From the IMG/VR virus record IMGVR_UViG_3300048837_000378, positions 1-40,793 of that record: 40,793 nt of DNA, one strand, 5' to 3'. Source of the stretch: a virus (taxonomy: Duplodnaviria > Heunggongvirae > Uroviricota > Caudoviricetes). Below are positions 1 to 40,793 of the stretch, one piece after another. The notes under the pieces are model-generated. The model was not told the origin of the DNA. It worked only from the letters and a program-made list of their open reading frames with translations, and ran no database searches. The position numbers were made by a program, and so were the translations under genes. How positions within the stretch are numbered: position 1 is the stretch's first letter; every line of letters starts with the position of its first letter.

Positions 1-92
1 TGGTGGCAGTCAGTGTATTCGTTTTGAATCTTATAGTCTCTAGAATCTGTTCTACACAATTGTATAATTAAAGACACTAAGATTTCTTCCAT
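1..92 (-). CDS. Hypothetical protein, 5' part only (runs off the window edge)
   Basis: ATG at 92 overlaps the TAA of the 92-253 ORF; open frame MEEILVSLIIQLCRTDSRDY... to the edge; not in the ORF track. Confidence 0.5.
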   Translation of the reverse strand, partial: MEEILVSLIIQLCRTDSRDYKIQNEYTDCH

Positions 93-253
93 TACTCGTC
101 CTTTTTTAAGACTTTGTCTTTATATTCGTTTATACGTTTGATTTCTTCTTTAATTTCAGCCATATCACCTTTGTCGGCTAAAAACTCAATCCATTTTAAA
201 CTAGTTTCAGTGTAGCCGATAACTTCAAACGCTGCTACTGCTTTGTCGCTCAT
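92..253 (-). CDS. Hypothetical protein, 53 aa
   Basis: MSDKAVAAFEVIGY...KVLKKDE; GGAGG RBS upstream; translated manually. Confidence 0.65.
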   Translation of the reverse strand: MSDKAVAAFEVIGYTETSLKWIEFLADKGDMAEIKEEIKRINEYKDKVLKKDE

Positions 254-321
254 GTGTTCCTCCAAACATAGATTATAAGGGATATGCCTACTGCTACTTG
301 AAAAAAATCATATCCGCTCAT
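250..321 (-). CDS. Putative 23-aa membrane peptide
   Basis: MSGYDFFQVAVGISLIIYVWRNT; ATGA overlaps with both neighbours; hydrophobic core. Confidence 0.4.
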   Translation of the reverse strand: MSGYDFFQVAVGISLIIYVWRNT

Positions 322-614
322 TTGTTTTTTCTCTTAATAATAGGAGTTGCAATCTCAAGGCCAGCTTCAAAGTCTATTAAATTCGTTTCTACGTCTTCGC
401 TGTCAACTAATTTTTCTTCATCTGTCAATTCGTTAGACAATTCATTTTCAAACAAAAATAAATCTACTCCGTTAATATCTTGAACCCAATACAAAATCCT
501 ACCCCCTAATAAATTGTACTTAGGGTTATTATTCTCTTCTATTGGCATTGGGGCTTGTACAGTTACAAAGCCATAGGTTTTTGTGTCTATAATATCACCT
601 TGACGGTAAATCAT
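318..614 (-). CDS. Hypothetical protein with KOW/SH3-like start and acidic tail
   Basis: YRQGDIIDT motif; ATGA coupling to the upstream ORF. Confidence 0.7.
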   Translation of the reverse strand: MIYRQGDIIDTKTYGFVTVQAPMPIEENNNPKYNLLGGRILYWVQDINGVDLFLFENELSNELTDEEKLVDSEDVETNLIDFEAGLEIATPIIKRKNK

Positions 615-790
615 TGGATGCTCGCAGTCATAAGGTGTTTATTATTTTGATACTCGTACATTTCATGTACAATAGCTAAAATCTCCATAAGGTCGTGATG
701 TTGTGCCACTTCGACCTCTTCTTTACCTTCTTTAGCGGTTAAAATATACTTTTTAAGATTTTTACTCTGTTTAATCTCGTCGGTAGTCAC
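611..790 (-). CDS. Hypothetical protein, 59 aa (GTG start)
   Basis: AAAGGAG RBS before GTG; MTTDEIKQSK...MTASIQ fills the gap between neighbours exactly. Confidence 0.6.
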   Translation of the reverse strand: MTTDEIKQSKNLKKYILTAKEGKEEVEVAQHHDLMEILAIVHEMYEYQNNKHLMTASIQ

Positions 791-792
791 AG

Positions 793-1176
793 CTATTCTC
801 CTTTTTCTTCGTTTTGAAATAAAACTTTGCCTTTATCACTATAAGGCATTACATCTTTATGTTGAAATTCAATCTTAGGCCAACCTAAACCTTGTGCTAC
901 AATTTTGTTCCAGAATGGTTTGCCTTTCTTATCAAAATCAAAAGTCATATATCTAACAATAAAAGCTTGGCATTTTTTGTCCATAATGGCGTCGCCTTTG
1001 TTGTGCGGCCTAGTTTTTGCAAACTCAAGGTAATCCTCTAGCAAAGGTTTTGCTTCGTTCATGTCCTCAAGAAACTCAGTCACGAGTTTTGTTAAAACTG
1101 TGCCAGCCTTATCTTGTAATTTGTACTTTTTTAATATTCTTTCAAATTTCTGGAAATTGTCTTTATTAAATTTCAT
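793..1176 (-). CDS. Hypothetical protein with terminal VLF-type motif
   Basis: Start moved to MKFNKD (GAGGT RBS); ends SDKGKVLFQNEEKGE. Confidence 0.75.
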   Translation of the reverse strand: MKFNKDNFQKFERILKKYKLQDKAGTVLTKLVTEFLEDMNEAKPLLEDYLEFAKTRPHNKGDAIMDKKCQAFIVRYMTFDFDKKGKPFWNKIVAQGLGWPKIEFQHKDVMPYSDKGKVLFQNEEKGE

Positions 1177-1205
1177 ATATACCTCTACTGCAAACGGCTT
1201 GCCAA

Positions 1206-1718
1206 CTAATCCATGTGCTGTATGCAACTAGGTTCGTTTTCAGCCGCAGTTTCTAACTTTGATGCGACAAACATTTGACTATTGTCTAACAGTTCGTCGT
1301 AATAATAATCTTTATTATTAGCGTAAAACAGAGAGCTACCGAAAGCATAAGGATACATGATGCTTTTAGGCTGCCCATTGTCCAAGCGTTCTGACCTATG
1401 CCCTAAATTTAGAGTGCAATGGCCTAGCTCGTGGAATATTGTTTGCTCCATAAAATTAGGAGTGTCAATATACTGTTCATAGTAGTCAATATTCACCACG
1501 ACCTCACGCTTACCGCTAGACCACATCTTACAAACTGCTACAGTGTTTGCGTCTAATTGTCCAAGCTGTACTGTATAATTAATAGACACGCCGTAAACAC
1601 GTTCAAACAAGCTTATATGCTCTGCTAATTCTGCTGCGCGAAAAGGTAGCTCTACAGTTTTGTAGCCGCTATCGGCACAACCTACGCAAAATAAGGCTAA
1701 AATTAATAGATACCTCAT
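1206..1718 (-). CDS. Lipoprotein zinc metallopeptidase (metzincin/matrixin-like)
   Basis: Signal/lipobox MRYLLILALFCVGC; HELGHCTLNLGH zinc motif; SIMYP Met-turn. Confidence 0.75.
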   Translation of the reverse strand: MRYLLILALFCVGCADSGYKTVELPFRAAELAEHISLFERVYGVSINYTVQLGQLDANTVAVCKMWSSGKREVVVNIDYYEQYIDTPNFMEQTIFHELGHCTLNLGHRSERLDNGQPKSIMYPYAFGSSLFYANNKDYYYDELLDNSQMFVASKLETAAENEPSCIQHMD

Positions 1719-1960
1719 TGTGCCCACTCCCAACCTTGGCATGGCGCTAATTCGTTTAAGTTTTTAGTTTTAGAAACAATATAAGGTTTAATTTCTGGCA
1801 TATATACGTCGCCAATTTCTGTCTCATAGCCCATTACAACGCATTGGATTGTGTCGTCGTCAAACTTTTCGTCAGTGACGTAGTATTCCCAACCATTTCT
1901 CAAAATGATATGCTCAACTACGTTGATTGTGCTGCCGTATTTATTTTTCATTTGTCTCAT
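1715..1960 (-). CDS. Hypothetical protein, possibly DUF2958-like
   Basis: YVTDE...CVVMGYETEIGDVYMPEI resembles the DUF2958 pattern by eye only; AAGGCGG RBS before MRQMK. Confidence 0.6.
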   Translation of the reverse strand: MRQMKNKYGSTINVVEHIILRNGWEYYVTDEKFDDDTIQCVVMGYETEIGDVYMPEIKPYIVSKTKNLNELAPCQGWEWAQ

Positions 1961-2213
1961 TTGATACCGCCTTGTTAATACTAGTACCATACAAAACCTG
2001 TGCCGCTGGGCAATTTTTTTCTAACTTAATGAAATTATAGTGTAAACTGGCGTGAGCTTTAATTTCAGGCCATTTAAAACTGTGTAAATTATTTACCTTT
2101 GCTATAGATACACAAAAAGTATCGTAATCAAATTCAATAATTTCATATACTTGCTTAGACTGTCTATCTATTACATAGTCGCCTAATTCATAAACACCCA
2201 TAGAATTACCCAT
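1941..2213 (-). CDS. KOW/SH3-like small protein with VLYG motif
   Basis: YELGDYVID; CPAAQVLYG; start embedded in the upstream gene's TAT-GGG codons. Confidence 0.75.
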   Translation of the reverse strand: MGNSMGVYELGDYVIDRQSKQVYEIIEFDYDTFCVSIAKVNNLHSFKWPEIKAHASLHYNFIKLEKNCPAAQVLYGTSINKAVSNETNEK

Positions 2214-2556
2214 AGAGTACCTCAAAAGCTTTTAAATCATCTGCAATTTTTGTCCATCTAATATTTGTTACGGTCCAAGGTGGCATATCTCTTGTAAACT
2301 TTTTAGCCAACATCCAATCTATTTTAAATAGACCTCTGTTTTCGTCCCATTGAAAAACTTGCATTGAATCGCATATCTTAGGACCTCCGCCTATAATTAA
2401 ATGCTCCAACACTTCACCCATTGATTGTGTCAATGTTTTATGATTGTGGTCTATATTCGCCTGCTTAAGTACTAAAGTCCAAGGCGAAGTGTTAACACAA
2501 CAAGCTAACACCGGATAATTTTTATTAGTATGAAACAACACGAAATCAATCGCCAT
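2206..2556 (-). CDS. Hypothetical protein ending in EVLYG
   Basis: Start MAIDF embedded in the upstream CAT-GGC; ends KAFEVLYG-stop. Confidence 0.75.
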   Translation of the reverse strand: MAIDFVLFHTNKNYPVLACCVNTSPWTLVLKQANIDHNHKTLTQSMGEVLEHLIIGGGPKICDSMQVFQWDENRGLFKIDWMLAKKFTRDMPPWTVTNIRWTKIADDLKAFEVLYG

Positions 2557-2809
2557 GCAATACTCGTGCCGTAGGCGATTCGTCAAGTATAAATGGGCAC
2601 TCTTCATCTGCGTGAGGTTGATGTCTATTTTCCCATTCTGAAATTAATTCTTTATTAAGTTCGTCGTCTGTCAATTTATAAAACGTGTTAACTAGCTGTT
2701 CTTCTATATACAAAACCATAGTTTCTGTATCCCAATCTGATACAGCAATATTTTCCATAATAATTTCAATAGCTTGTTCTCTATTTACTATTTGTTTTTT
2801 AGTTTTCAT
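2546..2809 (-). CDS. Hypothetical protein ending in VLHGD
   Basis: ORF track; AAAGGG RBS; ends ESPTARVLHGD. Confidence 0.75.
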   Translation of the reverse strand: MKTKKQIVNREQAIEIIMENIAVSDWDTETMVLYIEEQLVNTFYKLTDDELNKELISEWENRHQPHADEECPFILDESPTARVLHGD

Positions 2810-2810
2810 A

Positions 2811-3113
2811 TTACCCTTTCAAAACTTGAAAAGCTGGACTATTTTTAAGCATCTCAATCACTAGACTAAACTCTTCTGCAACTGCGATGCCAACAGTGTT
2901 ATCAGGTTGTACTTGAACATATTTATCTATTGAAGCAAATGCCAATTTTTTATACACATCATAAGACATAATTATAATAGTTTTAGGTTTTATTGTGTTG
3001 GTAGAGTAGTCTTGTTCTAAGATTTCAATAGGACCGATAATAGCCGAGCGCGGCACAACAAACCTATACTTATCTTTGTGAGTCAGAATGATACAATCAT
3101 TATAGTCCATCAT
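2811..3113 (-). CDS. Hypothetical protein ending in VLKG
   Basis: ORF track; ends NSPAFQVLKG. Confidence 0.75.
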   Translation of the reverse strand: MMDYNDCIILTHKDKYRFVVPRSAIIGPIEILEQDYSTNTIKPKTIIIMSYDVYKKLAFASIDKYVQVQPDNTVGIAVAEEFSLVIEMLKNSPAFQVLKG

Positions 3114-3342
3114 CCCCGACTCCCGTATTGTTTAAGTTTTCTACATTTGTCAATTTATCTAAATAAACCCGCATCATTAGAATTTCACTTTTTAAATTGA
3201 TAAAGTAGCCGAGGCCGTAAGAATCTAGCTCAGAATCAAAAGTTAACTCTTTTACCCAATTATCACAACTGTCTAATTGTTCTACGGATTTACAACTACG
3301 AATAACCTTCATGGCTGCTGTATATTTTGAATTATTGTCCAT
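3100..3342 (-). CDS. Hypothetical protein
   Basis: Start MDNNSK embedded in the upstream TAT-GGA; GGAG RBS. Confidence 0.7.
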   Translation of the reverse strand: MDNNSKYTAAMKVIRSCKSVEQLDSCDNWVKELTFDSELDSYGLGYFINLKSEILMMRVYLDKLTNVENLNNTGVGDDGL

Positions 3343-3595
3343 AAAGTAAATACTCCGTTCTATTACTAATATTGAAGTGTTTACATATATCATGCAGATT
3401 ATATGCCACAACCATATCAATTTGTTCTGGTAATCTTTTCAATAACTTAAGATGCAAGCCTGGGATTTTAAGATTACGTTTAGTGACTATAAAGAAGTCG
3501 CCTGTATATTTGTTAGACAGGTAATCCCCTTTTCTAAAATCGGTAATAAAAACGCCACCAGGCCACAAAGGATTATATTGTCTCTTTTTTGCCAT
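3332..3595 (-). CDS. KOW/SH3-like small protein ending in LLYGQ
   Basis: FRKGDYLSN; start MAKKRQ embedded in the upstream TAT-GGC. Confidence 0.75.
   Translation of the reverse strand: MAKKRQYNPLWPGGVFITDFRKGDYLSNKYTGDFFIVTKRNLKIPGLHLKLLKRLPEQIDMVVAYNLHDICKHFNISNRTEYLLYGQ
3393..3408 (-). promoter_or_regulatory. Possible internal sigma54 promoter
   Basis: TGGCATATAATCTGCA (GG-N10-GC), ~50 nt before the 3342 start; could be chance. Confidence 0.35.
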
Positions 3596-3998
3596 ATAAC
3601 ACCATAAGACTAGAAGGACCATTTTCTACTACAAAATCAATAAAAGGTTTACAACTGTTTAAAAACTTAGCAGCATTTGACGTGTTATTAGTTCTATAAA
3701 CTCTAGCATCGTGTATTGCTTTAGACTCTGCAAGACCTAGGCCAAAAGCTCGCCTAATCTCTTTAATCATAGGTATAGCTTGATTTTTATTGACCGTAAA
3801 TCTTATAACTATAGGCTGGTCAGTATCGTCGTCCGCAAACAGTAGCCTAAGTGTTTTGTATTCGTTTAATTTTGACTCAATTTGAATAACGTTTCTTCGT
3901 TCTTCTTTATTCTCGGGCCAGGCTGCGGCGTCTTGGATACTTTCGCCCATCTCCCATCGACCTGTAGTTCTCTTAACTAAGTATATGATTTTATTCAT
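3573..3998 (-). CDS. Protein with ribosomal L7/L12 C-terminal-like segment and VLYG motif
   Basis: AIPMIKEIRRAFGLGLAESKAIHD resembles the L12 CTD pattern (vIKavReitGLGLkEaK); GPSSLMVLYG near the end. Confidence 0.7.
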   Translation of the reverse strand: MNKIIYLVKRTTGRWEMGESIQDAAAWPENKEERRNVIQIESKLNEYKTLRLLFADDDTDQPIVIRFTVNKNQAIPMIKEIRRAFGLGLAESKAIHDARVYRTNNTSNAAKFLNSCKPFIDFVVENGPSSLMVLYGKKETI

Positions 3999-4044
3999 AA
4001 AAGCCTACCCTGCCTTTGTTTTAGGGGCTATCCAAAACAGCGCC

Positions 4045-4227
4045 CTATTGTTTACAGTCCTCGTATAAGTAAAATAATACAACCGGCCACCCTAATAAAC
4101 CCAGCAACCCCCTAATGATACTACCTATAGTAGCACTCCTGAAGCTCTTATGATTGATTATAGCCATAGTTAAGTAGACACCTAACCCGATACTAGCATA
4201 CATGATTAAAACTGTGTTGTGGTCCAT
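4045..4227 (-). CDS. Small membrane protein, two hydrophobic segments
   Basis: VLIMYASIGLGVYLTMAII and IIRGLLGLLGWPVVLFYL. Confidence 0.7.
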   Translation of the reverse strand: MDHNTVLIMYASIGLGVYLTMAIINHKSFRSATIGSIIRGLLGLLGWPVVLFYLYEDCKQ

Positions 4228-4437
4228 TTAGGAAGCTCTTTCTAGCCATAGGCTATTAATTAGGTGTCCTTCTTCTATCTCTTCAATAGTTACCATATAA
4301 TAGCCATTATTAAGGTTGTCTATACAGCAACTAGCAATAGTTAAGGTTTTACCCTTGTAGTTAGAAAAGTAACCATCGTAGTCAGGGTAGAACTTAACCT
4401 TAGAACCAATTTCCATAACTTGGCTTTTGCCTTTCAT
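4228..4437 (-). CDS. KOW/SH3-like small protein
   Basis: MEIGSKVKF; GGGGG RBS; first gene after the sigma54 site at 4503-4518. Confidence 0.7.
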   Translation of the reverse strand: MKGKSQVMEIGSKVKFYPDYDGYFSNYKGKTLTIASCCIDNLNNGYYMVTIEEIEEGHLINSLWLERAS

Positions 4438-4766
4438 AAAAGGGTACCCCCTATTGTTTTTGAGGTAGTTTCAAAAAGACTACCCCCTTTACTTTTTAGG
4501 TAAGCAGAATTTGTGCCATGTGTTATTTCAATAGGATAGCTGTATAATACCTGTGTAATAAGTGTACAAGTGTATGAGATATGGTGTACAATATACATAT
4601 AGGTCATATAGGTTATAATAGAGGTAATAAGTAGGGTAGTAGATATGGTAAGTAGTTGTAATTGTTTAGGAATAGTAAGTAATTGTAGTAGTAATATTAG
4701 TACAATCGGGGACCAGTTTTCATCTAACCTGCCGGTTTTACTGGTGAAAATAGCATTTTTCATCAT
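4434..4766 (-). CDS. Doubtful low-complexity L/T/I-rich ORF
   Basis: Has an AAGGGT RBS but spans a C-free tract and a sigma54 site. Confidence 0.3.
   Translation of the reverse strand: MMKNAIFTSKTGRLDENWSPIVLILLLQLLTIPKQLQLLTISTTLLITSIITYMTYMYIVHHISYTCTLITQVLYSYPIEITHGTNSAYLKSKGGSLFETTSKTIGGTLL
4503..4518 (-). promoter_or_regulatory. Sigma54 (RpoN) -24/-12 promoter for the leftward operon
   Basis: TGGCACAAATTCTGCT, GG-N10-GC; ~65 nt upstream of the 4437 start. Confidence 0.7.
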
Positions 4767-5017
4767 AAAATACCCTTAAATAGCATATAAAGCTCTATAA
4801 ACTGTAAAAATAGCCTTATTACTACAAACATTATATATAATTTAAGTACTACTAGAGCCTTTTTACCTATAGGTAGAGCTAAAAATTCTATATATAGGGC
4901 TTTCCCTTTCACACATAGCATATACTAGTCCTTTCTCAGTATGAGTCATCTCAAAATGAGACGTATCAGATTAAGACGTATCATTATGAGGCGTTCATTT
5001 TGGTACGAGTAGGCCGT

Positions 5018-5054
5018 TGGCACGGAAATTGCATATATAGCAAATAGCGTACCA
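5018..5054. promoter_or_regulatory. Face-to-face pair of sigma54 promoters
   Basis: + TGGCACGGAAATTGCA (5018-5033); - TGGTACGCTATTTGCT (5054-5039). Confidence 0.8.
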
Positions 5055-5249
5055 GTCCCAAATAGAGACGTATCAGATTGAAAATACCGCATTGAGACGT
5101 AGCTGCAAATACCGTGCTTGTATTGGAATGATACGTAATTCGAATTGTAAGTCTATAAGTATATGAAACTACTAGTGATTCTCAATTTGATATGTGAATA
5201 TTGAGTGGTGTCTAACTGACGTATATTGACTATAAGTTATACAAGCTTG

Positions 5250-5262
5250 TAACCTATTGATT
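5250..5262 (-). promoter_or_regulatory. Possible IHF site
   Basis: AATCAATAGGTTA matches WATCAANNNNTTR; lies between palindromic boxes and the 5365 sigma54 site. Confidence 0.35.
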
Positions 5263-5364
5263 CTATTAAGTAATATGTAATTGTTCTATATATGAGACTC
5301 CCCTTGTATATAAGTTCAACGTACCATCATAAGATTGACAGTCTAAGTACTTGAATTTACGTTG

Positions 5365-5380
5365 TGGCACCTAAACTGCA
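5365..5380 (+). promoter_or_regulatory. Sigma54 promoter for the 5410-6593 operon
   Basis: TGGCACCTAAACTGCA, GG-N10-GC; 30 nt before the ATG at 5410. Confidence 0.75.
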
Positions 5381-5409
5381 TTAGTTACTTGTATGAAAGC
5401 GAGGCATAT

Positions 5410-5640
5410 ATGAATCAGATACCTAGAGGCATATATAAGCACTACAAGAATACAGATACTCATACTATAACGTTTTATACTGAGACTAAGACCTATAGCT
5501 TATCTTGTGATTCACTCTTAGGTTTATTAAGTTTAGTTGATTCGTTCTTTAGCCCTAGACCTGATATGAGTCTAAGTGAATACACTTTAGCTCTAGAGTC
5601 AAGTTTAGACAACACTGTAAAACTTAATAAGGTGGCTTAA
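5410..5640 (+). CDS. Hypothetical protein
   Basis: Start moved to MNQIPRG (GAGG RBS). Confidence 0.7.
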   Translation: MNQIPRGIYKHYKNTDTHTITFYTETKTYSLSCDSLLGLLSLVDSFFSPRPDMSLSEYTLALESSLDNTVKLNKVA

Positions 5641-5641
5641 T

Positions 5642-5824
5642 ATGGTACAGATTAAAGAGTCTCAAGTTGAGGCGGTTATTACAGTGTGCCCGTATTGCAT
5701 GGACGAAGTGTCTCATAACAAGACAGGCTGTTGTGGGGAGAGTTCGTGTCACTTTGAGACGGCTGTGGTATATGATGGCATGGCATACCTTGAAAATGAG
5801 ATTGATATAATTGAAGGACAATAA
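5642..5824 (+). CDS. Small Cys-rich, probably Zn-binding protein
   Basis: CPYC...CCGESSCH; AAGGTGG RBS. Confidence 0.7.
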   Translation: MVQIKESQVEAVITVCPYCMDEVSHNKTGCCGESSCHFETAVVYDGMAYLENEIDIIEGQ

Positions 5825-5864
5825 ACTGTCTCATAACGAGACAATACACTATAACGGGGGTTAT

Positions 5865-6593
5865 ATGTTTAGGAACTACGCTAAAGATGAAATAGAGGCG
5901 CTTCAAATTGAGACAGGCGTCAAGTCTGTACTCACTCAGAATGCTAAAATGAAGCGTTCGTCTCAAAATGGGATTCACTTGTATAACTTCGGTATTCCAG
6001 CCTTTAGGTCTCAAACTGGTCTTGCCACTTGTCCCAATGCGAAACACTGCGTTAAAGGCTGTTATGCTAAAAGCGGCTCTTATCTGTACTCGGGCACCGT
6101 AGCAGCCTATGAGAATCGTCTCAGTTTGACACGAACCAAAGGTTTTGAACAAGTAATAACGTACCATATTGATAAACTCCTCAAAAAACACCCCACTGGT
6201 CTCATATTGATACGGGTGCATGATAGTGGGGACTTTTACAGTGAAACATATCATAGAGCATGGTATTTAATAGCGTCTCAGTATGAGACTAATCCTAGAG
6301 TCAAGTTTTATGCTTATACCAAAATGGTACAGCAGTCTTTAGGCTTATCGGCTTTAGCGCCTAAAAACTTTAGGTTAATTTTTAGTTATGGCGGAAGTGA
6401 AGATTCTCATATTGATACAGAGAAGCATTACCATAGCCGAGTGTTTGAAAGTCTAGAGGCATTGAGTCAAGCCGGATATATAGATGGTACTCACGACGAT
6501 ACTTGCGCTGCCATTGGTCCAGACGTGAAAATAGGTCTAGTATATCATGGTATGCGAAGCTTTAAAAACACAACATGGGATAAGGTCTCATAA
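5865..6593 (+). CDS. Gene product 88-like protein (Cys cluster, radical-SAM-like fold)
   Basis: TCPNAKHCVKGCYA and RVHDSGDFY, FYAYTK motifs typical of the phage gp88 family; start MFRNY with GGGGG RBS. Confidence 0.8.
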   Translation: MFRNYAKDEIEALQIETGVKSVLTQNAKMKRSSQNGIHLYNFGIPAFRSQTGLATCPNAKHCVKGCYAKSGSYLYSGTVAAYENRLSLTRTKGFEQVITYHIDKLLKKHPTGLILIRVHDSGDFYSETYHRAWYLIASQYETNPRVKFYAYTKMVQQSLGLSALAPKNFRLIFSYGGSEDSHIDTEKHYHSRVFESLEALSQAGYIDGTHDDTCAAIGPDVKIGLVYHGMRSFKNTTWDKVS

Positions 6594-6610
6594 TGATATA
6601 ACCCCCAAGC

Positions 6611-6644
6611 TGGCACGGTAGTTGCTTATGCAATTGCTGTGCCA
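6611..6644. promoter_or_regulatory. Second face-to-face pair of sigma54 promoters
   Basis: + TGGCACGGTAGTTGCT (6611-6626); - TGGCACAGCAATTGCA (6644-6629). Confidence 0.85.
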
Positions 6645-6839
6645 GTCTCTTTATTATACATAATTCGAAATATGGCTTATATTGAGACATTCGAGGACTG
6701 TCTAAGGTATGACTCTCGTATATAAGTTCGCCACCTGCTAAGTACTTATAACTATTAAGCTTATTAGAACTAAGGCTATATTGACTATAAGTTGTACGTC
6801 TTCTCTATTCGAGACTTGAGTAATTACAACTACTTAGGT

Positions 6840-6855
6840 TGGCACGAGGACTGCA
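6840..6855 (+). promoter_or_regulatory. Sigma54 promoter
   Basis: TGGCACGAGGACTGCA, GG-N10-GC. Confidence 0.75.
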
Positions 6856-6867
6856 ATACTAGTATAT

Positions 6868-6963
6868 ATGAAGACGTTAACTGTTACAACTAAGAAGATA
6901 AGTGATAAGCAAATAAAACAACTAGAGTGTTTAGGCTTTAAAGTTAAAGTGATTTTAAAATAA
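6868..6963 (+). CDS. Putative 31-aa basic peptide, near-leaderless
   Basis: MKTLTVTTKKISDKQIKQLECLGFKVKVILK; the ATG is ~2 nt after the predicted sigma54 start site. Confidence 0.45.
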   Translation: MKTLTVTTKKISDKQIKQLECLGFKVKVILK

Positions 6964-7004
6964 ACCGTCTCTATATGAGACATAACTATACCTAGGGGGT
7001 ATAT

Positions 7005-7256
7005 ATGAAGCATTCAGTAAAACAAACAGTATTCAACGCATTGAATACAGAACTAGAATCTGGTCGCATGACCTTGACTCAGTTACTCAATCCCAATTGG
7101 GGACAGTGTCAAGACTTTGGTCTATTCATTACTGGACTAGTGTCTTATATTGGCACTAATTATGGTACTGTCAGACCTGAAACTGTAAACGTATATATTA
7201 GAAGCTTTAAAGCTAAGGAACGACGCAAGTTGTCTCAAGCTAAAACAACTATCTAA
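7005..7256 (+). CDS. Hypothetical protein
   Basis: ORF track; AGGGGG RBS. Confidence 0.75.
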   Translation: MKHSVKQTVFNALNTELESGRMTLTQLLNPNWGQCQDFGLFITGLVSYIGTNYGTVRPETVNVYIRSFKAKERRKLSQAKTTI

Positions 7257-7281
7257 AAGTTAGACATTGTATCATACTGAG

Positions 7282-7304
7282 CCGTACCTCTAAGGGGGGT
7301 ACGG
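7282..7304 (+). terminator. Hairpin, probable terminator of the + operon
   Basis: CCGTACCTC-TAAGG-GGGGTACGG; U-tail is weak. Confidence 0.5.
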
Positions 7305-7537
7305 TAATCAGTTTACCTCCCCTAACCCCTCCAGTTACCAAAAGAGTATCGGTTTGGAATTTTAAAAAAAATTAAAAATCAAACTTACGTATTATAATAT
7401 TATACTCTTAAAGGTATATTTTAACAGTTTAAAGCTCTAACTAGTTAATAAGACTGGCTTATGTATTTACGTATATTAACTAATATAAGGGGTACTACCA
7501 TTAAAACGGACTCTACAACAAAGTGACATTCTAAATT

Positions 7538-7777
7538 TTAAAAAATTCTTAAAAAGGAACTAGTGGTGATTACATCAGGTATAGGGTCTGGACTGGGCCA
7601 ATATAACGTAATTTCAGCCTTAGTAGCCAATCTACAAGTAAACATACCATCTTCTAAATACCAACGGTTATAATTACCATTATCCCATAAAACTTCAAAC
7701 CACCTGTTAGTAACTCGGGATATCTTACCCATACTAACGTCAGTGACTATAATGTCGCCTTTATTAAAAGGGACCAT
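7538..7777 (-). CDS. KOW/SH3-like small protein
   Basis: FNKGDIIV; start embedded in the upstream TAT-GGT. Confidence 0.7.
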   Translation of the reverse strand: MVPFNKGDIIVTDVSMGKISRVTNRWFEVLWDNGNYNRWYLEDGMFTCRLATKAEITLYWPSPDPIPDVITTSSFLRIF

Positions 7778-8015
7778 ATAAAGTCTCTATAACTTTGATT
7801 CTAGTGTCTGAGTCGTCTACAACTTCAAATAGCCGCTGTAAATCGTACCTAGTAAAGTGAAGTTCATTTCCAGTATTAAAGGAATAGAATAGAAGCTCAT
7901 AAGGCTTATTTCTTACGTAGTTATTAACTTTAATAAACTTATATAGCCTAGTGTGGTCTAGGGATACCCAGTCGCCAGGTTGCAATAAATTGATTTCTCT
8001 AAACGTCATTGCCAT
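7764..8015 (-). CDS. KOW/SH3-like small protein with TLYG motif
   Basis: LQPGDWVSL; ends KVIETLYGPF; start MAMTF embedded in the upstream TAT-GGC. Confidence 0.75.
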   Translation of the reverse strand: MAMTFREINLLQPGDWVSLDHTRLYKFIKVNNYVRNKPYELLFYSFNTGNELHFTRYDLQRLFEVVDDSDTRIKVIETLYGPF

Positions 8016-8304
8016 ATAACAGCTCGCCAGCAGGAGTATGTGGCACAAAAGTAACGTAGTCCATATTAACCCAACACCGCGTATTATACAGTTCAATAAG
8101 TAAAGTATTATCTTCTATTTTAAATTCTGTCAATTCTTCTTGTATCAAAGCCCAAGGTCCGTTGTCAATTTGACGGTAATATTCTAATTTGACTGGAATA
8201 GCAAGTTTAACGTAAGTATCAGTCTTTTCTAAATAAAATAGAGGACTATCTGACATATAAGCGTGTAACAGCTTGACTTGTTGGGCAGGAACTTTAGCTT
8301 CCAT
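7999..8304 (-). CDS. Hypothetical protein with LLYG motif
   Basis: Start MEAKVP (AGGA RBS); ends TPAGELLYGNDV. Confidence 0.75.
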   Translation of the reverse strand: MEAKVPAQQVKLLHAYMSDSPLFYLEKTDTYVKLAIPVKLEYYRQIDNGPWALIQEELTEFKIEDNTLLIELYNTRCWVNMDYVTFVPHTPAGELLYGNDV

Positions 8305-8641
8305 CTGAAGGTCCTGTAAGTACTTGTAAAGCTGGAGTTTCTTCAAATACGCTAAAATGGTGTACGTTATTAGCGTCAATCTCTAACCTAGCAGTACCAG
8401 CAGCTAGAGTCCAATTAACTACTGATAAGCTAATAGAGTCTTTTGTAAAAGAATAGGCTCTAACTTCAAATATATGAAATTTACCGTTATTATCTAGATA
8501 TTCAGGGTTTGTATAGACTAAGTGACATATAGTAGTCCTACCTATGTCGTAGGGCCTCTCAGCTTCTTTTTGAGCTTTAGTCAACTTGTATCTTTTTAAT
8601 TGTTTCTTTAAGACGTTCAAGGGTAGAGCTTTTCTAGGCAT
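8294..8641 (-). CDS. Hypothetical protein with VLTG motif
   Basis: AGGAG RBS; ends TPALQVLTGPSDGS. Confidence 0.75.
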   Translation of the reverse strand: MPRKALPLNVLKKQLKRYKLTKAQKEAERPYDIGRTTICHLVYTNPEYLDNNGKFHIFEVRAYSFTKDSISLSVVNWTLAAGTARLEIDANNVHHFSVFEETPALQVLTGPSDGS

Positions 8642-8772
8642 TATAAGCTCCTAATAGCCCGTTTAAGGCGTCTCATCTCATCAAGGCTGATACTGGGGTA
8701 CATCCAGTAATCTAAAGGAATCTGAGGCGTTATAGAGGCCGACGCTTGCAAGGGCTTAGGTGGCATGCTCAT
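8641..8772 (-). CDS. Putative 43-aa protein
   Basis: MSMPPKPLQAS...RRLKRAIRSL; its TAA overlaps the next ATG. Confidence 0.4.
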   Translation of the reverse strand: MSMPPKPLQASASITPQIPLDYWMYPSISLDEMRRLKRAIRSL

Positions 8773-8804
8773 ATATTGACTCTACTGTAACCTAGGTAGA
8801 ACAT

Positions 8805-9398
8805 TTATAGCATACCTTGTTGTTTAGCCTTATTACGTAAGTACGTCATAAAGTTATCTTGAGTGTAAGTAACAGCTTCAGTAGCTCCTATCACAGTTTT
8901 AGAAGGCTTAGACAAAGTTATAAATATTTCGTTATGATGATTTTTAAAAGTTTTAAGGTTAACCCAACCGTCTTGTTTGACAATTTCAGAAGCTATTGCT
9001 AAATAAGGATTAGGGGTCGAGGATGCGATTGTGCCAGAGCTTGAAGAGTCAGACCGAGTAGTACTTCTTTTATCGTAGTTTAGAAGGTCTGACCCAGGCT
9101 TAGGGGTTCCTAGGTTGCCTGTCCCTATTACCTTAGTTCTTTTTTCTAGTTCGTTTTTTAGGTTTTGTAAGGTCGTAGAAGAACGTGACGTCGTCTTCTG
9201 GGCTAGAGGGTACGACGTGAACTTTTGGTTTACGTTTGTTTGTCGATTTTCGGGGGCGGCCTTCGGCCTTGACAGGGCTAGGGAGGCTCGGAGGGTATAT
9301 ACTTTTTTTTTAAGCTGAAGTACTAACTGGTACAATTTAGTACCAAGGTTTATGACAGCTTCGCCTAACAAAGTTAGGAAATCTTTATTTTGTTCCAT
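8805..9398 (-). CDS. Hypothetical protein with S/T/K-rich disordered middle
   Basis: ORF track; directly follows a sigma70 promoter. Confidence 0.7.
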   Translation of the reverse strand: MEQNKDFLTLLGEAVINLGTKLYQLVLQLKKKVYTLRASLALSRPKAAPENRQTNVNQKFTSYPLAQKTTSRSSTTLQNLKNELEKRTKVIGTGNLGTPKPGSDLLNYDKRSTTRSDSSSSGTIASSTPNPYLAIASEIVKQDGWVNLKTFKNHHNEIFITLSKPSKTVIGATEAVTYTQDNFMTYLRNKAKQQGML

Positions 9399-9404
9399 AC
9401 TTAA

Positions 9405-9433
9405 GCTATATCAAACTTGTTAGTTTGAGTCAA
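9405..9433 (-). promoter_or_regulatory. Sigma70 promoter with a palindrome in the spacer
   Basis: TTGACT-N17-TATAGC; spacer holds TCAAACT-N4-AGTTTGA (9411-9428); predicted +1 is at or near the ATG at 9398. Confidence 0.65.
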
Positions 9434-9441
9434 GCAATATA

Positions 9442-9639
9442 TTACTTTGACTTGATTTCTTCTCCAAATAAGACTTCTCTGTTATCAACTATCTTGGCGT
9501 CTACCCATTCCCCATACTCAAGTATCTTTTCTCCGAAACTTTGACGAAGAAAAGTCTCTGCGTTATCTAATTTCTCTTCGTAGTCCTTACCTTTGATTTT
9601 TACGCCCATAGCGTCAAACAAGCCATTATCCAACATCAT
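9442..9639 (-). CDS. Hypothetical protein with EVLFG motif
   Basis: Start moved to MMLDNG (AGGGG RBS), which removes a 170-nt overlap; ends NREVLFGEEIKSK. Confidence 0.65.
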   Translation of the reverse strand: MMLDNGLFDAMGVKIKGKDYEEKLDNAETFLRQSFGEKILEYGEWVDAKIVDNREVLFGEEIKSK

Positions 9640-9688
9640 CTGAGCGTTGCCCCTAAATCCTAACACTCCATTGTGTATTTTAGTTGCG

Positions 9689-10066
9689 TCATTTACTGCC
9701 GCCAGAAATTCCTTTTCCTGGCCCACTTTGGCTACCAAATATTTTTGGGTCAAGGAGGCTTCGTTTGATGAAGTTGAGGGCTTCTTGGATTTTGGCTTTG
9801 CGGTCGTCCTTGGCTTTTTCTTCATCTTCAGTGTCTCCATGTAAAAGTCTGTAATTTCCAATATTTATAAGTTTTAAGAAACTCATTTTTTCAATTTTAA
9901 AACGATGTCTAATTAGAGTTTGTTTTGTATCGTAGTCTAGAATCTCATAAGCATGACCATCATATTCACATTTAAAAACATCCAATACTAGGTAATGGTT
10001 ACGTTCATCTATTAACTCCGAGCCTGGAGCGTATTTGGCTAATCTTTTATAACCGTTATTGCCCAT
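9689..10066 (-). CDS. Hypothetical protein with internal RLLHG motif and charged tail
   Basis: Start MGNNGY embedded in the upstream GAT-GGG. Confidence 0.7.
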   Translation of the reverse strand: MGNNGYKRLAKYAPGSELIDERNHYLVLDVFKCEYDGHAYEILDYDTKQTLIRHRFKIEKMSFLKLINIGNYRLLHGDTEDEEKAKDDRKAKIQEALNFIKRSLLDPKIFGSQSGPGKGISGGSK

Positions 10067-10493
10067 CAAATAACACCTTAGTTGTTTCTGAATATGGGGC
10101 CAATTCATCTTGAGGAATGAATCTACTAGAAGGTGTAATTCTTCCGTCTTTTCCAACAGTTACAAAATGTACCACATATCCAGGCGGCGACTCTTTAGTC
10201 CAACCTTCAGGAGCATTTGGAGGAGAAGAACCCCAATCCGTATAAAGTTTAAAAATTGAGTCCACAAAAGGAGCGACAACAATTCCGTTACCAAACTCCT
10301 TATTGAATACGACTTCTCCTCGTTTATACGTTAAAGAGGAAACTTCAGCTATAGCTTGAACTATACCGGCTCTACGAGCCTCTAGCCTTTTTAGGTCAGC
10401 GTTTAATACTTCTAGAGTATCTCTATAAGGTATTTGTGCAAAAGTAGCAGCTTTAAAAGTTTCTAAAATTTTACTAATATCATCATTTTCCAT
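10056..10493 (-). CDS. Coiled-coil plus KOW/SH3-like protein with VLF motif
   Basis: YKRGEVVFNKEFGNGIVV; ends ETTKVLFDGQ; GAGGT RBS. Confidence 0.75.
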   Translation of the reverse strand: MENDDISKILETFKAATFAQIPYRDTLEVLNADLKRLEARRAGIVQAIAEVSSLTYKRGEVVFNKEFGNGIVVAPFVDSIFKLYTDWGSSPPNAPEGWTKESPPGYVVHFVTVGKDGRITPSSRFIPQDELAPYSETTKVLFDGQ

Positions 10494-10526
10494 TATACCT
10501 CTTTAAATACTATATACTATAATCTA

Positions 10527-10549
10527 GTAACTTTCTACAAGAAAGTTAC
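10527..10549. promoter_or_regulatory. Perfect inverted repeat, operator-like
   Basis: GTAACTTTCT-ACA-AGAAAGTTAC upstream of 10493. Confidence 0.5.
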
Positions 10550-10694
10550 GTACTAGTATGTTCTATATAAATTACATAGTTTTATTTAATATCACACTTT
10601 TTATATAAAGTAAATAGGGAATTAAAAATAAATTCATTTTATATTGAATCCTCCTTAAACCCCCGTTCCGCAGCCCCCCTTTATGGTTCCTTTT

Positions 10695-10710
10695 TGCAAA
10701 ATACATGCCA
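10695..10710 (-). promoter_or_regulatory. Sigma54 promoter (leftward)
   Basis: TGGCATGTATTTTGCA, GG-N10-GC. Confidence 0.7.
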
Positions 10711-10716
10711 AACTTC

Positions 10717-10744
10717 TTGACATACCTATATTTTATGTTATAAC
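10717..10744 (+). promoter_or_regulatory. Sigma70 promoter (rightward)
   Basis: TTGACA-N16-TATAAC with TG extended -10; AGGAG RBS follows. Confidence 0.65.
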
Positions 10745-10759
10745 CAATATAGGAGTACT

Positions 10760-11266
10760 ATGGCTAAAAATCAAAAAACTATAGATATAACAACTATTAC
10801 GTCAGGTACACAAGTAAACTGGCCAACTTTCGTTTATGACAGTTTTCATAAGGCTCGGTCCTTTAATATGAACAGATTCATAAATTACTGTCACCCTGGT
10901 ACAGTATTAGTACACGGCACCAGTAAGGTTAAGTGGACGGTTAAAGAACTTGTAAAAGTAAAAGAAGGTTATGACGAATGGCCCTATACCGAATCTACTA
11001 CTGATAAGATTTTTGTTTCTATAGAATCTGAAAAAGGTTATAAAAAACAAGTAGATACAGAACAATTTTATATGTACGACATTGTTCATATTCCTAAAGC
11101 TGTAGAAGTTCTTTGGGGCAGTTTGGCGGACAATCCTACAAAAAAACCAGAAGACTTTATTGCCGAACAAGCAGGTATATTTTTTATGGAGTTGCAGGTA
11201 CGTAAACCGGCTTCTATGACCTATATTCCGATTACTCTGCATTTGCCGGTTATAAAAAATGAGTAG
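10760..11266 (+). CDS. Hypothetical protein, KOW/SH3-like, with internal EVLWG motif
   Basis: CHPGTVLVH; PKAVEVLWG. Confidence 0.75.
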   Translation: MAKNQKTIDITTITSGTQVNWPTFVYDSFHKARSFNMNRFINYCHPGTVLVHGTSKVKWTVKELVKVKEGYDEWPYTESTTDKIFVSIESEKGYKKQVDTEQFYMYDIVHIPKAVEVLWGSLADNPTKKPEDFIAEQAGIFFMELQVRKPASMTYIPITLHLPVIKNE

Positions 11267-11591
11267 ATTTCCCCGAGTCGGAGACTATATTAAATTTGAA
11301 CAACTGTTCACTGTAAATTTAGGAGACTTAGGGTCAGGTCCTTTGTATATAGATATACCTAAAAATACAATATGTGAAGTACTTGATACTCATATAACTA
11401 AAGACGATAAACGTTCTTCAATGATAGACTACGCTCCATTTCAAATATATTTGGGTATAACAGATAAAAATATATCTCCTCATAAATTTATCATAAGATT
11501 CAACTACTTACAACATCAAGAGATTGTATCTATAATTCCAGGAGGGAACCCAAAAACGGTGGAAACACTGTTCGGTCAAAATGAAAGTTAA
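11259..11591 (+). CDS. KOW/SH3-like protein with TLFG motif
   Basis: PRVGDYIKF; ends NPKTVETLFGQNES. Confidence 0.75.
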   Translation: MSRFPRVGDYIKFEQLFTVNLGDLGSGPLYIDIPKNTICEVLDTHITKDDKRSSMIDYAPFQIYLGITDKNISPHKFIIRFNYLQHQEIVSIIPGGNPKTVETLFGQNES

Positions 11592-11823
11592 CGAATACCA
11601 AAATTTCAAAAAAGGCGACTTCGCATTAGTAGCGAATAAATTAGTTAAGATAGTTCATTTTAAAGTGTATTATACGGGATTAGGTTTGGAGTATGGAGAA
11701 GTGTTTTTCAAATACGTTAAAGACGATAACAGCTTCACTTTTAATGCCTCAATAACTCTTCTTAAAAAATTAGAACAAGGCCCAGCTAAGGTGTTGTATG
11801 GTTCCAGTAAAAGCCAATTCTAA
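11581..11823 (+). CDS. KOW/SH3-like protein with VLYG motif
   Basis: FKKGDFALV; GPAKVLYG. Confidence 0.75.
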   Translation: MKVNEYQNFKKGDFALVANKLVKIVHFKVYYTGLGLEYGEVFFKYVKDDNSFTFNASITLLKKLEQGPAKVLYGSSKSQF

Positions 11824-12085
11824 ACAATTTAGGGGTTTTTTGCAAGACGGCTTCGTAACTGACGCATTATTACGTCCGTATTTTACACCTGGAAATCTCT
11901 ATCTAGTTAAAATTACTACATATTTTGATGAATATGGTAACGAGACCTCCATAGAAATGATAATAGTTGACGAATTGACCGGATTCTCTAAACTAATAGA
12001 ATTGCCTCCGTATTACATAAATGACCTGTTTATCGAGGCTAAATCTCCAGCAGCCTCCGTCTTATTTGCAAAACCGTCAAAATAA
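11798..12085 (+). CDS. KOW/SH3-like protein with VLFA motif
   Basis: FTPGNLYLV; ends SPAASVLFAKPSK. Confidence 0.75.
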   Translation: MVPVKANSKQFRGFLQDGFVTDALLRPYFTPGNLYLVKITTYFDEYGNETSIEMIIVDELTGFSKLIELPPYYINDLFIEAKSPAASVLFAKPSK

Positions 12086-12098
12086 TTGACACTACACG

Positions 12099-12122
12099 TT
12101 GACTTAGCATACACATTATAAT
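12099..12122 (+). promoter_or_regulatory. Promoter-like motif with short spacer, copy 1
   Basis: TTGACTTAGCATACACATTATAAT (TTGACT-N12-TATAAT). Confidence 0.45.
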
Positions 12123-12141
12123 AGGGCATGAGGAGTCACCT

Positions 12142-12369
12142 ATGGACCTACGTTTTATAGAATGGCAACAGTCCATTTACATTGTGATAGGTATAGGTCA
12201 AGATACTAAATTTGACCCGCCAGACGTGTATTATTGCATCCTGCTAGAAAATTCTCTCATAGCTGACGTCTTAAGGGCTATAGACACTGTTATTATACCT
12301 TTTTCAGAAGCTATTGAAATTACTGATAAAAATAGAGTAAAGGCTATAAATATTTTATTTGGCAGGTAA
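12142..12369 (+). CDS. Small beta-rich protein ending in ILFGR
   Basis: GAGGAG RBS; ends KAINILFGR. Confidence 0.75.
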   Translation: MDLRFIEWQQSIYIVIGIGQDTKFDPPDVYYCILLENSLIADVLRAIDTVIIPFSEAIEITDKNRVKAINILFGR

Positions 12370-12370
12370 T

Positions 12371-12610
12371 ATGCAATGGTCTAAGTTTAATATTGGAGAT
12401 TCTGTTATATATCAAGGACTGGTGTATAAAGTAAGAAGTGTTCACGCTTTAAACTGGAGCATGAATAATCCCTTTGTTTACGGGTTGATTTTGGCTCACA
12501 AATCTTCAGACGGCTGCGTATCTAGACAAGTTTACGTATGCGAACAACAAATAGCCGAAGCAACCACTCAACAAATACAAGTGTGGGAGTTACTATATGG
12601 CAACAGATAA
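12371..12610 (+). CDS. KOW/SH3-like protein ending in LLYGNR
   Basis: FNIGDSVIY; ends QVWELLYGNR. Confidence 0.75.
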   Translation: MQWSKFNIGDSVIYQGLVYKVRSVHALNWSMNNPFVYGLILAHKSSDGCVSRQVYVCEQQIAEATTQQIQVWELLYGNR

Positions 12611-12875
12611 GAGTAGAATTTTTACCGAATTAATTGAAGTTCATCTAAAAGAGATGAATATTGTAGAAATCTACCACAACAAAAGTATTGATTTTAAAGC
12701 TAAAGATGTGGTACAGTGTAGCTATATGAAGGGTCTTTACGAAGTAAAACTCATCACGCCCACGTACTTAGAGGTGGCTCCAATCGAAAATAACAGCCTA
12801 CGCCATTTTATAGGACCTAATTTTCTAAAAAAAGTCTCTATAAACCAGAATATAAGGAAAATATTATATGATTAA
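12597..12875 (+). CDS. KOW/SH3-like protein ending in ILYD
   Basis: FKAKDVVQC; ends NIRKILYD. Confidence 0.75.
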   Translation: MATDKSRIFTELIEVHLKEMNIVEIYHNKSIDFKAKDVVQCSYMKGLYEVKLITPTYLEVAPIENNSLRHFIGPNFLKKVSINQNIRKILYD

Positions 12876-13149
12876 TATAAATACTGGAGATTATATTTTA
12901 GGTAAAGACGAAATCTGGGAAATAACAAATATATACCAATCTGGACAAGATACTCTTTTTAATTTGAGATTACTCTCAGAGCCTGGCGACTTTTTAGAAG
13001 TATACGACCATGAGTTAGCAGAATACAAAGGCGCGGAACCAGTAGATAGGTTAGTTGGAGTATCCTTCAGTTATATCAAACACTTAGGTCAAATCGTCCC
13101 CAAAGATTCTCAAAAGGCAGTAGAAATTCTATTCAAAGATAACAAATAA
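12868..13149 (+). CDS. KOW/SH3-like protein with ILF motif
   Basis: INTGDYILG; ends QKAVEILFKDNK. Confidence 0.75.
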   Translation: MININTGDYILGKDEIWEITNIYQSGQDTLFNLRLLSEPGDFLEVYDHELAEYKGAEPVDRLVGVSFSYIKHLGQIVPKDSQKAVEILFKDNK

Positions 13150-13155
13150 AAACCA

Positions 13156-13178
13156 TTGACTTAGTATACACATATAAT
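13156..13178 (+). promoter_or_regulatory. Promoter-like motif with short spacer, copy 2
   Basis: TTGACTTAGTATACACATATAAT (TTGACT-N11-TATAAT). Confidence 0.45.
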
Positions 13179-13196
13179 ATATGAATGGGGCATCGA

Positions 13197-13541
13197 ATGT
13201 CAAACAAATCTGATAAGTTTTCATCTCCAGAAGATGAACAAGACGACGACACTTTTGCTGACATGACCCCTGAACAATATAAAAAGTTGATGGAGGATAT
13301 TGAAAACTTCAACACTTCATTTTTGAGTCATTTGGCTGGAACATCAAATTACGAGTTAGTACCAACTGAAAACGAATTTGGTGAATATTTAGAAGACGGA
13401 CACTATAAATTAATTAAAAAAGAATGTGCCAAAACTGGAGCTAAAATATTATATACTTATTCTATAAGTCCTAATATTAGTATTGTGATTGAACCTAAAT
13501 CATTAAAGTCAATTATTTTACAAGAAGGGGAATTGCATTAA
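13197..13541 (+). CDS. Hypothetical acidic protein
   Basis: GGGG RBS before MSNKSD. Confidence 0.7.
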   Translation: MSNKSDKFSSPEDEQDDDTFADMTPEQYKKLMEDIENFNTSFLSHLAGTSNYELVPTENEFGEYLEDGHYKLIKKECAKTGAKILYTYSISPNISIVIEPKSLKSIILQEGELH

Positions 13542-13661
13542 ACAGTAGCTTTTAATAAGCTCAGATTTAATCCTCCCCCAGGCTCCTAATTGAATCCCCT
13601 TGTAACGTCCTGTTACCTTTTAGGGGCCATTTTTTTCTTCTTAATTTGAAAAGAGGAGAAT

Positions 13662-13886
13662 ATGAGGAAAATTAAGTACGCATGCGAGAATTGTGGCTGG
13701 GAAACGTCCATTTGGGAAGAATGGGAAGACCTCAAACCACAGAGATGTATGAATAAGAAATGTAATACGAGTTTTAGATTAAATCCCGAGAAGCTCAAGA
13801 TTACTAGACCAGAGGCAGTAGTTGTCAAACAAGAGTCTGTGCAGCAAGAAGAAAAGAAATCTTATGGCAAAAAGCACAAGTCTTAA
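13662..13886 (+). CDS. Zinc-ribbon protein (FmdB-like)
   Basis: CENC...CMNKKC; AGGAG RBS. Confidence 0.65.
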   Translation: MRKIKYACENCGWETSIWEEWEDLKPQRCMNKKCNTSFRLNPEKLKITRPEAVVVKQESVQQEEKKSYGKKHKS

Positions 13887-13954
13887 ACAGTCTGCAAAAA
13901 TTTCCAATAATAGAGTAATTAAAGGAACTATTTCAGATACAAGCAAGGCTAGTT

Positions 13955-14503
13955 ATGGAAAACAACGAAAACAGCCCACCAAAAAACGGACCTCAAAGCT
14001 CCGCTCAAAAGCTAGAAGCAGTTAGAGCAGTTAAAAAACTGTCTAATGGAAATTCTCCTTGGACTATCCCCCAAGAGATTCTTCAAGAAGTTATAGCTGG
14101 ACACACCGTAGCCAATCCTGATAGTATTCCGCCAATCACACAGATGACGGAAGAATTAAAAAAAGAGATTGCAGCTCGTTATGTGGATGACCCAGAAACC
14201 AGAGACTTATTACTAGAAAGCATTCCTGAAGTTCGTTCTATCCGATTATGGGTTAAGAAAGAAGGTTGGGATGAAGCTGTTTGGCAAAAAGTTAGAGGAG
14301 ACAGGTTATTTTCAGCAGACAAAAGAGCACAAGTTATTGAATCGTTAAGACAAAGAGCTATAGACAAATCAGACGTTGCAGCAAAGATATGGCTAACTTT
14401 ATCTGGTGATTATTCAGAAAAAATGGAAATTGATAATAAGACTGTAGATACTTACAGAGAAATTAACAATATTCTTCATCGAAAGAGTCGTGAGGATACT
14501 TAA
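13955..14503 (+). CDS. Probable terminase small subunit
   Basis: Helical 182-aa protein directly upstream of TerL; positional call. Confidence 0.5.
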   Translation: MENNENSPPKNGPQSSAQKLEAVRAVKKLSNGNSPWTIPQEILQEVIAGHTVANPDSIPPITQMTEELKKEIAARYVDDPETRDLLLESIPEVRSIRLWVKKEGWDEAVWQKVRGDRLFSADKRAQVIESLRQRAIDKSDVAAKIWLTLSGDYSEKMEIDNKTVDTYREINNILHRKSREDT

Positions 14504-14506
14504 TTT

Positions 14507-16117
14507 ATGACACAAGAAGTAAATACAGAAGGTAGACCATTACGGATACACGAACTGGACATTGAAGCATTAGCTCAATTTCTTATGGAAAAGCGAGTCA
14601 GAACCTCTCAAGGTAAACTGATTATGCCTTTACATGAAGGACATAGAGAGGCTTTACGTGACGCCGGTCGTTTTAAAGTTTTGGCATGTGGCCGACGATG
14701 GGGCAAAACACTCTTAACAAGTTTAATGGCTCTTGCAGTATTAATGCAAATGAACCGTAGAGTATGGATTGTTGCTCCTGATTATGGCTTGACCGAGAAA
14801 GTATTTCGTGAATTGTATCATATTTTAGTTACTCAATTACAGATAATCAAACCTGGTAAAAGAGGTGGAGGTAGGGCGCGTAATCAAAAAGGCGACTACT
14901 ACTTAGAAACTCCGTGGGGCTCCGTTTTGGAAGCTAAATCAATGGAGAATCCAGACTCACTAGCAGGGGAAGCATTAGACCTCGTAATCGTTGATGAGGC
15001 TGCTTTGCAGCCTAATATGGACGACATTTGGACTCAGATGTTACGTCCTACTCTTATGGATAAAGAAGGCTCTGCTGTATTTATCTCTACTCCGCGTGGA
15101 AAAAATGGCTTCTTTAAACTGTTTATGTTCGGCAGTGTCGGTAGAAAACAACGAGAGAATAAATTAAGAATTACACTTGATGCAGACGGTAATTCTAATG
15201 ACATGAGGGATTGGAGTTCTTTCCAACGCTCAAGCTATGATAACCCTTTATTATCTTCTTCTCCAGAAAAATCTAAAGATGAAATTGACCACGCTTATCG
15301 TCAAGCAGCGATGGAAGGTAAATTAACTAAGTTCAAGCAAGAATACTTAGCAGACTTTGAAGCAGTAGCTGATAGTTGTTTCCCTGGATTTACTCCAGAA
15401 GAAACAGATAAATCCAAAGTACCGCATGTAGTTGATTACGTATGGCATCCAGATGAAGGTCCAGTTTTCGCAGCTTGTGACCATAACTTCGCAAAACCAG
15501 CAAGCACATTATTTGCCCAAGTGAATAAGTTTGGGGATGTAGTAATTTTTGATGAGAGATTTACTCCACACACAACTACTTACATGCAAGGTCAACAGAT
15601 TATAGACAAAGAAGCTGAACTTACTAGAACAGCTTTGCAAATCTGGCAAGACGAAGCCGCACTACAGAAATCAAGACACCATATAAAATTTCAAGATATC
15701 GTAGCAGATGTTTCAGGAGACCAAGTCCAACTTAACGGACGGTCAGCATGGGACGATATGACAGCAATTACTGGCCGCAGACCTACTGGTTTAAAGCAAC
15801 CAAGAGATGTCGGCTCTAATATGATTAGGTTGTGGTTAAACTACCCACAATTTGATGAACGAGGCAGACCAAAATTAGACCCTGTTTCAGGAGACCAAGT
15901 AACTCTTCCTAAACTGTTCATCAATAGAAATTGCATTAATTTGATTTATGCTATCCAAACAGCCAAATTTAAAAAAGGCCAAAATGGAGTATTGAAAGAA
16001 GATTACGAAGAAACTCCTGATGGATATGAGGGACTTCTAGATGCTTTAAGGTATTTACTAGTACATCTATTTCATGATAGAGGAGAACATTTTACTATAA
16101 TAAAAGGAGTACAATAA
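14507..16117 (+). CDS. terL: Terminase large subunit
   Basis: Walker A CGRRWGKT, Walker B LVIVDEAA, ISTPRGKN motif III, nuclease end LLDALRY. Confidence 0.95.
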   Translation: MTQEVNTEGRPLRIHELDIEALAQFLMEKRVRTSQGKLIMPLHEGHREALRDAGRFKVLACGRRWGKTLLTSLMALAVLMQMNRRVWIVAPDYGLTEKVFRELYHILVTQLQIIKPGKRGGGRARNQKGDYYLETPWGSVLEAKSMENPDSLAGEALDLVIVDEAALQPNMDDIWTQMLRPTLMDKEGSAVFISTPRGKNGFFKLFMFGSVGRKQRENKLRITLDADGNSNDMRDWSSFQRSSYDNPLLSSSPEKSKDEIDHAYRQAAMEGKLTKFKQEYLADFEAVADSCFPGFTPEETDKSKVPHVVDYVWHPDEGPVFAACDHNFAKPASTLFAQVNKFGDVVIFDERFTPHTTTYMQGQQIIDKEAELTRTALQIWQDEAALQKSRHHIKFQDIVADVSGDQVQLNGRSAWDDMTAITGRRPTGLKQPRDVGSNMIRLWLNYPQFDERGRPKLDPVSGDQVTLPKLFINRNCINLIYAIQTAKFKKGQNGVLKEDYEETPDGYEGLLDALRYLLVHLFHDRGEHFTIIKGVQ

Positions 16118-16572
16118 TGAAATTTTGTATTTCTTGTAAAAAAGTTAAATTTTTATCCGATTATGTAAAAGATTGCAGCAGAAAAGACGGATACCAAGTT
16201 TATTGTAAAGAATGCTTTCGTAATAAAGGGTATAAAAGTAAGTATAAAAAATCTCTAAAAGGAAAGCAAGCTAATCAAAGATATCAAAAAAATAATCCTG
16301 GAACAGTTAATGCTAAGACAGCCAGACGTCGAGCAACAAAATTGAAAGCTACGCCAAAATGGTTAACTATACAACAATTACAAGAAATTAAAAATATTTA
16401 TACTCAGTGCGCTAAAATAAATAGAACATCTGAAATTGAATATGAAGTTGACCATATATTCCCATTACAAGGGGATAATAGTTGTGGTCTCCACGTTCCT
16501 TGGAATTTACAAATAATTGAAAAGTCTGTAAACAGGTCAAAAGGAAATAAGGAGAATTATAATGGCCACTGA
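16117..16572 (+). CDS. HNH endonuclease
   Basis: CISC...CKEC; YEVDHIFPL...GLHVPWNLQII...NRSKGN. Confidence 0.9.
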   Translation: MKFCISCKKVKFLSDYVKDCSRKDGYQVYCKECFRNKGYKSKYKKSLKGKQANQRYQKNNPGTVNAKTARRRATKLKATPKWLTIQQLQEIKNIYTQCAKINRTSEIEYEVDHIFPLQGDNSCGLHVPWNLQIIEKSVNRSKGNKENYNGH

Positions 16573-16891
16573 ACCAAGAGGTCTTTTAAAAAAGCAGTCT
16601 AGACTAGCTAGACAGCCCGTAAAATCTGGAGAACTAGTAGCTACTGGTACTCTTGATGGAACAACTACCATAGAAGTATTAACTCTATCAGTAGTAGCTG
16701 AAAAGTTATCTTTGCAGATGCAAGGAACTTTAACTGGTACAATAGAATTTTCTATTGACGGAAAAACATTTATAAATTCTACAGCAATTCCTGCTGCCGG
16801 AGTTATTACAAATTTTAGTACACACTTAGTTGCGTCAGTTAAAGTCACTAGAGCTACAGGTAGCGGTACTTTGACTGTGGCGGCAAGGTAA
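16562..16891 (+). CDS. Small beta-rich, probable virion protein
   Basis: T/G/V-rich beta pattern; lies in the head module. Confidence 0.6.
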   Translation: MATEPRGLLKKQSRLARQPVKSGELVATGTLDGTTTIEVLTLSVVAEKLSLQMQGTLTGTIEFSIDGKTFINSTAIPAAGVITNFSTHLVASVKVTRATGSGTLTVAAR

Positions 16892-17118
16892 TGGAAACAG
16901 TTATTTATAGAAAAAATAAATTATTTATTATATCTAAAGATAAGTTGAAACCACACGCACGTAAGGAAGAGATTTACACCGCCTTGTATGCCGCTATTTA
17001 TAGCGAATTTCAAGGAGCTAGTAATCATCCTAACTATAAAGATTTAACAAATTTAGACAGATTAGCAGAAATTAATAAGTATGCTTTTAATTGGCTAAAG
17101 TCGAGAGGTTTTATCTAA
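16891..17118 (+). CDS. Hypothetical protein
   Basis: TAATG coupling at both ends. Confidence 0.7.
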   Translation: METVIYRKNKLFIISKDKLKPHARKEEIYTALYAAIYSEFQGASNHPNYKDLTNLDRLAEINKYAFNWLKSRGFI

Positions 17119-17390
17119 TGAAAAAACAAAAACAAACCGAGATTAAACCAGCTAAATTTTCTGATTTAGTTAGGGAAGGTAAAGCGAAAGCTGTAGCACC
17201 TCCACCCGAAACTAACAGAGGTATGGATGGTAAATACTCTATTGATAGAGCTAAAGCAGCTCAATTCTGGTTCAAAGCAGCTAAAGAACAAACTCCAGGT
17301 GGAGGATTTTTAGGTGTTCCAACAGAAACAATTGATGAAAAAAAATCTCAATCAGAACGAGACATGCTTTATAAAGGCAATAAAAAATAA
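17118..17390 (+). CDS. Hypothetical basic protein
   Basis: Start MKKQKQ with GAGAGG RBS. Confidence 0.7.
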   Translation: MKKQKQTEIKPAKFSDLVREGKAKAVAPPPETNRGMDGKYSIDRAKAAQFWFKAAKEQTPGGGFLGVPTETIDEKKSQSERDMLYKGNKK

Positions 17391-17401
17391 GGAGTATCTT
17401 A

Positions 17402-17680
17402 ATGAAAAAAACTATGGCTTATAAGCACAAAGGTATGAAAGCTCCGCGACCAGATATGTCTGCTCCTGCATTGGACCAGTCTTCTGCTCCCAAGCATAAA
17501 CCTTCTATGCAACACAAAGAGCCTTCTATGCCGATGAAGCCAGAAATGGCGTCAATGGCTCCAGAACACAAGAAAAAAGCTTTACCAATGCAAGACGCTC
17601 CTAAAGGCGTATCTAATGTGAATGGTGGAGTTTCTGTAGCATTGCCCAAATCCGGTAATGTCGGAGAATCTGAAGTGTAA
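17402..17680 (+). CDS. Met/Pro/Lys-rich disordered protein
   Basis: AAGGAG RBS; followed by a terminator. Confidence 0.7.
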   Translation: MKKTMAYKHKGMKAPRPDMSAPALDQSSAPKHKPSMQHKEPSMPMKPEMASMAPEHKKKALPMQDAPKGVSNVNGGVSVALPKSGNVGESEV

Positions 17681-17684
17681 TTGT

Positions 17685-17710
17685 AGGGGGAGGGAACTCC
17701 CTCTATTTTA
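17685..17710 (+). terminator. Rho-independent terminator
   Basis: AGGGGGAG-GGAA-CTCCCTCT then ATTTTA. Confidence 0.65.
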
Positions 17711-17753
17711 TTGTTAGTAGAGCTAACAAGTCTTAACTATAGAGTAGTAGGAT

Positions 17754-18437
17754 ATGAAGAAGTACAAAGTAGATGATACTGTTTTTGAAAATATTGATAA
17801 TGAAGAAAAAGCTTATTGGCTAGGTTTTATACTAGCTGATGGAAGTATTCAAATTAGAAAAAATACTGGGCAACATTTATTAAAAATATCATTAGCAATT
17901 AAGGACAAAGAACATCTAATAAAATTTAAAACTTTCATAAAAACTCAAATACCAATAAAAGAATATTTAGTTGGAAATGGTTTAAATGACAATAAATCTA
18001 AATCTTGTGAAATTATTATTTATAATAAAAAAATAGTACAAGATTTGATTAAACTTGGCATAGGACCTAAAAAGAGTTTTAATGTAAAAATACCTACTAT
18101 AAAAAAATCCCTTCTTTCCCACCTTATTAGAGGTATATGGGATGGAGACGGTTCAGTATTATTTAGAGCTAGAAATAGTAAATATCCAGACTACTATCGT
18201 CCAGAAGTTCAAATTTGTGGTAATAGTTTTGTTTTGGGTAAAATAAATGATATTTTTAAAGATAAACTTTTTCTGTCTAAGTCTAAATTATCTCCAATAG
18301 GAAATATATTTGTATTTAGAAAGTCTTCCAGTTCTGCTCAAAAGATTGCAAAATATTTATATAAAGATAGTACTATACATCTTAATAGAAAATATGAAAA
18401 AGCAATTCAGTGTATAAATTGGATAGCAAAAAGGTAG
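17754..18437 (+). CDS. Free-standing double-motif LAGLIDADG homing endonuclease
   Basis: KAYWLGFILADGSI and LIRGIWDGDGSV motifs. Confidence 0.9.
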   Translation: MKKYKVDDTVFENIDNEEKAYWLGFILADGSIQIRKNTGQHLLKISLAIKDKEHLIKFKTFIKTQIPIKEYLVGNGLNDNKSKSCEIIIYNKKIVQDLIKLGIGPKKSFNVKIPTIKKSLLSHLIRGIWDGDGSVLFRARNSKYPDYYRPEVQICGNSFVLGKINDIFKDKLFLSKSKLSPIGNIFVFRKSSSSAQKIAKYLYKDSTIHLNRKYEKAIQCINWIAKR

Positions 18438-18446
18438 GGTATTTAT

Positions 18447-20363
18447 ATTTCTTTTAATTTAGGTGTATCAAATCATCCTGTAAGTAGGCTCGGCGGATTA
18501 AGTTCTGTTGGTATCTATTTATACGAAGATATTTATTACAGACAATGGATTACTGAAGTAGCACTTGCTTTCTACGAAGGTAGGCAGGATGAGTTTATTT
18601 GGTTAGATTTAGTTCGCCAATTCAGGAACCCCGAAAAACAGCAAATACTACCGTCAAATTTGACTAGAGAAGTCATTGATGAAATTTCTATTCTTTACCA
18701 AGAAGACCCAACCTATCAGGTAACTGATGAAAAAGGTAAAGTCTTAAAAGAAGACCAAGAATTGTGGGAAGATATTCAAAAGCATAGCCGTTACAAAATG
18801 GTTATGGATAAAGTTGATAGATGGTGTTGGCTTCTAGGAACGGTACTGGTAAAGGTCAGCTTTGTTGACCCTAGAACAGGCCAAGTAGTAGAAGAAAATA
18901 AAGGTGGACAAGTTCAATTAGATGTTATGCACGGCGGCGTGTACGACATTAAACATGGAGCGTCTCCTTATTATATCACTGAACTATTGATTGGTTTTGG
19001 AAACAGGTTTGGAGGTTTTGGAGCTTCAGGTTCACCTGCCTCTCCCATGACTTCTAAAGTAGCTTCCTCTGTTCCTAGTCCTTCTAATTTAGGGCCAAAT
19101 GATATCCAAAATAGAGCAAAAAAAGTTAATGATGCAGGCTCTCTAGGAAAGTTAAATAGAATTTATTGGAGTCCAAACTCACATAAATCTATTGACGAAG
19201 AGAATAACGAGTACGAAATTGATAATCCGTATGGAATAGTTCCGGCTGTTCCGTTCTTCAATTCGGACCCAGCACATTATTATTTTTTACCAGTCAATGA
19301 ACCTCTTATTTACGCAAATCATGCAGTAAATATGAGAATAACTGACCTTAACCATATCGCTAAATTTCAATCCTTTGGAGTACCTGTACTTAAAGGAGTT
19401 GAGCGACCTACTTCAACAAGACAAGGGAGACCGACAGATGACTTTAACTATCTTAAAGGCGGTTCTGCTCAATCTCGTTTTGGAGGCGTTAGTGGTGCTG
19501 GGGCAGGTTCAGGTCAATTTAGAACTTTTGATGCTGGCTTCGGTTTATTTAAAGACGGTAATGCAGATGCTAATGCTTTAGGGTTCAGCCTTGGACCTGA
19601 TACAGCAGTAGCAGTAGGCGAAAAAGGCGACTTCAAATTCGCCCACCCGTCCGCAGACATTATGGGATTGGTTAAGACGATTCATTCTATTACAGATATG
19701 GTTCGCATTAATCACGGACTTCGACCAAAATACGACCAACAAATTCCAAGTTCTGGTTTTGCTGTTCTTATGGAAAAAATCGGAGTACTTCAAAATAATA
19801 TTCGCCGTTCTAGATTATTCAAAGAACGCGAACAACAATTATTCCATGTGATTAAAACTCTATGGAATACGCACCACAATAAAGCAGGTCAGAAAAAATT
19901 TAGTAAAGACGCAAAACTGGACGTAACTTATAGACAACCTGAGTTTCCAGTAGACCCGAAGACTAAAAAAGAAGACCTTATTATGGAGCAAAAAATCTTA
20001 GACTCTGGCGATAAGTTTGCAGTTAAGAAGCTTTACCCACATTTAGGGGAAGCAGAAATAGCTAAAATTATTAAAGACAGACGAAAAGATAAAATGGAAC
20101 AAGCTAAGTTTGATGCTGAAGTACAAGTTGAGCAGACTAAGATATTGCAGGAAGCAGGAATCTTTACTACTCAAAATAATTCTAGTGCCACTATCGGTGA
20201 TACTAGAACTGCGGCTTCATCAACAATCACCTCTCAGCCGAAAACTGAAACAGGAGATAAAGACGTAGCCAAACCAAAAATTGACAATAGGGCCAAACAC
20301 GCCGAAAAAAGCTCAGTACAGCCAAAGAAAAATGGCGACCCTAGAGGCAAAAAAGAGGAGTAA
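18447..20363 (+). CDS. Portal protein (SPP1-like); start codon uncertain, probably ATT at 18447
   Basis: Frame is open from 18438; FYEGRQ...SNLTREVIDE resembles SPP1-type portal N-termini; lies between terL and scaffold/capsid. Confidence 0.8.
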   Translation: MSFNLGVSNHPVSRLGGLSSVGIYLYEDIYYRQWITEVALAFYEGRQDEFIWLDLVRQFRNPEKQQILPSNLTREVIDEISILYQEDPTYQVTDEKGKVLKEDQELWEDIQKHSRYKMVMDKVDRWCWLLGTVLVKVSFVDPRTGQVVEENKGGQVQLDVMHGGVYDIKHGASPYYITELLIGFGNRFGGFGASGSPASPMTSKVASSVPSPSNLGPNDIQNRAKKVNDAGSLGKLNRIYWSPNSHKSIDEENNEYEIDNPYGIVPAVPFFNSDPAHYYFLPVNEPLIYANHAVNMRITDLNHIAKFQSFGVPVLKGVERPTSTRQGRPTDDFNYLKGGSAQSRFGGVSGAGAGSGQFRTFDAGFGLFKDGNADANALGFSLGPDTAVAVGEKGDFKFAHPSADIMGLVKTIHSITDMVRINHGLRPKYDQQIPSSGFAVLMEKIGVLQNNIRRSRLFKEREQQLFHVIKTLWNTHHNKAGQKKFSKDAKLDVTYRQPEFPVDPKTKKEDLIMEQKILDSGDKFAVKKLYPHLGEAEIAKIIKDRRKDKMEQAKFDAEVQVEQTKILQEAGIFTTQNNSSATIGDTRTAASSTITSQPKTETGDKDVAKPKIDNRAKHAEKSSVQPKKNGDPRGKKEE

Positions 20364-20365
20364 TA

Positions 20366-20722
20366 ATGTCTCAGCAAGCTAAAGAGGATAAGAAAACCCT
20401 TTATGCTTTGTATGTATTACGTAGAGACGGAGACCATATTTCTGTGGTCGAGTCTCTTAACTACGACGAAGTATATGAGAGTTATCTTAAGCTTACTGCA
20501 CAGTGGTCCGAGTGCATTAAAGAGAGTAGGCCGTTCGCATTAAAAGTACCTGTAGTCACAAGTTTTGACCCAGGACTGATTTACGAGATTACCGTTAAAC
20601 CTGTAATCTTAGACCAAACACAAACCAAGTACGATAACCCATATCAACAAGACATGATTAAAAAAGGTTTCTCAGGAACTTTTGGTAATAAAGGTGACTT
20701 GTTAGATGGTGGATATCGCTAA
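20366..20722 (+). CDS. Hypothetical head-module protein
   Basis: GAGGAG RBS. Confidence 0.7.
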   Translation: MSQQAKEDKKTLYALYVLRRDGDHISVVESLNYDEVYESYLKLTAQWSECIKESRPFALKVPVVTSFDPGLIYEITVKPVILDQTQTKYDNPYQQDMIKKGFSGTFGNKGDLLDGGYR

Positions 20723-20757
20723 CCTAAAACCTAGCAGAGCTAGTGAAGGAAATAAAA

Positions 20758-21720
20758 ATGTCAGATTTATTGAATAAGTTAAATTCGCAACAAAAGGGAC
20801 AAGTAACACCAAAAACAGCAGAAGGGGCAGCTAATAGTGCTGCACCAGTACAACCAGACTCACAGTCTACCCCTCGACTAGAGGTTGACCGTGGCGATGA
20901 TTTGCTGAGACAGGTTAAAACAAAAGCACATAACGCGAGTTCTGCCGACTCAAATTATAGTGGTGCTGATTCGTCACATTCCAATAAGGTTGAGCCTTCT
21001 GGAACTGATAACGCAGGTGTCGATGACCCTGATACATGGACAAAAGATAGTGCTTTCAAAGAAGTCAAGAAACTAAGAGAAGAAAACAAAACTTACCGCC
21101 TTAAGTATCAAGAACAAATTGAATCTTTGAAAATGGAAACTGAAGCTCGAATGCAAGCTAAGGAAGATGAACTCAAGTCAGCTATGGAAGCTCAAAAAGA
21201 ACTTTCTAAAATTAAAGCTGAACAAGAGGACAAAAAACGAAGCTTGGAAGAAAAGCTAGCACATCGAGAAGCGAAAGCTGCTGAATTACAAGCTGTTATG
21301 GACGCTAAAGAAAATGAGTACAGACGTAAAATGTCTGAACTTGAAGCTATGGCTCATACATACAAAGCTAAAGAAGCAGCAGAAAAACAAATTTATGTTC
21401 AACGTATTTCTGAGGAAATCGACAAGATTCCCGAAAAATATCGTGAAATTGCCAATATGATTGTAAAAGGCGCAGGGGAAGACCCTCGTGATGGTTTACT
21501 TGCTTTAAACGAAGCTAAGTTACGAAATATCTTTGAGGACAAAACTGTGGTTGTTAATCACAGCGTTCCAGGAGCTTCGGACGGCGCTAGAGTTAGCAAG
21601 ACCAAAATGGATGAAATGCAAGCAGAGAAACGCGCACAGATGAATTCGGGTCAAAAGATTCGTTCAGCATTAGATGCGATTAAGTCTGGCACTTCAAATA
21701 CCGCTTTTAGAATGAAATAA
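20758..21720 (+). CDS. Capsid scaffolding protein
   Basis: Long K/E coiled coil with a disordered N-terminus, just before the capsid gene. Confidence 0.75.
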   Translation: MSDLLNKLNSQQKGQVTPKTAEGAANSAAPVQPDSQSTPRLEVDRGDDLLRQVKTKAHNASSADSNYSGADSSHSNKVEPSGTDNAGVDDPDTWTKDSAFKEVKKLREENKTYRLKYQEQIESLKMETEARMQAKEDELKSAMEAQKELSKIKAEQEDKKRSLEEKLAHREAKAAELQAVMDAKENEYRRKMSELEAMAHTYKAKEAAEKQIYVQRISEEIDKIPEKYREIANMIVKGAGEDPRDGLLALNEAKLRNIFEDKTVVVNHSVPGASDGARVSKTKMDEMQAEKRAQMNSGQKIRSALDAIKSGTSNTAFRMK

Positions 21721-21735
21721 AAGGAGAATTTTTAA

Positions 21736-23070
21736 ATGGCTCAAGTAATTTCTTTATCCGATGCAGCAACACTCTCTAACAATATGTTAGTTGAAGGTAT
21801 CGTTGCCGACATCATTTCTGTTGACGACTGGTTTAAACACTTACCATTCGTAGTTTTTGAAGGTCTAGCTTATACCTTCACTCGTGAGAAACGTTTAGCT
21901 AAGGCTGACTTTGCTTCTCCTGGGACAAATTTGAACGCTGCCAAATACCAAGATGGCGCTTCATTTGAAAGCGTAAACGTCAATCTTTCTGCTATCATCG
22001 CTGATATTATCATCGACGGTCAGATTGAAGACCAATTCTCAGAAACTAACGACCAATTACAGGTCCAAATTTCTGCGAAAGCAAAACAAATCGCTCGTAT
22101 TTATATGAATGCTATCATCAATGCTCGACGTGGCGGTTCGCTCGTTCAAGCAAACAACGGACCTATCGGCATCGCTGACCGTTTCAATGGTATGTCTTCT
22201 ATTTTGGATGCAGAGCAAGGTAACGTCGATGACGTAAATCACCCATTCTACAACGGCGGAGCTGCTACACAGTCTCTTGAACTTGTAGAAGATGATGCGT
22301 CTTCTTCTCGTTCTGGCCTTCCTGGACGTGTTTTCACGTTGGAAGACCTTGATGACTTGGTTGACCGTGTTACTGGTTCTAAACCTGAATTTTTGATGAT
22401 GAACGCTCGAGAGATTCGTACTCTTCGTACATTGTTGAGAAACACAGGCGGCGGAACTGATGCTTATATGATTCAACAATCTGGATTGGGTTCTGCTCGT
22501 CCTATGTTGATGTATCAAGACATCCCTGTTTTCCGTAACGACTTTATTTCTAAAGCCGACGCAGTGAACACAGCGTCTGTAACTATCTCTTCTATCTCAG
22601 ACACTGATACACTCGTTGTATCTGCTGACCCTTCTACTGCCTTGGGCGGTGCTGCTAACGTTAAGCATCTGCTTATTCGCGGCCTTGACGGTGTTATGTA
22701 CCGTTATGCGACTGTCGGTTTTGCTGGTGGAACAACTATTGACGTAACTGCTACTGGTCAATTTTTTGACCCTGAGCAGAACAAAGTAGTTAGCCGAGTT
22801 GCGCTTAATGGCGGTAACTTTGCTGGTGTCACTACTGCCACTGTTGCAGAGCGATTAGATGGTTCATCTATCTATTCTGGCGCATGGGGAGAATTGAAAG
22901 GTTTAGTAGGTTTCACTTCTGCTAACAACGCTGGTTTAAAACTAGAGTATGTTGGTCCTCGTGAAAACGAAAATGCTTACCAATATCGTATGAAATGGTA
23001 TTGCGGCTTTGACCTGTACAACCGATTAAGCCTCGGACGTATTAAAAACGTTTTGCCTCTTGGTTCTTAA
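21736..23070 (+). CDS. Major capsid protein (HK97 fold) with ~100-aa insertion
   Basis: LSNNMLVEGIV...LPFVVFEGLAYTFTRE; TLEDLDDLVD; PVFRNDFI; YRMKWYCGF; strong RBS and downstream terminator. Confidence 0.9.
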   Translation: MAQVISLSDAATLSNNMLVEGIVADIISVDDWFKHLPFVVFEGLAYTFTREKRLAKADFASPGTNLNAAKYQDGASFESVNVNLSAIIADIIIDGQIEDQFSETNDQLQVQISAKAKQIARIYMNAIINARRGGSLVQANNGPIGIADRFNGMSSILDAEQGNVDDVNHPFYNGGAATQSLELVEDDASSSRSGLPGRVFTLEDLDDLVDRVTGSKPEFLMMNAREIRTLRTLLRNTGGGTDAYMIQQSGLGSARPMLMYQDIPVFRNDFISKADAVNTASVTISSISDTDTLVVSADPSTALGGAANVKHLLIRGLDGVMYRYATVGFAGGTTIDVTATGQFFDPEQNKVVSRVALNGGNFAGVTTATVAERLDGSSIYSGAWGELKGLVGFTSANNAGLKLEYVGPRENENAYQYRMKWYCGFDLYNRLSLGRIKNVLPLGS

Positions 23071-23080
23071 TGATTAATTA

Positions 23081-23110
23081 AAGAGGGAGGCTTAACCGCC
23101 TCCTTCTTTA
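23081..23110 (+). terminator. Rho-independent terminator after the capsid gene
   Basis: AAGAGGGAGGC-TTAACC-GCCTCCTTCTT. Confidence 0.75.
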
Positions 23111-23140
23111 TACTTGCGGTAGAGCCGCCAAGGAGATTTT

Positions 23141-23836
23141 GTGAGTGTATGGACAACCAAATCACTAGAGAGTGATAGAAATTATATCGTTCTTCAACAC
23201 ACCCTTAAAGGTGTAAATTATATTGTCAATGGAATAAAGTTTAGAGAAAGTTATGCCGTTGTAGAGAAGAACAGTAAAACTTATACAATGCTTAAAAGAA
23301 TACCTGTTTTACGAGGTTCTAGAGAATACCCTCTTTCGTACCTTAAGAATCTACCTTTTATAACAAGACTTGCTGATATCAAAATGGTCTATGGCCAAGA
23401 CGTATATCGCCGATTTTTGGAAGAGGAAGATAAATCAAGAAAAACTGAAGCTTTGGTCCTTGAACAAGAGACTGAACTACTTAAGAATCTTGAAATTGAG
23501 AAACGAAAAGAAGATATCAAACTTAAAGAACAAATTGAACAGATTATCGAAGAAGCAAAAGCATCTGGAGAATCTCAGGAAGTAATTGAACAGCTTAAAG
23601 AAAATCTACCAGAAATTAAAAAATGCACAGCTTTTACTGAAAAAGGCGAACTTTGCGGAAGAGATTCCTTAGAGTACAGTCCAAGCAACTATTGCCACGT
23701 ACACCTTTTTGAAGATAAAAAAATGTCTCAATTTGGAATTGAAGTTCCTAAGTTTATGGACAAAAAAGAACGTAAGTCTCTTAGAAATAAGATAGAAGAC
23801 GTTTTGACTAAAGCCAAAAAACAAGGAAAATTCTAA
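23141..23836 (+). CDS. Coiled-coil protein with C-terminal CCCH-type Zn finger (DUF5763-like)
   Basis: GTG start with AAGGAG RBS; CTAFTEKGELC...YCHVH. Confidence 0.65.
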   Translation: MSVWTTKSLESDRNYIVLQHTLKGVNYIVNGIKFRESYAVVEKNSKTYTMLKRIPVLRGSREYPLSYLKNLPFITRLADIKMVYGQDVYRRFLEEEDKSRKTEALVLEQETELLKNLEIEKRKEDIKLKEQIEQIIEEAKASGESQEVIEQLKENLPEIKKCTAFTEKGELCGRDSLEYSPSNYCHVHLFEDKKMSQFGIEVPKFMDKKERKSLRNKIEDVLTKAKKQGKF

Positions 23837-23967
23837 TGGCACGTCACTTAGCTTTAATAACTAAAAATGACAAAATAGTTAAAAAATTAAACTGGGAAAA
23901 ATGTTTGTTAATTACAAACAGTATAGTACTAGCTTTAATTGCACTAAAGCTTTTTGGAGTATTATAA
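23836..23967 (+). CDS. 43-aa membrane protein
   Basis: MARHLAL...CLLITNSIVLALIALKLFGVL; exactly fills the gap between neighbours. Confidence 0.55.
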   Translation: MARHLALITKNDKIVKKLNWEKCLLITNSIVLALIALKLFGVL

Positions 23968-24618
23968 ATGAGCACTAAAGGTAACAGGTCGTCTGGAACA
24001 CAGATTACCCCAAAAGGAGTCAATCAAGGCCAAGTCTTAGTTGACCCAAATACAGGTTTGCCTGTTACCGTTGTGACGGATAATCAAGGCAAACGTCGCC
24101 TTGCCGTCGATGCCAATGTTACGGCGTCAATAGGCAATATTAATGTAGATTTAGATTTTAATGAAGATAGTGTTCAACTTGGAGACCCTAATTCAGGTTT
24201 TACATTAAAAATAAATAGTGACGGTTCAATAGATTGTAATGTTAAAGTCGATGCCGCTGACGGTGATAACGTCGCCATAAAAGATAGCAACGGCGACGAA
24301 CTAAACATTAATCCTGACGGGTCCTTAAATGTAGTATTTAATCCACTTACGACCCCGAATATACAAAACATAACAACAGTTTTAGCTAATACAGAGTATT
24401 CGTACACTTTCCCTATAAACACTAAAAAGTTTAAAATTAGAGCAAGAGGAAATGCTAAATTACAATTAGCTTACACTTTGGGACAAACAATCACCAACTA
24501 TATTACTATTGTTGCAGGAAATACTCATGAGGAGAGTGGTCTTTCTGTAACTTCTTTAACAGCCTATTTTATATCAAACAAAGCTGGAGAAGTAGTAGAG
24601 ATATCAAGTTGGACATAA
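23968..24618 (+). CDS. Virion fibre/decoration-like protein
   Basis: Repeated L-x-IN-x-DGS-[IL]-x-V units plus a C-terminal beta-sandwich. Confidence 0.55.
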   Translation: MSTKGNRSSGTQITPKGVNQGQVLVDPNTGLPVTVVTDNQGKRRLAVDANVTASIGNINVDLDFNEDSVQLGDPNSGFTLKINSDGSIDCNVKVDAADGDNVAIKDSNGDELNINPDGSLNVVFNPLTTPNIQNITTVLANTEYSYTFPINTKKFKIRARGNAKLQLAYTLGQTITNYITIVAGNTHEESGLSVTSLTAYFISNKAGEVVEISSWT

Positions 24619-24636
24619 CAAAAGGAAATTAAAAAT

Positions 24637-25329
24637 ATGAAAGACCATTTAATTTTTGATACAACCGATGCTGACACAATCGCAGCAACGGATAGCGTAG
24701 GCGCGTATCTTAGAGCGTCAGATGGAACTCTCCTCACACACACAGACGTAGGCGGAAAGAAAGCCTTAGACGTGCGAGTGGCAGAGGGAATCAACGTAGA
24801 AGTTGACTTAAACTTCGCAGATGACTCAGTTACTGCGCATCAAGGTGGAACTTGGACAATCGACAGCATTACAAATGCAGTCACTGTTACAGCCACAAAT
24901 TTAGATATCCGCGACTTAACCGCAGCTAGCGATAGCGTAGATTCTTGGTTAAACGACGGAGCCGGTACCGCATTAACATCTACTTTAGTGAGCGGCAAGC
25001 AAGCATTAGATGTAAATATTGCAAACACTATTGCAGTAAATGATGCAGCTTTAGCAGACACGGCAATACTCAGTACTGCTAATCCTCTTGCAGTAGCAAA
25101 CACTGCGGAATTAATTGTAGCGTCAGCATTAGCAAATAGAAAATACTTATTTGTATACAATAACGCAAATACCAAGGTTTTTGTTGGTAGTTCTGGCGTT
25201 ACTGAGGCTAACGGTTTCCCTCTTTCTCCAGGTTCATATATGGAACTTAGAGCTGGAGCGTCTTCTGCACCTTATTTTGTTGGACAGGCTGGAAAAACTC
25301 CAGAAATCCGAACTTTAGAATTAAGTTAA
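24637..25329 (+). CDS. Virion fibre/decoration-like protein
   Basis: Repeated GK-x-ALDV units plus a C-terminal beta-sandwich; own RBS and terminator. Confidence 0.55.
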   Translation: MKDHLIFDTTDADTIAATDSVGAYLRASDGTLLTHTDVGGKKALDVRVAEGINVEVDLNFADDSVTAHQGGTWTIDSITNAVTVTATNLDIRDLTAASDSVDSWLNDGAGTALTSTLVSGKQALDVNIANTIAVNDAALADTAILSTANPLAVANTAELIVASALANRKYLFVYNNANTKVFVGSSGVTEANGFPLSPGSYMELRAGASSAPYFVGQAGKTPEIRTLELS

Positions 25330-25337
25330 TATTCTTT

Positions 25338-25366
25338 AGGGGGAGATATTTTCTCCCCTTATTTTT
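25338..25366 (+). terminator. Rho-independent terminator
   Basis: GGGGAGA-TATTT-TCTCCCC then TTATTTTT. Confidence 0.7.
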
Positions 25367-25375
25367 AGAGGACTC

Positions 25376-25585
25376 ATGAGCGAATTAAATTTTAATGAAG
25401 AAGATAAGCAGAAATTTGTAGAATTTTTGAATATGATAGCTAAGAATGCAGAATTTAAGCTAGATACAACACAGATTATACAGTATTTCAAATTGCTATC
25501 ACACGTCCAACAAAAAATATTACCTAAAATAGATGCTAATATTTTAGAAGTTAAAAGAGTAGTAAATTCTACTGAAAACAGTTAA
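25376..25585 (+). CDS. Small helical hypothetical protein
   Basis: GAGGA RBS. Confidence 0.7.
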   Translation: MSELNFNEEDKQKFVEFLNMIAKNAEFKLDTTQIIQYFKLLSHVQQKILPKIDANILEVKRVVNSTENS

Positions 25586-25593
25586 GGATTATT

Positions 25594-25899
25594 ATGTCAA
25601 GATTGTTAGATGGCCCAGCAAAACAGACAAAGGTTTCTGTAGGAACTGGAACTGCTGTAGAAGTAAAAGTAGGTGCTTCATCTTTCACTGACAGACAAGC
25701 AATTACTATACAGCCCACTGGAAAACTTAAAGTATATTTTGCAGACGAAGGTGAGACGCCCTCGGCAGCCACAGTCGCCGCAAATGGTTTTATTCATTTT
25801 AAAGATGCAAAAGAAACTTATGAAGCCGGTCCACAACAAAAAGTATTCATAGTATCAGATACCGGAACTATTGATGTAGTGGTGTGCGAAAGAGCGTAA
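25594..25899 (+). CDS. Small beta-sandwich, probable virion protein
   Basis: Similar to the C-terminal domain of 24637-25329 (RxxxxIxN/P...NGF). Confidence 0.6.
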   Translation: MSRLLDGPAKQTKVSVGTGTAVEVKVGASSFTDRQAITIQPTGKLKVYFADEGETPSAATVAANGFIHFKDAKETYEAGPQQKVFIVSDTGTIDVVVCERA

Positions 25900-25900
25900 T

Positions 25901-26683
25901 ATGTCAAAAGATAGATTCATACAAGTTGCTGGAACTGTTCCTTTTGATACTGTAGGTAATCATTTTTCTAGTACAAATGTGCAAGAAACAATTGAAGAAG
26001 CTAGAAAAACGGACTCCTTTTATACTCAAGCGACATCGGCCAGCACTCTAGTAATGACTTCCGCGTTTCAAAAAGTAATACTATTTACTGGAACCGTATC
26101 AGGTCAAGTATTAAGATTGCCACCAGCAAATACAGTGCTCGTCGGCACCTGGTATACAATAATTAATACTACAAATGACGATAGTATAGCGGTACAAGAC
26201 GGTTCTTCTACTTTAATTTATACACTAGGCGCAGGCGAAGCTATTCAAGTATACTGTTCTGATATATCTTCAGTTGCAGGAGTATGGACTAAAATAACTC
26301 CTTTAGCATTGTTCGGCAGTCAATATCAAACGGCTGGAACTGCTACAGAAACAAGCACAACTTCCGCTACGTTTCAAAATAAAGTGACACTAACGACAAT
26401 ATCTCTTCCAGCAGGAGATTATAGATTAAGTTGGTCTTTGCAATGGCGAGCTGCCAATGCAAATAGAGGTATAGGAATAAGAGTTCAAAGAGATGCTGTA
26501 GAATTAGCAAACTATACAAGATTTTCAGGAAGCGCGTCAGATGCTCCCCCTGAAAGCGGCTTTATTACTCTAACTGCACAAACAGCCGGAGTAAAAGTTT
26601 ATACTTTAGATTTTAGAGTTGCCATAGGCTCCACAACAATTTTTGTTAAAAATTCTTACTTAGAACTTTGGAGAACTAGATAA
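25901..26683 (+). CDS. Fibre/receptor-binding-like virion protein
   Basis: STNVQETIEE; VLRLPPANT...WYTIINT; T/S-rich beta C-terminus. Confidence 0.55.
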   Translation: MSKDRFIQVAGTVPFDTVGNHFSSTNVQETIEEARKTDSFYTQATSASTLVMTSAFQKVILFTGTVSGQVLRLPPANTVLVGTWYTIINTTNDDSIAVQDGSSTLIYTLGAGEAIQVYCSDISSVAGVWTKITPLALFGSQYQTAGTATETSTTSATFQNKVTLTTISLPAGDYRLSWSLQWRAANANRGIGIRVQRDAVELANYTRFSGSASDAPPESGFITLTAQTAGVKVYTLDFRVAIGSTTIFVKNSYLELWRTR

Positions 26684-27459
26684 TGTCTTATTCATTTGAC
26701 AAATTATGTAATTCTGCAAGATTAAAGCAAGAAATTGAAAATTCAACAATAACAGTCGCTTTGGATTACATCAATACTACCACTTCTCCAGAAAATACAA
26801 CTATATTTTTTAAAGCCGAATTAGCTTTAGGAGAAGAAACAACATTAGAAGAGTTAGTAGAAAATCATACTAACATCCCATTACCTGACCAAGAAGTTAT
26901 CTTTACTTTGGATACCCCTAAAGATACTGACGGCTCGCCTCTACAAAGAATCAAAGTTACGGCGACAGGTTGGAGCTATCAGCTTCATGGAGTAGAGTTT
27001 AAAACCTCACAATTATCTTCTATACACTCTAAAAAGGCTGATGGTACAGATTTTGGCTTCGCCAATATAAAATGTTATGACTCTGACAATGATTTAATAG
27101 AAACTCAAGAATTAGCAGATACCGACTGTGTAAAAACCGTAATCGACTGGGAACCTACGCACGATTACGAAATAGTGGGTGGAATGTTTAAGTTGGCAAG
27201 TTTACCGGAAGTGGACGTCAGACTGTGGGTGATAGGTGTCCCTGATGTGCCCGTTGAATACGGCGGCAGTAAAGAATTCGTAACTTCGGTCAACATTAAG
27301 TATATAGGATTAGAAGAGGGTGTCCGCGCAGACGGCAGAGCCTCTAAATATCTAGCTCATAATGCACAGTATCATACAAATAAAATGCGGTTAGTATTAA
27401 AGCATCCAGCAGGATATAAACAAGATTTTCAAATGATATTTGAAATATTTAAGGCTTAA
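26683..27459 (+). CDS. Hypothetical virion protein
   Basis: ORF track; coupled to both neighbours. Confidence 0.6.
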   Translation: MSYSFDKLCNSARLKQEIENSTITVALDYINTTTSPENTTIFFKAELALGEETTLEELVENHTNIPLPDQEVIFTLDTPKDTDGSPLQRIKVTATGWSYQLHGVEFKTSQLSSIHSKKADGTDFGFANIKCYDSDNDLIETQELADTDCVKTVIDWEPTHDYEIVGGMFKLASLPEVDVRLWVIGVPDVPVEYGGSKEFVTSVNIKYIGLEEGVRADGRASKYLAHNAQYHTNKMRLVLKHPAGYKQDFQMIFEIFKA

Positions 27460-27460
27460 T

Positions 27461-27955
27461 ATGGCAAATATATACGTTGGTTTTTCGTACCCCATAGAAT
27501 TTAAGTTAGGAGCTTACGCGATTAAATCGTGGAGCGGAGTAGATTACTCTCATGTATATATTAGATTTGAAAGTAGTAATACAAAAGTACCTTCTAACGT
27601 ATATCACGCTGCTCACGGAATGGTACATTTTATAGAGTTTGAAAATTTTAAGAAAAACAACAGAGTAATTAAAGAGTATACAATAGAACTTTCCGACGAA
27701 GATAGATTAGACATTTTGATTGAGTGTATGTATCTGAGTGGCGAAGGCTACGGTTATACAGAACTTATTAAAATATTATTTACAGATTTGGTTTACGGGG
27801 CGTTAAATAAAAATTTGATAACCAGTAATAGCAGAGGCTATATATGTTCAGAATTAGTTGGAAAATTGCTAATTGATAAATTAAAACTAAGTTTTTCAAA
27901 GCCGACCCATCTACTAAAACCCGTAGACATAGATAACAAATTAAGAGATTATTAA
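27461..27955 (+). CDS. Permuted papain-like amidase (YiiX/YaeF, NlpC/P60-related)
   Basis: His before Cys: DYSHVYI ... YICSELV. Confidence 0.7.
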   Translation: MANIYVGFSYPIEFKLGAYAIKSWSGVDYSHVYIRFESSNTKVPSNVYHAAHGMVHFIEFENFKKNNRVIKEYTIELSDEDRLDILIECMYLSGEGYGYTELIKILFTDLVYGALNKNLITSNSRGYICSELVGKLLIDKLKLSFSKPTHLLKPVDIDNKLRDY

Positions 27956-28002
27956 AAATACCCCTCACACCATATAGGTTTGAATTACATTAGAGGTTAA
28001 TA

Positions 28003-28401
28003 ATGAATGAGTGGCTTACAAAGCTTTTAATAGCTTCGTTAGCAGCTTTGGCTCCAATCCACATGGTAATGATTACCGTAGGATTCCTTATCTTTGCTGA
28101 TTTGGTCACAGGAGTATGGGCAGCTAGAAAAAGGGGAGAAAAAGTATCATCTGCGGCATTGCGCAGAACAGTATCTAAAATAGTGATATATCAATTAGCC
28201 GTAATAAGCGGATTTTTGCTTGAGACTCACTTGTTAGATAAACTACTCCCAGTAGCTAAAATAGTAGCTGGAGTAATTGGTATGGTTGAGTTTAAATCTA
28301 TTTTAGAAAACTCAAATACCATTGTGGGTGGAGACCTTTTCAAACTTGTTTTGAAAAAATTAGGGTCAGATAACGACCCAAAAAATAAACCACAGGAGTA
28401 A
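28003..28401 (+). CDS. Holin (phage holin 4_1-like)
   Basis: DLVTGVWAA...SSAALRRTVSK...EFKSILEN with hydrophobic segments. Confidence 0.75.
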   Translation: MNEWLTKLLIASLAALAPIHMVMITVGFLIFADLVTGVWAARKRGEKVSSAALRRTVSKIVIYQLAVISGFLLETHLLDKLLPVAKIVAGVIGMVEFKSILENSNTIVGGDLFKLVLKKLGSDNDPKNKPQE

Positions 28402-28403
28402 TT

Positions 28404-29162
28404 ATGGCTCGTATCGTATCTTCGGTCGCTGGTACAAGAAGTGAGCCTAAAGACGGTTACGCTTTTGTTCGCGGCACAACAGCTACCTTTAAAATAATTT
28501 TTACCAGTGAAGGACGACCTACCCAGGTTGACACTTTAACTGTACCGGTAGCTAGAATATTAAAACCTGTATTTTTGAGTCACTCTGGCAGCCCTATTCC
28601 AGAAGTAATAGCGTCTCTTAATGGAGTCCTTACGGGTGGACAAGAATTTGAATATAGCTTTACATGGAACATTCCTCAAAACCTAGACCCGAGTGACGAA
28701 TATATCGTTACTTATGAAGGTATTTTAGGTGGAATGACATTTGGCTTTGGAGATGAATTTTTCGCAATAAACCATTCATCAGGTGTCGTCGGAACTAAAA
28801 CTCCATCATTTGCAACAGCAGACGATGTGAGAAAAAAGAAGTTCAATATTGACGACTACTTTCCTGAAATTTTTAAGAAAGATTTAGACTCTAGAAATAA
28901 GCTATTAGAAGACCATCTAAACGACGCAGCAGTAAGACTTAGAGAAGAACTGAGTTTACATAAGCAGCGCGGGTTTTCAGAAAATTATAGACTATTTTGT
29001 ATATATTACACTATTTGGAGCATACTATTAGCTTCCAGAGGAGAAGACGGAAGTTCTGTTTCTGACCAAAATATTCAATTTTGGCGTGCGGAATGGGAAA
29101 GAATCTTGTCTCAAGAAAAACGTCAAAGTTTATTTCAAGGTCTTCCGCTGGGTCGTGGATAA
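28404..29162 (+). CDS. Head-tail adaptor/neck-like protein
   Basis: Beta-rich N-domain plus helical C-domain; position before the tail genes. Confidence 0.5.
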   Translation: MARIVSSVAGTRSEPKDGYAFVRGTTATFKIIFTSEGRPTQVDTLTVPVARILKPVFLSHSGSPIPEVIASLNGVLTGGQEFEYSFTWNIPQNLDPSDEYIVTYEGILGGMTFGFGDEFFAINHSSGVVGTKTPSFATADDVRKKKFNIDDYFPEIFKKDLDSRNKLLEDHLNDAAVRLREELSLHKQRGFSENYRLFCIYYTIWSILLASRGEDGSSVSDQNIQFWRAEWERILSQEKRQSLFQGLPLGRG

Positions 29163-30265
29163 TGGTTAAATTCAAGTTTGATTCTAATACAGAAGTCGTA
29201 AAAGACTTAAAAAAGTTTAGAGAAGATATTAGTAATAATATTGTCTTTAAAGGTTTAGATGAAAGATTAGCTTCAGACGTGATGTTGCTTAAGAAGCAAC
29301 TATTGAATGTAATTAACCAAGCAAAACCAGAAAAACCGACAGACCAAACAACTGTTACAGAACCTGAAGTTTTTGTCACAAAATCAGAAAGTGAATTAAT
29401 AAAACACTTTACTGGACTAGACCCGAATGATATTAGAAAAAGTCAAGACTTCACCAAACTCATAGAAGGTAAAGTCGCTTTTGTCCGCAAAGATAGAAAT
29501 ATGCTAGGAGATGACACCGCTCCTAGCAGAATGACACCAGGAGTAAGTTATAGATTGGACATGAGCCAATACGATACCTTTGAATCTCAACACTCTAGAG
29601 CAATAGACTATTTTAATAACTCTCTATATGTCATTGAAGAGGGCGGCAAACGTAGAATATTTGCTAACCCTGGTGGACACGATTTAAGTAGATTTGTAAA
29701 GGTCGTCTGTACAAGAGAGCAGGGTGACACCGCCGCTGCTAGAAAACGTTTTGAAAAGTATAGAAACGGTAATAATAGAAGCCGCAATGCCGACACAGCA
29801 GGTTTCGCCGATTGGACACTGCAAAAAGAAGGCATAGAATATATTCGTAAAAACTTTGTCGATTTAACAGATATTGTTGAAAAGATAAAAGAAGGTGACG
29901 AAGAAGAAGCTTTTAATATAGCGGCTCGCAAAGGAAGTCGGTCTGAACCAATTAGAGACTTTCAAGAAAAGTTGCAAGACATTAAGGATAGAAAAAATCT
30001 TAATCCTTCAACAGAAGCCTATCTGAATCTTGTTCGATTAGTTAAAAATTTAAAAATTCTAAAGAGAGTGTCTCCTAATATTAAAGTAGAATATTCTTTG
30101 GTTACTAATGACAACTCCTCTACTCAAGAAAACGACGACAAGTTTGTAGATAGTATCAAAAACCACATTTATATGTGGGAAGTATCTCATCAAGAAAAAT
30201 GGGTTAGTACGTTGTTAAGAAAAATCGACAAAATACTACAAAAATATACAACAAAGGAAACTTAA
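29162..30265 (+). CDS. Hypothetical neck/tail-completion region protein
   Basis: Start MVKFKF overlaps the upstream TAA. Confidence 0.55.
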   Translation: MVKFKFDSNTEVVKDLKKFREDISNNIVFKGLDERLASDVMLLKKQLLNVINQAKPEKPTDQTTVTEPEVFVTKSESELIKHFTGLDPNDIRKSQDFTKLIEGKVAFVRKDRNMLGDDTAPSRMTPGVSYRLDMSQYDTFESQHSRAIDYFNNSLYVIEEGGKRRIFANPGGHDLSRFVKVVCTREQGDTAAARKRFEKYRNGNNRSRNADTAGFADWTLQKEGIEYIRKNFVDLTDIVEKIKEGDEEEAFNIAARKGSRSEPIRDFQEKLQDIKDRKNLNPSTEAYLNLVRLVKNLKILKRVSPNIKVEYSLVTNDNSSTQENDDKFVDSIKNHIYMWEVSHQEKWVSTLLRKIDKILQKYTTKET

Positions 30266-30268
30266 TAT

Positions 30269-31747
30269 ATGTCTAGAAGAATCTTTCTTGATGTAGAAGA
30301 AGCTTTAGCACGAGAAGTTCGTAGGATTACATTTCACGACTCTCGTACTCAGGACAAAGTAATTCTTCAAGACACTTATGATGTATTTACTGGAGAAGTA
30401 ATACAAGCTCCAATTGAAGCTAACTTCTATGATTCTAGTGCAGATACCCAACATATTCAGTATCCTCACGTTTTTATTAGATTAATGAAAACTAAAGAAG
30501 ATAGAACTACTGGAAGAGTGGTTCCTCAATACGGTAAATGGATTGTATCTCCAGTTACGACCTCCCCTGGCGCATATCAAATTATAGTACCAGGTTCAGA
30601 CGCTCTTATCACAGCGTTGGGAAGCTCACTAACAACTACTATATTTCAAATTAGAAAAGTCCAAGTAGGACATCTGATTAGACTTTTAGCAGGTAATAAC
30701 AAAGGAACTTATACTGTAAGCTCGATAACAATTAATCCGTCGGGCGACCACACAATAACTGTATCCAATACACTTGTTACAAATTTACCTGCTCTATCTT
30801 ACAATTTAGTAAATGGAGTAGTGACTTTTTTAAATGATATAGACCTTAATACAGTAAAGATAGGTGATATTTTTACTGACGCAAGTTCTAATACGTTTTC
30901 TATTACTGCTGTAAATCCAAGCCAAGCTTCTATAACTTTGGCACCTTCTTTAATAGTGAATACTGCTCTTGGCGGTTCAGTATCACGTTCAGGAAATGTT
31001 TTTACAGCAACGGATTTGAGTCCGGTAAAATATTTAGTAATGGACCCAAACCAACCAATTCAAACAGTTGGAGTTTGTGGGCCTCAAAATGCTTCTAGTA
31101 GTTACGCAGGGGTGAGCCCCGAAGTTCCTATTGACGCTTATTACTTAATACGAATCGACTCCAAGACACGCGAAAACCACATATCAGTCCTTAATAGGGT
31201 TTGGGAGGAATTTAATCCTCCTAGAACAGCTTTACCTGTTATACGACGTTCTTCTCTTAGTGCCGAACAATCATTGACCGTGGATATTACCCTCGGTGGC
31301 AGCAATATTGTTGAAGTGGCCGATACTACCAAGTTTAAAGTAAATGACCAAGTATTTGTATTTGATGATTTTACTCCAACAAAAGCAGTATCAGGTGACG
31401 GTTTTCAAAGACCGTTTAGTTCTAAAGTTGTAAATATCCTGTCAGCTACAGAAATAGAGCTGGCAGATACAGTCCCCGATACTTACAAAGTTGAAAAAAG
31501 TTCTAAAATTGTAAGTAATGCACAGTTTCAGTTATTCATGTTTCATTTCGTGGACCATGTTACAAAAGATGTCGAGGGAGCCCAATACTGGGTTCACGAG
31601 TTTACATTTTGGGTACAAGTGTTCGTAGATAGACTTGAAACACCTGCCGATACTTCGGCAGTTGTGGGAGCTGATTCTTCTGCTATTCTTGATATTGCTA
31701 TTCCAATTGAAAATCTGGAAGGCGATATCATTATCGAAGACACTTAA
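30269..31747 (+). CDS. Tail terminator/completion-like protein with beta-rich insertions
   Basis: Directly upstream of the sheath; YPHVFIRL...HEFTFWVQ. Confidence 0.5.
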   Translation: MSRRIFLDVEEALAREVRRITFHDSRTQDKVILQDTYDVFTGEVIQAPIEANFYDSSADTQHIQYPHVFIRLMKTKEDRTTGRVVPQYGKWIVSPVTTSPGAYQIIVPGSDALITALGSSLTTTIFQIRKVQVGHLIRLLAGNNKGTYTVSSITINPSGDHTITVSNTLVTNLPALSYNLVNGVVTFLNDIDLNTVKIGDIFTDASSNTFSITAVNPSQASITLAPSLIVNTALGGSVSRSGNVFTATDLSPVKYLVMDPNQPIQTVGVCGPQNASSSYAGVSPEVPIDAYYLIRIDSKTRENHISVLNRVWEEFNPPRTALPVIRRSSLSAEQSLTVDITLGGSNIVEVADTTKFKVNDQVFVFDDFTPTKAVSGDGFQRPFSSKVVNILSATEIELADTVPDTYKVEKSSKIVSNAQFQLFMFHFVDHVTKDVEGAQYWVHEFTFWVQVFVDRLETPADTSAVVGADSSAILDIAIPIENLEGDIIIEDT

Positions 31748-31764
31748 TTTATGGGAGATAATAA

Positions 31765-33210
31765 ATGTCAATTTTAAATACAAATATCGGTCCTGAAAGG
31801 GTTCAGGTCTTCGACCAACCCATTGGAACCGTACAAGTTGCTGGAGCTTCTACTTCAGTTACGGCATTTCTTATCAGCACATCTAAAGTCGGCGCACCTC
31901 TTAATACACCTACTGCTGTCAATACATTTGAAGAGTTTGTGGATGCTTTTGGAGACGCTGATGATATCCTTTACGACGGTTATTACGCTGTAAAGGGTTT
32001 TTATGATAATGCTGGTTCGGGAGCTGATGCTGTGATTGTTCACGTAGGAACAACCCCAACTTCGTCTTCTTTCATTGGAAATGCCTCCCTTGGAACAGGT
32101 TTGCGAGCTTTAGATACTGTAGACTCAATTGGTCTAGTGTGTATTCCTGGTTTGCCTCTGTCTATGGCCTACGCAGTTCACGGCCCATTGATTGATTACT
32201 CTGAAACGGTTAGAGCGGAATTTGGTGCTACCCTTTCTACTCTCTTTTCGCTGCTTGCAGTGCCTAAAGAGATTAGTAAAGCTAATACTGACACGCAACT
32301 CTTAGGACCACTTACTGTTAGTACAGTAACTGGCCTTGTTGTCGGGTTTAGCGGTACGCCGAACCTTTCAAGTATCACTCCTGGTATGATTGTTAAAAAG
32401 GCAGGAGCATTCGTTGGAACAATTACTGCGGTAAATGACCCTTCAGATGAGTTGACTTTGACCTCTGTTGGAACGATTGCAGTTTCTGATGCAAATATTA
32501 CGTTGCACATGCCTTCTGCAATTACTTACAAAGATATGGTAGTTAACAACCCTTCACGAGTTTCTGCTTGGTATTTTAATAACCCAATCATGCGTGATGA
32601 AACTACTGGCGCAGCGCCTGATGACACAGTGGTCGTTGACCCTGTAGGACATTGTGCAGGAATTATGGCACGTATTGACCAAAATATTGCAATTGGCGGA
32701 GTATCACATGCTCCATCAGGAATTCAATATGCAGGACTTTCTGGCATTCAAGGATTAAATCTTAGAATTTCTGAAAGACTGGATGCTGAACCTCTTCGAC
32801 TTGCATTCATTAATAGACTTACGTCTTTTCCTGGTCAAGGTAATGTTATTTTTGGAGGATATACTGCTGGCGGCTCAGCCGTAACAGCTAGTGAACAACT
32901 CATTCAAGTAATGAGAAGTTTGCAGTATATTAAGTCTTCTTTGGAGCCAGGTTTGAGAGGCTTCTTGTGGGAAAATTTCTCACCAGAAACACAATCTCAA
33001 GTTGAACGGTCTATTGAGTCGTTTATGCGAAACAATATTCACCTGTTCCCTGCTGGTTTACCAGAGTCGCAACAATTTCGTGTTCTTAGAGTGGAACCAA
33101 CTCAAGACGAACTTGACCAAGGACTCTTACGAGTACGAATTCAAGTTAAACCAAACCAAGCGGTCAGATTCATTGAGATTTCTCTTGAATACCCACTTCC
33201 TACGGCTTAA
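31765..33210 (+). CDS. Tail sheath protein
   Basis: GPERVQVFD...TSVTAFL; C-terminal QGLLRVRIQVKPNQAVRFIEISL. Confidence 0.92.
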   Translation: MSILNTNIGPERVQVFDQPIGTVQVAGASTSVTAFLISTSKVGAPLNTPTAVNTFEEFVDAFGDADDILYDGYYAVKGFYDNAGSGADAVIVHVGTTPTSSSFIGNASLGTGLRALDTVDSIGLVCIPGLPLSMAYAVHGPLIDYSETVRAEFGATLSTLFSLLAVPKEISKANTDTQLLGPLTVSTVTGLVVGFSGTPNLSSITPGMIVKKAGAFVGTITAVNDPSDELTLTSVGTIAVSDANITLHMPSAITYKDMVVNNPSRVSAWYFNNPIMRDETTGAAPDDTVVVDPVGHCAGIMARIDQNIAIGGVSHAPSGIQYAGLSGIQGLNLRISERLDAEPLRLAFINRLTSFPGQGNVIFGGYTAGGSAVTASEQLIQVMRSLQYIKSSLEPGLRGFLWENFSPETQSQVERSIESFMRNNIHLFPAGLPESQQFRVLRVEPTQDELDQGLLRVRIQVKPNQAVRFIEISLEYPLPTA

Positions 33211-33225
33211 TAAGGAGTACATAAT

Positions 33226-33801
33226 ATGGCAAGAAGTTCAGTCGTAGACCCATTAGAGAAGTTCCGGTTTGCAATTTCATGGACAGCAGATGGTGATTCT
33301 GAAGGTACAGCTTTAGTGCGCCTCGGTTTTCACGATATGCAAATGCCCAAACGAGCGACTAATAAAATTAGTTATCGTGAAGGTATTGACCCTGATATCA
33401 ACCAACTAGCTCCAGGTTTGAGTACCACCGAAGATGTGGTTATGAGTCGCGGTACTATTATCACTGATATGAATGATGAATTCTATAAGTGGATTAGTGC
33501 TGTTCATAATCCCACTGCTGGTCACGTAGGACGCGAAGCTCTAGCAGCTCGAGCGTCAAACGCAGCAGCACACAAGTTTCGTAAAGACGTAACTGTTCAG
33601 ATGTTAGACCGTGAAGGTAATGTAGCCCGTCAATGGGTTTTGTACCAAGCATGGCCAACTAACTTTGTACCTGCTTCAGATTTGAATGCAGGCGAAGACG
33701 GTGAAAAAGCAATGGAACAACTTACTATTGCTTATGAAGACTTTAAAGAACTTGATGTAGCTGGCCAAGCGCGAGCGACTTCCTCAAGTCTACCTTCGTA
33801 A
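33226..33801 (+). CDS. Tail tube protein, T4 gp19-like (probably the major one)
   Basis: DPLEKFRF...ISYREG...DVVMSRG...RKDVTVQMLDREG...WVLYQAWPT. Confidence 0.9.
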   Translation: MARSSVVDPLEKFRFAISWTADGDSEGTALVRLGFHDMQMPKRATNKISYREGIDPDINQLAPGLSTTEDVVMSRGTIITDMNDEFYKWISAVHNPTAGHVGREALAARASNAAAHKFRKDVTVQMLDREGNVARQWVLYQAWPTNFVPASDLNAGEDGEKAMEQLTIAYEDFKELDVAGQARATSSSLPS

Positions 33802-33808
33802 TAATTTT

Positions 33809-33840
33809 AGAGGAGGGGCGCAAGCTCCTCTTCTTCCTTA
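33809..33840 (+). terminator. Hairpin/terminator after the first tube gene
   Basis: 11-bp stem with a GCAA loop. Confidence 0.6.
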
Positions 33841-33851
33841 ATGGAGATAAC

Positions 33852-34550
33852 ATGGCAAGGTCAAGTAAATCAGACCCAGTAGAAAAATTTAGATTTAGAG
33901 TGACAGTTATCGCTTTTGATTTAAGTTTAGCTGGTGCAGTAGACACTCTAGCAAATAGAGCAGACTTAGGTATCCATTCAGGATTAAAGTTGATAACAAG
34001 AGCAGGATTTACAGAAGTAACGCTCCCTAAAGCGACTATTAATGAGATTCCTTATAGAGAAAATATAGACAATTTAAGATTTATTAAAATTCCTGGTTTA
34101 GCAAAATATGAGCCCGTAACTCTTAAAAGAGGAGTCACAGGTAACAGAAATTTGTACGATTGGTATAGATTAGTAAATGAAGAGATAGCTTTAATGAACG
34201 TTGCTAACGAGCTAAGTAAAGACGCACAATTTTCAGTATCTCAAAGTGACGGCTATAGAAAAGATGTAGTAATTGAAGTTTTAGATAGAGAAGGTAAATC
34301 TGTAAAAGCTTGGTATTTGTTTAATGCCTGGCCTTCTACTTACATACCTGGAAATGATTTAAACGCTTCATCTGACGAAAAACTTTTAGAAGAGGTAACT
34401 CTTACTTATGAGTTTTTTGTTGAAATGGAAGGCGGTTTAGAGGGTTTTGCTAAAGAAATTGCAAAAGGCGCTCTTACAGTAGCCGCTAACGTATTACTAG
34501 AGAGATTTAAAAACGGAAAATTTGGAACTGGAAGCGGTTTAGGCTTCTAA
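33852..34550 (+). CDS. Tail tube paralogue 2 (gp19-like)
   Basis: DPVEKFRF...IPYREN...VTLKRG...WYLFNAWP. Confidence 0.85.
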   Translation: MARSSKSDPVEKFRFRVTVIAFDLSLAGAVDTLANRADLGIHSGLKLITRAGFTEVTLPKATINEIPYRENIDNLRFIKIPGLAKYEPVTLKRGVTGNRNLYDWYRLVNEEIALMNVANELSKDAQFSVSQSDGYRKDVVIEVLDREGKSVKAWYLFNAWPSTYIPGNDLNASSDEKLLEEVTLTYEFFVEMEGGLEGFAKEIAKGALTVAANVLLERFKNGKFGTGSGLGF

Positions 34551-34559
34551 GGAGTAACT

Positions 34560-35153
34560 ATGGCTAGAAGTGCGCAGAAAGACCCCTTAGACAAGTTTAG
34601 ATGGGCAGTAAGCGTAGAAGGCTTCACTAGATTAGGCTTCACAGGTTGTGAGGTTCCTTCAGTTACTATAGGAACTAAATCTTATGCAGAGGGCGGAGCC
34701 CACCTGTACCCAAGAAAAATAGTAGATTCAGTAGAATATTCTCCAGTCACGTTGACTAGAGGAGTAACATTAGATAAAAGCTTTCACGATTGGGCTAGCA
34801 AAATATTTGAGTTGATTAAAGGTATGAGCGCACAGGAAGTAAAACTTATACAACAACAGTCACCTTTATTAGGCACCCCTAGTTACGAAAGACCTGCACC
34901 CGTAGAATATAGAAGAGAAGTGAAAATCCACCACCTAGACAGGCAAGGTAGAATTATCAAAACTTACATTCTTCACAATGCTTTTCCTATAGAGTATAAG
35001 CCTGCTTCAGATTTCGCATCTGACGGCGATGATACGCTAAGTATGGAGAAGTTAGTATTGACCTATGAAAGTTTTGAAGTAGTCACTAACAGTAAAGACA
35101 CTAATCCATTTGATGCTACGGACATCGTTAAACGGCTTATAAAAAGATTATAA
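34560..35153 (+). CDS. Tail tube paralogue 3 (gp19-like)
   Basis: DPLDKFRW...YAEGG...VTLTRG...YILHNAFP. Confidence 0.85.
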   Translation: MARSAQKDPLDKFRWAVSVEGFTRLGFTGCEVPSVTIGTKSYAEGGAHLYPRKIVDSVEYSPVTLTRGVTLDKSFHDWASKIFELIKGMSAQEVKLIQQQSPLLGTPSYERPAPVEYRREVKIHHLDRQGRIIKTYILHNAFPIEYKPASDFASDGDDTLSMEKLVLTYESFEVVTNSKDTNPFDATDIVKRLIKRL

Positions 35154-35178
35154 TTATAACTTTAGAGGAGAGAGGGTT

Positions 35179-35946
35179 ATGAGAATTCAATTACCAAATG
35201 GTTTACTAGACGGTTCTGATTTGTTCAATTACGCAACAATAGACGAACTACGCGGTAAACAACAAAATTACCTTGCGGATAGAGAGCTGGTCGTTTCAAA
35301 TATCGGCCACATCCCCAAAATTTTATGCGACTTAGTATTGTCACTGGAAACAGCAGAAGGTCTTAAATGGGCTGGCAATATGGAAGAAGCCATCTACAAA
35401 TTGCCATCTGGCGACCTAGAAACAATCTTAGTAAAAATTCGTGAGAAATCTTACGGAGAACGTTTTTACTTTGAAGCTGAATGCCCCCATTGCGAACAGA
35501 AAAATAAAGATTTACGTATTGATTTATCTTCCTTAGAATTGGATGTTTTTACTTTAGAGCAAATGCTCGATAAGAAAGACAGAATTTTCATGTTACCAGG
35601 CGCTCAGCTTGAATGTGAAATTAAACCAATCCATCTTCGTGACCTTTTTGACGTCATCAAGATTAGTAAGAATAAGCAAAGTGAACTTATTACTTCTGTT
35701 TTAGCTTTGTCGCTAAAACGTCTAGGAACTTTATCAAAAGTCACTCCAAAAGACATTGAACAGTTATCTATGAAAGATATCATGATTCTCAAAGATAAAC
35801 TTGAAAAAGTTAAACTTGAAGGAACTTTGGATACTGAAATAGAAAACACTTGCGTCAAATGCGGTAAAGATTTTACCACAAAACTTGACGTTTTTGGGGC
35901 CGATTTTTTCGACCCTTCCAAGGGCTCACCGAGTACGAATACGTAA
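35179..35946 (+). CDS. Tail assembly chaperone / baseplate hub assembly protein (T4 gp26-like)
   Basis: CPHC...DLSSLE and CVKC; lies before the tape measure gene. Confidence 0.7.
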   Translation: MRIQLPNGLLDGSDLFNYATIDELRGKQQNYLADRELVVSNIGHIPKILCDLVLSLETAEGLKWAGNMEEAIYKLPSGDLETILVKIREKSYGERFYFEAECPHCEQKNKDLRIDLSSLELDVFTLEQMLDKKDRIFMLPGAQLECEIKPIHLRDLFDVIKISKNKQSELITSVLALSLKRLGTLSKVTPKDIEQLSMKDIMILKDKLEKVKLEGTLDTEIENTCVKCGKDFTTKLDVFGADFFDPSKGSPSTNT

Positions 35947-36098
35947 GTCACGAGCAAGACCTCTTGGATGATTACGCTTTTTTCGCTCAAGTTTGGAAGT
36001 GGCCTCCATCAGAAGTGGACGCACTTCGTTGGTCGCACAGGAAAAAGCTTAAACAAGCCTACAAAGATTATATGATAAATAATCCAGGGAAGAAATAA
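35904..36098 (+). other. -1 programmed frameshift giving a gpGT-like extension
   Basis: Slippery T-TTT-TTC at 35904-35910; the -1 frame reads ...LLDDYAFFAQVWKWPPSEVDALRWSHRKKL... to a TAA overlapping the tape measure ATG. Confidence 0.8.
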
Positions 36099-38548
36099 TG
36101 AGAAACCTAAAGATTATAGTCACAGTAGTTGACAAAACTCAAAAACCATTAGAACAAGTTGAAAAACGTGTTCGCAAGACTGGCGCTGCTGCAAAATCAG
36201 CAGCTCTAGATTTTACAAAGTTTAATAGAATTTTGTTTACTACTTCGGCATTTGTTGGGACCTTTGTAAAAGGTTTTAGCACTTTGACTAACTCTATCGA
36301 AGAAGGAGCAAATTTTGATAGACTAGTGACTCAGTTTGAACGAGTAATGGGACCAAAAGGGCAACTTTTTGATTCCATCAGTTCTATGACTGACGCTTCC
36401 ATCGATAAGATGGAGGCTATGCGTGAAGGATTATCTTTAGGTAGCCTTGGTATTATAAAAAACTCCAGTGAATTAGCAGCTATGGTCACTAAGGCCGGAG
36501 TCGCTTCAAAACTTGCTGGTAAAGATTCTGGAGAAGGAATTAAACAATTCTCCAGCTTCCTAAAAGACGGTAACGTAAGTCATCTAGAATTTTTCAATTT
36601 AATTGCTAGAACAAATCCTGCATTACAAGCACAGATGGCCATTCTCGGCAAAGCTGGCGGAATAATGGGGACAGTAGTCACTACTCAGGCGCGTTTGGCT
36701 ATGGGCCAAGCATTGCTCTCAGCAGCAACAAAAGGACAATTAAAAGGATTTAGAGATTTAAAAGACACAGTAGCAGATTACCGCCAAAACTTACTATTAC
36801 TGAAAAATAATATAGGAACCTTATTAGGAAAAGCTTTACAGCCTCTAATAGACAGTTTTTCTAGGCTATTAGAAAAATCTTCTAATTTTATTGATTCTAT
36901 TAAAGATAACAAACAAGTTAGATTTCTTATTAAATTTTTCACAGTAGCAGCCGGAGCAACATTAGGTTTAGCTGGAGCATTAGGAACATTAAGATTAGCT
37001 GTAATGGCTTTAGGTTCCTTGGGATTCGGACTACCTCGTTTGATTGCTTTGGGCTTAGGTTTAGGCACTACTTTCTTAGGTATCACTAAACCTGTTAGTA
37101 GCTTTGCCGACAAACTAAAATTAATTGGGGCAGTCGTAAAAGGTGTATGGGAACTAATCTCTACTCTAGACAGCGAAACTGGTATTGCAAAACTATCAGA
37201 ATCTACTTATAAACTATTAAAACAGAACGGCCTTCTAGGATTTGTACAATTTCTTGGAAGAGTTGGTTCAGTAGCTAAAACAGTAGTTTTGAATATGTTT
37301 GACGCTTTTAAATGGTTAGGAAAAAAATTAGACGACGTGTTCGGAGGAATGTTCCAAACTGTCATTAAATTTTTTCAAAAAATCAACGACCCTTGGTCTA
37401 ATTGGTGGGTAAATGATAGTGTAGCTCCTATTGAAAAAGGTATGCGAGCCGCTACAGTAATTGTTTCTACATTTGCCGCCCTATGGATGGGCAAAAAAAT
37501 GCTAGGAGGAATAGCTGGAGTTTTAAGTAAAATTCCTGTTATTGGTAAGCTGTTCGGCGGAGCTGGTAAAGGCACCGGCCCTACAGGAGATGCTACTGAC
37601 CCAATTTTTACTGTACCCATCGGCGGTGGACTAGCTGGAGGAATTCCAGGACTAGGTAAAGCCAAGGATGCGATATTTGGTAGATTGGGCAAAATACTAG
37701 GACCTTTGTCTTTAGCTTTTCAAAATTTACTTTTAAGAAGTAAAATTCTTGGTGAAATATTTACTCATCCAGGCGGTAAACTTCGCGGACTTATGTCTGT
37801 ATTTGGTAGTTTTGGTAAGAGTTTTCTAAGTCTCGGAAGAGTCGTAGGAACTTCTATTATGGCATTTGGAAGTACAATACTTACTAGCCTAGTTACAATG
37901 TTTTCATCTTTAGCTCCTTTATTAGGTCCAGCAATAGCAGTTACTGCTGCCGCTGGAATCGGTTACGCAATTGGAACGGCAATTAACACTTTAATAGCTA
38001 AATACACTCAAGGCGAAACTGAAGAAGGTTTTAAGGGAGATTTGTTTGAGCGAGCAGGGTTCAAAGTAAATAAATTGTTTGGTGGAGAATGGTCTAAACG
38101 TGAGATGGCTCTGGCAGATTTCCAAAAGAAATCAGACGTAGACATAGTAAATGAGTTTAGAAAGAAAAACGGTCAACCACCCCTGACAGCGGACCAAGAG
38201 CAAAAACTTAGGGAATCTTCTAAATCTGGACCAACAGTACCAACGTCGAGCCAACTGATGACTCCTATGAAACAGACGTCATCAATAATCCCTGATTCAG
38301 TTCAATCAGAATTAGAGTCATTAAATCAACTTGGCGAGAATATGCAAAACACACCAAGTTCAGACGCTACGGTTATGAAAAATAACATAGAAAAAATGTT
38401 AGCTAGCGGAAAAGAACCTCAAGAAGTTGCGTCACAATTACTCGGAAGTAAATTAGATGATACTAATTACTACTTAGAAGTTATTGCAGGAAATACTGGC
38501 AAAAGCCAATCCTTACAAACTAATCCTATGACTAAAAGGGAGCGATAA
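36098..38548 (+). CDS. Tape measure protein
   Basis: 816 aa, helical A/G/L-rich with hydrophobic segments, after the chaperone. Confidence 0.88.
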   Translation: MRNLKIIVTVVDKTQKPLEQVEKRVRKTGAAAKSAALDFTKFNRILFTTSAFVGTFVKGFSTLTNSIEEGANFDRLVTQFERVMGPKGQLFDSISSMTDASIDKMEAMREGLSLGSLGIIKNSSELAAMVTKAGVASKLAGKDSGEGIKQFSSFLKDGNVSHLEFFNLIARTNPALQAQMAILGKAGGIMGTVVTTQARLAMGQALLSAATKGQLKGFRDLKDTVADYRQNLLLLKNNIGTLLGKALQPLIDSFSRLLEKSSNFIDSIKDNKQVRFLIKFFTVAAGATLGLAGALGTLRLAVMALGSLGFGLPRLIALGLGLGTTFLGITKPVSSFADKLKLIGAVVKGVWELISTLDSETGIAKLSESTYKLLKQNGLLGFVQFLGRVGSVAKTVVLNMFDAFKWLGKKLDDVFGGMFQTVIKFFQKINDPWSNWWVNDSVAPIEKGMRAATVIVSTFAALWMGKKMLGGIAGVLSKIPVIGKLFGGAGKGTGPTGDATDPIFTVPIGGGLAGGIPGLGKAKDAIFGRLGKILGPLSLAFQNLLLRSKILGEIFTHPGGKLRGLMSVFGSFGKSFLSLGRVVGTSIMAFGSTILTSLVTMFSSLAPLLGPAIAVTAAAGIGYAIGTAINTLIAKYTQGETEEGFKGDLFERAGFKVNKLFGGEWSKREMALADFQKKSDVDIVNEFRKKNGQPPLTADQEQKLRESSKSGPTVPTSSQLMTPMKQTSSIIPDSVQSELESLNQLGENMQNTPSSDATVMKNNIEKMLASGKEPQEVASQLLGSKLDDTNYYLEVIAGNTGKSQSLQTNPMTKRER

Positions 38549-39300
38549 TGCCAATCCGCCAACCTAAAAGAGTTAGTACAGTAGATAATCTAGCTATTGG
38601 TAAAAAGATTCAAGGAGAGACTCTCCAAGTAGCAGGATTATTTCCTATTAATAATAGGGGAGAAATTGAAATCTCTGAAGTGGGAATTTTCATGTTAAAT
38701 CCCACTTCTTGGCAAGAAAATAAATCAGTTAACTGGGCTGAACAGACCGTACCAGGCCAATCAGACCCAGTACTACAATTTATATCTGGAGGAGCAAGAG
38801 CAGTTAGTTTTGAAGCTTTAGTTACCGCAGACACATCAGATTTTATATCTGGTCAGAAAAAGCAACCAGGAAAAGAAACTGACCCTTTAAAGCAAGCTAC
38901 AAATTTTGTAGGAAGTATTGCAGCTCAGTTTTTTAAAGTTCCTGCACCAGCTCCCAGAATTGAAGTTGATTCTGATAGAGGGGACAACTTAGACATATCA
39001 GCATACTTAAATTATTACAGGTCTTTGCAGTACCCTACTTACGACAAGTCTGACGGTCCTACAAAGTTACGAAATAGTCCTCCTATATTAGTACTAGCTA
39101 ATGGCACAGCTATCAATAAATTACCTCTCGGTGGACCAGGAACTAGAATTAGTAGCAACCACGATTTATGGGTTTTAGTAGATTTGCAAATAAGCGTCAC
39201 TAAACAGTTGCCTAATCTAGCTCCTATGGAAGCGACTGTGCAATTTAAATTAGTGCAGTATAATGTTCGTTCTTTTGATAGAAACAGATTCTTGAGGTAA
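38548..39300 (+). CDS. Tube initiator/baseplate protein (P2 gpU / Afp7-like)
   Basis: FMLNPTSWQENKSVNWAEQTVPGQSDPVLQFISGGARAVSF. Confidence 0.75.
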   Translation: MPIRQPKRVSTVDNLAIGKKIQGETLQVAGLFPINNRGEIEISEVGIFMLNPTSWQENKSVNWAEQTVPGQSDPVLQFISGGARAVSFEALVTADTSDFISGQKKQPGKETDPLKQATNFVGSIAAQFFKVPAPAPRIEVDSDRGDNLDISAYLNYYRSLQYPTYDKSDGPTKLRNSPPILVLANGTAINKLPLGGPGTRISSNHDLWVLVDLQISVTKQLPNLAPMEATVQFKLVQYNVRSFDRNRFLR

Positions 39301-39302
39301 GT

Positions 39303-39620
39303 ATGGCCAATTTTAGAGCTAATTCAAGATACACAAACGGCAAAGTTACTACGAATAGATTAAATAAAACATTTCTTATATTACGTAAGCCTATTAAACT
39401 TGAAGAAGATTCTACAGACACTTTTATTGAAGTGGACCAACAGTTAGAAAAAAGACCAGATTTAGTATCATACAAAGCTTACGGAGTTTCAGAACTTTGG
39501 TGGGCAATATATGAATTTAACAATATTAGAGACCCATTCTTTGATTTAAAATCTGGACAAATATTGAGAATACCTGCTATTGAGCGTGTACTTGAGGCAA
39601 TTGACAAGCTAGGAACTTAA
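39303..39620 (+). CDS. LysM-like baseplate wedge protein (T4 gp53 / P2 gpX-like)
   Basis: RPDLVSYKAYG...LWWAIYEFNNIRDP...GQILRIP. Confidence 0.85.
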   Translation: MANFRANSRYTNGKVTTNRLNKTFLILRKPIKLEEDSTDTFIEVDQQLEKRPDLVSYKAYGVSELWWAIYEFNNIRDPFFDLKSGQILRIPAIERVLEAIDKLGT

Positions 39621-39621
39621 T

Positions 39622-40793
39622 ATGGCATTTGATTATGACAAGTTTAGAACCCCTTATTATGAGATTGAAGTTTCAGACCCCTCTAATAAGAGGAAAGTAA
39701 AGTTGCCTCACCATATATTAAGACTAGTCACTAAGATTGAAATTAATGAAGCCTACGTATCTCCAGAAAATCAATTTGGAGCTACTACGGCTACTATATC
39801 TTTTGTTGAAGGTTCTCGTGAACCTGCTTCTCAAGACCCATCTATGGGAACCTCCGGCTTGTATCAAATGAGCCTGGATGGTGAAAATACGGACATGGAC
39901 ATTGCTGGCTCTATCACCAATAGAGTAGGAAGTATTGTTGATTTACGTTTTTCCGGTTCTAGTGGGATAACTTTTATTACTGACACAGAAAAAAAGACTG
40001 GAAAAGTTGAAGACCAATTTCAACCTAACGTTGATAAAAAATTAACAACTAGAAAGCATAAAAAAGAAACGCAAGCACCAAAATTCTTATTTGATGCGTA
40101 CAATTTAGTTCACATTACTTGGGGCTATAGAGAAGACCCTACCACCATCAGAAAAATAGTACTAAGCATTATAAATGTTGAAACTATGTTCTCTGATTCT
40201 GGACCAACAACTATTAATGTCCTATGTTCAGATAAGGGAGCTTTGTTAAATCAAATCGTTCCTAAATCTGCCAAGGCTTTTGGAGAAGTATTAAGTTACA
40301 AAGGTAACGCAATTATTGATTTCAAAGACCTTAAAACAGACGCTCTGATTCAAAAGATAGCTAAAGATAGTGGCATGGCCACAATCGTAAGTCAAAACAT
40401 TCTATCAGATACGTTGGACAAAAATCATCAAAAAATGTGGATAGCTGGAGAGAGCTTTCACGAGTTTCTAACTAAACTTGCAGTTACTCAAAATTGTTAT
40501 TATAAAATAATCAACAATCCAAAAACCGCAAAACCTACAATTTATTTTATCAAACGAGATGACTTTGAAGCAAAGCCTCCTATTGCTAAAGATAAATACT
40601 TTTTGCTAGAATACAAACAACCTGGATGCTTAATTAGGTCGGTTACAGTAAATGCCGACTTTGTTAGCCCAACTGGTTCTGCTTCTAGAGCTACGGACGA
40701 CGAAGGTGATGTTGTTGGTGACGAACGTCAAGTCGCAATCCAACAGTATAAAAGTAAAGAAGGACAGGTTATAGTAGACCCGACGCAGGACCC
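39622..40793 (+). CDS. Baseplate hub protein (P2 gpD / gp27-like), truncated at the window edge
   Basis: ATG at 39622, open to the end (MAFDYDKFRTPYYEIEV...); follows the LysM gene; not in the ORF track. Confidence 0.7.
   Translation, partial: MAFDYDKFRTPYYEIEVSDPSNKRKVKLPHHILRLVTKIEINEAYVSPENQFGATTATISFVEGSREPASQDPSMGTSGLYQMSLDGENTDMDIAGSITNRVGSIVDLRFSGSSGITFITDTEKKTGKVEDQFQPNVDKKLTTRKHKKETQAPKFLFDAYNLVHITWGYREDPTTIRKIVLSIINVETMFSDSGPTTINVLCSDKGALLNQIVPKSAKAFGEVLSYKGNAIIDFKDLKTDALIQKIAKDSGMATIVSQNILSDTLDKNHQKMWIAGESFHEFLTKLAVTQNCYYKIINNPKTAKPTIYFIKRDDFEAKPPIAKDKYFLLEYKQPGCLIRSVTVNADFVSPTGSASRATDDEGDVVGDERQVAIQQYKSKEGQVIVDPTQD

Follow-up and report, generated by a model that had tools for sequence, protein, structure and literature searches.

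The C-terminal tails of phage T4 gp43, gp55 and gp33 are interchangeable ligands of the sliding clamp (PMC2988020); in the T4 genome (NC_000866), gp43 ends in ASLDFLFG and gp55 in SPSLDFLYEAND. The C-terminal membrane-targeting sequence of MinD is KGFLKRLFGG (PMC5471200), and the XB peptide of SspB, RGGRPALRVVK, is a ligand of the ClpX N-domain (PMC3983244, PMC12373786). At the DNA level, PeSLs are intergenic sequences, consisting of a promoter and a stem-loop, that are conserved as nucleotides (PMC2839356).

Here we describe a C-terminal module shared by small proteins of an uncultured 105-kb phage (G000), starting from a window of 40,793 nucleotides. About half of the small left-end genes end in a short helix, A-x-x-V/I-L-Tyr/Phe-Gly. 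The last β strand leads through a short turn ([ST]-P or D-x) into a helix of two to three turns, A-x-x-[VI]-L-[FY](-G). Carriers comprise approximately 22 small genes in the window and at least 43 of 173 genes genome-wide, with many more in related phages. A literature search found no published description of such a shared tail, and a first, sequence-only reading of this DNA had likewise known of none. That reading listed 21 carriers by the low ends of their ORFs, which are distinct from the motif coordinates given here. The peptides of all 21 are present at those ORFs, and a weak 22nd copy (KVLKK) lies in gene 92-253. The earlier reading's arrangement of three operons on both strands also holds, with minus-strand operons running from 4.9 to 0.09 kb and from 10.5 to 7.5 kb and a plus-strand operon from 10.76 to 13.15 kb. 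The tails are as follows.

101..124, minus strand: YKDKVLKK, weak; gene 92-253, last in the leftward operon
814..837, minus strand: DKGKVLFQ; gene 793-1176; downstream GTG start at 790, after the stop, with SD AAAGGAG within the extension
1986..2009, minus strand: PAAQVLYG, then 14 residues; gene 1941-2213; TATGG holds the ATG of gene 1715-1990
2209..2232, minus strand: KAFEVLYG, then stop; gene 2206-2556; GAGGT and TATGG are SD and start of gene 1941-2213, both kept in the L001 ortholog
2552..2575, minus strand: PTARVLHG; gene 2546-2809; CATGG is the start of gene 2206-2556
2814..2837, minus strand: PAFQVLKG, then stop; gene 2811-3113; Lys-Gly codons AAAGGG are the SD for the ATG at 2809
3338..3361, minus strand: RTEYLLYG; gene 3332-3595; TATGG is the start of gene 3100-3342
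3591..3614, minus strand: SSLMVLYG; gene 3573-3998; TATGG is the start of gene 3332-3595
7773..7796, minus strand: KVIETLYG; gene 7764-8015; TATGG is the start of gene 7538-7777
8011..8034, minus strand: PAGELLYG; gene 7999-8304; TATGG is the start of gene 7764-8015
8312..8335, minus strand: PALQVLTG; gene 8294-8641; next start three codons on, in GATGG, with SD CAGGA in the Thr-Gly codons
9463..9486, minus strand: DNREVLFG; gene 9442-9840; no usable start nearby, 43-nt gap to gene 8805-9398
9836..9859, minus strand: GNYRLLHG, then a 48-residue extension; gene 9689-10066; CATGG is the start of gene 9442-9840, overlapped by 152 nt
10065..10088, minus strand: ETTKVLFD(G); gene 10056-10493; SD is AAGGTG, ATG one codon later in Asp-Gly
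11096..11119, plus strand: KAVEVLWG, then a 48-residue extension; gene 10760-11266; the L086 ortholog ends 14 residues past the tail
11553..11576, plus strand: KTVETLFG; gene 11259-11591; Phe is TTC, next ATG two codons on, in Asn-Glu
11779..11802, plus strand: GPAKVLYG; gene 11581-11823; AAGGTG and TATGG are SD and start of gene 11798-12085
12047..12070, plus strand: PAASVLFA, without Gly and without a start; gene 11798-12085, operon-terminal, followed by a 56-nt gap with the element TTGACTTAGCATACACA
12340..12363, plus strand: KAINILFG; gene 12142-12369; AF2 helix 63-73
12578..12601, plus strand: QVWELLYG; gene 12371-12610; GGGAG and TATGG are SD and start of gene 12597-12875
12849..12872, plus strand: NIRKILYD, then stop; gene 12597-12875; TATGAT holds the ATG of gene 12868-13149
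13114..13137, plus strand: KAVEILFK; gene 12868-13149, end of the array, no nearby start; AF2 helix 82-90

The two copies that had been called internal, in genes 9689 and 10760, are present but are really ordinary tails followed by extensions of 48-49 residues. Between 1.9 and 12.6 kb, 14 copies of the strict motif [VLIT]L[YFHW]G lie close to the ends of long ORFs; in the remaining 27 kb of the window it turns up only in short non-coding frames. A relaxed form, [VILTM]L[FYHW], lies within the last 22 residues of 18 of the 38 predicted early genes of the window; 2000 shuffles of the same residues average 3.6 such genes and never exceed 11. Only 2 of 51 genes in the structural block (13.6-62 kb) carry it there, as do 23 of 83 genes at 62-105 kb of the genome. 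The motif is non-random, and the earlier statement that no structural gene ends this way holds. Among 79 unrelated phage loci of similar G+C (approximately 1.2 Mb), each has zero to two matches; the relative L001 has nine in 15 kb.

In most junctions the Tyr/His-Gly codons (TATGG/CATGG) are also the start of the next gene, and GAGGT or AAGGT in the Glu/Lys-Val codons is its SD. Since the tail codons hold this ribosome-binding site and start, neighboring genes overlap, by 8-26 nt in most junctions, and are very probably translationally coupled. The embedded ATG opens an ORF of 73-132 residues in nearly all Tyr/His cases and is the sole start available in orthologs; ordinary genes of the phage use AAGGAG and an A-rich spacer. 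The overlap accounts for Tyr over Phe, for Gly, and for TAT over TAC (22:3 in tails versus 61:39 genome-wide), but it does not explain V/I-L-aromatic. This dual-coding layer was missing from the sequence-only reading.

The V/I-L-aromatic core is instead under selection at the amino-acid level. All six codons are used for the tail Leu within the window, in genome-like proportions, and this Leu is never replaced by Phe (TTY). Pairs among 26 G000 junctions share 14.92 of 33 nt, compared to 14.94 in a null built from the junctions' own amino acids and codon usage, and 2 pairs have a run of at least 12 nt versus 1.2 in the null. V/I-L-Phe is kept without a nearby start at 9442, 11798, 12868 and 793. 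In approximately 40 distant metagenomic homolog clusters of gene 12868, I/V-L-F/Y is kept throughout, with Gly next in only about one third. Codon use, the junction null and the start-less tails thus all agree with the earlier claim that selection acts on the protein.

The module is also portable. A DenV-like glycosylase has 363 homologs, most of which end near residue 155; a hairpin plus tail is found only in the nearest relatives, on syntenic tail-rich contigs; the tailed form is confined to this phage group. In a sister clade (G004/L091) the tail has a different flavor, L-x-x-A-I-Y-E, with approximately 30 carriers ending in [GS]-E-L-x-x-A-[IL]-Y-[EG]. Three homologous body pairs switch flavor with the clade: A at -4 to L/M, V at -1 to A, and L at 0 to I.

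Our preferred reading, to which we give slightly less than an even chance, is that the tail helix serves as a structured handle: one common, still hypothetical partner would recognize its exposed hydrophobic positions, namely the Leu that never varies, the residue preceding it and the aromatic. This partner may be a hub protein, encoded by phage or host, or else the carriers themselves. Such binding would bring at least one DNA-repair enzyme, along with many different early proteins, to the same place, as with the interchangeable clamp-binding tails of T4 gp43, gp55 and gp33. New carriers would arise by tandem duplication, and also by insertions in which the resident tail and the start region of the following gene are both retained. 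The idea of a shared partner, already put forward in the sequence-only reading, is strengthened in two ways: a DenV-like enzyme carries the module although its homologs elsewhere do not, and homologous bodies from different clades have changed flavor in step. That part stands, although no hub was identified: neither a gp45-like clamp nor a β clamp was detectable in the 91%-complete genome.

An unlikely but weighty alternative is that the tail is purely structural. Here the carriers would be an old, fast-diverging, tandem-duplicated family of SH3/Tudor-like barrels, each with its own capping helix and no common partner, and the tail would stay recognizable through the double constraint of core packing and the next gene's overlapping start region. 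AF2 models of two carriers (12142-12369 and 12868-13149) place a confident helix straight after the last β strand (pLDDT 74-88), where it is predicted to belong to the fold of a small SH3/Tudor-like barrel; in gene 12142-12369, helix 63-73 adjoins the last strand of an SH3-like barrel. The two share this modeled fold despite having no mutual sequence similarity. The tail directly after the last strand, without a flexible linker, would fit an intramolecular capping helix. It also speaks against a free tag on a linker, and packing on each protein's own fold is what the sequence-only reading itself had named as counting against a tag. Comparison of 54 small G000 proteins gave no body-to-body match below E 0.01, which weighs against a single family. 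The earlier description of the bodies as unrelated was overstated, given the shared fold of the two modeled carriers and the remote homology of some bodies (45-84% by hhalign; E 5e-4 to 6e-3 by hmmsearch). The gene 12868 profile matches 1941 and the ortholog of 7764 (E 5e-4 to 2e-3), the last 29 residues of 12868 and 11259 align with an hhalign probability of 84%, and about half of the carriers begin x-G-D-x-[VI]. Common descent therefore accounts for part of the sharing, and the tail's retention across the whole 12868 family and the sister clade's paralog groups of five, five and two bodies point the same way. The likeness of the gene 3573-3998 body to L7/L12 had likewise been overstated, the match lying under the Pfam cut-off. 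However, the tail also occurs on larger proteins, on the DenV-like enzyme and on the body of 2546, which is mostly helical. Neither Leu nor the aromatic varies among families with saturated synonymous sites, although the sister clade tolerates Ile at the Leu position. The same three-position swap in three independent homologous pairs would be unexpected if the helices packed only on their own diverged bodies.

It is improbable, in our estimation, that the tail and next start region form a recombination joint for gene swapping in which the peptide is a tolerated passenger. The precedent would be the PeSL cassettes of T4-type phages (PMC2839356), which are likewise conserved elements at the borders of small variable genes and tied to gene shuffling. 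Sister-clade junction DNA is more alike than the encoded residues call for (53 pairs share 12 nt or more in a row, versus 6 expected), the DenV-like gene acquired a resident tail, and homogenization would yield a clade-wide flavor. Recombination or recent duplication could thus produce the concerted sister-clade flavor without any hub. Unlike PeSLs, however, the G000 tails are conserved solely as protein: DNA identity across junctions matches the amino-acid null, and runs of approximately 5 nt are too short for homologous recombination. A passenger peptide should drift; instead, Leu and the aromatic do not vary while third codon positions are free, and operon-terminal tails without a downstream start are still kept.

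There is a slim chance that the tail is a membrane address, a short amphipathic helix like the MinD C-terminus that holds early proteins at the inner membrane. KGFLKRLFGG is likewise a portable C-terminal amphipathic tag, and KAVEILF, EVLFGG and AGKVLFGR share its hydrophobic spacing (i, i+1, i+4, i+5) and L-F-G(-G) ending; in the phage tails, Lys or Arg often comes after the Gly. The MinD tail, however, is basic and unstructured until bound, whereas the phage tails are approximately 8 residues with a net charge near zero, and AF2 predicts a structured helix beside the fold rather than a free tail.

We give very little credence to a turnover tag that tethers early proteins to ClpX or the phage ClpP, either to clear them on schedule or to act as a decoy. 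The XB peptide RGGRPALRVVK (PMC3983244) is likewise a P-A-x-x-V-[VL] C-terminal tether and, compared by sequence only, resembles TPALQVLTG and SPAFQVLKG. The phage encodes a cytoplasmic ClpP (genome 85179-85781, Pfam E 3e-29), as does the relative G005. However, SspB Leu161, the residue reported to be key, aligns with a variable tail position, and the conserved positions of the two peptides differ. Pro-Ala is confined to a subset and absent from half of the tails, the tail is predicted to be structured rather than extended, and neither a ClpX zinc domain nor a ClpX-like gene was detectable in the 91%-complete genome.

A pure RNA signal, in which the motif is nothing more than the upstream-frame translation of a conserved operator or translation-initiation element, is almost certainly wrong and largely refuted by the present data: SD-like GAGGT/AAGGT and ATGG do lie inside the motif at most junctions, but the varying nucleotides are exactly the upstream frame's third codon positions, YTN never codes for Phe, spacers of ordinary genes are A-rich and not T-rich, and tails without a nearby start are conserved.

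Returning to the handle read by a common partner, the T4 clamp tails share the same short C-terminal pattern, [ST]-x-hydrophobic-[DE]-hydrophobic-L-[FY]-[GE] with zero to four trailing residues, on otherwise unrelated phage proteins. This is a likeness of sequence, and likeness among short hydrophobic peptides carries little information, the MinD tail and XB peptide being similar as well. T4 has three or four carriers, this phage more than 40; no clamp gene was found in it; and the T4 tails, like that of SspB, sit on flexible linkers, whereas here the tail follows the last strand. Both AF2 models fit the class of small SH3-like barrels followed by a C-terminal helix (Tudor, PWWP, KOW, and chromo-barrels such as MRG15/Tip60), and the chromo-barrel matches cover the tail helix. 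The VIA Z-scores (4.3-6.9) are middling, however, with no sequence or Pfam membership, and function is not transferable. Finally, coupled overlapping genes (ATGA, TAATG or longer) likewise place a downstream SD and start in an upstream same-strand ORF within operon arrays. Here, by comparison, one upstream peptide recurs at dozens of junctions and is kept even without an embedded start.

Many proteins of this phage end in a C-terminal strand-turn-helix module that is found across its lineage, is selected as protein, and systematically holds the Shine-Dalgarno (SD) sequence and start codon of the next gene in its last codons. The window spans nt 1-40,793 of a 104,793-nt record with 36-37% G+C and an estimated completeness of 91%. 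A megablast search with 20 kb of this DNA matched no isolated phage, and a capsid protein search found relatives only at approximately 30% identity, with no close isolate. The left 13 kb contains three arrays of small genes that flank a GP88-family gene.

Small-gene arrays of the left 13 kb
4.9 to 0.09 kb, minus strand: array 1
10.5 to 7.5 kb, minus strand: array 2
10.76 to 13.15 kb, plus strand: array 3

The arrays are followed by a TerS-like gene, TerL, portal, and capsid genes, and the phage also encodes PolA, primase-helicase, ligase, ERF, endonuclease VII, a UvsX-like recombinase, class II RNR, a cytoplasmic ClpP, and peptide deformylase. A sigma70 and terminator scan of 1-14 kb performed no better than on shuffled sequence. 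Several other features of this setting were recorded.

Further features of the genome and its relatives
1206-1742, minus strand: protein of 170-178 residues, encoded between early small genes and bearing a HELGH zinc-protease motif and a signal like that of lipoproteins (LFCVGC); no Pfam match
6609-6646, plus strand: palindrome with a 17-bp stem just past the GP88-family gene, flagged by the terminator scan and composed of two facing TGGCAC-N5-TTGC (sigma54-like) elements
Genome 85179-85781, minus strand: cytoplasmic ClpP, beside DNA polymerase (this and the next two in loci L084 and L083)
Genome 76193-77155, minus strand: second ClpP-like protein
Genome 68418-68873, minus strand: peptide deformylase
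Locus L121 5585-8214, locus L122 6046-8560, and genome 103134-104594: neighborhood of a MoxR-type AAA_5 ATPase and DUF2201 (VWA/metallopeptidase) pair and an SPFH/Band_7 protein, conserved beside the tail-rich arrays of relatives; in this phage the AAA_5 gene would fall past the contig end

The two ClpP-like proteins and the deformylase make up an unusual protein-maturation and turnover set.

A sequence-only reading had proposed that about 21 unrelated early proteins share one terminal docking tag. Each peptide it listed was found at its ORF, and an additional weak copy lies at 92-253. In 14 long ORFs of the 1.9-12.6 kb region the strict motif [VLIT]L[YFHW]G lies close to the end; in the other 27 kb of the window it occurs only in short non-coding frames. 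Using a crude gene model, we found [VILTM]L[FYHW] in the last 22 residues of 18 of 38 early genes, compared with a mean of 3.6 and a maximum of 11 in 2000 shuffles of the same residues. The structural block (13.6-62 kb) has 2 of 51 and the right arm (62-105 kb) 23 of 83. The remark in the earlier reading that structural genes do not end like this was borne out. Among 79 unrelated phage loci of similar composition there were 0-2 matches each, compared with 9 in 15 kb of one relative (L001). Across the genome, at least 43 genes end with the tail (carriers, here named by their low-end coordinate), and further arrays lie at 63-66, 81, and 95-103 kb. The terminal peptide is thus real, although the conserved unit is longer than the motif first described: a hydrophobic strand leads into [ST]-P or D-x and then into the helix, A-x-x-[VI]-L-[FY], with or without a final Gly. 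Our literature search returned no description for "VLYG" with phage, nor for paralogous small proteins with an overlapping start codon.

The last codons of the tail also serve the next gene. In tails with Tyr or His, these codons are TAT GGN or CAT GGN in nearly all cases, and the ATG within them opens a downstream ORF of 73-132 residues. The Glu/Lys/Gln-Val codons read GAGGT, AAGGT, or CAGGT, 5-6 nt 5' of the embedded ATG. At 11 window junctions the ATG lies in the Tyr/His-Gly or Tyr-Asp codons, and at others it lies one to three codons on. In orthologs, the stretch from the in-frame stop to the conserved N-terminus offers no start other than the embedded ATG. Tail Tyr codons are TAT rather than TAC at a ratio of 22:3, versus 61:39 genome-wide. 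Because the start of the next gene sits in those codons, the preference for Tyr over Phe and the Gly are largely its effects. Variant junctions follow the same logic.

Variant junctions
10056, tail V-L-F-D-G: ATG moved by one codon
8294: ATG in GATGG, three codons farther along; SD within Thr-Gly
2811: ATG just past the stop, with the SD (AAAGGG) in Lys-Gly
DenV-like gene: F-G-G spells GGAGG (the SD), with the ATG in the following Asn-Glu

This double use of codons is a clear case of tight signal overlay in phage genomes. It also matters for annotation: in such arrays the gene before contains the true start, and calling the longest ORF gives the wrong result (2206-2607 instead of 2206-2556, for instance). 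Gene 9689-10066 extends 48 residues beyond its tail; the frame of this extension shares 152 nt with the Lys-rich N-terminal part of 9442-9840.

Overlap
9689-9840, minus strand: shared by 9689-10066 and 9442-9840; explicable by loss of a stop codon or by a long stretch of dual coding

The V/I-L-aromatic core is not explained by the start region. Ordinary genes of this phage have AAGGAG and A-rich spacers, not T at -3 and -1, and variation within the motif falls exactly on the third positions of the upstream-frame codons. All six codons occur at the tail Leu, in proportions close to those of the genome, and YTN never encodes Phe. The earlier argument for selection on the protein, made from these Leu codons, stands, but it had overlooked how much of the Tyr choice and the Gly comes from the next start. 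Pairwise DNA identity across 26 junctions is 14.92 of 33 nt, versus 14.94 for a null in which synonymous codons were re-drawn for the same amino acids. The tail is also retained without a nearby start: gene 9442 has VLFG followed by a 43-nt gap, and the operon-terminal genes 11798 (VLFA) and 12868 (ILFK) are each followed by a repeated element, TTGACTTAGYATACACA. Searched against 1.84 billion representatives, a profile of the 12868 family found approximately 40 clusters of proteins 76-103 residues long; all have A-I-E-[IV]-L-[FY], and only about one third have Gly next. The repeated element resembles a phage promoter whose spacer, at 11-12 nt, is unusually short.

Copies of the exact 17-nt element, TTGACTTAGYATACACA then TATAAT-like bases
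12099-12115, plus strand: just 3' of an operon-terminal carrier and 5' of the next gene
13156-13172, plus strand: likewise

We predicted the structures of two carriers using AlphaFold2 with shallow ortholog alignments (pLDDT 81 for 12868-13149 and 85 for 12142-12369). Both models show a five-stranded small barrel with a C-terminal helix, and in both the tail is that helix (residues 82-90 and 63-73, respectively; pLDDT 74-88), beginning 2-4 residues past the last β-strand with no flexible linker. The Leu and the aromatic residue would be buried. Foldseek against the PDB found nothing at E ≤ 0.001 for either model; nearly every match from Foldseek (E 0.2-1) and VIA (Z 4.3-6.9), which indicate fold class only, is to an SH3, KOW, Tudor, CAP-Gly, PWWP, or chromo-barrel domain. 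Some chromo-barrel matches extend across the tail helix. The only Pfam matches at E ≤ 0.01 in a scan of 20 window proteins, 18 of them carriers, were GP88 (non-carrier gene 5811-6593) and a weak PF00542; no carrier scanned matched KOW (PF00467) or another Pfam family above gathering score. The suggested L7/L12 likeness, seen in 3573-3998, is below the Pfam cut-off, with PF00542 scoring 18.5 bits (E 0.0026, 26 residues only) and the cut-off at 25.9.

The bodies had been called unrelated. The two modelled proteins have no detectable sequence similarity, and all-against-all phmmer of tail-trimmed bodies within the genome found nothing at E < 0.01, in agreement with that description; remote homologies and the fold class shared by the two carriers speak against it. 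A body-only profile of the 12868 family reaches gene 1941 and an ortholog of 7764 (E 5e-4 to 2e-3), and hhalign gave 45% probability for 12868 versus 12371 and 84% for the last 29 residues of 12868 versus 11259. About half of the bodies start with x-G-D-x-[VI]. Iteration of the body profile stalled at 6 matches, and a word-based homolog search found only 1-2 relatives for genes 12868 and 95810. Bodies in the sister genome fall into paralog groups. Remote homology and these groups make duplication one source of carriers, not the sole one. The main rival reading, which we consider rather unlikely, takes the tail as nothing more than a helix that caps the barrels of an ancient and rapidly diverging family.

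The tail also occurs on an enzyme of another, known fold. A DenV-like pyrimidine-dimer glycosylase (genome 101227-101868, minus strand; 7227-7868 in locus L085) has 363 homologs, most of them 150-180 residues long and ending in RKPTW. Only its nearest relatives have a hairpin and typical tail (NYEVLFGG; SPTWQVLYG and HTVAAKVLFEEV at the stop), and these sit on syntenic, tail-rich contigs; some other homologs have the hairpin alone. Its absence from most homologs indicates that the module is portable. The glycosylase F-G-G-x-N-E codons spell GGAGG and the ATG of the next gene, which encodes an SLT domain.

The tails differ by clade. Numbering from the conserved Leu as 0, relatives with TerL identity ≥ 70% have a common A/T-x-x-V/I/T-L-Y-G flavor, with a bulky residue at -4 and Leu at -1 in G005, L097, and L089. 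The sister clade (TerL 68% identical) has approximately 30 carriers ending in P-hydrophobic-[GS]-E-L-x-x-A-[IL]-Y-[EG], again with an embedded ATG, in TATGAG or TATGGA. Three pairs have homologous bodies across the clades, and each member has the flavor of its own clade.

Body-homologous pairs across clades
PATEAAIVLFGG versus HCTELASAIYT (E 1e-6, full-length alignment)
PIGPTTKILYGK versus ERTEMTKAIYE
KVNAAMNVLYGN versus VQQELPKVIYD

The same three-position exchange in independent families (-4 from small to large, -1 from branched to Ala, and 0 from Leu to Ile) is concerted evolution, as expected if all tails answer one partner or if recombination homogenizes the junctions. A TerS-like ending, YREINxILH(G), was rejected as a tag and attributed to coincidence, since it is the same across clades of different tail flavors. 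Junction DNA identity is in excess in sister genome G004, where 53 junction pairs share a run of ≥ 12 nt versus 6 expected, and a junction cassette probably contributes to tail spread at least in that clade. The junctions of our phage show no excess DNA identity, and a cassette, an improbable reading overall, cannot account for tail maintenance there. Carriers in G004 are exemplified below; their tail codons are near-uniform, GCT ATT TAT GAG TAA, and some bodies are recognizable paralogs. These features point to a younger or homogenized version of the same system.

Carriers in G004 (loci L109-L111)
8-9.5, 15-23, and 29-31 kb

A prfB-like +1 frameshift, considered for the SD close to the Leu codon, was rejected: ATG opens the downstream frame in every case, the TAT used for Tyr is not rare, and the majority of Leu codons (TTA) do not favor slippage. 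A nascent-peptide effect on termination was also rejected, given tail-to-stop distances of 0-49 codons.

The tail helix may well be a structured handle read by a common partner, a reading we put slightly short of an even chance. More tentatively, a quarter of the phage proteins, mostly tiny early ones plus the DNA-repair glycosylase, could be clients of a single hub recognizing a structured helix at their C-terminus, with all client helices co-evolving with the hub by clade (A-x-x-V-L-Y-G versus L-x-x-A-I-Y-E) and the next gene's start welded into the ligand codons. If true, this one-hub clientele would amount to a viral "tool-belt" larger than any known from phages, and the clade-specific flavors would be a built-in specificity control. 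No pool of proteins of unknown function is larger than that encoded by small early phage genes; if dozens share one handle, where a class of host-takeover proteins acts could emerge from one helix.

Several known tails resemble these, and likenesses between peptides this short are leads, not tests. The MinD membrane tail, KGFLKRLFGG (PMC5471200), matches a subset in hydrophobic spacing and its L-F-G ending; it is a free helix with a basic face, whereas the tails here have a net charge near 0 and the two modelled are predicted to be structured. The SspB XB peptide RGGRPALRVVK (PMC3983244) also resembles a subset, and a search for the ClpX zinc domain found none. A PeSL-like cassette would call for nucleotide conservation beyond coding need; the junctions of this phage equal the null, and those of G004 exceed it. 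The closest match is phage T4, where the gp43 and gp55 tails are interchangeable ligands of the gp45 clamp (PMC2988020). In the T4 genome (NC_000866), gp43 ends in ASLDFLFG and gp55 in SPSLDFLYEAND, both at the stop, giving [ST]-x-hydrophobic-[DE]-hydrophobic-L-[FY]-[GE]. From its first hydrophobic position, this pattern is fitted at or near the C-terminus by the window tails KAFEVLYG (at the stop), KTVETLFG, and KAVEILFK. PF02916 and PF00712 found no clamp in the 91%-complete genome, leaving room for a very divergent or host clamp, and neither a clamp nor a clamp loader turned up beside PolA, primase-helicase, and ligase in Pfam and PHROGs scans of the replication block. The T4 tails are on a flexible linker, and the modelled tails here are predicted to lack one. 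At the gene level, the window junctions would be akin to translationally coupled overlapping genes, with the downstream start and SD inside the upstream ORF on the same strand.

What the first reader, a model, noticed from the sequence alone, without database searches (positions are those of the whole stretch)
3393..10710. Phage early region driven by a cluster of sigma54 (RpoN) promoters
Sites matching TGG[CT]A[CT]-N5-[TC]TGC[AT] with exact GG-N10-GC spacing: 4518-4503(-), 5018-5033(+), 5054-5039(-), 5365-5380(+), 6611-6626(+), 6644-6629(-), 6840-6855(+), 10710-10695(-), and more weakly 3408-3393(-). Several sit 12-65 nt ahead of operon starts. None precedes the structural genes. Sigma54 holoenzyme is silent without an AAA+ activator, so this would make phage transcription conditional on a host signalling pathway. 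That is unusual for phages, whose early promoters are normally sigma70-type. It also implies an RpoN-containing host.
Basis: partly seen in the sequence, partly recalled or inferred. Interest (0 to 1): 0.78.

Follow-up and report, generated by a model that had tools for sequence, protein, structure and literature searches.

The report
Sigma-54 promoters and enhancers in phage
An uncultured 105-kb phage and its relatives pack their presumed first-expressed genes with textbook binding sites for the bacterial sigma-54 RNA polymerase and about 26 enhancer-like palindromes, yet no activator gene was found, so part of their early transcription probably depends on a host signalling protein, an arrangement I found no published description of.

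Summary
All nine sites are real: 10 matches against 0.28 expected, essentially only at the N5 spacing. The cluster recurs in nine related uncultured phages of about 110 kb. Some sites behave like promoters. Across the clade 11 of 100 boxes sit 21-29 nt before a start codon (null 1.3, flipped strand 0), and 11 of 88 have an ATG exactly 12 nt downstream, including a conserved 31-codon leaderless gene at 6868. No activator or sigma-54 gene was found. Many boxes face no gene, form mirror pairs or abut a sigma-70 promoter, so 'driven by sigma-54' is too strong. The same mirror pair occurs in cultured Pseudomonas Pakpunaviruses, whose terminal repeat and RNA-seq-defined early region carry further boxes, so the idea is testable now. 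The host is unresolved and 'early' is inferred. YuA is a single-promoter precedent. This scan already noted similar clusters in at least 17 other phage genomes.

The parts
1189..1204 (-). RpoN-type box (11/12) with an ATG exactly 12 nt downstream (gene 793-1176); leaderless-type geometry
2556..2571 (-). RpoN-type box (11/12, CGG variant), intragenic, overlapping the start of the next gene
2877..2892 (-).
3393..3408 (-). Weak RpoN-type box (9/12), 50 nt before the start at 3342
4503..4518 (-). RpoN-type box (10/12), 65 nt before gene 4228-4437, at the head of the leftward small-gene block
4933..7283 (.). Array of 26 15-bp palindromes GTMTCA-N3-TGAKAC (up to 2 mismatches), 11 per kb against 0.17 per kb in the rest of the genome; candidate enhancer (bEBP) sites
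   Evidence: similar predicted enhancers
4933..4992 (.). Four tandem palindromes at an exact 15-bp period, 25-70 nt upstream of the 5018 box
5018..5054 (.). Mirror (face-to-face) pair 1: 5018-5033(+, 12/12) and 5039-5054(-, 11/12), gap 5, at the divergence point of gene orientation; palindromes at 5055 and 5070 abut the minus box
5365..5380 (+). RpoN-type box (10/12), 29 nt before the ATG at 5410; a second ATG 12 nt after the box opens a 6-codon uORF (5393-5413) overlapping that start
5865..6593 (+). GP88-family gene (PF17338) carrying 7 palindromes in its coding sequence (1.1 expected from codon resampling)
6609..6646 (.). Mirror pair 2: 6611-6626(+, 12/12) and 6629-6644(-, 11/12), gap 2; also folds into a 17-bp RNA hairpin with a T-rich tail just after the GP88 stop (possible terminator)
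6840..6855 (+). RpoN-type box (11/12), kept at the same place in relatives G001 and G014
6868..6963 (+). Conserved 31-codon ORF starting 12 nt after the 6840 box with no ribosome-binding site in range (leaderless); homologues in 5 relatives
7005..7256 (+). 83-aa helical protein; the model resembles helix-turn-helix/homeodomain folds only weakly (best Z 6.9); candidate phage-encoded binder of the palindromes
7294..7330 (.). Conserved G-run/C-run element at the right edge of the array (present in 6 relatives), preceded by an RpoN box in three of them; possible genome-end or RNA element
10695..10710 (-). RpoN-type box (11/12), 201 nt before gene 10056-10493, back to back with a sigma-70-type promoter; plus-oriented at the orthologous place in G001 and L124
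10717..10744 (+). Sigma-70-type promoter (exact -35, 16-nt spacer, near-consensus -10 preceded by TG) before gene 10760, head of the arm leading to terminase and structural genes

Best explanation
The boxes are binding sites for the host's sigma-54 RNA polymerase, and a subset (here 1189, 4503, 5365, 6840 and genome 81010; possibly 2877, 3393 and mirror pair 1) are true promoters for small, probably early, phage genes. No activator was found in the phage, so a host enhancer-binding protein (NtrC/AcoR type, Fis-like helix-turn-helix) would melt these promoters. The dense palindrome array at 4933-7283 would recruit and concentrate it next to the promoters, making part of early expression conditional on the host state in which that activator is on. 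The remaining boxes (mirror pairs, boxes next to sigma-70 promoters) probably hold silent holoenzyme or give antisense transcripts. Shown: motif, polarity, conservation, promoter-like placement, array enrichment inside a coding sequence, no recognisable phage activator. Inferred: RpoN binding, transcription from the sites, identity of the palindrome binder, early timing, host.
For: Exact RpoN consensus and spacing. Clusters upstream of terminase in G001, G003, G007, G013, G014, G020/L129, L125 and L130, with a partial cluster in L124; none in about 75 GP88 loci outside the clade. In 100 clade boxes: 67 intergenic (null 30), 11 at 21-29 nt before a same-strand start (null 1.3; flipped strand 0), 25 at 15-60 nt (null 6.9). 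An ATG lies exactly 12 nt after the box in 11 of 88 non-mirror boxes (background 1.5, corrected p 2e-5; about 9 independent events), and a pyrimidine-purine step peaks at the same offset. This fits a start at C+14, next to the C+13 that follows if the melted -12/-11 pair (PMC11839083) lies just after the GC (my own knowledge). A conserved leaderless 31-codon gene lies behind box 6840. The position before the recA-neighbour gene has a 12/12 box in this phage and a sigma-70-type extended -10 in G020. No fixed sigma-70 -10 at 16-18 nt. The palindrome array co-occurs with the boxes in 8 of 10 clade members and exceeds codon-resampled nulls inside GP88 in 5 of 8. It abuts the -24 element 13 times against 2.3 expected. 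It resembles predicted enhancers of CdsR2, BldR and DioR (PMC6615313 Table S3) and DVU2394 (PMC4641369). No PF00158, PF04552, PF02954 or GAFTGA motif in this record or the clade loci held.
Against: 62 of 100 boxes have no same-strand start within 110 nt. Twenty-six sites far exceed the 2-3 of a normal enhancer, and sites abutting -24 are too close for looping (own knowledge). G007 and G013 keep the boxes without this palindrome, and so do Pakpunaviruses. No integration-host-factor site lies between the tandem array and box 5018. The enhancer motifs compared are predictions from unrelated bacteria. The host is not identified. This record lacks about 9 percent of its genome. The ATG signal was not seen in unrelated phage loci. 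Clade members are not independent, and gene starts come from my own heuristic.
Confidence: 0.5

Rival explanations
1. The boxes bind host sigma-54 holoenzyme but mostly stay silent. They act as decoys that trap holoenzyme or activator on the first-injected DNA, or as occlusion sites that damp neighbouring sigma-70 promoters; early genes are read mainly by sigma-70.
For: Most boxes face no gene. Mirror pairs 1-8 nt apart are unlikely to hold two holoenzymes at once (own knowledge) yet are very common in viral contigs (at least 119 stretches against 0 for an N6 control), and their spacers are not complementary, so they are not hairpins in general. The box beside the sigma-70 promoter at 10717 flips orientation in G001 and L124. 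In JG004 and PaP1 the mirror pair sits between divergent sigma-70 promoters. Sigma-54 is mostly bound inactive in vivo and can repress overlapping promoters (PMC4591121).
Against: It does not explain the strand-specific 21-29 nt spacing, the ATG at +12 or the leaderless conserved ORF. Few good sigma-70 promoters lie in 4.4-7.3 kb. Ten sites are few against more than 250 host sites in E. coli, and a roadblock effect was not seen there.
Confidence: 0.23
2. Sigma-54 promoters are real but are switched on or off by phage products: a non-canonical phage activator (the MoxR-type AAA+ ATPase or a small protein) and a phage DNA-binding protein, such as the 83-aa protein at 7005-7256, that coats the palindrome array.
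For: The 83-aa gene lies inside the array and has homologues in array-bearing G001, L124, G014 and G003, with none detected in G007 or G013. Its model is helical with weak helix-turn-helix-like matches. The density and the in-gene sites look like a coating or operator array. Relatives carry a MoxR-like AAA+ gene beside a VWA gene, probably in the part missing from this record.
Against: The AAA+ protein has no GAFTGA loop and does not match a bacterial enhancer-binding protein by tblastn. The fold match is weak (Z 6.9, no Foldseek E below 1). The gene was not detected in array-bearing L125 or G020. The first transcripts cannot depend on a phage protein unless it is injected.
Confidence: 0.14
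3. The boxes are not read by sigma-54 but by a phage-encoded sigma-like or operator-binding protein, or serve as variant sigma-70 -35 elements, and resemble the RpoN consensus by convergence.
For: The phage encodes a protein with a sigma-70 region-4-like helix-turn-helix (genome 96695-97591). The first six bases of a box differ from the sigma-70 -35 hexamer by one letter, and 2 of 25 close boxes have a good -10 at 16 nt.
Against: The match covers both RpoN half-sites at one exact spacing and is polar: 1 of 100 sites has the symmetric right half. There is no consistent -10 at 16-18 nt. The same element occurs in unrelated phages, including Pseudomonas phages whose host has RpoN.
Confidence: 0.11
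4. Chance or a compositional artefact.
For: Sites scoring only 10/12 occur by chance about 2.7 times per genome, so a few weak ones (3393, 12360) may be spurious.
Against: 9 sites at 11/12 or better against 0.07 expected; exact spacer; clustering; recurrence in relatives whose DNA in this region barely aligns.
Confidence: 0.02

Closest known systems
Bacterial sigma-54 (RpoN) enhancer-dependent promoters, e.g. glnAp2 with NtrC and the E. coli set of PMC4591121
   Same: GG-N10-GC consensus, polarity, A/T-rich melting region, start near C+13, palindromic 6-3-6 upstream sites of Fis-type helix-turn-helix geometry.
   Different: On a phage; about 12 boxes and 26 palindromes within a few kb; no activator gene nearby; mirror pairs; palindromes inside genes and touching the -24 element; leaderless starts.
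Predicted enhancer sites of Clostridiales CdsR2, BldR, DioR (PMC6615313) and Desulfovibrio DVU2394 (PMC4641369)
   Same: Nearly the same 15-17-bp palindrome, tandem copies, paired with RpoN boxes.
   Different: Those occur 1-3 times, roughly 80-250 nt upstream of the box, for a chromosomal activator; they are predictions, and these bacteria are not shown to be the host.
Pseudomonas phage YuA promoter P015 (PMC10914365, citing Ceyssens et al. 2008)
   Same: A sigma-54-like promoter with a mapped start in a virulent phage.
   Different: One promoter, not a cluster; YuA has no match to the strict pattern; no enhancer array reported; I could not obtain the original paper.
Pakpunaviruses PaP1, JG004 and PAK_P4 (cultured Pseudomonas aeruginosa myoviruses)
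   Same: The same gap-2 mirror pair at the head of the early block. In PaP1, 4 of 9 boxes lie in the 1190-bp terminal repeat (binomial p 3e-6). PAK_P4 has 7 boxes against 0.19 expected in the region that RNA-seq defines as early.
   Different: Not close relatives (no Pakpunavirus among the best terminase or capsid matches); their early genes carry sigma-70-type promoters; they lack this palindrome. The papers read do not mention the boxes.
Repeated early-promoter cassettes (PeSL elements of T4-like phages, SPO1 host-takeover module; own knowledge)
   Same: Repeated promoter elements heading small, variable early genes near a genome end.
   Different: Those are sigma-70/sigma-A promoters that need no activator.

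Membership tests
Sigma-54 (RpoN) -24/-12 promoter | GG and GC dinucleotides exactly 10 bases apart within the TGGCAC-N5-TTGCW consensus | tested here: met
   11 sites with N5, 2 with N3, 0 with N4, N6, N7, N8
Sigma-54 (RpoN) -24/-12 promoter | Polar element oriented toward, and close to, a gene start | tested here: met
   Met for a subset only: 11 of 100 at 21-29 nt (null 1.3, flipped strand 0), 25 at 15-60 nt; 62 of 100 have no start within 110 nt
Sigma-54 (RpoN) -24/-12 promoter | Transcription start 12-14 nt after the conserved C | tested here: inconclusive
   Indirect only: ATG and pyrimidine-purine peak at C+14 in the clade; no RNA data
Sigma-54 (RpoN) -24/-12 promoter | Bound by RpoN holoenzyme and dependent on rpoN | not testable with these tools
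   needs ChIP, footprinting or mutants
Sigma-54 (RpoN) -24/-12 promoter | Host encodes RpoN | tested here: inconclusive
   Host not assigned; the analogous Pakpunavirus host has RpoN (own knowledge)
Enhancer-binding-protein (bEBP) enhancer | Palindromic site of Fis-type helix-turn-helix geometry near an RpoN box | tested here: met
   resembles predicted sites
Enhancer-binding-protein (bEBP) enhancer | Two or three sites about 80-150 nt upstream of the start, often with an IHF site between | tested here: inconclusive
   The tandem of four lies 25-70 nt upstream of box 5018 and several sites lie about 140-150 nt upstream of promoter-like boxes, but many are intragenic or abut -24; no IHF site between array and box
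Enhancer-binding-protein (bEBP) enhancer | Cognate AAA+ activator with a GAFTGA loop binds the site | not testable with these tools
   None found in the phage; host unknown
Phage-encoded sigma-54 system | Phage gene for sigma-54 or a bEBP | tested here: not met
   complete relative G013 has only a PhoH-like hit, G007 a MoxR-like one; this record is 91 percent complete
Sigma-70 early promoter | -35 and -10 hexamers 16-18 nt apart at the boxes | tested here: not met
   mean score 7.5 against 7.1 shuffled; no fixed -10 offset; a separate sigma-70-type promoter exists at 10717-10744
Intrinsic terminator (mirror pairs) | Complementary arms including the variable spacers, followed by a U run | tested here: not met
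   150 viral pairs pair no better than shuffled; window pair 2 is an exception that does form a 17-bp hairpin
Direct terminal repeat / first-injected segment | Doubled read depth and fixed ends around the region | not testable with these tools

The most novel reading that the evidence does not exclude
A widespread class of lytic phages runs part of its first transcription wave from host sigma-54 promoters and carries a dense copy of a host enhancer to capture a signal-responsive host activator, so that infection proceeds only in a particular host state. If the host is a predatory Bdellovibrionota bacterium, as earlier unchecked scan notes on the same palindrome suggest, the phage could wait for the prey-feeding phase.
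Probability: 0.3. Interest if true: 0.9.

Novelty: new variant of a known kind. Interest (0 to 1): 0.7.

Why it matters
Phage early transcription is generally taught as sigma-70-driven or driven by a phage polymerase. Sigma-54 promoters need an ATP-burning, usually signal-controlled activator, so using them would give a lytic phage a built-in sensor of host physiology; trapping them would be a DNA-only way to disturb host regulons. The same boxes sit, unremarked in the papers read, in the terminal repeat and early block of Pakpunaviruses, common Pseudomonas therapy phages, so existing phages and rpoN mutants can test the idea directly.

Tried and rejected
No cultured close relative: best terminase matches 24-28 percent, capsid about 30 percent, tail tube none. 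Host assignment failed. Two MAG bins disagree (Ignavibacteriaceae, Deltaproteobacteria) and one is the whole phage contig co-binned; peptide deformylase and lipoprotein homologues gave mixed or no taxa; 151 genomes of the second bin's phylum hold 0-3 exact palindromes each. I could not reach a Bdellovibrio genome, so the Bdellovibrionales lead is untested; Bdellovibrio phage phi1422 has neither motif. Fold searches for the 83-aa protein gave no clear match. The sigma-70 scan of 1-14500 was at chance level (55 against 51). Terminator origin of mirror pairs rejected in general. The G-run/C-run element folds no better than shuffles. T5 has 3 scattered matches, BUCTxx99 one, and RHEph10, hairong and YuA none, so the feature is not universal. 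Ten literature searches found no paper on clustered sigma-54 sites in phages; the library lacks most subscription journals, and the TSS tables of PMC10914365 were not held.

Full report
Setting. The window is bases 1-40793 of a 104,793-base virus record, 37 percent G+C, about 91 percent complete. Terminase, capsid and putative tail genes run on the plus strand from 14.5 kb. Small hypothetical genes run leftwards from about 4.4 kb, and the replication arm (genome 104.6 to 62.9 kb) is also on the minus strand. No cultured phage is close (terminase 24-28 percent). Relatives with 68-86 percent terminase identity exist in IMG/VR and groundwater metagenomes. 'Early' is an inference from gene content; no RNA or read data could be obtained.

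Observation. All nine sites are there, plus 2877-2892(-): 10 matches against 0.28 expected. Against the independent literature consensus, 9 sites score at least 11 of 12 genome-wide against 0.07 in shuffles, and only the N5 spacer is enriched. Ten of 11 strict sites fall in 2877-10710; the other is a perfect site in the replication arm at genome 81010. None lies in the structural arm.

Conservation. Clusters lie a few to about 15 kb upstream of terminase in G001, G003, G007, G013, G014, G020/L129, L125 and L130, with a partial cluster in L124. The DNA of this region barely aligns outside GP88, and GP88 loci outside the clade have no clusters. So the element is kept while its surroundings turn over.

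Are they promoters? I pooled 100 boxes from ten clade members; a few are chance matches at 10/12, the members are related, and gene starts come from my own heuristic. Of these, 67 are intergenic (jittered null 30). Eleven lie 21-29 nt before a same-strand start (null 1.3, maximum 6; none if the strand is flipped) and 25 lie 15-60 nt before one (null 6.9). After removing mirror partners, 11 of 88 have an ATG exactly 12 nt after the box (background 1.5 per offset, corrected p 2e-5; about 9 independent events), and a pyrimidine-purine step peaks at the same offset. That places the start at C+14. Sigma-54 melts the -12/-11 pair first (PMC11839083); from my own knowledge that pair follows the GC, giving C+13. 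The clearest case is a 31-codon ORF at 6868-6963, conserved in five relatives. Here and in G001 and G014 it begins 12 nt after a box with no ribosome-binding site in range; in G002 it has a ribosome-binding site and no adjacent box. Likewise, the gene before recA has a 12/12 box 25 nt upstream in this phage and a sigma-70-type extended -10 in G020. There is no fixed sigma-70 -10 behind the boxes, and the element is polar rather than a dyad operator. The ATG signal was not seen in unrelated phage loci, so it is a property of this clade.

But most boxes are not simple gene promoters. Sixty-two of 100 have no start within 110 nt. In the window, 5018/5054 and 6611/6644 are mirror pairs with gaps of 5 and 2. 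Such pairs occur in at least 119 stretches of viral contigs against 0 for an N6 control. Their spacers are not complementary, so they are paired protein sites rather than hairpins; window pair 2 does also fold into a terminator-like hairpin after GP88. Box 10695-10710 lies back to back with a sigma-70-type promoter at 10717-10744 and is plus-oriented at the same place in G001 and L124, which suggests an orientation-independent role such as occlusion. Sigma-54 is known to sit inactive on DNA and to repress overlapping promoters (PMC4591121).

The missing activator. The record has no PF00158, PF04552 or PF02954 match. No GAFTGA motif or similarity to a bacterial enhancer-binding protein was found in it or in the clade loci held. 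Weak hits in relatives are PhoH-like and MoxR-like. What the phage does carry is a second motif: 26 copies of a 15-bp palindrome, GTMTCA-N3-TGAKAC, in 4933-7283, 11 per kb against 0.17 elsewhere. Four are tandem at a 15-bp period upstream of box 5018. The array accompanies the boxes in eight of ten members, but not G007 or G013. It exceeds codon-resampled nulls inside GP88 in five of eight members and touches the -24 element 13 times against 2.3 expected. Nearly the same palindrome is the predicted enhancer of several sigma-54 activators (PMC6615313 Table S3; PMC4641369). Both cis parts of a sigma-54 system are therefore present without the proteins. Earlier scan notes report this palindrome as a large operator set in Bdellovibrionales; I could not check that, and my own host tests were inconclusive. 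A phage-encoded binder remains possible: the 83-aa protein at 7005-7256 models as a small helical domain with weak helix-turn-helix matches.

Cultured analogues. Mirror pair 2 finds Pakpunaviruses by blastn (weak E-values, confirmed by pattern scans). JG004 and PaP1 have the same gap-2 pair at the head of the early block, between divergent sigma-70-type promoters. In PaP1, 4 of 9 boxes lie in the last 1190 bp, the published terminal repeat, which holds g156 and g157 (p 3e-6). PAK_P4 has 7 boxes against 0.19 expected in the region that RNA-seq defines as early, gp080-gp124 (PMC5563952). Its annotated antisense RNA as16 begins near the minus box of the pair, but the boundaries are rounded, so this is weak. 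These phages lack the palindrome, and the papers read do not mention the boxes. The only published precedent I found is one sigma-54-like promoter in YuA (PMC10914365).

Mechanism and verdict. Most likely (0.5), host sigma-54 holoenzyme binds the boxes, a subset fires as promoters of small early genes, and a host activator is gathered by the palindrome array; the other boxes hold silent holoenzyme or make antisense RNA. Rivals: mainly silent decoy or occlusion (0.23), phage-encoded activator or binder (0.14), non-sigma-54 reader (0.11), chance (0.02). The first two readings can both hold at different sites. The parts are textbook; their use by a phage in this form is not described in the papers I could search. 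It is a new variant of a known kind, seen before by this scan in at least 17 other genomes and testable now in Pakpunaviruses. Interest 0.7.

Noticed in passing
window 7294-7330: A G-run/C-run element (starts GGGG-x-TACGG) is conserved at the right edge of the palindrome array in 6 relatives, preceded by an RpoN box in three and by a sigma-70-like -10 in G013; possible genome end, packaging site or small RNA.
   Followed up: partly
window 6868-6963: Unannotated conserved 31-aa basic protein (probably strand-helix-strand), leaderless in three phages; function unknown.
   Followed up: partly
genome G000 96695-97591 (L104:1695-2591, minus; P0007): Protein with a sigma-70 region-4-like helix-turn-helix, conserved in G020; candidate late-transcription factor.
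   Followed up: partly
genome G000 103134-104594 and the missing gap; L113:535-1626: DUF2201/VWA gene whose MoxR-type AAA+ partner is present in G007 and G020 and probably lies in the part missing from this record.
   Followed up: partly
L106 11700-15000 (G007): Each small gene cassette is headed by a sense RpoN box and followed by an inverted box just after the stop codon.
   Followed up: no
L270 13527-14716 (PaP1 terminal repeat); L282 15532-16481 (PAK_P4): Four RpoN boxes in the Pakpunavirus terminal-repeat region around the HNH gene, plus three before the first early gene; not mentioned in the papers read.
   Followed up: partly
window 17754-18437: LAGLIDADG homing endonuclease in the head-gene region between terminase and capsid.
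   Followed up: no
window 1206-1718 and genome 82152-82685, 72318-72614: Two secreted or lipid-anchored zinc-peptidase-like genes and a small c-type cytochrome-like lipoprotein, pointing to a diderm host.
   Followed up: partly
L136, L138, L124, L130 (contig starts): Four relatives' contigs begin at or inside the palindrome array, as would be expected if it were a terminal repeat or a hypervariable break point.
   Followed up: no

Follow-up and report, generated by a model that had tools for sequence, protein, structure and literature searches.

The window, that is, the whole 40,793-nucleotide stretch of DNA that was analysed, belongs to a 104,793-bp contig of an uncultured phage and holds, at 4933-7283, an island of short palindromes (hereafter boxes) interspersed with predicted sigma-54-type promoters (Table 1). 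The leftward early gene block has its first credible gene start at 4437, and the ORFs 4434-4766 and 4763-4921 have low-complexity translations. Directly beside the four tandem boxes, the A+T content is 72% over 4760-4932. The rightward three-gene operon contains twelve boxes (5472, 5659, 5710, 5746, 5828, 5900, 5960, 6118, 6199, 6275, 6404 and 6585), which fall in differing reading frames. When ten ORFs of the island and its neighbourhood were compared with Pfam and PHROGs, the sole match was GP88 (PF17338) and no DNA-binding family was detected.

The operon ends in a hairpin with the features of an intrinsic terminator, which lies 16 nt past the stop codon of gp88 and precedes UCUCUUUAUUAU; no shuffled sequence was as stable. 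The arms of this hairpin are the sigma-54 boxes 6611(+) and 6644(-), and the terminator may also be a promoter site. The promoter pair at 5018-5054 forms a weak hairpin and is therefore not taken to be a terminator.

Table 1. Positions of boxes, predicted promoters and genes in and around the island
Position	Strand	Feature	Remarks
4503-4518	-	sigma-54-type promoter, TGGCAC-N5-CTGCT	heads leftward early gene block; nearest boxes ~450 bp upstream
4933-4992		four abutting boxes	centres -104, -89, -74 and -59 from predicted start of 5018(+) promoter
5018-5054		face-to-face sigma-54-type promoter pair	5018-5033(+), PWM 19.6; 5054-5039(-), TGGTAC..., PWM 16.6
5055-5084		box 5055-5069 and weak abutting box 5070-5084	5055 box adjoins -24 element of 5054(-), centre ~-34
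5365-5380	+	sigma-54-type promoter	predicted to drive operon 5410-5640, 5642-5824, 5865-6593
5410-6593	+	three-gene operon	76-aa ORF, 60-aa Cys-rich ORF, 242-aa GP88-family protein (PF17338, E 7e-34)
6609-6646	+	intrinsic terminator of gp88 operon	perfect 17-bp stem, 4-nt loop, U-run; -29.8 kcal/mol, z -7.2
6674-6688		box	between terminator palindrome and 6840 promoter; centre -63 from 6644(-), -185 from 6840(+)
6840-6855	+	sigma-54-type promoter	precedes small ORF 6868-6963 and 83-aa ORF 7005-7256
6967-7283		last three boxes (6967, 7232, 7269) and 83-aa ORF 7005-7256	
7276-7312		hairpin, -22 kcal/mol	between convergent units; right island edge; last box overlaps its foot
10695-10710	-	strong sigma-54-type promoter, PWM 17.6	second leftward block, 10493 to 7538; no box within 3 kb

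The box array and its sigma-54-type promoters

The box is GTCTCANNNTGAGAC (GTCTCA-N3-TGAGAC). With up to two mismatches allowed it occurs 22 times in the window, 21 times within 4933-7283 and once at 38092, and 100 dinucleotide-preserving shuffles of the window gave a mean of 1.14 matches and a maximum of four. The rest of the contig beyond the window adds four matches, which makes 21 sites per 2.35 kb in the island versus five across the other 102 kb. The array is thus real and local on this 105-kb phage. The first-pass annotation had counted the same 21 boxes and seen none elsewhere in the window; the count stands, and the match at 38092 has to be added. The exact 15-bp period it reported for four head-to-tail boxes (4933, 4948, 4963 and 4978) is borne out, and of the two boxes it had described as abutting, 5055 is a two-mismatch site and 5070 is a weaker one with three mismatches (PWM 10.7). 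It had also proposed a genome-wide PWM scan, in which uniform density would have counted against a dedicated array. The density is not uniform, since a PWM trained on the 21 island sites finds 21 sites scoring at least 13 in the island region and one outside (88004).

The extended consensus is yGTCTCA-WWW-TGAGACr, a palindrome of 15-17 bp. Its fixed 3-bp A/T spacer and its dyad symmetry are conserved in the PWM, and the half-site variants GTATCA and GTTTCA are tolerated. A dyad-symmetric site in 21 copies, some of them abutting, has the form of an upstream activating sequence for a sigma-54 enhancer-binding protein (bEBP).

Exact matches to TGGCAC-N5-YTGCW number six (4518-, 5018+, 5365+, 6611+, 6644- and 6840+) versus 0.03 expected. 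The six sigma-54 promoters noticed initially are therefore all recovered, with the qualification that the pair 6611/6644 is an intrinsic terminator as well. An approximate sigma-54 PWM, modelled on published promoter compilations, gives 15 matches of at least 14; 13 of these lie within 1-12.4 kb, the early region, and all are co-oriented with genes, palindromic partners excepted. Sigma-54 boxes also occupy syntenic places in the related phages L005/L085 and L155. In L005/L085 the counterpart of the 5365(+) promoter is at 4073, and the layout of the 6840 promoter is repeated at 5535, then 5667 and 5839. Over-representation, co-orientation and position in relatives all argue that these sequence-predicted elements are sigma-54 promoters.

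Boxes are centred at -33 to -104 from 5018+, 5054-, 6611+ and 6644-, and the pairing of boxes with promoters is incomplete both ways. Many boxes are hundreds of base pairs from the nearest promoter, with about ten of them intragenic and remote from promoters, and for several strong sigma-54 promoters of the phage the nearest box is kilobases away (those without a nearby box are 3408-, 2892-, 2571-, 10710-, 81025- and 91089-). At seven phage promoters a box is centred at -33 to -36, adjoining the -24 element, and in three phages a promoter-proximal regularity is seen, with boxes at this position and tandem runs at -50 to -104. The spacing of -33 to -36 is closer than that of classical enhancers and would equally suit a repressor. 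The window had been said to contain no bEBP gene, and six-frame searches of the whole contig likewise find no Sigma54_activat or HTH_8 domain.

Related phages and selection on the array

A box island of 2-3 kb with 14-19 boxes is common to three related uncultured phages. L155 has 19 boxes over the first 1.77 kb of the locus, its contig starting within the island; in L005/G002, a stretch of 3 kb holds 14 of the 15 boxes, and in the 62.5 kb of L088/G001 all 18 fall within 2.5 kb. Of the 15 boxes that can be aligned between the window and L155, 14 are retained. Third codon positions in half-sites are identical in 38 of 42 cases versus 217 of 334 elsewhere (Fisher p = 3e-4), and those in the box spacers in 7 of 11. 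Compared with the more distant L005, sites have been gained or lost through synonymous codon choice, for example within the common peptide RLSLT. Conservation of half-sites at third codon positions, together with this turnover among distant relatives, indicates that the island array, conserved in four phages, is maintained by selection acting on the DNA.

An unrelated HK97-like phage (L086/L087) carries four boxes between its HNH and small-terminase genes, with no sigma-54 promoter. Positions 4000-9000 matched none of 50,697 phage records in a blastn search. For the terminase and the gp88 protein, matches were to distant phages only, so that cultured relatives give no host.

The same palindrome in Bdellovibrionota

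Two abutting boxes were sought in 185,579 species, and of the 14 matches three are in Bdellovibrionota; genes beside the double-box matches in bacterial genomes are mostly without families. Perfect boxes are concentrated in seven of 81 sampled Bdellovibrionota genomes. Bdellovibrio sp. HCB185ZH, with a 3.9-Mb genome, has 18 perfect boxes versus ~0.2 expected, and 76 sites at up to one mismatch versus 11 for the control. Three further close relatives (G017, G026 and G066) show enrichment at up to one mismatch only. Over-representation of the box is specific to one clade of Bdellovibrionota, Bdellovibrio included, in which the genomes counted have 20-76 sites each at up to one mismatch, dispersed around the chromosomes.

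The first-pass annotation had suggested looking for the box upstream of host sigma-54 promoters, and it is found there. An outward sigma-54 match (PWM at least 10, within 130 nt) accompanies 13 of 31 perfect host sites and an inward match one of 31, where ~0.6 are expected. Like bEBP upstream activating sequences, the boxes are thus upstream of outward-pointing -24/-12 (GG-N10-GC) promoters, with centres at -40 to -134. About 60% of perfect sites are without a recognisable sigma-54 promoter (~40% with). In one genome (G006), a ribosome-binding site and ATG follow the promoter in the five flanks inspected by eye, and an apparently orthologous promoter has the identical 42-nt offset in two genomes. 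The box regulon in the host comprises dozens of mostly uncharacterised genes; one site precedes a gene for a fliA-like sigma factor.

Each candidate host genome encodes about 12-13 bEBPs. The leading candidate binder is a short, sensor-less protein of 351 aa that consists of AAA+ and HTH_8 domains and is encoded in Bdellovibrio sp. HCB185ZH at L132 17529-18584(-), as judged from its orthologs and from sites near its gene. Full-length orthologs (69-100% identity) occur in ten of the 81 genomes. All ten have a box count above control at up to one mismatch, with a clear excess in eight and a modest one in G034 (24 vs 9) and G066 (33 vs 13); the other 71 genomes were counted for perfect boxes only. 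In both genomes examined, two abutting degenerate boxes precede the ATG of the short-bEBP gene by 45-75 bp. The box-rich but incomplete genome G057 is without an ortholog. Because the short bEBP tracks a clade, phylogeny confounds its co-occurrence with the motif. The divergent neighbour of its gene is a tyrosine recombinase. A 519-aa bEBP with boxes upstream of its gene was rejected because it is phylum-wide and does not track the motif, and a Psp system was rejected because PspA is absent from both host genomes searched.

Since the same palindrome sits upstream of Bdellovibrio sigma-54 promoters, predatory Bdellovibrio come into view as phage hosts, and the most likely host is a member of the one Bdellovibrio-containing clade, as far as can be told solely from the common motif. 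No CRISPR spacer, prophage or near-identical DNA tying the phage to these Bdellovibrio genomes was found. Comparison of 20 kb of phage DNA with five Bdellovibrio genomes gave one 29-bp match, which was rejected as a CRISPR spacer and is attributed to chance because it lies in an ordinary coding region without repeats. The portal protein of the box-bearing HK97-like phage was not found in the five Bdellovibrio genomes searched. The GC content is 37% in the phage versus 42-50% at the host loci. A different palindrome from the relative L009, TGTYAnAATCCTGACA, shows no enrichment in the same 81 genomes.

Interpretation and comparison with known systems

Because the palindrome precedes outward sigma-54 promoters in the candidate hosts, we read the box as a host upstream activating sequence, and its binder is most likely a host enhancer-binding protein. 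Sigma-54 promoters are not known to fire without an ATP-driven activator, and a virus with a sigma-54 early programme must therefore depend on a host signalling protein. We consider it probable that the boxes are sites for a host bEBP binding as a dimer through a Fis-type HTH, that host sigma-54 RNA polymerase transcribes the early region, and that the host is, most likely, of the Bdellovibrio clade. The original suggestion of an array for a host bEBP gains independent support from the clade-specific over-representation of the box and from its place at the host promoters.

Under this explanation the phage, having no activator of its own, would rely on the host sigma-54 polymerase for its early region, and some 20 copies of the activator site would be concentrated in a 2.4-kb island at the main divergence point of phage transcription. 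Proximal boxes (centres -33 to -104) would load activator hexamers onto the island promoters. A simple model of one box to one promoter is insufficient, because many boxes are hundreds of base pairs from promoters; through looping, these remote boxes would make the activator locally more concentrated at the flanking early promoters. On replicating phage DNA the boxes could titrate the activator off roughly 40-80 host sites. Most likely the phage borrows a host transcription activator, and it may soak the activator up too.

A bolder version of this explanation is conceivable, although we hold it to be doubtful. A large lytic-type Bdellovibrio phage would run its whole early programme on host sigma-54, gated through one bEBP by a 'super-enhancer' of ~20 sites. 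The array would then sense the physiological or life-cycle state of the host as a switch, serve as a hub for promoters up to several kilobases off, and act as a copy-number-dependent sponge that shuts down the phage early genes together with the host regulon during DNA replication.

That the array is a sponge only, titrating the host activator without activating any phage promoter, and so shutting the regulon or timing the early-to-late switch, appears unlikely. Most boxes are intragenic and far from promoters, and their density is conserved while their position is not, as would suit a decoy. Per genome, the phage carries 8 boxes at up to one mismatch and 21 at up to two versus 20-76 at up to one in the host, so that replicated phage DNA would outnumber the host sites. 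However, this reading leaves aside the regular promoter-proximal boxes in three phages and the need of the phage sigma-54 promoters for some activator, when the phage encodes none. Moreover, sponge and activation roles are compatible.

We give equally little weight to a host regulator other than a bEBP, such as a repressor or architectural protein that modulates sigma-54 promoters and silences or shapes the island. The directional association in the hosts, upstream and at variable distance, is the signature of activator sites, and the dyad, 15 bp long with G/C at +/-7, is of a kind suited to Fis-type HTH dimers, although this last point is a resemblance only. On its side are the boxes that adjoin the -24 element, which would suit occlusion, the ~60% of perfect host sites without a clear sigma-54 promoter, and the boxes of the HK97-like phage.

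Less probable still is a dimeric DNA-binding protein encoded by the phage itself, such as the product of the 83-aa ORF 7005-7256, that uses the boxes as an operator array to control the island. The ORF lies within the island, and homologues are detectable solely in the box-bearing relatives L005 (32% identity) and L155 (68%). None was detected, however, at the examined locus of box-bearing L088, and the ORF has no family match in Pfam or PHROGs. Dozens of sites at sigma-54 promoters of bacterial chromosomes would be left unexplained, and no credible homologue of the protein was found there (best E 0.05, with an internal stop codon).

The remaining alternatives are not favoured. Slightly less probable again is that the array serves for replication, as an origin with iterons beside an AT-rich unwinding region, or for packaging or partition, as a cosB/pac or parS-like site. 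Four tandem boxes do adjoin the A+T-rich stretch, and the cumulative GC-skew minimum, read on the circle, is at ~4.9 kb; transcription changes direction at the same point, and this suffices to explain the minimum. Boxes between the HNH and terminase genes of L086/L087 occupy the usual place of a cos site, yet the terminase genes of our phage are 7 kb from the array. The half-site is one base off parS GTTTCA, but the spacer is N3 rather than the N2 of parS, and the box does not correspond to a 16-bp TGTTTCAC-GTGAAACA-type site with a cognate ParB: the ParB_N match at 77.4 kb, 70 kb away, scores 12.5 bits, below the cut-off of 26.3. An initiator gene was not identified, and on host chromosomes the motif is dispersed at sigma-54 promoters. 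Decoys or targets for GTCTC-recognising restriction enzymes are highly improbable even though the half-site contains GTCTC (CGTCTC when extended), given that GTCTC and GAGAC are not avoided (168 in the genome versus ~130 estimated from base composition), GTATCA and GTTTCA variants are tolerated, the A/T spacer and dyad symmetry are conserved, and host sites are at promoters.

Full-text searches of a limited collection brought up no phage described as combining a clustered sigma-54 early region with a dense array of host-activator sites under selection at the DNA level, and nothing relevant on the box motif, sigma-54 phage promoters or Bdellovibrio regulons; Bdellovibrio phages were scarce in the literature searched. 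If the host-bEBP explanation is true, the island would be a natural bacterial "super-enhancer" or decoy array for the study of cooperativity, action at distance and titration. It would also reveal a previously unnoticed clade-specific Bdellovibrio sigma-54 regulon with a defined operator and a candidate regulator, and would assign a host to an uncultured 100-kb phage family through common regulatory sites. As a general method, it illustrates the use of phage-borne operator arrays as probes for host and regulon.

The NtrC enhancer of glnAp2 carries TGCACC-N5-GGTGCA sites bound by Fis-type HTH dimers. There, a dyad of 15-17 bp lies upstream of a -24/-12 promoter, and the activator oligomerises and can act at a distance. 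The likeness to NtrC sites pointed out in the first-pass annotation holds for spacing and geometry, in the register G-N3-CA-N3-TG-N3-C only; the half-site bases in the PWM differ, and the box is therefore not an NtrC site. The phage array also differs in having ~21 sites versus 2-5, many of them intragenic, in a virus without the activator. FleQ boxes of Pseudomonas (GTCaNTAAATTGAC) are located upstream of the RpoN site or, atypically, near it or downstream. Our box resembles them in its GTC...GAC ends and A/T-rich centre, and FleQ is a bEBP with sites that may be unusually promoter-near. However, the spacing differs by 1 bp (GTC-N9-GAC here), and the candidate short bEBP showed no FleQ-type N-terminal domain. 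PspF of E. coli is a sensor-less bEBP whose sites are in the divergent promoter region of its own gene. The candidate resembles it in having AAA+ and HTH_8 only and two boxes upstream of its own gene, but differs in its recombinase neighbour and in the lack of a PspA-family gene in two host genomes.

Like iteron arrays (lambda ori, P1 oriR/incA) and parS, the island has clustered repeats of 15-19 bp, partly coding, with an A+T-rich neighbour; unlike them, the box is dispersed at bacterial sigma-54 promoters and has no nearby initiator or credible ParB. Finally, late transcription of phage T4 uses a 'mobile enhancer', in which a DNA-loaded sliding clamp activates the gp55 polymerase. Activation in our phage would similarly be enhancer-like and ATP-dependent rather than that of a simple sigma-70 promoter. 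However, in T4 the sigma factor, the co-activator and the clamp are phage products and no sequence-specific enhancer is involved, whereas this phage would apparently owe its sigma factor, activator and site specificity to the host.

The island of palindromes and its conservation

The palindromic boxes (GTCTCA-N3-TGAGAC) lie in a 104,793-bp IMG/VR viral record, estimated to be 91% complete, of which the window forms the first 40.8 kb. The phage is of myovirus type and carries, besides the large terminase, genes for a baseplate-J protein, family-A DNA polymerase, primase-helicase, ribonucleotide reductase and ligase; we found no tRNA genes in it, and no close relatives among 50,697 deposited phage genomes. 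Gene direction is leftward from ~4.4 kb and over the arm that spans 104.8 to 66.9 kb, and rightward between 10.8 and 62.8 kb; one more leftward block, at 7.5-10.5 kb, breaks this pattern. The boxes occupy a small rightward island of 2.35 kb flanked by two leftward blocks, at the main divergence of transcription in the genome, and the minimum of cumulative GC skew (contig read as a circle) coincides with them. The island is preceded by ~500 bp of apparently non-coding DNA, encodes a 76-aa ORF, a 60-aa Cys-rich ORF, a GP88-family protein (PF17338), a small ORF and an 83-aa ORF, and is closed by a hairpin.

A search for GTCTCANNNTGAGAC with at most two mismatches returned 22 matches in the window, where shuffled sequences averaged 1.1 and never exceeded 4. 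The 21 copies listed in the first-pass annotation within 4933-7283 were all recovered at exactly the same coordinates; its remark that none occur elsewhere in the window falls to a single match at 38092, and of its abutting boxes the run of four with a 15-bp period stands, the copy at 5070 being weak. The remainder of the contig beyond the window holds just four further matches. A PWM built on the 21 sites (consensus yGTCTCA-WWW-TGAGACr) scores 21 sites at 13 or more inside the island region and one outside, so that the box density is local on the full contig.

Features of the phage, its relatives and host genomes (window positions unless a locus is named)
Feature	Position	Remarks
Apparently non-coding DNA	4438-5409	~970 bp; two leftward and two rightward sigma-54 promoters
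Called ORFs	4434-4766(-), 4763-4921(-)	low-complexity translations; probably not genes
Four abutting boxes	4933-4992	exact 15-bp period
Weaker box	5070	three mismatches
Regions with common short motifs	5104-5317, 6629-6797	spacers of paired rightward promoters
TATATTGACTATAAGTT	5222, 6777	same spacers
GTATATAAGTTC	5306, 6718	same spacers
GP88-family protein	5865-6593	Cys-rich stretch CPNAKHCVKGCYA
Perfect 17-bp stem, then U-run	6609-6646	16 nt past GP88 stop codon; -29.8 kcal/mol, z -7.2
Hairpin closing island	7276-7312
Large terminase	14507-16117
ParB_N-like stretch	G000:C1:77351-77440	106-aa frame, minus-strand arm; 12.5 bits, sub-threshold
Sigma-54-type promoters outside window	G000:C1:81010-81025, 91074-91089	PWM 19.5 and 15.7; minus strand
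Sigma-54 boxes of a distant GP88-bearing contig	L009:5400-10500	many antisense at gene ends
Palindrome TGTYAnAATCCTGACA	L009:10173-10220	three abutting copies, 16-bp period
Boxes of HK97-like phage	L087:2669-2745, L086:13113-13188	four boxes in two contigs; GC 50%
Short bEBP gene with upstream boxes	L132:17529-18659, L143:2096-3225	genomes G006 and G082

Relatives were retrieved by three routes (the GP88 protein, the DNA pattern and the 83-aa protein), and all those tabulated have the same island. L005/L085 (GP88 63% identical) packs 14 of its 15 boxes into 3 kb, L088 (GP88 53% identical) has all 18 in 2.5 kb of a 62.5-kb contig, and L155 (~79% nucleotide identity), whose contig begins inside the island, has 19 in the first 1.77 kb of the locus. 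The motif is absent from the more distant GP88-bearing contigs L006-L011. GP88 is the sole gene common to every box-bearing relative examined and is present also in box-less phages; its Cys-rich stretch is reminiscent of phage proteins of the Fe-S or radical-SAM-like type.

Of 15 boxes that can be aligned between the window and L155, 14 are kept. Inside genes, the 12 specified box bases are identical in 38 of 42 cases at third codon positions, against 217 of 334 at other third positions (Fisher p = 3e-4); for the 3-bp box spacers the figure is 7 of 11. In the more distant L005 the boxes stand in different reading frames from those of the window, and synonymous codon choice gains or loses boxes while the protein is unchanged. 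Third-position conservation and this turnover together indicate that selection acts at the DNA level, preserving site density and not fixed positions.

Sigma-54 promoters and their spacing from the boxes

The consensus TGGCAC-N5-YTGCW has six exact matches where 0.03 are expected, which bears out the six sigma-54 promoters described earlier. With a rough PWM, whose frequencies are our approximation of published compilations, 13 of the 15 whole-genome hits scoring at least 14 fall in the first 12.4 kb, and all such hits share the orientation of the local genes, apart from the reverse partners in two palindromes. L005 has sigma-54 boxes upstream of both island operons at syntenic places, and L009 has 17 exact ones in 12.6 kb. 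The palindrome of L009 itself is not enriched in 81 sampled Bdellovibrionota genomes. Two further strong sigma-54-type promoters lie inside the replication-gene arm of the phage, with no boxes nearby. Short conserved motifs recur in the spacers of both rightward promoter pairs (5018 to 5365; 6611 to 6840); they may represent sigma-70-type promoters, or belong to a leader or small RNA.

The face-to-face pair at 6609-6646 is, judged by its predicted fold, an intrinsic terminator, with G-U pairs favouring the + strand, and may also hold the next promoter. The 5018/5054 pair folds poorly.

Promoter-proximal boxes recur at regular positions in the phages. At seven promoters across three phages a box abuts the -24 element, with its centre at -33 to -36, and tandem runs lie at -50 to -104; a four-box run stands upstream of 5018(+), and another in L088 adjoins a face-to-face promoter pair. 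About ten boxes fall within the GP88 operon, the nearest promoter being hundreds of bp away, and the strong promoters 4518-, 3408-, 2892-, 2571- and 10710- lack a box within 0.4-3.7 kb.

The palindrome in Bdellovibrionota and a candidate activator

Scanning the whole collection for two abutting boxes yielded three more viral contigs and 14 bacterial loci, of which three belong to Bdellovibrionota. Whole-genome counts at no more than one mismatch, with the reversed pattern as control, gave 76 sites against 11 in Bdellovibrio sp. HCB185ZH (18 perfect, ~0.2 expected), 37 against 6 in a Bdellovibrionales MAG and 25 against 6 in a Pseudobdellovibrionaceae MAG; the box is thus strongly over-represented in the Bdellovibrionota genomes counted. 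Corallococcus has 3 (control 2) and Rheinheimera 2 (control 10). Perfect copies, counted in 81 genomes sampled evenly from the phylum, cluster in seven of them (6-18 each), and the control never exceeds one per genome; three further close relatives (G017, G026, G066) are enriched only at one mismatch.

Most perfect host sites are intergenic, 25-100 bp upstream of start codons. An outward sigma-54 PWM hit of at least 10 lies within 130 nt of 13 of 31 perfect sites in two genomes, compared with an inward hit at one and a background expectation of ~0.6 (binomial p ~1e-14; outward versus inward p = 2e-4); the PWM is approximate, its exact values being immaterial to the outward-inward control. Measured from the predicted starts, box centres are at -40 to -134, and the five G006 flanks inspected by eye show a ribosome-binding site and ATG after the promoter. 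Because of these outward promoters, and the ribosome-binding site and ATG beyond them, the palindrome behaves in the host like an upstream activating sequence for sigma-54 promoters, as the first-pass annotation had proposed looking for in candidate hosts. Most downstream genes lack a Pfam family; among them are also genes for a PilZ protein, a fliA-like sigma factor and an SLT-domain protein. This Bdellovibrionota clade is the likely host clade of the phage; CRISPR spacer and prophage searches gave no link.

Neither a Sigma54_activat nor an HTH_8 domain is encoded by the phage, in agreement with the earlier statement that the window has no gene for a sigma-54 enhancer-binding protein (bEBP), and these host genomes have ~12-13 true ones each. 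One, of 351 aa, consists of AAA+, lid and HTH_8 domains only, with no sensor domain. Of the 81 genomes, 10 have a full-length ortholog (69-100% identity), and in all ten the sites at no more than one mismatch exceed the control, clearly in eight and modestly in G034 and G066; boxes in the other 71 were counted as perfect copies only. In both genomes examined (G006 and G082), two abutting degenerate boxes precede its start codon by 45-75 bp. In G006 the gene is divergent from a tyrosine recombinase gene. We regard this protein as a candidate binder, a lead and not an identification, its co-occurrence with the motif in one clade being confounded by descent. A 519-aa bEBP, also with boxes upstream, was rejected as binder: it is distributed phylum-wide and does not track the motif.

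A proposed enhancer hub and its alternatives

We suggest that the array is an enhancer hub. Proximal boxes would load the activator onto the island promoters, the sole step with support in the sequence; the whole cluster, by looping, might raise the local activator concentration for flanking early promoters, and replicated copies of the array might titrate the activator. Two alternatives are serious: that the array is purely a sponge, and that the boxes bind a host regulator other than a bEBP, for instance a repressor at -34. A replication origin, packaging or parS site would draw on the A+T-rich flank, the skew minimum and an unrelated HK97-like phage in which four boxes lie between the genes for HNH and the small terminase; however, the skew tracks gene orientation, neither an initiator nor a credible ParB is encoded, and the host copies are situated at promoters. 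In the HK97-like contigs (HNH, Terminase_4 small subunit, TerL, portal, ClpP, capsid), that interval is the usual cos region, three of the four boxes abut with a 15-bp period, and no sigma-54 promoter follows them. That the motif populates bacterial chromosomes makes a binder encoded by the phage unlikely; the 83-aa protein, the sole island protein tracking the boxes, has no credible host homologue and was undetected in the L088 locus examined. The suggestion that the boxes are decoys for GTCTC-recognising restriction enzymes is excluded by tolerated half-site variants and a lack of GTCTC avoidance.

The enhancer reading put forward in the first-pass annotation is thereby supported; the analysis adds to it a likely host clade, a host regulon and a candidate activator. 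Bacterial enhancers are of a known kind; here a virus appears to use such sites at unprecedented density.
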